This document shows positions 1-33,356 of a stretch of 33,356 bases of DNA, in pieces. The notes beneath the pieces were generated by a model, which saw only the letters and a list, made by a program, of their open reading frames with translations, made no database searches and was not told where the DNA came from. How positions within the stretch are numbered: the first letter of the stretch is position 1; each line of letters opens with the position of its first letter. Origin of the DNA: Pyrinomonadaceae bacterium (GTDB lineage Bacteria > Acidobacteriota > Blastocatellia > Pyrinomonadales > Pyrinomonadaceae); the NCBI GenBank assembly GCA_031389475.1, contig JANMSP010000422.1, positions 1 through 33,356 of the forward strand. The letters run 5' to 3'. Made by a program: the position numbers and the translations under genes.

Positions 1-16
1 GTCCATTCTCACAATG

Positions 17-271
17 CTAGTGCTGTGTAATATAAGTTTCCTAATTTTGTGTCGCGTAGTGACCTCATGAGTTTAGCCGTGGGTTTAAACCCACGGTATG
101 CTATAAAAAGATTCCTCGTCGCGTCAGCGACGGCTGATATCAAAGGTGTGATTCAATTGCCGCTGACGCGGCAAGAAAACCGTTGCCTTTATTCCGTGGG
201 TTGAAACCCACGGCTGAATTCAAGCTATCGCTACGCGATACAGTCTACGAACTTAGATTATAGTCCACTAG
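17..271. mobile_element. MITE-like long imperfect palindrome, copy A, with family termini but a different interior
   Basis: The left end CTAGTGCTGTGTAATATAAGTT (17-38) is roughly the reverse complement of the right end AACTTAGATTATAGTCCACTAG (250-271). The same terminus occurs at 17893, 19805 and 19996. The interior is mirror-symmetric and holds two mini-palindromes, CCGTGGGTTTAAACCCACGG (77-96) and CCGTGGGTTGAAACCCACGG (194-213), plus the arms CGTCGCGTCAGCGACGGC and GCCGCTGACGCGGC. Confidence 0.6.
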
Positions 272-289
272 CACCTCTAACTTTTTCTT

Positions 290-319
290 TTGAAAATATC
301 CCCTGGTTTTAGCTATAAT
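290..319 (+). promoter_or_regulatory. Sigma70-like promoter candidate for the ABC operon
   Basis: TTGAAA (290-295), an 18-nt spacer, then a perfect TATAAT (314-319). It lies about 78 nt upstream of the ATG at 397. A CGGTGT...ACACCG hairpin sits in the leader. Confidence 0.45.
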
Positions 320-396
320 ATTGATCGCCGGTGTATTCGCACTACACACCGTCGCAATAATTCCTAAACATTTGATCAGCTTTCCATTCGTTCCAT

Positions 397-1191
397 ATGA
401 ATCCGATTAAACCCTCTTTAATTCATCAATTAAAGGCCATTGCCGGAAACACCTTCCGCGAGGCGGTTCGCGACCGCATCCTTTATAATCTGGTCGTCTT
501 TGTGCTGCTGATAATTGCCTGCGCAATAATACTTGGGGATCTTACCGACGGGCACGAAGCCCGCACCATCGTGAACATCGGGTTGAACGCGATTTTAGTG
601 TTCGGAACATTTATCGCTATCTTTGTGGGCATCGGCCTGGTTTCGAAAGAGATTGAAAAACGGACGGTCTATGCGATTTTTTCAAAACCTGTTGGACGCG
701 GTGTTTTCATCATCGGCAAATATCTCGGGTTGTGCCTGACACTTCTCGTCAACGTTGCAATTATGGGAGCCGGTGTGACTATCGCATTGCTTTATGTTGG
801 CGGTAATTCTCTAGTCGGCCCGGCGTGGGGAAGTATAATCCTGATATTTCTCGAACTTGCGATAATTACAGGTGTCGCGGTTTTGTTTTCGTCATTTTCA
901 TCGCCTTCGCTTTCCGCACTACTCACATTTTTCGTATTTATTATCGGGCACATGAGTTCTTCGCTGCGCGATCTGGCAGCGTCCCTGGGTTCCCGTGCGG
1001 CCGTGATCTTTTTTGAAACGATCTATTACTTATTGCCAAACCTGGCCCATTTCAGCTTTCGAACCGAGGCTGCAAACGGTCTGATTCCGAGCGGTTCAAT
1101 GCTAAGCGGCGCGGCGGTCTACGCCCTGGTCTATATAGCGATCCTGTTGACCCTCACGATCCTGATATTCAGCCGCCGGAATTTTAAATGA
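397..1191 (+). CDS. ABC-2 family (NosY-like) transporter permease
   Basis: A 264-aa polytopic membrane protein. The N-terminal ...NTFREAVRDRILY... segment followed by about 6 hydrophobic helices is typical of ABC-2 permeases. Its stop overlaps the next ORF's start (ATGA). Confidence 0.8.
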   Translation: MNPIKPSLIHQLKAIAGNTFREAVRDRILYNLVVFVLLIIACAIILGDLTDGHEARTIVNIGLNAILVFGTFIAIFVGIGLVSKEIEKRTVYAIFSKPVGRGVFIIGKYLGLCLTLLVNVAIMGAGVTIALLYVGGNSLVGPAWGSIILIFLELAIITGVAVLFSSFSSPSLSALLTFFVFIIGHMSSSLRDLAASLGSRAAVIFFETIYYLLPNLAHFSFRTEAANGLIPSGSMLSGAAVYALVYIAILLTLTILIFSRRNFK

Positions 1192-2117
1192 TGCAAGGCT
1201 CATTAAAAATAATTTCAATAGCTTTTGCGATTGTCGTTTTCGGGTTCGGCCTGGTCTTTACCCTGAGCAATTTTCTTGAACGCAATCGTGTATTACTGCC
1301 TCAGGGATACGAGGACGCAGATCTCACTCTTGAAGGTAAACGGTTGAATGGATTCGCTCTTGGCGCCGAAGGGTTGATTGCCGATTGGTACTGGATGAAA
1401 TCCCTGCAGTATGTCGGTGATAAGATCGTAAAAGTCGAATTAGCCAATGTTAATCTCGAAGATTTAAGTTCGCTTAATCCCCGACTGCTATATCCTTATC
1501 TGGACAACGCGACGGACCTGGATCCCAAATTTATGGCGGCTTATTCTTACGGAGCCAGTGTTTTGCCGGCCGTTGATCCGGCGAAAGCTATCCTTTTGAT
1601 TGAGAAAGGCATTAAAAATAATCCTGGTCAGTGGCGGTTGTATCACAATCTCGGATACATTCACTGGCGGCTGAAGGACTACGAAAAGGCCGGACAGATC
1701 TACAAACAAGGCTCGGAGATCGAAGGCTCGGCGGCGTTTATGAAGTTGATGGCGGCCTCGATGCATAACCAGGGCGGAAGCCGTGAAACCGCGCGTTCGA
1801 TGTACGTTCAAATGCTGAACCAGGCCCAGGACAAGCAGACGAAGGGCAATGCCGAATTCCGGTTGAAGGAGCTGAATGCACTCGATGAAAGGGACGCGAT
1901 TCGCGCGGTGATCAAAAAGGCCAAGGAATCAACGGGCCGCTGCCCCCAATCCTGGAACGAAGTTTTGCCGCTGCTGCGGTCGGTAAAACTCCCCGGCGGG
2001 AATGAATTCCGTGTAGATAAAGCGAATAATATTGCCGATCCGAACGGTGACCCTTACATTCTCGACCGGGAAAAGTGCGATATTTCTCTCAGCCCTAAAT
2101 CAAGATTTGATCGATAA
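1188..2117 (+). CDS. Membrane-anchored TPR-like protein encoded inside the ABC operon
   Basis: 309 aa with one N-terminal hydrophobic helix (ISIAFAIVVFGFGLVFTL). TPR-like helical repeats follow (YHNLGYIHWRLKDYEKAGQIY...). It is translationally coupled to the flanking genes. Confidence 0.65.
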   Translation: MMQGSLKIISIAFAIVVFGFGLVFTLSNFLERNRVLLPQGYEDADLTLEGKRLNGFALGAEGLIADWYWMKSLQYVGDKIVKVELANVNLEDLSSLNPRLLYPYLDNATDLDPKFMAAYSYGASVLPAVDPAKAILLIEKGIKNNPGQWRLYHNLGYIHWRLKDYEKAGQIYKQGSEIEGSAAFMKLMAASMHNQGGSRETARSMYVQMLNQAQDKQTKGNAEFRLKELNALDERDAIRAVIKKAKESTGRCPQSWNEVLPLLRSVKLPGGNEFRVDKANNIADPNGDPYILDREKCDISLSPKSRFDR

Positions 2118-2122
2118 ACTTT

Positions 2123-3055
2123 ATGGAAGCAATAGTAGAGATCTCCAATTTAACGAAGGATTACGAAACCGGTTTCTGGCGAAAGAAAAAGGTACGGGCA
2201 CTCGACGATCTTAGTTTGAACGTCAAGAGCGGCCAAATTTTCGGCTTCCTCGGCGGAAACGGCGCCGGAAAAACGACGACCATCAAAATCTTGATGAGCC
2301 TGCTGTTCGCGAGTTCGGGTACGGCAAAGATTCTCGGGCGTGAGATTTCGGATTCGAATATGCATTCGTCGATCGGCTATTGCCCGGAAAATCCGTATTT
2401 TTACGATTACCTGACGGCCCGCGAATTGATGAACTATTTCGGCGAGCTATTCGGCATTGAAACCGCAAAACGACGAGAAAAGACGGCGGAACTGCTAACA
2501 AGTGTAGGCCTCGCGGAAAAAGACTGGGACAAGCAGCTGCGGAAGTTTTCAAAAGGAATGCTCCAGCGTGTGGGCCTCGCGCAATCGCTCGTAAACGATC
2601 CTGAGATCGTTATTATGGATGAGCCGATGAGCGGCCTCGACCCGATGGGCCGCCGCGAAATTCGCGAATTGATCTCCGGCTTGCGTGATAAAGGCACGAC
2701 TGTTTTTATGTCCACGCACATTCTTTCGGATGTCGAAGCGTTGTGCGACGAGGTCGCGATCCTTCGAAACGGCAAACTCGCCGCGACTGGAAATCTTGAA
2801 GAACTTCTCGCGAGCGGCGGCGAACAGCAATCCTTCGAAATTAATCTTAAAGGCTTGTCGCCGGCTGTGTTCGATTCAACTGCCGGAGCCATAGTCACCG
2901 CAAAGGGCAGCGGCACGAGCGTGGTAGTATTGAGCGAAAACGAGGTCGAGAACGTATTGCGGATCAGCAGTGAGGCGGGCGGTAAATTAATCTCGGTTCA
3001 ATCGGTAAAACAATCTCTTGAAGAATTATTTGTGGAGCAGACATCGAAAACTTAG
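2123..3055 (+). CDS. ABC transporter ATP-binding protein
   Basis: Walker A GGNGAGKTT, signature FSKGMLQRVGLA, Walker B IVIMDEP and an H-loop STH, plus a C-terminal accessory domain. Confidence 0.93.
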   Translation: MEAIVEISNLTKDYETGFWRKKKVRALDDLSLNVKSGQIFGFLGGNGAGKTTTIKILMSLLFASSGTAKILGREISDSNMHSSIGYCPENPYFYDYLTARELMNYFGELFGIETAKRREKTAELLTSVGLAEKDWDKQLRKFSKGMLQRVGLAQSLVNDPEIVIMDEPMSGLDPMGRREIRELISGLRDKGTTVFMSTHILSDVEALCDEVAILRNGKLAATGNLEELLASGGEQQSFEINLKGLSPAVFDSTAGAIVTAKGSGTSVVVLSENEVENVLRISSEAGGKLISVQSVKQSLEELFVEQTSKT

Positions 3056-3057
3056 CA

Positions 3058-3567
3058 TTATTCGATTCTGATCGCCGTTACCTTCCACCGGATATTCGCC
3101 CGGTCATCGGTTTCGTCGAAACCGTCCAAGCTTAGTGTAATAGGAATCGTGTCTTCCGGCCCGAGCCGTTCTCGCTGCGTGGGTATCACCAGTACGCGCT
3201 TTTCCCGAAGCACCGCGTTGAACTGATCGACGACTGCCACGTTCACCTCCAGACCATTAATATTATTCGTTCCTTTATTGCGAATATTGCCGGTGATGAA
3301 CATCGAAATTTTGCCGAAAGCATTTGGCGACTGCACAGTGCGCGGATCGGTCGAGATGATAATGTCTTTAGTTATCCGTTGGAATTCCGGCGAACCTTCG
3401 CGGAATGAACCTTCCAATATCGATGCCATCTGATCTTCCATCGATGGGCGGAACGACATCGCGAAAATAGCAGCTGCGATAAGCGCAACGCCGACCAGGC
3501 CGCCGATGATGAGGATTTTACTATTGCCTTTTTTTTCTTCAGTTTGCTCGAGCAGCATTATGTTCAA
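3058..3567 (-). CDS. Hypothetical single-pass membrane protein
   Basis: A 169-aa ORF with one N-terminal TM helix (ILIIGGLVGVALIAAAIFAM). I recognise no family. Confidence 0.6.
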   Translation of the reverse strand: MNIMLLEQTEEKKGNSKILIIGGLVGVALIAAAIFAMSFRPSMEDQMASILEGSFREGSPEFQRITKDIIISTDPRTVQSPNAFGKISMFITGNIRNKGTNNINGLEVNVAVVDQFNAVLREKRVLVIPTQRERLGPEDTIPITLSLDGFDETDDRANIRWKVTAIRIE

Positions 3568-3698
3568 TAACCTCTTTCTACTTAGACCAATGTTTTCCTA
3601 AAAAGTTCCAATAGGTTATCATTTTAGACATCGAACCTAAAACCTCTAAAAGCAGCGAAACGGCCGCTCATTATGTCGAGGTAGCTCTTCCGCTTCCC

Positions 3699-6119
3699 TT
3701 GCGGCGAACATTTACCTACCGGCTTCCAATCGGATTTGGCGGCCTCGTAAAGCCCGGTTCGCGGCTGCTTGTACCGTTCGGAAAACGCAGCCTGACCGGA
3801 TATACCGTCGCTCTTTCAGCGGAACTCGATCCTGAACTCGGTATAGACGAATCCGTCGTAAAAGATGCTGCCGTACTGCTCGACGAAGAACCGCTGCTGA
3901 CCGAAGAAATACTCGCCCTCACGCAGTGGACCGCGGATTATTACGCCGCGTCGTGGGGCGAAATTCTAAAAGCTTCGCTTCCTGCCGGAATCAACACGGC
4001 AAGTGAAATGGTCGTACAGATCACCGAAACCGGACGTGAAGAGCTTCAAAAGATTCCAAGTGCATCATCGGTTCGCAGCCAAATTCTTCGCTTCATTGCT
4101 GACAACGCCGACGTGTCACGTCGCGGACTTGTAAAAGAATTTGGCGAAGCGAATGCGAAACGCGGCATTCGTGAGTTGGTCGCAAAAGGCCTGCTTTCGA
4201 CTCACCAGCGAAACGTCACCACGAAGGTAAAAGTAAAGCTTCGCAAGGCCGTCCGCCTCGTTGCGGAAAACGCTGCTGATGTCGAACCAAAGCCACTCAC
4301 GCCCGTTCAACAGAAAATAATCGATACGACTGCGGAAAGCGGCGGCGAAATATTGTTCACGGAACTCATTGAAAAGGCAGATGTCGGTGCCTCATCGATC
4401 AATACGCTGGCAAAACGAGGGCTGATCGAAATATTTGTACAGGAAGTCTTGCGTGACCCGCTGGCGAATGCGGAATTTCCTACACTCGATGATCTGATAT
4501 TGAATGCTGAACAGTCTTTTGCTCTTAAAGAAATACAGAAAGCTCTGGAATCGAACAGCTACAAGGCCTTTCTGCTTCGCGGCGTAACGGGCAGCGGTAA
4601 AACCGAGGTTTATATCCGGGCAATGCGTAGTGCCCTGGACAGCGGCAAATCCGCGTTAATGCTTGTGCCTGAAATTGCCCTTACGCCGATCTTTTCCCGA
4701 CGGCTGCGCGTTATTTTTGGCGATGAGGTTGCAATTCTTCACTCAAATCTTTCGCCCGGCGAGCGTTTTGACGAATGGCGGCGAATACGAAAAGGTCAGG
4801 CCAGGATTGCTATCGGAACCCGGTCTGCCGTCTTCGCTCCGCTGCAGAATATCGGGCTGGTAATTGTTGACGAAGAACATGACGGCTCGTATCGACAACA
4901 CGAAGCTCCGTATTACGGCGCCCGTGACGTAGCCGTTATGCGGGCAAATCTCGCGAATGCCACAGTTATTTTGGGTTCAGCAACTCCGGCGCTCGAAACT
5001 TTTCAGAATGCAAAGGACGGAAAATACCAGTATCTTCAATTGCAAAATCGTATCGGCGGGCGCCCGCTCGCTAAAGCTGAATTGATCGATATGCGGGACG
5101 TTTTTCGCCAGGCCGGCAAGGACATTTCGCTTTCACCGCAGCTCATTGAAGGAATACTGGAAACCCATTCAAAAGGCGAGCAGTCGATAATCCTGTTAAA
5201 CCGCCGTGGTTTTTCGCAGTTTGTCCTTTGCCGGACATGCGGCGAGAGCCTTAGATGCAAAAACTGCGACATTACGCTTACATATCATAAACGCGATTCG
5301 CGGCTCGTATGCCATTATTGCGGTCATAATGTGGCCGTTCCGAACAATTGCCCGTTTTGCAAAAGTGAGTTTCTGTATTTCATCGGTGAAGGCACCGAGC
5401 AACTTGAGGTCACGCTGAATAAAAAATTCCCGGACCTCCGCATTGCCCGCATTGACCGCGACACGATGGCCAAACGCGGCGAAATGGCGAAGATATTGAT
5501 CGGATTCGATAATGGCGAGATAGATATGCTGGTCGGGACGCAGATGCTGGCGAAGGGGCACGATTTTCACAATGTCACGCTGGTCGGCGTGATCTCCGTT
5601 GACACTGGTTTAGGTCTTCCCGATTTTCGCTCGGCGGAAAGGACGTTTCAGCTTCTAACTCAAGTTGCGGGGCGTGCCGGACGCGGCGGTTTGCCTGGAC
5701 GCGTGATGATCCAAACATATTATCCGGAACACTATGCTTTGCGCCACGCTCGCGAGCAGGATTTCGAGGCTTTCTTTACCGAAGAAATGCGTTACCGGAA
5801 ACGGATGAGTTATCCGCCATTTGTGGTGCTGGCGTCCATCCTAATTAAACACGAGGATTATAAACACGCTCTCGAAAATGGGCAGTTATTGAAGAAGTGT
5901 TTAGATAATGCGAATACGGAAAAAGCGTGCAGGATATTGGGAGTGGCACCCGCGTCACTGTCGCGGCTGAAAGGTGAATACCGGCTTCAGATTCTGATCA
6001 AATCCGAAAGTCGGCAAAAGCTGAGAGAACTTCTTGATTTCGGGCTGAGCGAAGCCGAAACGAGCGAATGCGACTTGCGAATAGTCCACGTAGAGATTGA
6101 TCCTGTGAGTTTAATGTAA
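3699..6119 (+). CDS. priA: Primosomal protein N' (replication restart helicase PriA)
   Basis: Walker A GVTGSGKT, DEEH box (VDEEHD), and Cys-rich zinc motifs CRTCG...CKNCD...CHYCG...CPFC. The annotated TTG start is doubtful because PriA-like sequence continues upstream in frame (see finding). Confidence 0.93.
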   Translation: MRRTFTYRLPIGFGGLVKPGSRLLVPFGKRSLTGYTVALSAELDPELGIDESVVKDAAVLLDEEPLLTEEILALTQWTADYYAASWGEILKASLPAGINTASEMVVQITETGREELQKIPSASSVRSQILRFIADNADVSRRGLVKEFGEANAKRGIRELVAKGLLSTHQRNVTTKVKVKLRKAVRLVAENAADVEPKPLTPVQQKIIDTTAESGGEILFTELIEKADVGASSINTLAKRGLIEIFVQEVLRDPLANAEFPTLDDLILNAEQSFALKEIQKALESNSYKAFLLRGVTGSGKTEVYIRAMRSALDSGKSALMLVPEIALTPIFSRRLRVIFGDEVAILHSNLSPGERFDEWRRIRKGQARIAIGTRSAVFAPLQNIGLVIVDEEHDGSYRQHEAPYYGARDVAVMRANLANATVILGSATPALETFQNAKDGKYQYLQLQNRIGGRPLAKAELIDMRDVFRQAGKDISLSPQLIEGILETHSKGEQSIILLNRRGFSQFVLCRTCGESLRCKNCDITLTYHKRDSRLVCHYCGHNVAVPNNCPFCKSEFLYFIGEGTEQLEVTLNKKFPDLRIARIDRDTMAKRGEMAKILIGFDNGEIDMLVGTQMLAKGHDFHNVTLVGVISVDTGLGLPDFRSAERTFQLLTQVAGRAGRGGLPGRVMIQTYYPEHYALRHAREQDFEAFFTEEMRYRKRMSYPPFVVLASILIKHEDYKHALENGQLLKKCLDNANTEKACRILGVAPASLSRLKGEYRLQILIKSESRQKLRELLDFGLSEAETSECDLRIVHVEIDPVSLM

Positions 6120-6121
6120 AA

Positions 6122-6163
6122 ATGGCGGCTCGCAGTCAAGAATCCTCAACTGCCAACCGCCAT
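6122..6163 (-). terminator. Two-tier hairpin between convergent priA and the Uma2 gene, a possible terminator
   Basis: ATGGCGG (6122-6128) pairs with CCGCCAT (6157-6163), and inner GCAGT (6132-6136) pairs with ACTGC (6149-6153). On the minus strand the stem is followed by TTTT(T)AC. There is no T-run on the plus strand. Confidence 0.35.
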
Positions 6164-6179
6164 CTGAGTGGTGCCACTA

Positions 6180-6791
6180 CTAATTGACTGCTTTAGAGCT
6201 GAATTCAGCCTGTTTGAATTTAATCTGGGCGTAGAGTTCCGCGAGCGAGATTTTGGTATTGATAGAATCAAGCGAGATCACATCGTCACGTTCGTTATAA
6301 ATGCGATAGATCCACTGCTTCTGGTTCTGCTTGGCATAATGCTCGACACGCATTTCGTCCTCTTTTACCAAAAAACACTCTTTAATACTTTCCATCTCAA
6401 GAAAGCTTTCGAGTTTCTTGGTCTTGTCCGAAGAATTCGTTTCGTTCGAAAATATTTCCAGTACCAATGTCGGATTCAGCAGTACATCGCTATTCTGATC
6501 GCTGAATTTCGGCTCGCCGTTTACGATCACAACGTCCGGATAGCAGACAAAATTATTCGGCAGCTTTACCCGCATGTTGCCGATGTATATCTCGCATTTA
6601 TGGCCGTGCATACGGCTTCCGACCGCAATCGCAGCGTTTGATACGATCATACTGTGCGACCTGTTCGATCCGGCGCGTGCAAGCACACGTCCATCAATGA
6701 ATTCGTTTCTCGTGGAGCTGTGGCGTTCGGACATAAGATATTCTTCAGCTGAACTCTTCTTTACGGGCTGATTTAGGATTTTTTCGTTCAT
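6180..6791 (-). CDS. Uma2-family (DUF820) PD-(D/E)xK endonuclease-like protein
   Basis: It contains NEFIDGRV..., YPDVVIV, LVLEIFSNET..DKTKK and a ...ECFLV... layout, as in the Uma2 family. I start it at MNEKILNQ (ATG at 6791, with AGGAG upstream) rather than at 6908. It looks AT-richer than its neighbours by eye. Confidence 0.75.
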   Translation of the reverse strand: MNEKILNQPVKKSSAEEYLMSERHSSTRNEFIDGRVLARAGSNRSHSMIVSNAAIAVGSRMHGHKCEIYIGNMRVKLPNNFVCYPDVVIVNGEPKFSDQNSDVLLNPTLVLEIFSNETNSSDKTKKLESFLEMESIKECFLVKEDEMRVEHYAKQNQKQWIYRIYNERDDVISLDSINTKISLAELYAQIKFKQAEFSSKAVN

Positions 6792-6928
6792 TCTGCTGTC
6801 TCTCCTGGATTTTGGTACTGCGTCGATTGAGGAAAGTGGGCAACAAATACTGGGCGCATTGCTTGGGCAATTATAGTCTGCTAAAAATAGTGTTGCATAT
6901 CGATGCACAATTTTTCAAGGATAATTCT

Positions 6929-7945
6929 ATGAAACTTACCGAACTGGCCGAAAGAACGCACTCAAAGATCGAACAGGGATCGCCGAAGATGGAGATTAGC
7001 GGAGCCTCCGGCATGGACATTGCCGGCCCTAATGACATCACTTTTTTGGCTAATCCGAAATATACGCCGCAGATCGGCACCACTAAAGCCGGGGCTATAT
7101 TCCTGAATGAAAACGTCACGATAAACCGGCCGGATCTAGCCGTTTTGCGGGCGAAGGATTCGTATTTGGCGTATACGCGTTCGTTGAGAATCTTTCATCC
7201 TGATGTTGAGGTTCAGGCATTTGTTCACGCACGCTCAGTTATAGATGAATCGGCCGATGTATCCCCAGAAGCGGAGATTCACGCAAACGTAGTAATAGGA
7301 AAGAACTGCCGTGTCGCGGCTGGTGTAAAACTTTTTCCGAACGTAACGCTTTACGACGGTGTTTCTATCGGCCGGAATTCCGTCATACATTCCGGTGTAT
7401 CAATCCGCGAAAACTGCGAGATCGGTGAAAACTGTATTATTCATAATAATTCAACTATTGGTCCCGATGGTTTCGGATACGCAAAGGACGAGCAGAAACA
7501 TTGGTTAAAAATCCCGCAAACCGGCCGGGTCGTGCTCGAAAATGATGTGGAGATCGGCGCAAATACGGCGATAGATTGCGCATCTGTCGGCGAAACCCGC
7601 ATCAAGCGCGGTGCAAAGATCGATAATCTGGTTCAGATCGGCCATTCATGCACAATCGATGAGGACGCCCTGATCTGCTCGCAAACCGGCCTTGCGGGAA
7701 GCTCCATTATCGGAAAAAGGGTAATTCTTGCTGGCCAGGTCGGCATCGCCGGCCACCTTAAGGTCGGAGACGACGCCGTAATTACAGCTAAATCCGCCAC
7801 GAGCCACGACGTTGAAAACGGAAAAATTATTTCCGGTATTCCGGCATTCGACAATCGTGAATGGCTGCGTTCGACGGCGGCATATAGAAAGCTCGGCGAA
7901 ATGGCGCAAAGGCTTCGCAAACTGGAGAAAAAAATAGACCAGTAA
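6929..7945 (+). CDS. lpxD: UDP-3-O-acylglucosamine N-acyltransferase
   Basis: The N-terminal domain (MKLTELAE...ISGASGMDIAGPNDITFLANPKY) is followed by a long hexapeptide-repeat left-handed beta-helix and a C-terminal helix. The start is taken at the ATG at 6929. Confidence 0.9.
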   Translation: MKLTELAERTHSKIEQGSPKMEISGASGMDIAGPNDITFLANPKYTPQIGTTKAGAIFLNENVTINRPDLAVLRAKDSYLAYTRSLRIFHPDVEVQAFVHARSVIDESADVSPEAEIHANVVIGKNCRVAAGVKLFPNVTLYDGVSIGRNSVIHSGVSIRENCEIGENCIIHNNSTIGPDGFGYAKDEQKHWLKIPQTGRVVLENDVEIGANTAIDCASVGETRIKRGAKIDNLVQIGHSCTIDEDALICSQTGLAGSSIIGKRVILAGQVGIAGHLKVGDDAVITAKSATSHDVENGKIISGIPAFDNREWLRSTAAYRKLGEMAQRLRKLEKKIDQ

Positions 7946-7963
7946 GATTATAGTCCTTTGCGG

Positions 7964-8809
7964 TCAAAATGGCGGCAGACGGCTCATGCCGAGCGATGCG
8001 CGACTAATGTAAAGCCGTTCCAAAACCAAGTGATCCCGCCATGGATTGAACGAATTCGGCGGTTTCATCCATCGCGATACGGTCTTCGCAAGCGGTTCTT
8101 TCTCCGCAAAATGGCGAAGTGCCATAACGGCTTCCACATTTTCGACAAGGTATTGATACGCCGTCGATTTAGAAACCGACTCAAGCCGTTTATAGGTTCG
8201 ATAAAAACGCGTAGCCCCGCGACAGGCCAGGTACACATTCTGCATCTGCAAAGCGAAGAATTCTTCAGCATTCTCGTTGTCCGCGACCGGCTTCGCGGAA
8301 TTAGTAACATCGTATCCTACCTGTCCATTCCGATAAGCGTGCACTAACTCATGGAAAAGTATGTCGTCCGCACCCATCCACCTTTTGGAAGCCGAGTTAA
8401 AATCCGTTGGATTGTAATAGAGCCTAACGCCTCCGCCTTCCTTAGGCTGCCCCGGAAAAACGTACGCTCCGCATGCGCACTGCGTTTTATCGAGGTAATC
8501 CAGGGGTACGATCCAATACTTCTGATTTCGATTGAGGGAATCGAAAAGAAGTCGTCCAATGTCAGTCGAATAAATGATCTGCAGTTGGCGGTAAACATCA
8601 TTCTCAAAAGCGATCGAGTCGGAGCGCGGGTTCTTGTCCTCCATGATCTCGTACAGCCGCTTACCGGTGTAATCCAGCCACGTCATCATCTTGTAGTCCT
8701 CCATATCGACAAAGGCGACCCGCTGCCTCATCCGAACTTCCTCCCATCGGCCGGGATGATTGATGTAAATCGGATAGTTGCTGAATTGTCTCATGAAAGT
8801 GTTCGGCAT
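7964..8809 (-). CDS. HExxH zinc-metalloprotease-like protein (effector/toxin-type, possibly M91/NleD-like)
   Basis: 281 aa with no signal peptide. It has FHELVHAY (HExxH) followed about 25 aa later by NENAEEFFALQMQNVY, a candidate third ligand. RLYYNP precedes the motif. The family assignment is from memory only. Confidence 0.6.
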   Translation of the reverse strand: MPNTFMRQFSNYPIYINHPGRWEEVRMRQRVAFVDMEDYKMMTWLDYTGKRLYEIMEDKNPRSDSIAFENDVYRQLQIIYSTDIGRLLFDSLNRNQKYWIVPLDYLDKTQCACGAYVFPGQPKEGGGVRLYYNPTDFNSASKRWMGADDILFHELVHAYRNGQVGYDVTNSAKPVADNENAEEFFALQMQNVYLACRGATRFYRTYKRLESVSKSTAYQYLVENVEAVMALRHFAEKEPLAKTVSRWMKPPNSFNPWRDHLVLERLYISRASLGMSRLPPF

Positions 8810-8880
8810 CTTGCAGCCGGAGCGCTTATATCTCGGTGAATCTTATTGAATGGAATTATATTTTCGCGATGCAGAACTAT

Positions 8881-8909
8881 TTGTAGTTTTGCCGGGTATT
8901 TGACATTAT
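8881..8909 (+). promoter_or_regulatory. Promoter candidate for msrB, implying a leaderless mRNA
   Basis: TTGTAG (8881-8886), a 17-nt spacer, then CATTAT (8904-8909). The ATG at 8916 is the 7th nt after the -10 hexamer, and there is no SD sequence. Confidence 0.3.
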
Positions 8910-8915
8910 TGAATC

Positions 8916-9380
8916 ATGACTCCTGATAAACATTTAGAAACGTCGGATAGTGGATACGATATTAGGCCGATCTCGGATGAAATAAGAGAAAGGCTGGCCC
9001 AGGATTTGAGTAGCGAGGAGCGCCGTGTTTTGCTTGACCACGGCACCGAGCCGGCTTTCTGCGGCACTCTGCTTGATAATAAGGAAGAAGGAACATATGC
9101 CTGCCGACTTTGCGGTCTGCCTTTGTTTACCTCTAAACATAAATTTCATTCGGGAACCGGTTGGCCGTCGTTTCACTCTCCGTTCGATAAGGAGCATCTA
9201 CGAAGTATAGAAGACAACAGCTACGGAATGCGGCGAATTGAAATCAGATGTGCCCGTTGCGACGGCCATCAGGGCCACATTTTCCCGGATGGTCCGCCGC
9301 CTTCGGGTCAGAGATATTGTCTCAATTCCGCATCACTCGAGTTTTTCCCCGAAGGAGAGGAAATTCCGCAGAAATTTTAA
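8916..9380 (+). CDS. msrB: Peptide-methionine (R)-S-oxide reductase
   Basis: Two CxxC zinc motifs (CRLCG, CARCD), GTGWPSF, and the catalytic region GHIFPDGP...RYCLNS. Confidence 0.92.
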   Translation: MTPDKHLETSDSGYDIRPISDEIRERLAQDLSSEERRVLLDHGTEPAFCGTLLDNKEEGTYACRLCGLPLFTSKHKFHSGTGWPSFHSPFDKEHLRSIEDNSYGMRRIEIRCARCDGHQGHIFPDGPPPSGQRYCLNSASLEFFPEGEEIPQKF

Positions 9381-9408
9381 TGAGCCTATTTTATTCAAGA
9401 CTTGCGAT

Positions 9409-9576
9409 TCATACGCTCGATAAATTTTTGAATTCGATATCGTTTCTGACGATCCCGCTGTGCCATGGCTCTGAATCATTGTCGCCCATGCTAAGGGCAA
9501 GGATGGGCATATGTAGGATACTAGCCGATGCAAAGACATTCGCTTCGTAATAGAATGTTGAACTTGGTCGTGACAT
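9409..9576 (-). CDS. Possible 55-aa small protein, too short for the ORF track
   Basis: ATG at 9576 (minus strand) is preceded by AAAGGAG (9583-9589) with a 6-nt spacer. My hand translation is MSRPSSTFYYEANVFASASILHMPILALSMGDNDSEPWHSGIVRNDIEFKNLSSV, with a stop at 9409-9411. I recognise no homology. Confidence 0.2.
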   Translation of the reverse strand: MSRPSSTFYYEANVFASASILHMPILALSMGDNDSEPWHSGIVRNDIEFKNLSSV

Positions 9577-9634
9577 CGTCTACTCCTTTCTAATAGTTGA
9601 ATGCTCTATCCCTTCCGGTATAGAGCGATGAAGG

Positions 9635-10894
9635 CTATTGAACCGCAAATCCGGCCATTGGATTTCCGTAAAATGCCTCGGTCTTCCATGCGGGGGCATT
9701 CCATTTTTCGCTCGTTCCGATCACGGTGACGGGGATGATTACCTTGTAATAAGCAAGATAGCCCGGTTTTTGATACCCGCCGTCAACGACCCTGCCGTCC
9801 GTTCCGACAGTGAACTTCGCCTCACGGACTTGAGTTCCTTTGTCGTAAACCTTCACGGTATATTCGCCGGGATTTCTATCCACAAAAAAGCTTTTCGGCA
9901 TGTTGTCCTTGTGATACGATCCGCCGTTATCGACGTTTACATTTTCGCTGAACCATTGGAATTGCAGACGCTTCCAGTGGTGAAGGTCCGCTGAAAGATT
10001 TCCGATCTCGCTTGCCCTGTCTTCGTTTCCTTCGAGGCGTTTGGTAACGGCGATTTGCTGTCCTTTGTAAAACAGGCGGGCTTCGAGCTGATGATCGGAG
10101 CCGGGATTTTGCTTGAACCACATGCTCACCTCCACCGGAAAATTGAAGCCTACATCTTGTCCGCTGAAACTGCTGTGGTGAAACGAAACGGTGCCGATCG
10201 GCAATATCCAATCGTGGTCCACGTAAAATTCGACCTCGTTTTTCCCCTTATATTCGCGTGGGAATTTGCCGACCTTGAACTTGCCTTGGAAGATCATTTT
10301 GCCGCTATTCGTATTTGTGATCTTTATGCCGTAAAGGCCGGTTGCCGCCGTTGATTTCGATTCCCACATTTTGTCCACATAGCCGCGCGCCGTCTTAAAG
10401 GGCACTACCCGATTGTCTCCGGGCCTTTCACCTTCGATCGTCTCGCTGAACCATAGAGAGCCGTCGGGATTGAAATATTCAACAAGGTGAGGCAGCGTCA
10501 ATTTCCAATCGTAAAAAAGGCCGAAACGCACTCTGGGAAGCCAGCTGCTGTATTTCTGGTGAGGCATTTTCCAATATTCGTCGCGGGTTTCCGCCTGAAT
10601 ATAGATCGTATCGATCACAAGCTGGGGATCAGCGGTAGGCCTGATAAAATCGTACTGACTTTTCCTGGCCGCCGCGGAATATCGAGAGTTGGTGGATTCC
10701 CCGGATGCGGTGGAAGCCTTTTCGGACGAAGTAACGCTTTCAGTTTTCGGCTGCTCTATTTGCGGCTTCTCCTTCTTTATTTTGGGGATCTTTATCGTAA
10801 ACTGCGCAGATGCGGTTAAAACGGAAAGGAAGAGAACAGCTACAACGGCGGGCAATATAACTTTAAAGTTCTTATTCACAAATTTACTCCTCAT
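9635..10894 (-). CDS. Secreted hypothetical protein
   Basis: 419 aa with an N-terminal signal peptide (VILPAVVAVLFLSVLTASAQ), then a low-complexity Ser/Thr/Lys linker and a beta-rich body. I recognise no family. Confidence 0.7.
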   Translation of the reverse strand: MRSKFVNKNFKVILPAVVAVLFLSVLTASAQFTIKIPKIKKEKPQIEQPKTESVTSSEKASTASGESTNSRYSAAARKSQYDFIRPTADPQLVIDTIYIQAETRDEYWKMPHQKYSSWLPRVRFGLFYDWKLTLPHLVEYFNPDGSLWFSETIEGERPGDNRVVPFKTARGYVDKMWESKSTAATGLYGIKITNTNSGKMIFQGKFKVGKFPREYKGKNEVEFYVDHDWILPIGTVSFHHSSFSGQDVGFNFPVEVSMWFKQNPGSDHQLEARLFYKGQQIAVTKRLEGNEDRASEIGNLSADLHHWKRLQFQWFSENVNVDNGGSYHKDNMPKSFFVDRNPGEYTVKVYDKGTQVREAKFTVGTDGRVVDGGYQKPGYLAYYKVIIPVTVIGTSEKWNAPAWKTEAFYGNPMAGFAVQ

Positions 10895-11040
10895 ACGAAT
10901 TCAAAGAAAGTGGGGCGAACCACGCAAATCCGTGTTAAAATTCACGTCAGTCGGTTATCAGACATGGACTTTAACTTCCTTTTGCCGGGAAAGTCCTTTG
11001 GTTTCATCGAGAAAGTTCTTAGAGACTTATTAGAAGCGGT

Positions 11041-13131
11041 ATGTCGTTGTCACAACAGAACTTACAGTTCGGCGAATTTGTATTGGACGTCAAGGAAGAC
11101 ATCCTGCTTCTGGACAAAATACCTGTATCGATCACGCCGAAAGCTCTTTTGCTGCTCCGGAGCCTTATCGAGAACCACGGGCACATTGTAGAAAAGGAAC
11201 AATTAATCAAAGCCGTCTGGCCGGACAGTTTTGTAGAAGAAGGTAATCTTTCGTTCACCATCAATTTACTGCGCAAGGCATTGGGCGACGATTCGCGCCA
11301 GCCGCGATTCATCGAAACGGTCCCGCGACGCGGCTACCGCTTTATCGCCCCTGTAAGTGAGGCATCGAACGGCAAATCATCCATAGAAGTATCCGAACTC
11401 AATTCTCCAGGTCACAAGAATGCATTCCGCAAGTATTCGCCGTCGTATCTGCTTCCATTTATTCTAATCAGCCTCCTGGCTGTTTTGGGGACCGGGATGT
11501 GGTATGCGACCAGCAAAAGTCAGGAACCGAATGCTCCCATATTGTCCGCGCCGTTCAGTGCCGAGAAACTGCCGACATCGGGCAACAGCGAATTCGCGGC
11601 TATTTCACCGGATGGAAAATTCGCCGCCTACACGGATGTAACAGGTGGAAAACGCAATGTTTGGCTGCGGAATTTGGAAAGCTCGGAGAATCTTCAGATC
11701 GTACCTCCGTCCGACGACTATTACTTCGATCTGGCTTTCTCGAACAGCGGGGAGTCGTTGTTTTTTGTCCGCAAGCCAGCTTCCGGCCACGCTTTGCCGG
11801 CTCTTTATAAAGTCGCCAAAATTGGCGGGGTTCCAATAAAAATACTGGACAATGTAACACGGTCCGGGAGTTTTTCCCCTGACGATAAACAAATCTCATT
11901 CGTCCGATGTTCGTTTAAGAAAGACGATTTTTGCTCTCTTTATATTGCGGATGCGGACGGAGCGAACGAGCGAAAGCTATTGACTACGACTAACGGCTTT
12001 CATATTAAGGAATGCCAGTTCTCACGCGACGGCAGATCGCTGGCAATGGCATCCGGCCGTGCCGCCAGTGATACGGCCGATGCCGGGATTTCGGAAATAG
12101 TTATTGACACTGGTGCCCAACGGGAAATGCTGGATCGAAAATTTTACGATGTTAAGAGTCTGAAATGGCTGCCGAACGGAACGGGTTTGCTTTTCACCGC
12201 ATCAGAACGCAAAGAAGGAAAAGGGTCGGTGTGGCTCGTACCGGCATTTTCGAATAAGGCGGTGCCGTTAACGGCGGACGCCTCCAGTTATGCAAAGATC
12301 GGCCTCGACGGAACGGGTAGCAAAATGATCGCCGTTCAGCCTACCGCGGATTTCAGGATCAATGTCTCCGCTAACGGCGAAACGAAAACCCTGACCAATG
12401 CACGCGATCTGACCTTTGCGAAAGACGGAAAGATAGTATATTCCACATTTGACGGCGAAATTTGGACAGTTAATCGCGACGGCGGCGAACAACGCCAGCT
12501 TACGAACAACGATTTTACCGACGAGTCCGCGCGTGTTTCTCCGGACGGTAAATCAATCTACTTTTCATCGAATGAATCGGGCAGCAGTCATGTATGGAGA
12601 ATGAATTCGGACGGTACGAACCGCACGCAGATAACAAAACGAAATGGCGGAGTGCCGGAATTTGTTACCGCCGACGGTCGCCACGTCTATTACGTGTCTA
12701 ATTCGAACGGCCTTCTTTACAAAATTCCGGCCGAGGGCGGCGAAGAAATTCTGGTACATGACAAGAAAATGCAAAGGCCGACGATCTCGCCGGATGGCAG
12801 CCTGATCGCTTATTTTTTCCTCGATAAAGAATTTCAGATCGCCATAATGCAGACCGACAGCAAGAAAATAATAAAGGTTATCAGATATGGGAACTCTTTT
12901 GCTCAAAGGCTGGCGTGGTCTGCCGACGGAAGGAGTTTAAGCTACATTCTGGATTCGAATGGCCGAAATTACCTTTGGCGGCAGTCGCTGGACGAAGAAA
13001 AACCTCATCTCGTTGCCGACCTGGGCGGAGAAGAGATACGGCACTTCGCGGTTTCGCCTTTCGATGACACCTTTGCTTACATTCGCGGTAAGTGGAATTT
13101 TGACGTTGTACTGTTGCAAGGACTGCGATAA
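11041..13131 (+). CDS. Transmembrane transcriptional regulator: CadC/OmpR-type winged helix, TM helix and TolB-like beta-propeller
   Basis: The N-terminus (...ITPKALLLLRSLIENHGHIVEKEQLIKAVWPD...ETVPRRGYRF) is a trans_reg_C winged helix. A TM helix follows (LLPFILISLLAVLGTGMWY). The rest carries repeated (S/F)(P/R)DG(K/R) PD40-type blades (ISPDGKF, FSPDDKQ, FSRDGRS, VSPDGKS, ISPDGSL, WSADGRS). Confidence 0.85.
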   Translation: MSLSQQNLQFGEFVLDVKEDILLLDKIPVSITPKALLLLRSLIENHGHIVEKEQLIKAVWPDSFVEEGNLSFTINLLRKALGDDSRQPRFIETVPRRGYRFIAPVSEASNGKSSIEVSELNSPGHKNAFRKYSPSYLLPFILISLLAVLGTGMWYATSKSQEPNAPILSAPFSAEKLPTSGNSEFAAISPDGKFAAYTDVTGGKRNVWLRNLESSENLQIVPPSDDYYFDLAFSNSGESLFFVRKPASGHALPALYKVAKIGGVPIKILDNVTRSGSFSPDDKQISFVRCSFKKDDFCSLYIADADGANERKLLTTTNGFHIKECQFSRDGRSLAMASGRAASDTADAGISEIVIDTGAQREMLDRKFYDVKSLKWLPNGTGLLFTASERKEGKGSVWLVPAFSNKAVPLTADASSYAKIGLDGTGSKMIAVQPTADFRINVSANGETKTLTNARDLTFAKDGKIVYSTFDGEIWTVNRDGGEQRQLTNNDFTDESARVSPDGKSIYFSSNESGSSHVWRMNSDGTNRTQITKRNGGVPEFVTADGRHVYYVSNSNGLLYKIPAEGGEEILVHDKKMQRPTISPDGSLIAYFFLDKEFQIAIMQTDSKKIIKVIRYGNSFAQRLAWSADGRSLSYILDSNGRNYLWRQSLDEEKPHLVADLGGEEIRHFAVSPFDDTFAYIRGKWNFDVVLLQGLR

Positions 13132-13136
13132 AAACG

Positions 13137-13162
13137 AAAAAAGCCTTGTAATTAAACAAGAC
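13137..13162 (-). terminator. Rho-independent terminator candidate for the amidohydrolase operon
   Basis: On the minus strand GTCTTGT / loop TTAATT / ACAAGGC forms a 7-bp stem with one G:U pair. It is followed by TTTTTT (plus-strand A-run at 13137-13142). It lies between convergent genes. Confidence 0.5.
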
Positions 13163-13189
13163 TTTCGCAATCGAATAGATAACAATACA

Positions 13190-14524
13190 TTATTTTCTAT
13201 CTTTGAAACTGTCGAACAGCTCTGTGTGGCGGCTCGTTAATGGAATAAGACGGCCGTTGATGAACATATATTTAATATTCGTTCGCGGCTCAAGGATGTC
13301 TCCGTCAGTAACGACAAGGTTTGCCATTTTTCCAACTTCGATAGAACCAAGCTTATCCGAAACTCCGAGGATCTCCGCCGGGTATAGCGTTACGGCTTTA
13401 AGGGCTTCTTCTTTCGCCAATCCATAAGCACCGGCCAATCCGGCGTGATACGGAAGGTCGCGAACCTCACCGCCGGCGTCACCGGTCCCGATGGCAAATT
13501 TAACACCGGCACTTTTTAGCTTCGCCGGCCCTTCGAACAAAAAATCATAGGCGTCGTCATCCCTGACAGGCAGACTGTAAATATTCGTGTAGATGACGGC
13601 AATGTTATTTTTCTTCAAATCGTCCGCGACCTTCCATGCTTCCTGGCCGCCGACGATGATGCCCTTTACCTTCATGTCGGCAACGAATTTGACCACGCTT
13701 CGTATATCGCGTTCGCGCTCGACCGTGAAGAAAATCGGTTTCTCACCCCGAATATACGGTGTCATTGCTTCCAGCTTCAGATCGGTCGTCGTATAAGGCA
13801 GAGTTTTGTCTTTAGCGTAGGTATCTTTAGCTAGAGAGTAGTTTTCCGCATTCTTAAATATTTTTTTCAATTCCTCGATCTGCGTGTCACGCCTCTTTAT
13901 AGCTTCGCTGAAATCGACTGTCGGGCGTGGCCCAAATCCGCCGCCGAAACCGCCAAATGTGGAGATTCTAGGAAAATTGATCATCAGACCGGCCGTCGAA
14001 TGCACCGCCATTTCATCCTGAGTCGATCCGTTCAGGTTAATTACGGCGCCCTGTCCGGAAATAATTCCGCCCGAAGGAGCTGAAAAAACCGTAGTAATTC
14101 CATTGACGCGCGTGACGTTTACATGTGAAGAATGCGGATTAACGCCGGTAATTGCCTTCGCGTTCGCGTTCATCGTCCCGACTTCGGCAACGTCCATGGT
14201 TGCGTTGACACCCTGCGGGATTTCGGCCAAGCCGAGTGTTGTTCCGGCGTCGATCATTCCCGGATAAACCGATAATCCTTTTCCATCGATAGTTTCAGCG
14301 CCTTTCGGAACCGCAGTCCCGGCTCCGACGGCGGTGATCGTTCCGTTCTGAACAATTACGGTGCCGTTTTCTATCGTCGCCCCGGAAACAGTGACAATGC
14401 GGACATTCGTGATAGCAAACGTTCCGCCGCGCCCGGTTTTGTTTTGCTGCGAACCGTCGCTCTGAGCCAAAATGGCATGTCCACAGATGAAAACGGAAAG
14501 ACACAGATAAATTCCGAACCTCAT
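13190..14524 (-). CDS. Secreted amidohydrolase-fold protein lacking the HxH motif (paralog of 16032..17702)
   Basis: It has a signal peptide (MRFGIYLCLSVFICGHAILAQS). It shows the amidohydrolase N-terminal beta-sandwich and C-terminal GSIEVGKMANLVV signatures. Where HxH should follow the Gly-rich turn it reads PGMIDAGTTLG. The start is moved to the ATG at 14524. Confidence 0.8.
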   Translation of the reverse strand: MRFGIYLCLSVFICGHAILAQSDGSQQNKTGRGGTFAITNVRIVTVSGATIENGTVIVQNGTITAVGAGTAVPKGAETIDGKGLSVYPGMIDAGTTLGLAEIPQGVNATMDVAEVGTMNANAKAITGVNPHSSHVNVTRVNGITTVFSAPSGGIISGQGAVINLNGSTQDEMAVHSTAGLMINFPRISTFGGFGGGFGPRPTVDFSEAIKRRDTQIEELKKIFKNAENYSLAKDTYAKDKTLPYTTTDLKLEAMTPYIRGEKPIFFTVERERDIRSVVKFVADMKVKGIIVGGQEAWKVADDLKKNNIAVIYTNIYSLPVRDDDAYDFLFEGPAKLKSAGVKFAIGTGDAGGEVRDLPYHAGLAGAYGLAKEEALKAVTLYPAEILGVSDKLGSIEVGKMANLVVTDGDILEPRTNIKYMFINGRLIPLTSRHTELFDSFKDRK

Positions 14525-14559
14525 AAACTTGAAACCTTGAACTTTGAACTTGAAACTCA
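14525..14559. repeat. Imperfect heptanucleotide tandem array (about 5 units) filling an intercistronic spacer
   Basis: The plus strand reads AAACTTG AAACCTTG AACTTTG AACTTG AAACTCA. The mRNA sense is GAGTTTCAAGTTCAAAGTTCAAGGTTTCAAGTTT. The array lies exactly between the upstream stop (14560-14562) and the downstream ATG (14524). Confidence 0.7.
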
Positions 14560-15957
14560 TTAGTAATTGCCTCCGTCGCGATCTGCGTCATCCCTGTCAG
14601 CCAGTCGTTTTTCAGCCGGAATCCTTGGCGGTGTTCCGCCACTGCCGGGAGCTTTGTTAATATCCAGTTTCTCAAGCGTTTCGCGCTCCTTTTGCAGGTC
14701 GGCGCGCATTTGAGTTTCCTTGCTTCGATCGAAATACGTATCGCCTTCGATCAATGTCATATCGACCCGCGAATAAACGCTGAAAGGATGTGCCGTCCAA
14801 ATCGCAAGGTCGGCATCTTTCCCGACTTCAATGGAACCGGTCCGCTTGTCGATTCCGAGCTGCATTGCCGGATTGAGCGTGATCATCTTCAGAGCATCTT
14901 CCTCCGGCACGCCTCCGTATTTCATTACTTTGGCCGCATCCAAATTCAATCTGCGAATACGCTCGTCGGAATCCGAATTGATCGAAACATTGACGCCGTT
15001 TTTCCACAGAATATAAGCGTTATAAGGAATCGCGTCGTATGCCTCGAGTTTGTAACTCCAGCTATCGGCAAATATAGAAACTCCGGTTTTCCGTTTGGCA
15101 ATCTCAGGAGCAATTTTGTAAGCTTCGAGGCCATGCTGAAGCGAAGCGATCCTAAATCCAAACTCGTCCGCAAGATTCAGCAAATTCCAATGCTCGTCCG
15201 AGCGGTATCCGTGGGCATGAACGAGGCGTTTTCCTTCCAGAATCTCAACGAGCGGCTGTAACTCGAGATCCGTTCGCGGCGGCATTTTTGTTTTCTTCGC
15301 CTTAAAATCATCCCACGACTGCTTGTAATCTCTCGCTCTGTTGAAAGCATCGCGGATCACTTCGAGCGTTCCCATTCGCGTCCGCGGGTATCGGGGAGTT
15401 TGCCCGCCCTGCGGATTGAAGCTCGAGCGTTTCGTATTTTCGCCCATCGCGAACTTAATACCGGAAGGAGCGTCCGCGACGATAAAATCCTCGACCGGTT
15501 TTCCCCATTTGAACTTCACCGTCGAATTCTGCCCGCCGATCGGATTTGCCGAACCGTGCAGCAGATTCGCCGCCGTCACGCCGCTCGCGAGAGCACGATA
15601 GATCGAGATATCGCCCGGATTCAACACATCTCGAATTCTCGTCATCGATGTGACAGCCAGTGATCCCTCATTTATAGCATCCATCATCGCGTGCGAATGA
15701 GCATCGATGATTCCTGGAGCTACAAATCGCCCAGTGGCATCGATAACTTTCGCGGATGTAGAAGCATTCAGATTCTTGCCGATGCGGGCGATCTTTCCGT
15801 TCTGGATCAAAATGTCCGTGTTCTCCAAAGTCCCGCGAGCGGCCGTCATAACCGTCGCATTCTTAATAAGAACTTCATTTTTTGCCTGAGCGGACGCGAT
15901 TGAGAATGAAATCAGGCTGATCGAGATCACCAGCGAAGCTAAAACAAAATTCCTCAT
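14560..15957 (-). CDS. Secreted amidohydrolase (metal-dependent hydrolase, HxH motif intact)
   Basis: It has a signal peptide (MRNFVLASLVISISLISFSIASAQA). PGIIDAHSHAM (HxH), VHAHGYRSDE, INSDSD and GSIEVGKDADL are all present. The start is moved to the ATG at 15957. Confidence 0.88.
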   Translation of the reverse strand: MRNFVLASLVISISLISFSIASAQAKNEVLIKNATVMTAARGTLENTDILIQNGKIARIGKNLNASTSAKVIDATGRFVAPGIIDAHSHAMMDAINEGSLAVTSMTRIRDVLNPGDISIYRALASGVTAANLLHGSANPIGGQNSTVKFKWGKPVEDFIVADAPSGIKFAMGENTKRSSFNPQGGQTPRYPRTRMGTLEVIRDAFNRARDYKQSWDDFKAKKTKMPPRTDLELQPLVEILEGKRLVHAHGYRSDEHWNLLNLADEFGFRIASLQHGLEAYKIAPEIAKRKTGVSIFADSWSYKLEAYDAIPYNAYILWKNGVNVSINSDSDERIRRLNLDAAKVMKYGGVPEEDALKMITLNPAMQLGIDKRTGSIEVGKDADLAIWTAHPFSVYSRVDMTLIEGDTYFDRSKETQMRADLQKERETLEKLDINKAPGSGGTPPRIPAEKRLADRDDADRDGGNY

Positions 15958-15997
15958 ATATCTTTTATCCCCAATTAAAAACTTTCCTTCCTTCTTA

Positions 15998-16030
15998 ACT
16001 GACAACCGGCCACTGACAACTGACCACTGG
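15998..16030. repeat. Heptanucleotide tandem array (about 5 units) in an intercistronic spacer
   Basis: The plus strand reads ACTGACA ACCGGCC ACTGACA ACTGACC ACTGGAT. The mRNA sense is CAGTGGT CAGTTGT CAGTGGC CGGTTGT CAGTTAA. It begins right after the upstream stop at 16032-16034. Confidence 0.7.
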
Positions 16031-16031
16031 A

Positions 16032-17702
16032 TCAAGGATTTCTTGTTCCCGAAAACGGCACCGTGCCCTGCGGCGAATCAACCGTTCCCGCGATCTGATT
16101 TCCGTTAACGCTTCCCTTCACCAGAATATCTATGGTCGAGCCGCCGAACTCAACTGTTCCGGCAAACGAAAATCCTTCCGCCGTTATCTTCCCATCCTTG
16201 ATTGGCGTCGAACCAAGCTGCGTCTGCATCGAGCCGGTCAGGGTATTTCCCTGTTGGATAAGCGCCAATGTCCCGGTCAGTGTCTGTCCGGGCACTTCGA
16301 TAGTAATGCTATAATTTCCTGCAACGGCGGCAACTGCCGGAGTTGTTCCAGCGGGCGGCGTCGCTCCGGGCCTTTCACCGGCGGCAGGTTTTGCCGGCTC
16401 CTTTTGCTCGAACAATTTACCATCGACAAAAACGTGTGAAATAAACTTCTCCTTGCCGAAAATATCGCCTTTGACCACGGTCAGGTTTGCGATCTTGCCC
16501 GTTTCTATTGAACCAAGCCTGTCGTTAACCCCAAGAAGTTCGGCGGTGGTTAAAGTCATAGAACGAACAGCTGCGTCCTTAGTTAATCCATTTTCCACCG
16601 CTTTTCCGGCATTTGCGAGAAAATCGTTTATACTCGTCATTCCGCCGGACTGGAATGCGACCTTCACCCCGGCTTGAGCAAGACGCGCCGCAGCCTTAGG
16701 AGTTTCGGCCCTGAATCTTAAAAGGTCCATGGTTTCCTGATCCGCTTCGGGCGACGATGATGTAGTTCTTTTCGGGAAATTCAGCGAAAGAAAAACCGGC
16801 ACGTCCTGGGCTTTCAGGCGGGCAGCGACCTTCCAGGCCTCCTGTCCGCCGGCAATTATCGCTTTTAGATTAAATTCCCTAGCAAAATCTAGTGCCCGGA
16901 CGATTTCGTTCTCACGATTAGCGTTGAAAACAACGGGGATTTGTCCGCTTAAAATCGGTATCAATGCTTCGAGCGAGCGGTCAGACGCCGGTCGCGTTAC
17001 GCCGCGCGGATTATCCGCGTAGATACGGTTCATTTCCTGCAAACGCTGTGCGTCGAGGAACATCTGCCGCATCGCCGAGAACGTTCCCAGGAGCGAACCC
17101 GGATATTGCCCGCCACCGACGGTCGTAAAAGTCACGTGTTCCGCAAACGGCGACTTTATCACCATTGCCGAAACGGATTCGCCCGCAAGATTGATAACCG
17201 CCGATTGGCCATTGAAAATGCCAGTCCGACCGACTGTCAAAACCGTTGTAAAACCGGCGTTTCGATTCGTATCGAATTGTGCGTCTCCGCCGCGAAGATC
17301 GATTTCCACCGTTTCTTCCGGACGAAGCCCTGCCGGATAGTTGGAATTCGATTGCGGAGCGGTCGCTTGTGTCCCAACAGTCACTACTTGAGGTCCACCG
17401 CCGGGAGTCGGCGTAGCAGGACGCGGGGCAGCCGTAACGCCAAGATTGGTCAGAGCATCGAAAAACCCGGGGTAAACGGTCAATCCCGTGCCGTCGAAGA
17501 CTTGAGCGTCTGCCGGTGTTTTGACCGATGCTCCAACCGATTCGATCAAACCGCCGCGGATCACAACGGTTCCCTTTTCAATAGTTTCGCCCGAAACCGT
17601 AACGACACGGGCGTTCGTGATAGCGTAAGTTTGGGCCGAAACGGAAATGCTGGAAAGCGAACTTATAACCGCAAAAGAAAGCAGAAATAGCTTTAATTTC
17701 AT
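16032..17702 (-). CDS. Secreted amidohydrolase-fold protein lacking the HxH motif, with an extra C-terminal beta domain
   Basis: It has a signal peptide (MKLKLFLLSFAVISSLSSISVSAQ). It is a paralog of 13190..14524 (ITNARVVTVSGETIEKGTV... and GGQEAWKVA are shared). The HxH position reads PGFFDALTNLG. A Pro/Ala/Thr linker leads to a roughly 100-aa tail (GNYSITIEVPGQTLTGTL...). The start is at the ATG at 17702. Confidence 0.82.
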   Translation of the reverse strand: MKLKLFLLSFAVISSLSSISVSAQTYAITNARVVTVSGETIEKGTVVIRGGLIESVGASVKTPADAQVFDGTGLTVYPGFFDALTNLGVTAAPRPATPTPGGGPQVVTVGTQATAPQSNSNYPAGLRPEETVEIDLRGGDAQFDTNRNAGFTTVLTVGRTGIFNGQSAVINLAGESVSAMVIKSPFAEHVTFTTVGGGQYPGSLLGTFSAMRQMFLDAQRLQEMNRIYADNPRGVTRPASDRSLEALIPILSGQIPVVFNANRENEIVRALDFAREFNLKAIIAGGQEAWKVAARLKAQDVPVFLSLNFPKRTTSSSPEADQETMDLLRFRAETPKAAARLAQAGVKVAFQSGGMTSINDFLANAGKAVENGLTKDAAVRSMTLTTAELLGVNDRLGSIETGKIANLTVVKGDIFGKEKFISHVFVDGKLFEQKEPAKPAAGERPGATPPAGTTPAVAAVAGNYSITIEVPGQTLTGTLALIQQGNTLTGSMQTQLGSTPIKDGKITAEGFSFAGTVEFGGSTIDILVKGSVNGNQIAGTVDSPQGTVPFSGTRNP

Positions 17703-17892
17703 AGCTGTAGTGGCGAAAAAAAAATTGAAATGTCTGAATTGATTGAAATTGCTGTTATGGGAAGGATAATCGAAAAGTTTCAAAATGCAAAATCTATACT
17801 ACCGGAACGCACGCATCCTGCCGGCGGTAGGCACTAAATGCTTAAATTTTTACGTTAAAGAGTCCTTGCAGAACTGCGGTCTGCTTTCTAAA

Positions 17893-18041
17893 CTAGTGCC
17901 GTGTTACCTAAGTAACAGTATTAATATTTTAGCCACGAATTGCACGAATCACACAAATAAAAGAAAACCTAAAAGAAAACCGATTAGTGTTATTTGTGTA
18001 ATTCGTGGCTAATGCTCCAAAACTTAGATTACTTAGCACTA
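17893..18041. mobile_element. MITE-like palindromic element, copy B
   Basis: The left end is CTAGTGCCGTGTTACCTAAGTAAC. The right end is AACTTAGATTACTTAGCACTA(T). An inner hairpin pairs TTAGCCACGAATT... with ...AATTCGTGGCTAA (about 17929-18012). The right terminus supplies the TAG stop of ada (18039-18041, minus strand). Confidence 0.65.
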
Positions 18042-19109
18042 TTTACCCTTTTCCTCCTTTAACAATTGTTCTTTTCGCCCAATGCCCCACCGGTAGCCGC
18101 TTATCTTTCCGTTCGAGGCGATCACGCGGTGGCAAGGAGTTGCCAAAGCGACCGGATTTGTCGCGCAAGCTCTTGCTACCGCTCTGACCGCTTTTGGATT
18201 TCCCAGATTTTCCGCAATCTGGCCGTAGGAACGCGTTTCTCCATAAGGAATATTGCGAAGTTCCGCCCATACACGCATTTGAAAAGCGCTTGCCCGCAGA
18301 TCGAGCGGCAGATTTAGAATCGTCTTTTCACCATCCAGGCTTTTTAAGATAATTTCAACAGATTCTTTCAATACGGAGTCATTTTTCTCCACATCCGCGG
18401 CAAAAAACTCCATTTTCAATTCACTTAAAAGCTCCGATTCATCATCGCCGAAACTTATCGAGCAAATCCCTTTCTCAGTCGACGCGACCAGCATTTTGCC
18501 AATCGGCGAATCCACGATCGTGTATCCGATTTTCATATCCTTCCCGCCTTTCTTATAAATCGCCGGAGTCATTCCGAGTGTTTCCCCGGCTTTCTCGTAA
18601 AGTGCCCGGCTCGATCCGAAACCGCTTTCGTACAGGGACGTCGTGACATCCATTTTCCTCACATTCTCCTTAAAATTCTCGATGCGGAACATATCCGAAA
18701 CCTCCTTGGGAGACAGCCCGAGCAACAGTTTAAAGGTCTTTTGCAAATGCCCGGCGCTGACATTCAAACGGCTGCCCAATTCAGCAATGGTCGGCGTTTC
18801 CATTTCATCCGACTTTAAGAATTGCAATGCATTTGCGACCAATTGAGCGTTGGCTCCGGGAAAATATTCGTCTTTCGGCTTGCATCGCAAACAGGCCCGA
18901 AATCCGGCGTCTTCCGCTTCGCCCGGCGTGATAAAAAACGAAACATTTTCCCGTTTCGGAGGCCTTGACGAACACGACGGGCGGCAAAAAATACCGGTCG
19001 TCCGGACCGCGAAATAGAACGCCCCGTCAAATTCGGCGGTTTTGTTTTCCAACGCCAGCCAGCGCCAATCGCTGAATTCATTCTGTTTAGATATTTGCTG
19101 CTTGATCAT
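18039..19109 (-). CDS. ada: Bifunctional Ada: methylphosphotriester Zn-Cys domain, AraC HTH and O6-alkylguanine-DNA alkyltransferase
   Basis: The N-terminus has CRPSC...CLRC (Ada Cys4 zinc site). The middle is an AraC-type HTH (...IAELGSRLNVSAGHLQKTFK...). The C-terminus has PCHRVI and the helix-turn-wing of Ogt. Confidence 0.9.
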   Translation of the reverse strand: MIKQQISKQNEFSDWRWLALENKTAEFDGAFYFAVRTTGIFCRPSCSSRPPKRENVSFFITPGEAEDAGFRACLRCKPKDEYFPGANAQLVANALQFLKSDEMETPTIAELGSRLNVSAGHLQKTFKLLLGLSPKEVSDMFRIENFKENVRKMDVTTSLYESGFGSSRALYEKAGETLGMTPAIYKKGGKDMKIGYTIVDSPIGKMLVASTEKGICSISFGDDESELLSELKMEFFAADVEKNDSVLKESVEIILKSLDGEKTILNLPLDLRASAFQMRVWAELRNIPYGETRSYGQIAENLGNPKAVRAVARACATNPVALATPCHRVIASNGKISGYRWGIGRKEQLLKEEKGK

Positions 19110-19376
19110 ATTTACAGTTTACAGGCGTTGGCCGCCGGTTTATATCCGATATCAGTCGTGTAATTTTTATTAACCAGCTTTTTTCCTGTTTAATATGAAA
19201 GCTGTCAAAAATGACTTAGAGAGCGCAATTATTAGGTGCCGGGGGCTACATAAATTCGAAGAATTCAGCTTTCGCGACATCGCCTATTAACATACCAGCG
19301 GGAAACGAAACGTAGAAAGCATAACATCGCCTATTACTACCGCAATTACGCCATCTTTAATCTGTTGTAAAACTAC

Positions 19377-19406
19377 CTGACATCTACCCGCGAATTGCGG
19401 TAGAAT
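19377..19406 (+). promoter_or_regulatory. Promoter candidate for the DCC-family gene, implying a leaderless mRNA
   Basis: CTGACA (19377-19382), an 18-nt spacer, then TAGAAT (19401-19406). The ATG at 19413 is the 7th nt after the -10 hexamer, and there is no SD sequence. Confidence 0.35.
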
Positions 19407-19412
19407 TTCATT

Positions 19413-19808
19413 ATGCCGGCAATAGTTTTATTTGATGGAGTATGTAGTTTTTGCAACGGTGCGGTCAATTTCGTAATCGAACGCGACACCGCGGCTTACT
19501 TTAAATTCGCACCGCTGCAATCGGAGGCGGGCGAGAAATTGGCGGCGAAGTTTGGGATCGATACCATAGAGACTGACTCGGTAATCCTGATCGAAGACGA
19601 AAAGGCGTACACGCTCTCTACGGCGGCCTTAAAAATTGCCGGAAAACTCGACGGCATTTGGTCATGGGCATCGGTTTTCAAAATCGTTCCGCGGCCGGTT
19701 CGCGATTTTTTCTATACGACGTTCGCAAAGTATCGTTACCGTCTGTTCGGCAAACGGGATTCGTGTATGATGCCGACGCCGGAGATCCGGGCACGATTTT
19801 TGACCTAG
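19413..19808 (+). CDS. DCC1-like thiol-disulfide oxidoreductase family protein (DUF393)
   Basis: The N-terminal LFDGVCSFCNGAVNFVIERD (CxxC) and the roughly 130-aa size are typical. The TAG stop (19806-19808) lies inside the CTAG terminus of MITE copy C. Confidence 0.85.
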   Translation: MPAIVLFDGVCSFCNGAVNFVIERDTAAYFKFAPLQSEAGEKLAAKFGIDTIETDSVILIEDEKAYTLSTAALKIAGKLDGIWSWASVFKIVPRPVRDFFYTTFAKYRYRLFGKRDSCMMPTPEIRARFLT

Positions 19809-19999
19809 TGCTGTGTAACCTAAGTTCCTGTTATAGAAAAGGAGGTTCTCATTTCGTGTCGTTTTGTGTAAATTCGTGGTTTCAGTTCCTAAGCGCTTGA
19901 AGAACTGGAACCACAAAAATACACGAAAAAACACGAACACGAAATGCCGACACGCATGGAAAAAATTAGAATACAGAATTTTAGGTTACAAAGCACTAG
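19805..19999. mobile_element. MITE-like palindromic element, copy C
   Basis: CTAGTGCTGTGTAACCTAAG... pairs with ...CTTAGGTTACAAAGCACTAG. The arms pair over nearly the whole length (…TTCGTGTCGTTTTGTGTAAATTCGTGGTTTCAGTTC / GAACTGGAACCACAAAAATACACGAAAAAACACGAA…). Confidence 0.7.
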
Positions 20000-20171
20000 T
20001 GCAGTGTAAACCAAGTTTTCAGGAAGTTTATTTGCTTTGTATTTCGTGGCGTTTTGTGAATTTTCGTGGTTCCAGTCTTAAAGGCCGAAGAACTGAAACC
20101 ACAAAAGCACACAAAACAACACGAAAAAAGAAACACGAAACCAGTTCAAAACATAGTTTACAGAGCACTAG
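19996..20171. mobile_element. MITE-like palindromic element, copy D, in tandem with C and sharing its CTAG
   Basis: CTAGTGCAGTGTAAACCAAG... pairs with ...GTTTACAGAGCACTAG. The inner arms are TTTCGTGGCGTTTTGTGAATTTTCGTGGTTCCAGTC and GAACTGAAACCACAAAAGCACACAAAACAACACGAAA. The CTAG at 19996-19999 is shared with copy C. Confidence 0.7.
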
Positions 20172-20226
20172 TGCAAAAGCCCGCATTTTAGTTAGGGCAT
20201 TTTAAACCACTTAAATAGGAAGTATT

Positions 20227-20508
20227 ATGAAAGCAATTTGGAACGGACAAGTTTTAGCGGAGAGCGAAGCCACCGTAGTCGTCGAAGGAAATCATTATTT
20301 CCCGGCCGAATCACTTGACACGGAGTATTTACAGCCGACCGAAACCCACTCTGTATGTGGCTGGAAAGGAACCGCAAATTATTATGACGTTGTCGTAAAT
20401 GGCGAAACGAATGGCGATGCGGCATGGTATTACCCGGAAGCGAAAGACGAAGCTAAGAATATAGAAAACTACGTCGCCTTTTGGAAAGGCGTCGAAGTAA
20501 CGGAATGA
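20227..20508 (+). CDS. DUF427 domain protein
   Basis: 93 aa. WNGQVLAES...VEGNHYFP...CGWKG.ANYY...AWYY... is the characteristic DUF427 pattern. AGGAAG lies upstream. The stop overlaps the mutS2 ATG (ATGA at 20505-20508). Confidence 0.85.
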   Translation: MKAIWNGQVLAESEATVVVEGNHYFPAESLDTEYLQPTETHSVCGWKGTANYYDVVVNGETNGDAAWYYPEAKDEAKNIENYVAFWKGVEVTE

Positions 20509-23039
20509 GTTATTCGCTCGAAACATTAGAATACGCAAAGCTGCTCGAACTTGTCAGCCGCCACGCTCAAACGCCGATGGGTGAAGAGCGTTTCGCGATA
20601 TTGCGCCCGAAAACGAGCAGAATAGAGGTCGAACGCGATCTGGCGGCGGTTTCGGAAACAATAGTGTTGAATGAAGAAAAGCAGATCTCGTGGTCATTCA
20701 GCGGACTGGAAGATCCGGGCGACGCCGTTGCGATTCTGAGAATTAAGAACGCCACGCTCGAGCCGAACCTTCTCCTCGAAGTCTCTCGCGTTTGTAATCA
20801 GGCTTTGTTTGCCCGATCTTCGATTCAGCCGGAAAAGGAAGTTGCACCTGTCTTATGGCAGATCGTCGAAAATATTCCACCGAGTTTATTGGCCGCGATA
20901 GAAAAGATCAACAAAAAGCTGCTTCCCGGCGGCGAAATCGACGATTCGGCTTCACCGGAACTTGCGAAAATCCGCCGCGAGATAAATTCGCAACGGGCAC
21001 GTTTGACCAAATCTCTCGAAGCCGTAATGAGAAATTCCGGTAATGCGATCCAGGACGAGATCGTCACCGTCCGCAACGAGCGCTTTGTTATTCCCGTCAA
21101 ATCCGATTTTCGCGGCAAGGTCGGCGGTGTCGCCCACGGTTTTTCGTCGTCGGGCGCGACCGTCTTCATCGAACCGTTGGAGGCAATAGAAGCCAACAAC
21201 GAGCTGCAAAATCTAAAAGGCAAGGAAGAACGAGAGATAGCCCGAATTCTTTTTGCATTGACCGAAGAATTGCGCGAGCAGCTTCCCGCAATTGAAACAT
21301 CAGTCCAAGCGGTTGCCGAGCTTGACTTCATTAAAGCTAAAGTAGAATTCGGCAGAAAATTCAAAGCCATAGTACCGGAAATATCTGATGAAGAGACGCT
21401 CGATTTCGTTGATGCCCGCCATCCTTTGCTGGACGAAAATCTCCGCGCGCAGGCCGCAAAAGCCGGGTCAGTACCGGGAGCCATAGCGACTGGGTTCTTA
21501 AACGATGATAAAACTGGAACCACAAAAACACACGAAATAACACTAAATAAGAAAGAAATGCATTCCGGCATAGTCCCTGTTTCATTCAAGCTGACCAAAC
21601 AAAACGGCGTCATGATAATCTCCGGCGCCAACGCCGGCGGAAAGACCGTCGTCATGAAAACCGCAGGCCTGCTTTCTCTAATGGCGATCTCCGGCCTTCC
21701 CGTTCCCGCCGCGTCCGCGAAAATTCCGTTTTATCATTCAGTTCTCGCGGACATCGGCGACCATCAATCGCTGGCCGCAAATCTCTCGACATTTTCATCG
21801 CATATGTCGAATATCGCCGGAATGATGGAGCATTGCCAATCTCCTTCGCTTGTTTTGCTTGACGAAGTGGGCACCGGTACCGATCCTGAAGAAGGCTCGG
21901 CTCTCGGCGTTGCGATCGTCGATCATTTTCGCCGAAAATGCGGTTCTCAGGTAATTGCTTCGACTCACTATCGGGGCCTAAAAATCTATGCGGCCAACGA
22001 CGAAAATGTTATCAACGCCTCGGTCGAGTTCAATGAAAAAACATTGCAGCCAACGTATAAACTTTTAATCGGTTTAGCCGGAGCGTCTTCCGGTATTGAA
22101 ATCGCCGGGCGTTTCGGGATACTACCCGAAGTTATTGATAACTCCCGGAGTAATCTGGATATTTCCGCTAAGAAAGCCGAAGATTATCTGCGAAAGCTGC
22201 AAACGGAATCAACGCTTGCCGAAGATCTGCGGATCGCCCTCGAAGAAGAACGCGAAGCTGTCGCGATGAAATATGCCGGACTCGAGATAGAGGCGAAACA
22301 GAAAGAAAAAGCACGCCAGAAGCAATTTCAGTCGGAGCTTGCCCAGACGATCGAAGAATTTGAACGTCAATCGAAAACATTTATCAAATCCATCGAAGAC
22401 AAGGCTCTCCGCAACAAATTGGACAAAGAACGCGACACCCGCAAAGCTGAATTGAATCGGGCAGTATTGTCCAAAGTCCAAAGTCCAAAGTCCAGAAATG
22501 GTGGATTATGGCAGGCAGAAACACGACCGGTCGGAAGTGTGTCAGATTCAGCATTTGAGATTAGTAACTCGCCGATTGTCGTCGGCAGCAAAGTTTACAC
22601 CTCATTCGGCAACATCGGCACCGTCGAAAAAATGGACAAGGAAGTCGCGGAAGTATTAGTCGGCGGAATGCGGCTGCGTGAAAAGATAAAGGATTTACAG
22701 GCGGTCGCGGAAGAACAAATTTCAACCGAAGGCAAGCTCGAAAAGCTCCAAAGCCAAGCCCAATCCGCAAATCTCCGCCTCGATACCGAAGATATGAACG
22801 CCGAGCTAAACCTGATCGGCCAAACAACCGCCGACGCCGAATACGAGATCGACCGCTTCCTCGACGAAGCCTACCTCGCCTCCCTGCCCCGCGTCCGCAT
22901 AATCCACGGCTTCGGCACCGGAGCATTAAAAAATTTCGTCCACCATTTCCTAAAAGGCCACCCGCACATCGACAAGTTCAGCTTCGCCCCGCAAGATCAA
23001 GGCGGCCATGGTGCTACAATAGCGGAAATGAAGCAATAG
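20505..23039 (+). CDS. mutS2: Endonuclease MutS2 (MutS domains III-V plus a C-terminal Smr domain)
   Basis: It has ARHPLL, Walker A GANAGGKT, STFSSHM, Walker B LLDEVGTGTDP and THY. The C-terminal Smr domain has RIIHGFGTGALK. The start is taken at MSYSLETLEY (20505). It carries two repeat-derived in-frame segments (see findings). Confidence 0.92.
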   Translation: MSYSLETLEYAKLLELVSRHAQTPMGEERFAILRPKTSRIEVERDLAAVSETIVLNEEKQISWSFSGLEDPGDAVAILRIKNATLEPNLLLEVSRVCNQALFARSSIQPEKEVAPVLWQIVENIPPSLLAAIEKINKKLLPGGEIDDSASPELAKIRREINSQRARLTKSLEAVMRNSGNAIQDEIVTVRNERFVIPVKSDFRGKVGGVAHGFSSSGATVFIEPLEAIEANNELQNLKGKEEREIARILFALTEELREQLPAIETSVQAVAELDFIKAKVEFGRKFKAIVPEISDEETLDFVDARHPLLDENLRAQAAKAGSVPGAIATGFLNDDKTGTTKTHEITLNKKEMHSGIVPVSFKLTKQNGVMIISGANAGGKTVVMKTAGLLSLMAISGLPVPAASAKIPFYHSVLADIGDHQSLAANLSTFSSHMSNIAGMMEHCQSPSLVLLDEVGTGTDPEEGSALGVAIVDHFRRKCGSQVIASTHYRGLKIYAANDENVINASVEFNEKTLQPTYKLLIGLAGASSGIEIAGRFGILPEVIDNSRSNLDISAKKAEDYLRKLQTESTLAEDLRIALEEEREAVAMKYAGLEIEAKQKEKARQKQFQSELAQTIEEFERQSKTFIKSIEDKALRNKLDKERDTRKAELNRAVLSKVQSPKSRNGGLWQAETRPVGSVSDSAFEISNSPIVVGSKVYTSFGNIGTVEKMDKEVAEVLVGGMRLREKIKDLQAVAEEQISTEGKLEKLQSQAQSANLRLDTEDMNAELNLIGQTTADAEYEIDRFLDEAYLASLPRVRIIHGFGTGALKNFVHHFLKGHPHIDKFSFAPQDQGGHGATIAEMKQ
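21467..21562. repeat. Repeat-element-derived segment embedded in frame in mutS2
   Basis: 21467-21499 matches 33285-33317 at 31/33 nt. 21512-21543 matches the copy C right arm at 19903-19934 at 30/32 nt. Both counts are from hand alignment. Confidence 0.65.
22469..22496. repeat. Heptanucleotide tandem repeat inside the mutS2 coding sequence
   Basis: GTCCAAA x3 (22469-22489) followed by GTCCAGA (22490-22496). It encodes ...SKVQSPKSR... in the linker before the C-terminal KOW-like/Smr region. Confidence 0.8.
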
Positions 23040-23043
23040 TTTA

Positions 23044-23072
23044 TTGACATTAGAGCAAAAAAAGACGAAAAT
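23044..23072 (+). promoter_or_regulatory. Promoter candidate preceding a long (about 235-nt) leader
   Basis: TTGACA (23044-23049), a 17-nt spacer, then GAAAAT (23067-23072). The next plausible start is the ATG at 23314, with GGAG 7 nt upstream. Confidence 0.3.
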
Positions 23073-23313
23073 CGAACCATTGCTTATCTTGGGGAAACCG
23101 TGCAACGAACATCGGCAGTTAAGGCCGAACCGATGCTGTAGTGCCTCGAAATGGTAGAGACTACTCCGGTTCACCTGTTACTGTTTATTCGCCCAGCGAT
23201 TTTCTTGAGTTTTTGCAAAGTGAATCCAATGAGTGAAGCAAAACTTTCATTCTAATCGTAAGCGATCTGCGACCCGAACCCGCCTGAATTCGCAAACAAA
23301 TCGGAGTACTCCT

Positions 23314-24003
23314 ATGAAATACTTTAATTCGCTCTTATATTTGGTAGCGCTGCTCGTTCTTGCTGAGATCCAATTCGGCCAGATAAAGCCGCAAGCGATT
23401 TTGATTGATGAGTTTGGCACGCTAGGTTGCGAAGATTTAAGTGCCCGTCAGGATGCTTTTCTCTCTGAAATTCAGAATGAGAAAAACGCGAAAGGCTACG
23501 CTGTGATTTACGCAGAAAGTGGTGATTTAAAAAAGAATCTTCGTTATGAAAGTTATATTAATGGCCATTTGAATGCCCGACGTTTTAATAATCATGAATT
23601 TATTACTGTACGAGGCCCTGAGAGGGAAAAATTAAAGATAGAGTTTTGGAAAGTACCAAAAGATGCTGACACACCTGTTTTTCCGACCGCGACCTGGTCA
23701 TATGTCATTCCACAAACGACGAAACCCTACATCTTCACTGCGGATACTTATGGTGGCGGACCCTGTGAAAGCACTTCTTACGTCAAACTCTTTGCGGACC
23801 TTCTTTTAGCAAATCCTAAGTCTCATGGCAATGTGGTCATTCGAGATAAAACAAATCGTAATTTTCGAAAACGCCAAGTCGGAGTCGTTCGAGAACTGGT
23901 CAATAGATACAACATTCCCCTTCATCGCCTCAAATTTTTCTTTGTCAAAGATAAGAACTATCCTTACGATTTTACTGATGTGGAATATTGGTTGGTTCCT
24001 TGA
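23314..24003 (+). CDS. Secreted hypothetical protein with an internal two-fold domain duplication
   Basis: It has a signal peptide (MKYFNSLLYLVALLVLAEIQFGQ). Two halves of about 95 aa each show KP..(I/F)..D.(F/Y)G..(G)CE...G.V(V)I...(E)(F/Y)W.VP. It is AT-rich by eye. The start is at 23314 (GGAG upstream) rather than 23233. Confidence 0.65.
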   Translation: MKYFNSLLYLVALLVLAEIQFGQIKPQAILIDEFGTLGCEDLSARQDAFLSEIQNEKNAKGYAVIYAESGDLKKNLRYESYINGHLNARRFNNHEFITVRGPEREKLKIEFWKVPKDADTPVFPTATWSYVIPQTTKPYIFTADTYGGGPCESTSYVKLFADLLLANPKSHGNVVIRDKTNRNFRKRQVGVVRELVNRYNIPLHRLKFFFVKDKNYPYDFTDVEYWLVP

Positions 24004-24017
24004 AGAACATAGCGATG

Positions 24018-24140
24018 ATGCTCTACGACCAGAACTTCATCGACGATCTTAAACCCGGTTTCAATCTGGTGCGGATAGTCGAACACTATGCTGCGATCAA
24101 GAAAAAAAGTTCGAATTGGATGGATTGCTGTCCATTTCAT
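24018..24140 (+). pseudogene. Remnant of the dnaG 5' end (codons 1-41), duplicated
   Basis: MLYDQNFIDDLKPGFNLVRIVEHYAAIKKKSSNWMDCCPFH aligns to dnaG codons 1-41 (24888-25010). That is about 101/123 nt and about 31/41 aa by hand alignment. Homology ends right after CCPFH, and the frame terminates 25 codons later. Confidence 0.8.
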
Positions 24141-24204
24141 TTAGCAAAAGCTCCATACCGAAATTACATTGACAAAATTGTTGGATAAAGAAGAAAATTC
24201 ACAT

Positions 24205-24435
24205 ATGACAGCAACAGTCGAATTAACATTGCCGGATAGCGTCGATTTGAGCGATATCGATATCAAGATGATAGTCGCGGCGAAGCTGTTCGATATGGGC
24301 GAACTGTCATCGGGACAAGCTGCGAAGATAGTTGGCATAACAAGGCGTGAGTTTTTAGAAACCGTCGGCAAGTATGGTGTTTCGATATTTCAGTATGATG
24401 CCGACGAATTGGAAGAAGATCTCGCAAGATTATGA
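24205..24435 (+). CDS. UPF0175-family antitoxin
   Basis: 76 aa. ...AAKLFDMGELSSGQAAKIVGITRREFLETVGKYGVSIF... matches the UPF0175 pattern of a helix, an HTH-like segment and the 'GI(P/S)' end. There is a 4-nt ATGA overlap with the downstream PIN gene. Confidence 0.8.
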   Translation: MTATVELTLPDSVDLSDIDIKMIVAAKLFDMGELSSGQAAKIVGITRREFLETVGKYGVSIFQYDADELEEDLARL

Positions 24436-24887
24436 CCCAACAAATCGTCATTGCGGATGCAAGCTGCCTGATAACGCTCGACAACATCAACGAAAATGAC
24501 TTACTTCCGAAGTTATTTGACCAAATTTATGTGACTCCCGAGGTAGCTGGCGAAGTAGGTGAGTCCTTGCCTGAATGGGCCTCTCAAAGGTCAAGCTCAA
24601 ATCAGTCCCTCGTAAATCAACTTTCTGTCGAACTCGAAATCGGGGAGGCTTCCTCGATCGCACTTGCTCTCGAACTCTCAGATTGCCTTCTTATAATTGA
24701 TGAGAAAAAAGGACGCCGCATCGCTAAACAGTTAGGGCTAAACATCACCGGCACCTTTGGAATCATCATGAAGGGATTCGAGGCCGGTTTGGTCGATGCT
24801 CTAAGTACAATTTTGGAGCGACTCGAACGAGTGGATTTTCGTATTTCCGAGACGCTTAAGGAGAAAATGCGAGCTAAAATCCAATAA
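24432..24887 (+). CDS. PIN-like toxin (DUF3368 family)
   Basis: 151 aa. It has the N-terminal IVIADASCLITL (PIN Asp), GEASSIALALE, and LLIIDEKKGRRIAKQLGLNITGTFGII, which is the DUF3368 signature. The stop TAA is immediately followed by the dnaG ATG. Confidence 0.8.
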   Translation: MTQQIVIADASCLITLDNINENDLLPKLFDQIYVTPEVAGEVGESLPEWASQRSSSNQSLVNQLSVELEIGEASSIALALELSDCLLIIDEKKGRRIAKQLGLNITGTFGIIMKGFEAGLVDALSTILERLERVDFRISETLKEKMRAKIQ

Positions 24888-26735
24888 ATGCTCTACGACC
24901 AATACTTCATCGACGATCTCAAAAGCCGTGCGGACCTGGTGCGGATTATCGAACCGTATGCTCCGCTAAAGAAAAAGGGTTCGAATTGGATGGGATGCTG
25001 TCCGTTTCATCAGGAAAAGACGCCTTCGTTTTCGGTGAGCCCGACGAAGGGTTTTTATAAATGTTTCGGGTGCGGGAAGGGCGGGAACGCTTATACTTTT
25101 TTGATGGAGATGGAGGGTTTGAACTTTCCCGAGGCGATCCAGCGTGTGGCCGAGATTTCCGGCATTCCGCTGCCCGAACCGGTTGACGATAAGCAGTACG
25201 CTCAAAGCAAAAAGAAAAAGGAAGAAAAGAAAAAGATCGCCGACGAGGTGATCGAACTGAACCGCATCGCTCTTGATTTTTGGGAAGCGGAACTGCAGTC
25301 GAAGAATGCGAAGGCAAAAGCTGCACGTGAATATCTGGAGACTCGCGGGATCACCGAAGCAACGCAAAAGGCTTTTCGCATCGGATTTTCTCCCGATAGC
25401 TGGGATTCGCTGCTGAATCATCTCAAAGAAAAAAAGGCCGACGAAAAACTCATTGAGCAAAGCGGCCTGGTCTCGGTAAATGAAGAAAAAGACCGCGTAT
25501 TCGACCGTTTTCGCGGACGTATAATGTTTCCGGTGCTCGATGTAAACGGCAATCCCGTTGCATTCGGCGCCCGTGCGATGGGCGACGACCAGCCGAAATA
25601 TCTCAATTCGCCGGAAACCCCTGCGTACATTAAAGGCCAGCATCTTTACGGCCTTTCCCACGGCAAAGAAGAGATCAGAAAAAAGAAATTCGTGATTCTC
25701 GTCGAAGGTTATTTGGACCTAATCGCTCTTTATCAATTCGGAATTAGTAACACCGCAGCGAGCCTCGGCACAGCCTTTACGCCCGAACAATCAAAACTCC
25801 TTAGCCGTTTTGCGAAAAAGGTCGTGATAAATTACGACGGAGATAATGCCGGAAAAAAAGCCGCCCGGAGAGCTGTCGAAGAACTTTTGACGCAGGATTT
25901 CGACGTAAAGGTACTCTTGCTGCCCGACGGTAACGATCCTGACGATTTTCTACGCGAACACGGCGCCGACAGCTACAACGAGGCCCGTGGGAAATCACAG
26001 CCTTATCTTCAATTTGTTTTGGACGCCGCGATGGCCGGGCGAAATTTGAACGTCGCCAAACAAAAGGCTGACGCCATTGAAGATGTGCTGCCCGTCTTGG
26101 CAATCCCCAAAAATCCGATACAAAAACGAGAGAGTTTCGATCAAGCGATGAACTTTTTCCGTGTGGAGGACGCGGGCTTAAAGCGGGAATTGTGGAATGC
26201 GGTCAAGCACGGAAATAAACTTGAACCGGAAGCGTTGAAAAGGCAGGTGAAGCGAGCAACGCAGGTAAAAATGACTGTGGCGGAGCAGCATTTGTTGGAA
26301 TTGTTAATTTACGATCCGGAACTTCAGGAGAAAATCCTCGATCAACTGGAAGAAACCGATTACGAATCCCTTCCGACCGCTCCGATTTTTCGGGCATTGT
26401 ATGAACTTCAATCGAAGAAAATCCCGATGTCGCACGAGAATTTGATGGAATTGATCGGCGATGACGAAGCGGCCGGCGACTTTGTGCCGCTGCTGCTGAT
26501 GACCGAGCCAAAACGCGAGGGCGGGGAAGTGATCGACGATGTACTGCACGATGCTGAAAACTGCGTTTTCACACTTCGTTTAATGGCAATTTCCAGCCGA
26601 ATCGCCGAGATTTCGCAGGAGGCAATGCATGCCGAACGTAGCGGCGAAGGAATTCTTCACAACCGCCTTACCTTCGAACAGCTCGAGCTTGAAAGAATAA
26701 AGCGCGAGCTACTTAATAGAATCGTCCAAAACTGA
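24888..26735 (+). CDS. dnaG: DNA primase
   Basis: CHC2 zinc finger (CCPFHQEKTPSFSV...YKCFGCGKGG), RNA polymerase core, TOPRIM (ILVEGYLDLIAL...NYDGDNAG) and a C-terminal DnaB-interaction-like helical domain. Confidence 0.93.
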   Translation: MLYDQYFIDDLKSRADLVRIIEPYAPLKKKGSNWMGCCPFHQEKTPSFSVSPTKGFYKCFGCGKGGNAYTFLMEMEGLNFPEAIQRVAEISGIPLPEPVDDKQYAQSKKKKEEKKKIADEVIELNRIALDFWEAELQSKNAKAKAAREYLETRGITEATQKAFRIGFSPDSWDSLLNHLKEKKADEKLIEQSGLVSVNEEKDRVFDRFRGRIMFPVLDVNGNPVAFGARAMGDDQPKYLNSPETPAYIKGQHLYGLSHGKEEIRKKKFVILVEGYLDLIALYQFGISNTAASLGTAFTPEQSKLLSRFAKKVVINYDGDNAGKKAARRAVEELLTQDFDVKVLLLPDGNDPDDFLREHGADSYNEARGKSQPYLQFVLDAAMAGRNLNVAKQKADAIEDVLPVLAIPKNPIQKRESFDQAMNFFRVEDAGLKRELWNAVKHGNKLEPEALKRQVKRATQVKMTVAEQHLLELLIYDPELQEKILDQLEETDYESLPTAPIFRALYELQSKKIPMSHENLMELIGDDEAAGDFVPLLLMTEPKREGGEVIDDVLHDAENCVFTLRLMAISSRIAEISQEAMHAERSGEGILHNRLTFEQLELERIKRELLNRIVQN

Positions 26736-26809
26736 TATAATATCTTTTTTTAAACATTCCGGCCGCCGGGAAACTTTTTCCCGCCTCTGGACGTTAAGAA
26801 CTGTTTTAC

Positions 26810-26837
26810 TTGACAACGATTTATACAAAGATTTAAT
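26810..26837 (+). promoter_or_regulatory. Sigma70-like promoter candidate for rpoD
   Basis: A perfect TTGACA (26810-26815), a 16-nt spacer, then TTTAAT (26832-26837). The ATG lies 18 nt downstream at 26856. Confidence 0.45.
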
Positions 26838-26855
26838 CCTATTTCCGGACAATAT

Positions 26856-28589
26856 ATGGCTGATTACGACGAAAAAGAAGACCTGATGGACCGCCTGGTC
26901 GCGTTGGGCAAACGAAAGAAATTCATTAGTCTCGACGAGCTTCACAGGGAAATTCCTGAAAACATGATGTCTCCCGACGACCTCGAAGACGTGCTCGACC
27001 GTCTGGAAGGCGCAAATATTTCGGTCGCCGAAACCGATTCACAGCTTCTGGAGCGTGCGTCGCAGCTTGCGCTCGATGATGACCCGGCGGTGGTCGAAGA
27101 GGAAGAAGACGACATTGACCTCGATCTTTCGGCGGGTGCGCTGGACAAATCTAACGATCCGGTCCGGCTCTATTTGCGTGAGATGGGAATCGTTCCTCTT
27201 CTTACCCGCGAAGGCGAAGTTACGATTGCGAAACGCATTGAGCGTGGTCAGATCAAAACTCGAAAGACAATTTCACGTTCACCTATCTCGGTAGAACGAT
27301 TGATAAAGATCGGCGACGATCTTAGTCGCGGCAAGGCAAGCATTCGCGAAACGGTCGCATTTTCCGAGCAAGCCGAGATCTCTCTTGAGGAAGATAAGGC
27401 GGAGGAGTATCTACGCTGGACGATCGAAGGCATCGGCAATATTCGTCAAAATTACGAAGCCGCACTGAAAGTGTGGATCGAACTTCGCGAAGAGCAAAAA
27501 GCATCGAAAGGCAAAAAATCGAAAAAGCTTTTGGCTTTGACCAGACAGACAGCTCGCCAACGATTGGAAATCGCCCAGGAGATCAAAAACCTTAACTTGA
27601 CCGAGAATTCGATGCAGAAAATGATCGCATCGGTTCGGAAGGTTGTTGAAGAGATCCGCAAATTTGAAAGGGTGATTAGAAGGGCTGATGAGAGGCTCGA
27701 ACAGAAGCCCGAAGCGGCTGAAAAGAAGGAACTTAACGCCAAGGTCAACGAAGCAAAAAAAGGCTTTGCCGAGATCGAAGAAAGCTTTCACCTGCCGACG
27801 GTTGAGATCAAGCGTTCGTTTCAGACCATCAGCGTCGGCGAATATGAAACGAATGTGGCAAAACGCGAATTGGTCGAGGCCAATCTACGCCTTGTGGTTT
27901 CAATCGCCAAGAAATACACGAATCGCGGGCTGCAGTTCCTCGATCTGATCCAGGAAGGCAACATCGGTTTGATGAAGGCCGTGGACAAATTCGAGTGGCG
28001 CCGCGGTTACAAATTCTCGACCTATGCGACGTGGTGGATTCGACAGGCGATCACGCGAGCTATTGCCGATCAGGCCCGGACGATCCGCATCCCGGTCCAC
28101 ATGATCGAAACGATCAATAAGCTGATCCGCACTTCGCGGCTGCTCGTACAGGAGCTCGGCCGCGAACCGACGAGCGAAGAGATCGCCAAGCGGATGGACA
28201 TTCCGGTTTCGAAAGTTCGAAAGGTTTTGAAGATCGCGCAGGAACCGATCTCGCTCGAAACGCCGATCGGTGAAGAGGAAGATTCGCATCTCGGCGATTT
28301 TATCGAGGATAAATCGATACTCAATCCGGCTGAATCAGTTACCTTTTCTAATCTTCGCGAGATCACCGATGAAGTTCTTGCAACGCTGACGCCGCGTGAG
28401 GAAAAGGTCATCAAAATGCGTTTCGGTCTAGGTAACACGGGCTCAGAACACACGCTCGAAGAGGTCGGCCAGCACTTCGCCGTCACCCGCGAGCGTATCC
28501 GGCAGATCGAAGCCAAAGCGCTGCGAAAGCTGCGACACCCTTCGCGCTCACGACGTCTCAAGGCGTTTTTGGAAGGTAAGCAGAGTTAG
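26856..28589 (+). CDS. rpoD: RNA polymerase primary sigma factor (sigma-70)
   Basis: It has an acidic region 1.1 and a long non-conserved insert. Region 2 reads [46 protein letters not shown]. Region 3 is present. Region 4 reads [29 protein letters not shown]. Confidence 0.95.
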
Positions 28590-28596
28590 TTATAAA

Positions 28597-28631
28597 ATAC
28601 GCAGGCGGCATGATCGCCTGCGTATTTTTTT
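28597..28631 (+). terminator. Rho-independent terminator of rpoD
   Basis: An 11-bp perfect stem pairs ATACGCAGGCG (28597-28607) with CGCCTGCGTAT (28615-28625). The loop is 7 nt (GCATGAT) and a T7 run follows to 28631. Confidence 0.85.
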
Positions 28632-28711
28632 GTCCTTTAAGTGGACGAGTTCCTACCCACGTATTACGCCGTCAATTTTTTTCCTATTCTTGTAGCGCAT
28701 CCGAGTTACTT

Positions 28712-29938
28712 ATGAGCACCGAATCGCCTGGCCGCCAATATATCGGATTCTTGGGGCTTGCGGCCTTTCTGCTCATTCCATCTTTCGATACTTTTCTAAA
28801 GTATTTCGGCTTAGCGGGCGTCATCCTATATTTTGCCATCGGAATTCTTGCACTTTTACTCGGGCAAAAATTCGTCCTGCCTGTTTATCGTTCGAAAATC
28901 ACCGGGAAATCCGCGGATATTCTCGCGGTCATTACCTTTGCTTTACTAACATTGGTCGTTAGCTTTGTTTACCCGCTGGCGAATTCCGGGCGATTCGGTC
29001 GGGGCAGCGATGCGGACGATGCTTTGCTGATAGCTGGCGGAAAACTTCTCAACGGCGAATTCCCATATTATCTCTCGACATACCTCGGAAACATGATCTC
29101 GCCGATGCCGGGAGCTGTCCTATTCGCGATCCCGTTCGTGATTTTGGGTATCATCGCGATTCAAAACGTTTTCTGGCTGGGCGTTCTATTCGTAACAGTC
29201 AGGCATTATTTCCAAAGCAGTCCGATGGCGCTCGGCCTTATATGGCTGCTTTTATTATTTAGTCCGACTGTATTGCAAAATTTACTCACGGGAGCCGATT
29301 ACGTTTCTAATTCGATCTACATACTGGTTTTTATGTGGATTATGGTGACGACAATTTCCGATCCGAAATCGGCTGAATGGAAGCGTTTATTGCCGACGAT
29401 CTTGTTCGGCATTGGGCTTTCGTCGCGGTCGAACTTTTTGATTATAATGCCGCTGTTACTGTCGATTATGGTGCAAAATGCGGGATGGATTTCAGCGCTA
29501 AAATATCTGATCATATCGGGAATCACGTGTCTTCTAGTTACGGTTCCGTTCTGGCTTTACGACCCGGCCGGCTTTACACCGTTGATCGTGCAATCAATGA
29601 AAGTAACGGAACTGCAAACCGTACTGCCGTTCGCTGGTGTTATTATTCCCTTATCGGGCATACTGCTCGCGACCCTGCTTTCTTTCCAAAAACTGGAAAC
29701 CGATTGTATGGCATTTTTCCGTAATTGCACGATAGTTCAGCTATTCATATTACTTTTCACGAGCGGAATTTGGTCGTTAAAACTCGGTTATTTAGACCTT
29801 TTCGTCGGGCAATCCGGTTATGGAATGTTTACATTGTTCTTCGGGGCAGTTGCCGGTTGGGCGGCGTTTTATTCTAATGCTCTGAGTTCAAGCTTCAGCT
29901 TGTCTTCAGCTCCAGACGGAAGACAAGCTGAAGCTTGA
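28712..29938 (+). CDS. Polytopic GT-C-like (DUF2029/GT87-like) membrane glycosyltransferase candidate
   Basis: About 408 aa with 10 or more hydrophobic helices. The first extracytoplasmic loop, GRGSDADDALLIAGGKLLNGEFPYY, resembles the acidic loop of polyprenyl-phosphate-sugar-dependent GT-C enzymes. The start is at the ATG at 28712, because the track start at 28610 lies inside the rpoD terminator. Confidence 0.6.
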   Translation: MSTESPGRQYIGFLGLAAFLLIPSFDTFLKYFGLAGVILYFAIGILALLLGQKFVLPVYRSKITGKSADILAVITFALLTLVVSFVYPLANSGRFGRGSDADDALLIAGGKLLNGEFPYYLSTYLGNMISPMPGAVLFAIPFVILGIIAIQNVFWLGVLFVTVRHYFQSSPMALGLIWLLLLFSPTVLQNLLTGADYVSNSIYILVFMWIMVTTISDPKSAEWKRLLPTILFGIGLSSRSNFLIIMPLLLSIMVQNAGWISALKYLIISGITCLLVTVPFWLYDPAGFTPLIVQSMKVTELQTVLPFAGVIIPLSGILLATLLSFQKLETDCMAFFRNCTIVQLFILLFTSGIWSLKLGYLDLFVGQSGYGMFTLFFGAVAGWAAFYSNALSSSFSLSSAPDGRQAEA

Positions 29939-29940
29939 AC
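29886..29940. repeat. Perfect 22-bp-stem inverted repeat covering the 3' end and stop codon of the GT-C-like gene
   Basis: GTTCAAGCTTCAGCTTGTCTTC (29886-29907) pairs with GAAGACAAGCTGAAGCTTGAAC (29919-29940). The loop is 11 nt. The stop TGA at 29936-29938 sits in the 3' arm. Confidence 0.85.
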
Positions 29941-29948
29941 TTAGAACT

Positions 29949-30830
29949 TTGGTCAAACCAATTTTGAGACAACATCTTAAACTTCTTCGCCCGCACCAGT
30001 GGATAAAGAACGTATTCGTTCTGATCCCGGCATTTTTCGCGGGTAAAATCAGTCTTTTATATACTGATTACAAACTCGTTCTGGCATTCCTATCGTTCTG
30101 CGCGATCGCGAGTGCGGTCTATATCATTAATGACATTTTCGATCTCGAAAAGGACAAGATTCATGAACTGAAACGCGAGCGTCCGCTGGCGACTGGTGCG
30201 GTTTCGATAAAGACGGCGATTTTAATGCTGGCTCTCCTCGCCGCTTTGTCGCTGGCTTTGGCGATTCTGGTCGGCGAGACGTTTTTGTATGTCATTATTG
30301 GATACTTCGTACTGAATCTTTTCTACAGCCTTTATCTCAAACACGTTTCACTCGTCGATATTTCAATTATTGCCGTCGGTTTCGTTCTTCGAGTTCTTGC
30401 GGGAGGTATTGCAGCTCAAGTTCCTGTTTCAAAATGGCTGATAATGATGACGTTTTTGCTTGCATGCTGCCTCGCTCTTGGAAAAAGGCGTGACGATCTG
30501 CTGCTCGATGTCGATTCGCAAACACTTCGTCCGGCTTTAAGAGGCTACACGCTTCCGTTCATCGACACGTGCCTGATGGTTTTAGGCGGCACCACCATAG
30601 TTTGTTATATTATGTACACGGTGTCGGAAGATGTGGTGCAGCGGCTGCATTCGGAGCATGTTTACCTGACCTCGGTTTTCGTTATCCTGGGAATTTTGCG
30701 GTATTTGCAGATTGCCATTGTCGAGCAAAAGACTGGTTCACCGACCCTCATACTGCTAAAAGATACAATGATTCAGGTGATGATCGGCTTGTGGCTGCTG
30801 GCGTTTATGATTATCCTCTATGCCTCGTAA
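29949..30830 (+). CDS. UbiA-family decaprenyl-phosphate phosphoribosyltransferase-like protein (Rv3806c-like)
   Basis: LRPHQWIKNVFVL..., Asp-rich NDIFDLEKDKIHELKRERPLATG, a second motif region (...GKRRDDLLLD), and about 8 TM helices. It apparently starts at TTG. Confidence 0.85.
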   Translation: MVKPILRQHLKLLRPHQWIKNVFVLIPAFFAGKISLLYTDYKLVLAFLSFCAIASAVYIINDIFDLEKDKIHELKRERPLATGAVSIKTAILMLALLAALSLALAILVGETFLYVIIGYFVLNLFYSLYLKHVSLVDISIIAVGFVLRVLAGGIAAQVPVSKWLIMMTFLLACCLALGKRRDDLLLDVDSQTLRPALRGYTLPFIDTCLMVLGGTTIVCYIMYTVSEDVVQRLHSEHVYLTSVFVILGILRYLQIAIVEQKTGSPTLILLKDTMIQVMIGLWLLAFMIILYAS

Positions 30831-32124
30831 AACGGTAACAAATTGGGGAAACTATCCGGCTATCGAAGCAAACGTAACAGAATCCTCCGAAATTAACTAC
30901 ATCCGATCTTTGGTTCAATCGAGTGAGAGTCTGATAGCCCGAGGGAATGGGCGCTGCTACGGTGATTCTTCGCTCGGCCCGAATATATTTTCCACGCTAA
31001 AACTCGACAGATTTCTTTCCTTCGATGCCGAAACACACGCACTCGAATGCGAAGCTGGCGTTATGCTGGCGGATATTCTTGAGGTGTTCGTACCCAAAGG
31101 CTTCTTTCTCCCGGTAACGCCCGGAACAAAATTCATCACCGTCGGCGGAGCAATTGCCGCCGATGTTCACGGCAAAAATCACCACTCGGAAGGCAGTTTT
31201 TCCGAACATCTACTATCCTTCAGTCTGATGACCGCCGGAGGTGAAATCGTTTCTTGCTCAAAGAATGAAAACGCCGATCTTTTCTGGCAAACGTGCGGCG
31301 GAATGGGATTGACAGGAATTATACTGAGTGCATGTTTCAAATTAAAGCTTGTAGAAACTTCGTTCATTAATCAAATTACCCATAAAGCAGTGAGCTTAGA
31401 TAAGGTAATGGAGCTATTTGAGCGGTCTGTGGAAGCAACTTATTCAGTCGCTTGGATCGACTGTCTCGCACGTGGAAAAAATCTAGGACGCTCGATGCTG
31501 ATGCTCGGTGAACATTCTAAATACGACGAACTTCCGGTCAAATTACAAAAAGATGCGTTGGCCGTAAAGGCCGGGAACCTTCTTAATGTTCCCTTCAACT
31601 TCCCGGCTTTCTCGTTAAATTCAGCGAGTATCAAAGCATTTAATTTTGCTTATTACCATCGACAGTTTGCTCAAAGTTCCGAAGACTTCGTTCACTACGA
31701 AAGCTTTTTCTATCCGCTCGACGGCATTCATAACTGGAACCGTATCTACGGGCGAAAAGGTTTTGTCCAGTATCAATTCGTATTACCAGCGGATACCAGC
31801 TATGACGGCCTGACAAAGATTCTTAAACTCATCGAAAAATCCGGGCAGGGCTCGTTTCTCGCTGTTTTGAAATTGTTTGGAAAACCAAATCCGAAAGCCG
31901 TGATGAGTTTTCCCATGGAGGGCTATACTTTGGCATTGGATTTTAAGGTTAGTCCCAAAGTTTTCCGGCTGCTCGATGAGTTGGACGAGATAGTGGACGA
32001 ATATGGCGGACGTGTTTATCTTGCGAAAGATGCTCGGATGAGTGCCGCTTTTTTTCACAAGACATATTCTAATATCGTGTCTTCCGATAAGTTCAAATCT
32101 TCGCAATCGGAAAGGCTCGCCTAA
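30820..32124 (+). CDS. dprE1: FAD-dependent decaprenylphosphoryl-beta-D-ribose 2'-oxidase-like protein
   Basis: It is close to my recollection of M. tuberculosis DprE1. [13 protein letters not shown] matches [34 protein letters not shown] matches [46 protein letters not shown] and [12 protein letters not shown] also match. It overlaps the upstream gene by 11 nt. Confidence 0.88.
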   Translation: [434 protein letters not shown]

Positions 32125-32131
32125 ACTTTTC

Positions 32132-32866
32132 ATGTCCAAAACGCTTCTAATACTTGGGGGACGCTCAGATATCGGGCAGGCTGTCGCACAGGAATTTGCC
32201 CGTAATGGATTCGACATAATCCTGGCGGCAAGGAACGTTGAAAATTTGACTCCGGTGAAGTCGGATCTGCAAATTCGCTTTTCGATCAAGGCTTATCTAG
32301 CTGAATTCGATGCGGAAAACTTCGATTCGCATGGCGAGTTTTATAATTCGCTTCCGGTAATGCCCGATGTCGCCTTGTGCGTCTTTGGTTATCTCGGTGA
32401 GCAAAAACCCGCCGAAGCCGATTGGAATGAGGCAGCGAAAATCGTCAATGTGAATTATGTCGGGGCGGTTTCAATACTGAACATTGCGGCAAATGATTTC
32501 GAGGCCCGGAACGAAGGCACGATTATCGGCGTCTCATCCGTCGCCGGTGAACGCGGACGGCAGAGTAATTATATCTATGGCTCGGCAAAAGGCGGCTTCT
32601 CGATTGTTCTTGACGGAATGCGGCACCGTTTCGCAAATTCGAACGTAAATGTTCTTACCGTTAAACCCGGATTTGTCGATACGAAGATGACCGCCGGAAT
32701 GGATTTGCCGAAATTGCTGACCGCCCAGCCGTCCGATCTCGCGAAAGCTATTTTCAAAGCGTATAAAAAAGGAAAAGGCACTCTCTATTATGTTCGGTTC
32801 TGGCAGCCGTTTATGTTTATAATCAGAAGCATACCGGAATTTATTTTCAAGAGGACGAAACTGTAG
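32132..32866 (+). CDS. dprE2: SDR-family decaprenylphospho-2'-keto-ribose reductase-like protein
   Basis: LLILGGRSDIGQAV (Rossmann fold), ...VNYVGAVS..., SSVAGERGRQSNYIYGSAKGG (YxxxK), and the C-terminal ...IIRSIPEFIFKR. It aligns along its length to my recollection of Rv3791. The start is at the ATG at 32132. Confidence 0.85.
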   Translation: MSKTLLILGGRSDIGQAVAQEFARNGFDIILAARNVENLTPVKSDLQIRFSIKAYLAEFDAENFDSHGEFYNSLPVMPDVALCVFGYLGEQKPAEADWNEAAKIVNVNYVGAVSILNIAANDFEARNEGTIIGVSSVAGERGRQSNYIYGSAKGGFSIVLDGMRHRFANSNVNVLTVKPGFVDTKMTAGMDLPKLLTAQPSDLAKAIFKAYKKGKGTLYYVRFWQPFMFIIRSIPEFIFKRTKL

Positions 32867-32875
32867 TCAAATCCG

Positions 32876-33256
32876 ATGAGTATCACAACGCAAATCTTCT
32901 GGCTGGCAATCCTTTCGATGGTTGTGGCCTCCATAGCATGGACGGTCACGCAGGAAGAGATCTTTCGCGAATGGCGTGAAGCGTTCGAAGAAAAGAGCAA
33001 AACCGCGACGAACATTCTCGTCAAGAAATTCTTTTATGTCTTCACCTGCGAGTACTGCTTTAGCCATTGGGTAACGATCCTAATATTGATCCTGACCGGC
33101 TTTCGTATGCTGATCGACGATTGGCGGGGAGTCGTTCTGGCGTTTTTTATATTACCGTGGCTGGCGAATCAGTGGATGAGTCTTTACCGCAGGCTTCGCG
33201 TCGGCATCAAACACGAAGCGGCTCTCGTGGAAGTTGTCGAAGCAAAGAAGGACTAG
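32876..33256 (+). CDS. Small 3-TM membrane protein (possibly DUF1360-like)
   Basis: 126 aa with hydrophobic helices and a CEYCFSHWV motif. It is the last gene of the cluster. The TAG stop (33254-33256) lies in the CTAG of the downstream partial element. Confidence 0.6.
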   Translation: MSITTQIFWLAILSMVVASIAWTVTQEEIFREWREAFEEKSKTATNILVKKFFYVFTCEYCFSHWVTILILILTGFRMLIDDWRGVVLAFFILPWLANQWMSLYRRLRVGIKHEAALVEVVEAKKD

Positions 33257-33356
33257 TGATATTGAAAGTTAAACCGCGGACTCTGTCAGAACCGGGAGCG
33301 ATAGCGACTGGGTTCTTTGCGTTAGTGGCTCAGTTCTGTTGACATTCAACAAAATT
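33253..33356. mobile_element. Partial repeat element starting with CTAGTG, truncated by the window end
   Basis: It begins CTAGTGATATTGAAAGTT... directly at a gene stop, like copies B and C. It contains the 33-nt block GTCAGAACCGGGAGCGATAGCGACTGGGTTCTT (33285-33317), which is also found inside mutS2. Confidence 0.45.

What the first reader, a model, noticed from the sequence alone, without database searches (positions are those of the whole stretch)
21467..21562. Repeat-element DNA embedded in frame inside mutS2, between the HPLL motif and Walker A
Between ARHPLL and the IISGANAGGKT P-loop, the ORF encodes about 45 residues (DENLRAQAAKAGSVPGAIATGFLNDDKTGTTKTHEITLNKKEMHSG). As I recall characterised MutS2 proteins (for example Bacillus MutS2), only a handful of residues precede the (V/I)VP... 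strand there. The extra DNA is repeat-derived. 21467-21499 matches the partial element at 33285-33317 at 31/33 nt. 21512-21543 matches the right arm of MITE copy C (19903-19934) at 30/32 nt. The junk reverse-strand ORFs in the supplied track carry the same FRVFLWFQF peptide at both loci. The frame stays open and all downstream ATPase and Smr motifs are intact. This looks like a tolerated or exapted in-frame insertion, analogous to the Rickettsia palindromic elements found inside ORFs, located next to the nucleotide-binding site of a recombination/repair nuclease.
Basis: partly seen in the sequence, partly recalled or inferred. Interest (0 to 1): 0.7.

Follow-up and report, generated by a model that had tools for sequence, protein, structure and literature searches.

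The report
Repeat-derived in-frame insert in mutS2
A 36-residue stretch of the MutS2 protein of an uncultured soil/sediment acidobacterium is made of pieces of the genome's own small palindromic repeats, and across 150+ related species this loop and a second linker of the gene have been refilled repeatedly with different repeat pieces.

Summary
Window 21467-21499 matches 33285-33317 at 31/33 nt, and 21512-21543 matches 19903-19934 at 30/32 nt; shuffles give 0 such matches. Both lie in frame inside mutS2 (20502-23039), between RHPLL and the strand before the P-loop.

Orthologue comparison delimits a 41-codon variable segment (21447-21569). "Empty" Pyrinomonadaceae orthologues have 5 codons there, and B. 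subtilis MutS2 has about 7.

The insert is old and decayed. It is shared with a 91%-identical orthologue, has no hairpin left, and shows omega 0.60 against 0.037 for the rest of the gene.

This is not a one-off:
- In 153 related mutS2 genes the site holds 146 different peptides of 5-96 aa, built from at least 10 REP/REPIN/heptamer-repeat families.
- A second site, the flexible linker before the KOW domain (window 22470-22583), behaves the same way. In the window it carries a (GTCCAAA)n run and an "AETRPVGSV" module.
- The modules are conserved at the nucleotide level, third codon positions included.
- They also occur between genes and in linkers of other genes.

Best reading: tolerated, selection-filtered, RPE-like in-frame repeat insertions at two permissive landing pads.

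Exaptation, transcription and structure could not be tested. It is a new member of a known kind, with an unusual family-wide turnover pattern.

The parts
20502..23039 (+). mutS2 coding sequence (844 aa plus stop), the host gene
   Evidence: ORF. Pfam MutS_V 371-551 and Smr 769-844. 72-91% identical to Pyrinomonadaceae MutS2. Matches B. subtilis MutS2 7qv3/8qpp at E 1e-111.
21447..21569 (+). Site-1 variable segment: 41 codons (AQAAKAGSVPGAIATGFLNDDKTGTTKTHEITLNKKEMHSG) between RHPLLDENLR and IVPVSFKL
   Evidence: Delimited against empty-site orthologues with a 5-codon loop and against B. subtilis MutS2. Shared with L161. Omega 0.60 against 0.037 for the rest of the gene. No RNA structure, z -0.13.
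21464..21499 (+). Module M1, left arm of a REPIN-like hairpin repeat (GGGTCAGTACCGGGAGCCATAGCGACTGGGTTCTT; peptide GSVPGAIATGF)
   Evidence: 31/33 to window 33285-33317. Near-identical to both arms of a complete 33-nt-arm hairpin in the spacer upstream of mutS2 in L162. Further copies in L075, L166 and viral contigs L164/L165. Metagenome contig depth rises from about 6.5 to 158-955 in the bin that holds it.
21509..21566 (+). Module M13, right arm of the CACGAA/TTCGTG-type hairpin carried by MITE copies C and D (core 21512-21543; peptide TGTTKTHEIT)
   Evidence: 30/32 to 19903-19934 and 37/43 to 20091-20133. Complementary to 20030-20080 (I2). Alignment A1.
22470..22583 (+). Site-2 variable segment: 38 codons (SKVQSPKSRNGGLWQAETRPVGSVSDSAFEISNSPIVV) in the linker between the coiled coil and the KOW-like domain
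   Evidence: Variable in all 122 orthologues where it was delimited, 26-53 aa, with the same module repertoire. Differs even from the 91%-identical L161. [quoted passage not shown]
22469..22494 (+). Heptanucleotide tandem run (GTCCAAA) x 3.7 inside site 2
   Evidence: Identical 26-nt run sits at site 1 of L018 and L060. Heptamer-repeat arms are common in the site-1 inserts.
22512..22543 (+). Module M2 (AGGCAGAAACACGACCGGTCGGAAGTGTGTC; peptide AETRPVGSV)
   Evidence: 90-93% identical to site-1 inserts of L002, L011, L019, L053, L062, L067, L072 and L075. 100 copies in 162 mutS2 genes, all in the same strand and frame. Third codon positions conserved. Metagenome 31-mer depth 188-602. One in-frame copy in carA of L166.
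19805..19999 (.). MITE copy C (TIR CTAGTGCTGTGTAACCTAAGTT) carrying the M13-type hairpin. Intergenic relative of the insert.
   Evidence: (D4, I10, I3, I5). Lies in a DCC1-DUF427 spacer of 419 bp, which is 39-59 bp in L162/L163.
19996..20171 (.). MITE copy D, abutting C at a shared CTAG, with the same inner hairpin type
   Evidence: (I11, I3, I5).
33254..33356 (.). Partial element at the window end, with a degenerate TIR and an M1 left arm at 33285-33317
   Evidence: (D12).

Best explanation
The extra 36 residues are a fossil of small palindromic repeat DNA that landed in frame in a short loop of MutS2 and was kept because the loop tolerates it.

Shown:
- The segment joins the left arm of a REPIN-like hairpin repeat (M1) to the right arm of a second hairpin type (M13). 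Both also occur between genes in the same window.
- The ancestral loop is 5 codons.
- The insert predates the split from a 91%-identical relative. It has lost its hairpin and evolves under strongly relaxed protein-level constraint.
- The event is one of many. In Pyrinomonadaceae, this loop (site 1) and the flexible linker before the KOW domain (site 2) are two landing pads. Modules of at least 10 repeat families have been inserted, deleted and swapped there in multiples of three.
- Those families include GTAG-containing REP-like units, a CGTC-containing double hairpin, and hairpins whose arms are heptanucleotide runs.

Inferred:
- Modules are copied from a genomic pool, probably by a REP/RAYT-type or template-switching process.
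- Hairpin-prone DNA attracts further insertions and deletions.
- The M1-left/M13-right chimera arose when the inner arms of two adjacent hairpins were deleted.
- Selection removes everything except stop-free, hydrophilic, in-frame versions at structurally permissive positions. This would explain the constant outer boundaries and the strand and frame bias.
- The protein simply carries a floppy extra loop near the ATPase domain.
For: - Repeat identity. A full intergenic hairpin of the same module is in L162.
- Copies C and D are insertions relative to the syntenic spacers in L162/L163.
- Empty alleles share a GSENE-like 15-nt loop. B. subtilis has about 7 residues there.
- 146 distinct site-1 peptides in 153 genes, 5-96 aa long.
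- Parsimony on the NJ tree: at least 9 empty/occupied changes and 4-22 gains or losses per module family.
- Close relatives differ by clean 45-nt and 27-nt module indels or by swapped arms.
- The clade at 86-88% identity has an unrelated insert.
- Site 2 shows the same pattern.
- Modules are conserved at third codon positions at 0.80-0.87, with the M2 core at 0.9 or more. Invariant peptide motifs of the same genes show 0.61-0.66.
- For most modules the opposite strand encodes stops or hydrophobic peptides.
- 25% of site-1 inserts are intact strong hairpins (z < -3), against 2% of control coding stretches. The window copy is decayed.
- Omega is 0.60 in the insert against 0.037 in the rest of the gene.
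- The same modules occur between genes.
- They also occur in frame in other genes: the carA inter-domain linker and a propeller loop of a histidine kinase.
- Independent assembly support.
Against: - No transcript or peptide evidence exists; no RNA run holds the gene.
- Both AlphaFold models were low confidence (pLDDT 58 and 49), so "surface loop" is inferred from homology and tolerance, not shown.
- No transposase (RAYT or other) was identified, so the copying mechanism is conjecture.
- M2 and M3 were never seen in 1.56 Mb of DNA flanking mutS2. M2 always uses one frame although other open hydrophilic frames exist. A pure "random insertion plus filter" model does not predict this.
- Synonymous divergence inside the insert (pS 0.25) is lower than in the rest of the gene (0.52). 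This hints at a nucleotide-level constraint or a later exchange.
- The NJ tree used for event counts is approximate.
Confidence: 0.8

Rival explanations
1. Exapted element. The repeat-derived segments are kept because they do something for MutS2 or for its gene. Possible roles: tuning ATPase or dimer dynamics next to the P-loop, setting the reach of the KOW/Smr arm, or acting as DNA/RNA-level signals inside the mutS2 message (protein or sRNA binding site, pause site).
For: - Occupancy is very high: 140 of 153 genes at site 1 and all genes at site 2.
- Module nucleotides are held constant, third positions included.
- M2 is always in one strand and frame, although other frames are open.
- pS in the window insert is lower than in the rest of the gene.
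- A quarter of the inserts keep very stable hairpins inside the ORF.
Against: - Content, length and order of modules differ between close relatives.
- Thirteen genes lack any insert at site 1.
- The window copy has lost its hairpin and evolves with omega 0.60.
- The same modules sit in unrelated genes and between genes.
- Nucleotide conservation is equally explained by recent copying from a conserved pool.
Confidence: 0.1
2. Contingency or phase-variation locus. Heptanucleotide runs and hairpins inside mutS2 promote slippage, and reversible frameshifts switch MutS2 on and off.
For: - (GTCCAAA) x 3.7 at 22469-22494, with many heptamer runs at both sites in orthologues.
- A unit of 7 nt is not a multiple of 3, so gain or loss of one unit shifts the frame.
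Against: - All 162 mutS2 genes examined are intact through both sites.
- Observed indels between relatives are multiples of 3.
- Runs are short, 3-5 units.
- The contig data cannot show rare variants. A 1-nt gap at 21524 in one X1 contig of different depth is most simply another repeat copy.
Confidence: 0.04
3. Not repeat-derived. The segment is merely a fast-evolving low-complexity linker, or a metagenome assembly chimera, and the matches to intergenic DNA are coincidental.
For: - The region is compositionally simple.
- Metagenome assemblers can join contigs at repeats.
- The two matches are short (33 and 32 nt).
Against: - Zero matches of that quality in 100 shuffles.
- The same 29-36-nt module recurs in other genomes as complete intergenic hairpins.
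- Third-position conservation of modules.
- An independent assembly is identical over 20400-21955.
- The same insert is present in a second MAG.
Confidence: 0.02

Closest known systems
Rickettsia palindromic elements (RPEs) inserted in frame in protein-coding genes (as reviewed in PMC10969869 and cited in PMC3733652)
   Same: - Short repeat-family DNA with palindromic potential inside ORFs.
- Keeps the reading frame and adds a peptide segment to otherwise conserved housekeeping proteins.
- Orthologues without the insert exist.
- Insertions sit in positions that appear compatible with folding.
   Different: - RPEs are about 100-150 bp units of 10 defined families, each encoding a conserved peptide, and each insertion is usually a single element.
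- Here the inserts are mosaics of 25-60-nt modules from many families, often half-elements.
- The same two positions of one gene are refilled again and again across a whole bacterial family.
- The host is a free-living acidobacterium, not a reduced intracellular genome.
Intragenic GTAG- and CGTC-tagged REPs, many of them in replication and repair genes (Di Nocera et al. 2013, PMC3733652)
   Same: - REP-like stem-loops, single or as inverted dimers, encoding 20-30 (up to 82) residues inside known genes.
- Repair genes are over-represented there (uvrA, recBCD, dnaE2, polA).
- Different REPs lie at about the same site of recB in two Xanthomonas species.
- Several modules here contain GTAG (M1 GGTAGCG, M2 GGTAGGG, M8 AGTAGCC). 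The reverse strand of M3 has CGTC followed by a stem-loop (sequences).
   Different: - MutS2 and Acidobacteriota are not among the cases in that paper's text or held supplements.
- The scale differs: 2 sites, at least 10 families, over 150 species.
- Nucleotide-level conservation of the modules in coding context was not described there.
- No RAYT gene was linked to the modules here.
REPIN-RAYT systems (Bertels and Rainey 2011, PMC3116915)
   Same: Module M1 occurs as two inverted 33-nt copies separated by a 13-nt loop (L162 2548-2628). That is the REPIN architecture. In-frame versions read SEPPAVAGG...PPATAGGSD.
   Different: - REPINs are described as extragenic and as one or a few families per genome tied to a single RAYT.
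- Here many families coexist, some arms are heptamer runs, and no RAYT was found in the DNA examined.
MITEs that create in-frame fusions (for example Coxiella QMITE1, PMC5896051; review PMC10969869)
   Same: Non-autonomous repeat DNA inside ORFs. The window also holds true MITEs with 22-nt TIRs that carry the same inner modules.
   Different: The mutS2 insert has no TIRs or target-site duplication. The TIR sequence CTAGTGC...TAA contains stop codons, so a whole MITE could not be read through.
Cyanobacterial STRR heptanucleotide repeats (own knowledge, not checked here)
   Same: Tandem 7-nt units, often as inverted blocks able to form hairpins.
   Different: STRRs are described as intergenic. 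Here heptamer-arm hairpins are translated as 7-residue periodic peptides (for example QLSVISYQLS...TDNRQPTTDN).

Membership tests
In-frame intragenic palindromic repeat (RPE-like / intragenic REP) | The inserted DNA belongs to a multi-copy repeat family of the same genome | tested here: met
   M1: 21467-21499 and 33285-33317. M13: 21512-21543, 19903-19934 and 20091-20133. Metagenome depth spikes over the modules.
In-frame intragenic palindromic repeat (RPE-like / intragenic REP) | The reading frame is preserved and the host gene's conserved motifs are intact | tested here: met
   The 844-aa ORF is uninterrupted. MutS_V and Smr domains are found. The rest of the gene has omega 0.037.
In-frame intragenic palindromic repeat (RPE-like / intragenic REP) | Orthologues exist that lack the insert at the same position | tested here: met
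   13 of 153 genes have a 5-7-residue loop. B. subtilis MutS2 has about 7 residues.
In-frame intragenic palindromic repeat (RPE-like / intragenic REP) | The element is palindromic, that is, it can form a hairpin | tested here: not met
   The window copy folds no better than shuffles (z -0.13; z -0.56). It consists of one arm each of two hairpin types. The feature is met for the family: 25% of orthologous inserts have z < -3 and intergenic M1 is a perfect hairpin.
In-frame intragenic palindromic repeat (RPE-like / intragenic REP) | The insert lies in a surface loop or linker compatible with the fold | tested here: inconclusive
   Both AlphaFold2 models have low confidence (pLDDT 58 and 49) over the whole ATPase domain. 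[quoted passage not shown]
In-frame intragenic palindromic repeat (RPE-like / intragenic REP) | The insert is transcribed and translated with the host protein | not testable with these tools
   No RNA run holds the gene. Only one DNA metagenome run holds it.
REP/REPIN mobilised by a RAYT | 20-40-nt imperfect palindromes tagged by GTAG (or CGTC), often as inverted dimers | tested here: inconclusive
   GTAG occurs inside M1, M2 and M8, and CGTC on the reverse strand of M3 (sequences). An M1 inverted dimer is in L162. The tag is internal rather than terminal in M1 and M2, and several modules are heptamer runs with no tag.
REP/REPIN mobilised by a RAYT | A cognate RAYT (Y1 transposase) gene is present in the genome, typically flanked by the repeats | not tested
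   No Y1_Tnp hit among the window ORFs scanned or among the precomputed Pfam lists of L162, L163, L166 and L171. Whole genomes could not be fetched.
MITE | Terminal inverted repeats and a target-site duplication flank the inserted copy | tested here: not met
   The 22-nt TIR CTAGTGCTGTGTAACCTAAGTT occurs 8 times in the window, never in mutS2. The insert ends show only a 6-nt GCCGGG/TCCGGC complementarity.
Intein or self-splicing intron | Size and junction motifs that allow removal from the protein or RNA | tested here: not met
   The insert is 123 nt / 41 aa, which by established knowledge is far below intein size (over 130 aa) or group I/II intron size. There is no Rfam hit in the window. Junction residues are not conserved among orthologues.

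The most novel reading that the evidence does not exclude
mutS2 of Pyrinomonadaceae may contain two actively targeted "landing pads", not merely tolerant ones.

- Repeat modules would be directed there, or to pre-existing hairpins there, by a structure- or sequence-specific copying mechanism.
- At least one module (M2, GAAACACGACCGGTAGGGAGTGTG) would be a coding-adapted repeat that lives mainly in linkers of proteins.
- M2 would be held constant at the nucleotide level because the DNA or RNA itself is recognised.

That would make it a bacterial counterpart of exon-resident mobile modules. It would also link small repeats functionally to a recombination/ribosome-rescue ATPase.
Probability: 0.2. 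Interest if true: 0.7.

Novelty: new member of a known kind. Interest (0 to 1): 0.45.

Why it matters
In-frame colonisation of genes by small repeats has been documented mainly in Rickettsia and a few REP-rich genomes. Here it appears in a free-living, abundant soil and sediment lineage, with a natural replicate series.

- More than 150 orthologues carry independent insertions, deletions and swaps at the same two positions. This is ready-made material for studying how selfish repeats create and erase protein segments, what filters act on them (strand, frame, hydrophilicity), and how much extra loop an ABC-type ATPase tolerates next to its P-loop.
- Practically, it warns annotators. Hypervariable stretches in Acidobacteriota proteins, and the many short "hypothetical proteins" with peptides such as SPPYEGGVAAASADGVV or PPATAGGSD, are repeat read-through and not protein families.
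- Repeats inside conserved marker genes can also break or chimerise metagenome assemblies.

Tried and rejected
- Structure: two AlphaFold2 runs (full length with 52 sequences; ATPase fragment with 119 sequences) gave pLDDT 58 and 49. The whole ATPase domain scored below 50, so no fold search was attempted.
- RNA families: the Rfam gathering scan of the window found nothing.
- Expression: no RNA runs hold the gene.
- The 30-aa representative search returned only two unrelated tandem-repeat proteins.
- M2 is absent from viral contigs.
- The metagenome scan gave no relative closer than 81%, so within-species polymorphism could not be examined.
- Apparent 3.3-kb mutS2 matches in L012, L031, L097 and L125 were only secondary Smr-like hits downstream, not large insertions. 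L029 is intact.
- A peptide-regex census was abandoned as biased to the MutS2 frame and replaced by a DNA-level census.
- Considered and rejected as explanations: intein or intron (too small, no motifs); a conserved peptide motif under protein-level selection (third positions conserved); a complete MITE insertion (no TIRs).
Full report
**Observation**

The two nucleotide matches are real.
- Window 21467-21499 equals 33285-33317 at 31/33 positions (family D12). A search allowing 3 mismatches finds only these two sites, and none in 100 dinucleotide-preserving shuffles.
- 21512-21543 equals 19903-19934 at 30/32 positions (29/31 for 21513-21543, again with 0 expected).
- The second match continues at lower identity. 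It is 81% over 53 nt to copy C and 86% over 43 nt to 20091-20133 in copy D. It is also complementary to 20030-20080.
- The reverse-strand ORFs at both loci contain FRVFLWFQF.

**The host gene**

The host ORF (ATG 20502 to stop 23039) is MutS2, with Pfam MutS_V at 371-551 and Smr at 769-844. Its best relatives are MutS2 of Pyrinomonadaceae/Blastocatellia MAGs at 72-91% identity.

Against the solved B. subtilis MutS2 (7qv3, 8qpp) the alignment breaks after RHPLL (query 310, chain 313) and resumes at query 360-361, chain 321-322. The characterised protein therefore has about 7 residues where the window has 49.

**Delimiting the insert**

In 120 database homologues, the span from RHP to the end of the P-loop ranges from 41 to 87 residues. 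The 41-residue form reads RHPLLEENLR-GSENE-IVPVSF.

The window's variable segment is therefore 41 codons, 21447-21569, a net gain of 36 residues. The closest relatives compare as follows.

| Relative | aa identity | Site-1 content |
|---|---|---|
| L161, a separate MAG contig | 91% | Same insert, base for base alignable |
| L162, L163, L002 | 86-88% | Unrelated 29-residue insert (FSPPRHRDAE + KAETRPVGSV) |
| L001/L081 and L142 | 80-81% | Two further, different inserts |

**Not an artefact**

An independently assembled Logan contig from the only run that holds this genome (a freshwater sediment metagenome) covers 20400-21955 with no difference.

**What the pieces are**

The window holds four complete elements and one partial element with 22-nt terminal inverted repeats CTAGTGCTGTGTAACCTAAGTT. 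They are A 17-271, B 17893-18042, C 19805-19999, D 19996-20171 and E 33254-end. Each encloses a different inner hairpin.

Copies C and D are insertions. The DCC1-DUF427 spacer is 419 bp here but 39-59 bp in the syntenic loci L162 and L163.

The mutS2 insert has no TIR. It consists of two inner-module halves.
- The first is the left arm of the module in element E (M1, GGGTCAGTACCGGGAGCCATAGCGACTGGGTTCTT).
- After 12 nt comes the right arm of the hairpin carried by C and D (M13).

In L162 the same M1 sequence forms a complete hairpin with 33-nt arms and a 13-nt loop, in the spacer just upstream of mutS2. That is a REPIN-like architecture.

The window's chimera of two half-hairpins folds no better than shuffled sequence (z -0.13). 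I infer that it is what remains after the inner arms of two adjacent hairpins were deleted.

**A family-wide pattern**

I fetched 160 mutS2 loci of related species.
- In 153 genes with a complete core, site 1 holds 146 different peptides of 5-96 residues, median 30.
- They are mosaics of recognisable modules:
  - SEPGAVATG...PPATAGGSD (the two arms of M1-type hairpins)
  - KAETRPVGSV (M2)
  - SPPYEGGVAAASADGVV (M3)
  - NPKSKIQNPKS (M4)
  - QRRRDAE (M5)
  - PQINTDEHGF (M6)
  - SPHVSKG (M8)
  - hairpins whose arms are heptanucleotide runs such as CAGTTAT, GTCCAAA, AAATCCA and CGACAAC
- Thirteen genes have an essentially empty loop with a shared GSENE-like sequence, which I take as the ancestral state.
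- On a neighbour-joining tree, at least 9 empty/occupied changes are needed, and 4-22 gains or losses per module family. The tree is approximate.
- Close pairs differ by clean in-frame module indels: 45 nt in L009 vs L089 and 27 nt in L157 vs L132. Others differ by exchange of one hairpin arm, as in L018/L060/L112.

Window 22470-22583 is the linker before the KOW-like domain. It contains (GTCCAAA) x 3.7 and a 31-nt M2 copy. That copy is 90-93% identical to site-1 inserts of eight other species.

This linker is variable in every orthologue where it was delimited (26-53 residues) and uses the same modules. It differs even between the window and L161. In B. subtilis MutS2 this is the flexible loop between the coiled coil and KOW (PMC10897456).

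**DNA elements, not peptide motifs**

Within modules, third codon positions are as conserved as first and second positions: mean major-allele frequency 0.80-0.87, and 0.9 or more throughout the M2 core. In invariant peptide motifs of the same genes (ISGANAGGKT, DEVGTGTDP, GFSSSGATV) the third-position value is 0.61-0.66.

A DNA census over 0.40 Mb of mutS2 and 1.56 Mb of flanks gave the following.
- M1, M4, M5, M6, M8 and M13 occur both inside mutS2 and outside it. Outside copies lie on both strands and often form inverted pairs.
- M2 (100 copies) and M3 were found only in mutS2 in that sample.

Both M2 and M3 do exist elsewhere.
- M3 peptides occur in 45 short "hypothetical proteins". I found M3 between genes in L166 and at four places in 19 kb of L171.
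- M2 sits in frame in the linker between the two domains of carA in L166.
- M2 31-mers reach a summed depth of 188-602 in three metagenomes, where all mutS2-like sequence reaches only 10-36.
- M4 lies in frame in a propeller loop of a histidine kinase in L048 and L061.

For most modules the opposite strand or other frames give stops or hydrophobic peptides. This explains the strand and frame bias inside genes by selection. For M2 and M3 this explanation is incomplete.

A quarter of site-1 inserts are still very stable hairpins inside the ORF (z < -3, MFE down to -70 kcal/mol), against 2% of control coding stretches.

**Constraint on the window's insert**

The table compares the window with L161.

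| Region | dN | dS | omega | pS |
|---|---|---|---|---|
| 41 insert codons | 0.187 | 0.31 | 0.60 | 0.25 |
| Remaining 637 codons | 0.032 | 0.88 | 0.037 | 0.52 |

The peptide is therefore nearly unconstrained, which argues for tolerance rather than exaptation. The lower pS in the insert is unexplained. It may reflect nucleotide-level constraint, later exchange, or small-sample noise.

**Mechanism**

Shown:
- repeat origin
- in-frame residence
- ancestral empty loop
- repeated independent gain, loss and swap at two fixed positions
- nucleotide-level conservation
- relaxed peptide constraint

Inferred:
- Modules are copied from a genomic pool by a REP/RAYT-like or template-switching process.
- Hairpin DNA promotes further insertion and deletion.
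- Selection keeps only stop-free, hydrophilic, multiple-of-three products at positions where the protein tolerates extra loop.

The outer boundaries are set by the conserved flanks. In a few genes (L020, L065, L129 and others) the insert even replaces EENLR. This fits a selective boundary rather than a site-specific integration site.

Rivals are scored in the report sections: exaptation or an RNA/DNA signal, heptamer-driven phase variation, and artefact or mere low complexity.

**Comparison with what is known**

The closest precedents are the Rickettsia palindromic elements and the intragenic GTAG/CGTC REPs of Di Nocera et al. (PMC3733652). That paper already noted three things:
- enrichment of such inserts in replication and repair genes
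- inserts encoding 20-82 residues
- different REPs at about the same site of recB in two Xanthomonas species

MutS2 and Acidobacteriota do not appear in that paper or its held supplements. My searches found no description of the mutS2 hot spots.

As a member of the "in-frame intragenic repeat" kind, the window's insert meets three defining features: repeat-family membership, frame preservation and empty orthologues. The window copy fails the hairpin criterion because it is decayed. Structure and expression could not be tested.

It is not a MITE copy, an intein or an intron.

**Verdict**

The finding is correct and its interpretation is essentially right. The thing itself is a new member of a known kind.

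The added value is the family-wide picture. There are two landing pads in one conserved gene, refilled by at least 10 repeat families across more than 150 species. There is also the unexplained behaviour of module M2.

Noticed in passing
window 22470-22583 (heptamer run 22469-22494; M2 22512-22543): A second repeat-filled segment of the same mutS2 gene, in the linker before the KOW-like domain. It holds (GTCCAAA) x 3.7 plus a 31-nt module (AETRPVGSV) that is 90-93% identical to site-1 inserts of eight other species. The linker is variable in all orthologues and differs even from the 91%-identical L161.
   Followed up: yes
window 17-271, 17893-18042, 19805-19999, 19996-20171, 33254-33356: A MITE family with 22-nt TIRs CTAGTGCTGTGTAACCTAAGTT: four complete copies and one partial copy in 33 kb. 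Each encloses a different inner hairpin module. Only one TIR-like hit occurs in 170 related loci, so the family looks lineage-specific and recently expanded. Copies C and D abut at a shared CTAG and fill a spacer that is 39-59 bp in relatives.
   Followed up: partly
window 23988-24887 and 24888-25010: The first ~45 codons of dnaG are duplicated upstream at 81% identity (24018-24140; Pfam Zn_ribbon_DnaG hit on the 66-aa ORF 23988-24188). The duplicate is separated from the intact dnaG (24888-26735) by a two-gene UPF0175 + DUF3368 cassette (24169-24435, 24432-24887). It looks like a toxin-antitoxin-like cassette inserted into the 5' end of dnaG that brought or left a replacement 5' end.
   Followed up: partly
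L166 3415-3450 (carA 2890-4041): Module M2 (GAAATACGACCGGTAGGGAGTGTG) lies in frame in carbamoyl-phosphate synthase small chain, residues 178-188 (EAEIRPVGSVS). This is the linker between the CPSase_sm_chain (10-135) and GATase (199-375) domains.
   Followed up: partly
L048 9447-9483 and L061 777-809: The heptamer module M4 is in frame (NSIENRKSKIQNQ / NRIQNPKPGIQNQ) at the same position of a Reg_prop/Y_Y_Y sensor histidine kinase in two related species.
   Followed up: partly
L075, mutS2 site 1: Site 1 is 96 residues long there and contains three tandem copies of an 84-nt unit made of modules M5 + M2 (FSTQRRKDAEAETRPVGSVPHPAGTTA).
   Followed up: no
window 22512-22543; runs X1-X3: M2 31-mers appear as 31-nt unitigs with summed depth 188-602 in three sediment metagenomes, against 10-36 for all mutS2-like sequence. 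Yet M2 was absent from 1.56 Mb of DNA flanking mutS2 in 160 genomes. Where most copies reside is unknown.
   Followed up: partly
window 13190-17783: Three tandem amidohydrolase paralogues lie on the minus strand (13190-14560, 14560-16035, 16032-17783). They share 66-nt and 43-nt stretches at 73-79% identity (repeat families D5 and D8). This is ordinary paralogy.
   Followed up: no
window 29876-29950: A 32-nt inverted repeat, 91% complementary with an 11-nt spacer, straddles the end of ORF 28610-29938 and the start of the UbiA-family gene at 29949. It may be a terminator-like or repeat hairpin.
   Followed up: no

What the first reader, a model, noticed from the sequence alone, without database searches (positions are those of the whole stretch)
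24018..25010. Toxin-antitoxin cassette flanked by diverged direct repeats of the dnaG 5' end and fused to the dnaG start
Codons 1-41 of dnaG occur twice, at 24018-24140 (remnant) and 24888-25010 (live gene). They match at about 101/123 nt by hand alignment, and homology starts exactly at the ATG and ends right after CCPFH. Between them lie only a UPF0175 antitoxin and a DUF3368 PIN toxin. The toxin's TAA is directly followed by the dnaG ATG (TAAATG). This is the footprint expected of an integrative element that targets the 5' end of dnaG and brings a replacement 5' end (attL/attR-like repeats), now reduced to its addiction module. The roughly 18% divergence suggests that the replacement end was foreign or that the event is old. 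As a consequence, primase has lost its native upstream region. It now appears to be co-transcribed with and translationally coupled to an autoregulated TA operon, upstream of rpoD. The usual rpsU of the rpsU-dnaG-rpoD arrangement is absent.
Basis: partly seen in the sequence, partly recalled or inferred. Interest (0 to 1): 0.65.

Follow-up and report, generated by a model that had tools for sequence, protein, structure and literature searches.

The report
Recombination scar at dnaG cassette hotspot
A dead copy of the start of the primase gene dnaG lies in front of a toxin-antitoxin pair in this soil acidobacterium; it is one of many such scars at a spot between mutS2 and dnaG where small gene cassettes are swapped by recombination, with no integrase gene found at the locus.

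Summary
Window 24018-24140 and 24888-25010 match at 100/123 nt, and weak similarity runs on to about nt 137. The sequence between them holds a promoter, a UPF0175 antitoxin and a DUF3368/PIN toxin. The toxin's TAA abuts the dnaG ATG.

In Pyrinomonadaceae the mutS2|dnaG junction is a cassette hotspot. Related genomes have it empty (mutS2 TAA directly before the dnaG ATG) or filled with 1-5 small cassettes. These are this TA pair, a PIN_3 TA pair and two families of secreted proteins.

- dnaG 5' stubs occur in 10 of 44 congeners and in 8 of 20 metagenome contigs. Their ends range from nt 24 to 171, and many have no TA pair beside them.
- Mirror-image stubs of the mutS2 3' end also occur.
- No integrase gene lies on the window's contig or in the related intervals examined.

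The best reading is a scar of homology-anchored plus illegitimate recombination. The upstream copy is decaying: 18 of the 23 differences are its own. The live copy has only third-position changes.

dnaG abutting the upstream gene's stop, and the absence of rpsU, are normal for this clade. This scan has already found the same kind of scar on other DNA (rpoC, pyrC, folD, tsaD, yvcK). No transcript data could be obtained.

The parts
20481..23039 (+). mutS2, the conserved left flank of the hotspot
   Evidence: Pfam MutS_V and Smr. Its 3' end is duplicated as stubs in related loci.
23044..23072 (+). Promoter-like site TTGACA-N17-GAAAAT, 4 nt after the mutS2 stop. It has the same form and position as the TA-cassette promoter of relatives, but no TA genes follow it.
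   Evidence: The match to the cassette profile covers the promoter part only and is weak (E 0.32).
23314..24003 (+). orf256-family cassette: a secreted protein of unknown function, 40.6% G+C
   Evidence: No Pfam hit. 37 paralogues sit in related intervals. The nearest homologue among 150 congeners is 38% identical.
24018..24154 (+). dnaG 5' stub (pseudogene; open frame 24015-24188)
   Evidence: 100/123 identity to the live start. Pfam Zn_ribbon_DnaG. 18 stub-specific substitutions and 11 amino-acid changes.
24155..24168 (+). 14-nt spacer of unknown origin at the novel joint
   Evidence: No similarity to dnaG or to the regions upstream of related cassettes.
24169..24198 (+). TA promoter-like site TTGACA-N18-GAAAAT, 6 nt before the antitoxin ATG. 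This implies a leaderless or nearly leaderless mRNA.
   Evidence: The same motif and spacing occur in more than 15 orthologous cassettes.
24205..24435 (+). UPF0175 antitoxin gene
   Evidence: Pfam PF03683, 68.2 bits.
24432..24887 (+). DUF3368 (PIN-like) toxin gene
   Evidence: Pfam PF11848, 31.8 bits. E72 and D90 are invariant and D9 is kept in 6 of 7 orthologues.
24888..26735 (+). Live dnaG; its first 123-137 nt are the second repeat copy
   Evidence: Full set of DnaG domains. Only third-position changes relative to the genus consensus in the repeat.
26856..28589 (+). rpoD, downstream member of the conserved mutS2-dnaG-rpoD order

Best explanation
The repeat is a recombination scar at a cassette hotspot. 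It is not the footprint of an integrase.

In Pyrinomonadaceae, mutS2 and dnaG originally abut. Different lineages carry different small cassettes at that junction. When DNA from a relative with a different filling recombines, one end pairs by homology inside a conserved flank (dnaG or mutS2). The other end is joined illegitimately. This is homology-facilitated illegitimate recombination. Once a stub exists, ordinary recombination between the stub and a dnaG start can do the same job. The product keeps an intact dnaG and leaves a stranded stub of the flank gene.

In this genome the event joined orf256 plus dnaG nt 1-137 to the unit made of promoter, TA pair and full dnaG. Which half was the newcomer is unresolved. 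The stub has since decayed neutrally. The TA pair looks intact and has its own conserved promoter.

Shown: the anatomy, the recurrence of stubs, their variable ends, the stubs of both flanks, the lack of an integrase gene at the locus, and the direction of decay. Inferred: the recombination mechanism, TA activity, and read-through from the TA pair into dnaG.
For: - Intervals in 44 congeners and 20 metagenome contigs show every state. These are empty (G014: mutS2 TAA|ATG dnaG), orf256 only, TA then orf256, orf256 then TA, and arrays of up to five cassettes.
- A profile search finds 13 clear dnaG stubs in 10 of 44 congeners and stubs in 8 of 20 contigs. Their 3' ends lie between nt 41 and 137. 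G177 has a further decayed stub: blastn aligns its first 23-24 nt, and by eye it reaches about nt 57 (read against G529).
- G305, from another genus, has a 171-nt stub about 97% identical to its live copy. It flanks a PIN_3 TA pair of a different family, so events are ongoing and not tied to one cassette.
- mutS2 3' stubs of 42-132 nt lie downstream of TA pairs in 9 loci.
- No PF00589 match on the window's contig. Pfam scans of seven representative cassette proteins gave PIN_3, DUF4062 and Y1_Tnp, or nothing.
- Polarised substitutions: 18 stub-specific (9:4:5 by codon position) against 5 in the live copy, all at third positions.
- The four closest genomes (DnaG 89-96% identical) have four different fillings.
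- G000 and G177 are 91-93% identical in the last 300 nt of mutS2 and 92-93% in the first 375 nt of dnaG. The genome background is 81-86%.
- The mechanism has published precedent: homology-facilitated illegitimate recombination and orphan arrays (PMC5361080), and TA islets integrated by recombination at flanking core genes (PMC13617665).
Against: - No recombination event was observed directly.
- No parental or donor sequence was found, so microhomology at the joint could not be checked.
- Many stub ends cluster at nt 57-65, which could point to a preferred site. Shared ancestry of the cassettes can also explain the cluster.
- The higher identity of the flanks may reflect constraint and not exchange.
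- Natural transformation or another DNA-uptake route is not documented for these uncultured bacteria.
Confidence: 0.66

Rival explanations
1. One reading: an integrative element with its own site-specific recombinase targeted the dnaG 5' end, carried a replacement 5' end, and has decayed to its addiction module.
For: The layout (stub, cargo, regenerated gene start) is what SXT/R391 leaves at prfC and what dusA-specific islands leave (my own knowledge). Stub ends cluster at nt 57-65.
Against: No integrase gene on the window's contig, and none found in the roughly 60 related intervals examined. Every cassette is 0.7-1 kb. Stub ends range from nt 24 to 171. Mirror-image mutS2 3' stubs exist. Stubs occur without this TA pair.
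Confidence: 0.07
2. A purely local rearrangement with no incoming DNA. This could be unequal sister-chromatid exchange or a tandem duplication spanning the TA pair and the dnaG start, followed by loss of one TA copy.
For: The stub and live copy of G305 are about 97% identical, so both came from the same or a very close genome. Transformation-triggered unequal crossing-over makes duplications in S. pneumoniae (PMC3784515).
Against: It needs extra steps (duplication plus precise loss). Neighbouring cassettes are far more diverged than the stubs: orf256 paralogues are 20-38% identical while stubs are 67-91% identical. The closest relatives carry unrelated fillings, which points to exchange between lineages.
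Confidence: 0.15
3. Host XerC/D-type recombination at a dif-like half-site within dnaG. Nt 51-61, GGTGCGGATTA here and ...ATAA in most relatives, resemble the XerC arm of E. coli dif.
For: In relatives 10 of 11 bases match the E. coli XerC arm (the dif sequence is from my own knowledge; read). Many stub ends fall at nt 57-63.
Against: Other stub ends lie at nt 24, 70-79, 90, 108, 137 and 171. The duplication starts at the ATG and not at a 28-bp site. mutS2 stubs have no such motif. No dif site could be identified in five relatives for comparison.
Confidence: 0.04

Closest known systems
Homology-facilitated illegitimate recombination (Acinetobacter, S. pneumoniae, P. stutzeri), as cited in PMC5361080
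   Same: One homologous anchor in a conserved gene and one illegitimate joint. Foreign DNA is inserted next to the anchor. No dedicated recombinase is needed.
   Different: Here the process is inferred from scars and not observed. The joints lie inside the essential gene's 5' end, so a duplicate stub is left in place of the usual deletion.
C-terminal displacement and orphan arrays at Rhs, CDI and T6SS effector-immunity loci (PMC5361080 and the references in it)
   Same: New modules enter by way of a conserved gene segment. Older modules are pushed aside and keep a stub of the conserved segment, so arrays build up over time.
   Different: Here it is the mirror image: the 5' end of an essential housekeeping gene, and also the 3' end of mutS2. 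The cargo is TA pairs and secreted proteins, not toxin domains of the anchor gene itself.
Elements that integrate into the 5' end of a gene and supply a new 5' end (SXT/R391 at prfC; dusA-specific islands); my own knowledge
   Same: The target gene stays intact because a replacement 5' end comes with the insert. A stub of the old end is left upstream.
   Different: Those elements encode a tyrosine integrase and have a fixed att core. Here there is no integrase, the stub ends vary, and the cassettes are 0.7-1 kb.
Integron cassette arrays
   Same: Small cassettes, often without a promoter of their own, are stacked at one site. TA cassettes are among them. Short repeats lie between cassettes.
   Different: There is no IntI, attI or attC. 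The repeats are pieces of the neighbouring genes.
TA islets in small chromosomal spots between core genes (Belot et al. 2026, PMC13617665)
   Same: TA pairs with no mobility genes lie between conserved core genes. Their spread is proposed to occur by homologous recombination at the flanks.
   Different: In my term search of that paper, 'direct repeat' and 'scar' did not occur and the two 'duplicat' hits concern other things, so it does not appear to describe gene-end stubs. Here the stubs give a physical trace of the joints.

Membership tests
Type II toxin-antitoxin pair, UPF0175 antitoxin plus DUF3368 (PIN-like) toxin | Two small adjacent co-directional genes, antitoxin first, overlapping or abutting | tested here: met
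   24205-24435 and 24432-24887 overlap by 4 nt.
Type II toxin-antitoxin pair, UPF0175 antitoxin plus DUF3368 (PIN-like) toxin | Family matches above the curated cut-offs | tested here: met
   PF03683, 68.2 bits against 27.9. PF11848, 31.8 bits against 27.3. The same gene pairing is annotated on plasmids of several phyla.
Type II toxin-antitoxin pair, UPF0175 antitoxin plus DUF3368 (PIN-like) toxin | Conserved acidic residues of a PIN-type active site | tested here: inconclusive
   E72 and D90 are invariant and D9 is kept in 6 of 7 orthologues. No structure or fourth residue was checked.
Type II toxin-antitoxin pair, UPF0175 antitoxin plus DUF3368 (PIN-like) toxin | The toxin arrests growth and the antitoxin neutralises it | not testable with these tools
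   This needs expression assays.
Integrase-mediated integrative element targeting a gene's 5' end (SXT/prfC or dusA type) | A site-specific recombinase gene within or beside the insert | tested here: not met
   None on the window's contig. None found among the cassette families of related intervals; representatives were scanned against Pfam.
Integrase-mediated integrative element targeting a gene's 5' end (SXT/prfC or dusA type) | A fixed att core, so that repeat ends coincide between independent insertions | tested here: not met
   Stub ends at nt 24, 41, 51-65, 69-79, 90, 108, 137 and 171.
Integrase-mediated integrative element targeting a gene's 5' end (SXT/prfC or dusA type) | The insert regenerates the target's 5' end | tested here: met
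   A full dnaG follows the toxin stop, and a stub lies upstream.
Integron | An IntI integrase, attI and attC sites | tested here: not met
   No integrase gene at the locus. The inter-cassette repeats are dnaG or mutS2 stubs, and the repeat finder reports no long or near-perfect inverted repeat at the cassette ends.
Homology-facilitated illegitimate recombination scar | One junction within homology to a conserved flank and the other a novel joint | tested here: met
   The toxin-dnaG junction is the standard one shared with relatives. The joint between stub and promoter is unique and includes a 14-nt filler.
Homology-facilitated illegitimate recombination scar | Microhomology at the illegitimate joint, and dependence on RecA and DNA uptake | not testable with these tools
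   No parental sequences are available, and the organisms are uncultured.

The most novel reading that the evidence does not exclude
The mutS2|dnaG junction of Pyrinomonadaceae may work as an integron-like cassette array without an integrase. On this reading, stubs of the first roughly 57-170 nt of the essential dnaG gene act as portable recombination sites. Cassettes would be excised and re-inserted by host homologous recombination. The stubs would be refreshed at each move, and some have been taken over as the start codon and the charged N-terminal part of signal peptides of secreted proteins. This fusion is in frame at codon 19/20 in at least four deep lineages of one family and in one gene of an unrelated family.
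Probability: 0.28. Interest if true: 0.75.

Novelty: new variant of a known kind. Interest (0 to 1): 0.52.

Why it matters
How TA pairs and other tiny cassettes enter chromosomes with no mobility genes nearby is still called unclear in the recent literature (PMC13617665). This locus gives a dense natural series: empty site, single insertions, stacked arrays, fresh stubs (about 97% identical) and old ones (81%), and stubs of both flanks. From such a series the process can be reconstructed.

The locus also shows accessory genes wedged directly in front of an essential replication gene, which ties primase expression to whatever sits upstream. It shows too that the first 19 codons of DnaG have been reused as the N-terminus of secreted proteins.

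The specific claim of a dnaG-targeting integrative element should be dropped.

Tried and rejected
The dnaG transcription start and read-through from the TA pair are therefore untested.
- dif/Xer idea: two pattern searches in five genomes found nothing above control level, so it could not be tested.
- Is the 240-nt leader after mutS2 (23040-23313) a decayed TA cassette? DNA and protein profiles of the cassette match only the promoter part, weakly (E 0.32). No antitoxin or toxin remnant was found.
- Donor of orf256: the nearest homologue among 150 congeners is 38% identical, so no donor lineage could be named.
- Which copy is native: the 123 nt are too conserved across the genus to place the stub in a lineage. 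Parsimony leans slightly towards the TA-dnaG junction being the older one, because it is collinear with G177 at 76.5% identity through the junction. This is not decisive, because TA identity does not track host identity.
- Phage origin: no phage record matches the toxin. Plasmid homologues are only 31-34% identical.
- The family-wide BLAST count of stubs (13 of 284 genomes with two matches) is a lower bound only. At most two candidates per genome were scored, and short stubs are missed.
Full report
**1. The observation**

The repeat finder reports one two-copy family, 24018-24140 and 24888-25010, 123 nt long and 81% identical, with spacing 870. My own count is 100/123. A search of the whole 3.8-Mb assembly with the upstream copy finds only these two places, with E 7e-28 for the second.

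Similarity begins at the ATG. The 30 nt upstream of each copy are unrelated. After CCPFH there are 7 matches in the next 14 nt and then none. A profile alignment carries the stub to position 136.

- mutS2, 20481-23039
- a 229-256-aa protein with no Pfam match, ending at 24003 (orf256)
- the stub, with an open frame at 24015-24188 and a Pfam Zn_ribbon_DnaG match
- a UPF0175 antitoxin, 24205-24435
- a DUF3368 toxin, 24432-24887
- dnaG, 24888-26735
- rpoD, 26856-28589

The toxin's TAA is followed directly by the dnaG ATG.

**2. The locus in relatives**

The closest related genomes are labelled Pyrinomonadaceae, a family of Acidobacteriota (record titles). The window's own record was not shown. 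I collected the region upstream of dnaG from 44 congeners, from several other genera of the family, and from 20 metagenome contigs that carry close relatives of the toxin.

The mutS2-dnaG interval is highly variable. The states seen are:
- Empty. In G014 the mutS2 TAA abuts the dnaG ATG. In G009 the mutS2 TAG overlaps the dnaG GTG.
- orf256 only.
- TA then orf256. G177, the closest relative (DnaG 96% identical), is of this type.
- orf256 then TA, as in G016, G008 and this window.
- Arrays. G468 has mutS2, orf256, stub, three more orf256 paralogues, stub, TA, dnaG.

Clustering of the interval ORFs gives these cassette families:
- orf256 family, 37 genes
- a 330-aa secreted family, 10 genes
- this TA pair
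- a second TA pair with a PIN_3 toxin
- a DUF4062 protein
- an IS200-like Y1 transposase

The four genomes closest to the window (DnaG 89-96% identical) have four different fillings.

**3. Stubs are recurrent, variable, and found on both sides**

I built a nucleotide profile of the first 150 nt of dnaG and scanned the upstream regions. It finds 13 clear stubs in 10 of 44 congeners. Their 3' ends lie at profile positions 51-136.

Eight of the 20 metagenome contigs also have a stub in front of the TA pair, ending at positions 56-108. G177 has a decayed stub directly after its toxin stop. blastn aligns its first 23-24 nt. Read by eye against G529, it seems to reach about nt 57.

G305 belongs to another genus. 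It has a 171-nt stub about 97% identical to its live copy, and that stub flanks the PIN_3 TA pair, not this one.

Several stubs have no TA pair next to them at all (G512, G250, G511, G529, G010).

The mirror image also exists. Stubs of the last 42-132 nt of mutS2 lie downstream of cassettes, usually TA pairs, in G529, G487, L032, L050, L033, L034, L035, L037 and G335.

A coarse family-wide BLAST finds two copies of the dnaG start in 13 of 284 genomes. This is a lower bound.

**4. No recombinase**

The four PF00589 matches in the assembly are all on other contigs. I found no integrase among the cassette families of the related intervals. Representatives were scanned against Pfam. The only mobility gene seen is an IS200-like transposase in two genomes.

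The cassette boundaries are informative. The right boundary of the TA cassette is constant: the toxin stop abuts or overlaps the dnaG start. The left boundary of homology between cassettes lies a few nt upstream of the -35 hexamer. What lies further left differs from locus to locus. It may be the mutS2 stop, or a dnaG stub of 41, 59, 63, 70, 79, 108 or 137 nt.

**5. Direction of decay**

I polarised the 23 differences between the two copies with ten relatives.
- 18 are changes in the stub alone. They are spread 9:4:5 over codon positions and cause 11 amino-acid replacements.
- 5 are changes in the live copy. All are at third codon positions.

The upstream copy is therefore a neutrally decaying pseudogene, and the downstream copy is under purifying selection. 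The 19% divergence reflects age and decay. It is not evidence for a foreign replacement end.

The live 5' end is 92-93% identical to that of G177 over 375 nt, against 85-91% for the rest of dnaG. The last 300 nt of mutS2 are 91-93% identical. The genome background is 81-86%. This fits repeated exchange through these flanks, though constraint could give the same picture.

**6. Mechanism**

The simplest account is recombination between genomes that carry different fillings. One end pairs by homology in dnaG or mutS2. The other end is joined illegitimately, inside or next to the other conserved gene. This leaves a stub. It is the logic of homology-facilitated illegitimate recombination and of orphan arrays at Rhs, CDI and T6SS loci (PMC5361080). 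It also agrees with the proposal that TA islets spread by recombination at flanking core genes (PMC13617665).

For this window two histories give the same product:
- The unit of promoter, TA pair and dnaG 5' end entered a mutS2-orf256-dnaG chromosome, with the joint at dnaG nt 137.
- The unit of mutS2 3' end, orf256 and dnaG nt 1-137 entered a mutS2-TA-dnaG chromosome, with the joint just upstream of the TA promoter.

The TA-dnaG junction is collinear with that of G177 at 76.5% identity. A plain mutS2-TA-dnaG arrangement also exists, in L106. Both points lean slightly towards the second history. Against that, TA identity does not follow host identity. I leave the question open.

**7. Stubs reused as gene starts**

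In G010, G511, G529, G520, twice in G250, in G535 (where the unit is inverted) and in L109, the stub ends at codon 19/20 (...RADLVR). There it runs in frame into the hydrophobic core of a signal peptide.

The fused orf256 genes fall into at least four lineages that are only 20-38% identical in protein. Their stubs are 67-91% identical to the resident dnaG start. One fused gene belongs to the unrelated 330-aa family.

Either the same joint arose several times, or an old fusion is renewed each time the cassette moves by recombination between the stub and a dnaG start. The second possibility is the basis of the novel reading given separately in this report.

**8. Expression**

The antitoxin is preceded by TTGACA-N18-GAAAAT, ending 6 nt before its ATG. 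The same motif, at the same distance, occurs in more than 15 orthologous cassettes. It is very likely the cassette's promoter, and it would give a leaderless or nearly leaderless mRNA.

No terminator-like site lies between the toxin gene and dnaG. Read-through and translational coupling are therefore plausible.

Tight abutment is the norm at this locus, though. In 18 of 42 congeners the upstream stop lies within -1 to +5 nt of the dnaG start, whichever gene is upstream. Many of the others have a -10-like box (TATAAT or TACGAT) 6 nt before the start codon, which suggests leaderless dnaG mRNAs.

mutS2-dnaG-rpoD is also the gene order in other families of the class. The missing rpsU and the missing upstream region are therefore not consequences of the insertion.

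**9. Is the TA pair intact?**

Both genes pass Pfam's cut-offs. E72 and D90 are invariant, and D9 is kept in 6 of 7 orthologues. The same gene pairing is annotated on plasmids of bacteria and archaea at 31-34% identity. No phage record matches. Activity remains untested.

**10. Verdict**

It is an ordinary scar of its kind, and the integrative-element reading is not supported. Earlier notes of this scan describe the same type of scar at rpoC, pyrC, folD, tsaD, a thiolase gene and yvcK in unrelated genomes. My reading agrees with those follow-ups.

What this case adds is a family-wide series at a single junction, stubs of both flanks, a fresh example (G305), and the reuse of DnaG's first 19 codons as signal-peptide starts.

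Noticed in passing
L060 (G421, reverse strand), about 4330-5030 in the oriented copy used: In G421 (DnaG 92% identical) a DUF4062-domain ORF runs in frame into dnaG. That dnaG lacks its first four codons and has no ATG, GTG or TTG nearby, giving one 850-aa open frame. Primase may be made as a fusion protein or from an unusual start codon.
   Followed up: partly
Window 23044-23072: TTGACA-N17-GAAAAT lies 4 nt after the mutS2 stop. It has the same form and position as the TA-cassette promoter of relatives such as G520 and L118. Here it is followed by a 240-nt leader and orf256, with no trace of TA genes. It may be a relic of an earlier TA cassette, or simply the usual promoter type of this organism.
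   Followed up: partly
Loci of G281, G435, G450, G261, G511, G534, G535; window 24193-24204: -10-like boxes sit 6-7 nt before start codons: TATAAT before the dnaG TTG in seven genomes, and GAAAAT before the antitoxin ATG. This suggests wide use of leaderless mRNAs in this genus.
   Followed up: no
Window 23314-24003 and related intervals: The orf256 family consists of secreted proteins of about 230 aa with a conserved (V/L)VDEFG...C..(D/E)...R.D motif and an EYW(Y/L)(L/V)P C-terminus. It has no Pfam match. It occurs in tandem arrays of up to four very divergent paralogues, in this sample mostly within the mutS2-dnaG interval, though one search also finds homologues on other contigs. Its function is unknown.
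   Followed up: partly
G520 and G377 intervals; G016 toxin: There are signs of TA erosion. G520 and G377 have an antitoxin gene and no toxin. The G016 toxin has Gly in place of the conserved Asp9.
   Followed up: no
Window 22730-23039 and 24888-25260 compared with G177: The last 300 nt of mutS2 and the first 375 nt of dnaG are 91-93% identical to G177. The rest of both genes is about 81-91% identical outside two repeat-filled stretches of mutS2 (43-57%). Third-position identity in dnaG is 82-83% in this stretch and 58-70% further on. This fits recombination tracts ending in these flanks.
   Followed up: partly
Window 24938-24948 (dnaG nt 51-61) and the same site in relatives: GGTGCGGAT(T/A)A resembles the XerC-binding arm of E. 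coli dif (GGTGCGCATAA) and lies where many stubs end. No dif site could be found in related genomes for comparison.
   Followed up: partly
L024 (G010) 3469-3921; also G455: An IS200-like Y1 transposase gene (Pfam Y1_Tnp, possibly REP-associated) sits in the mutS2-dnaG interval of two congeners.
   Followed up: no
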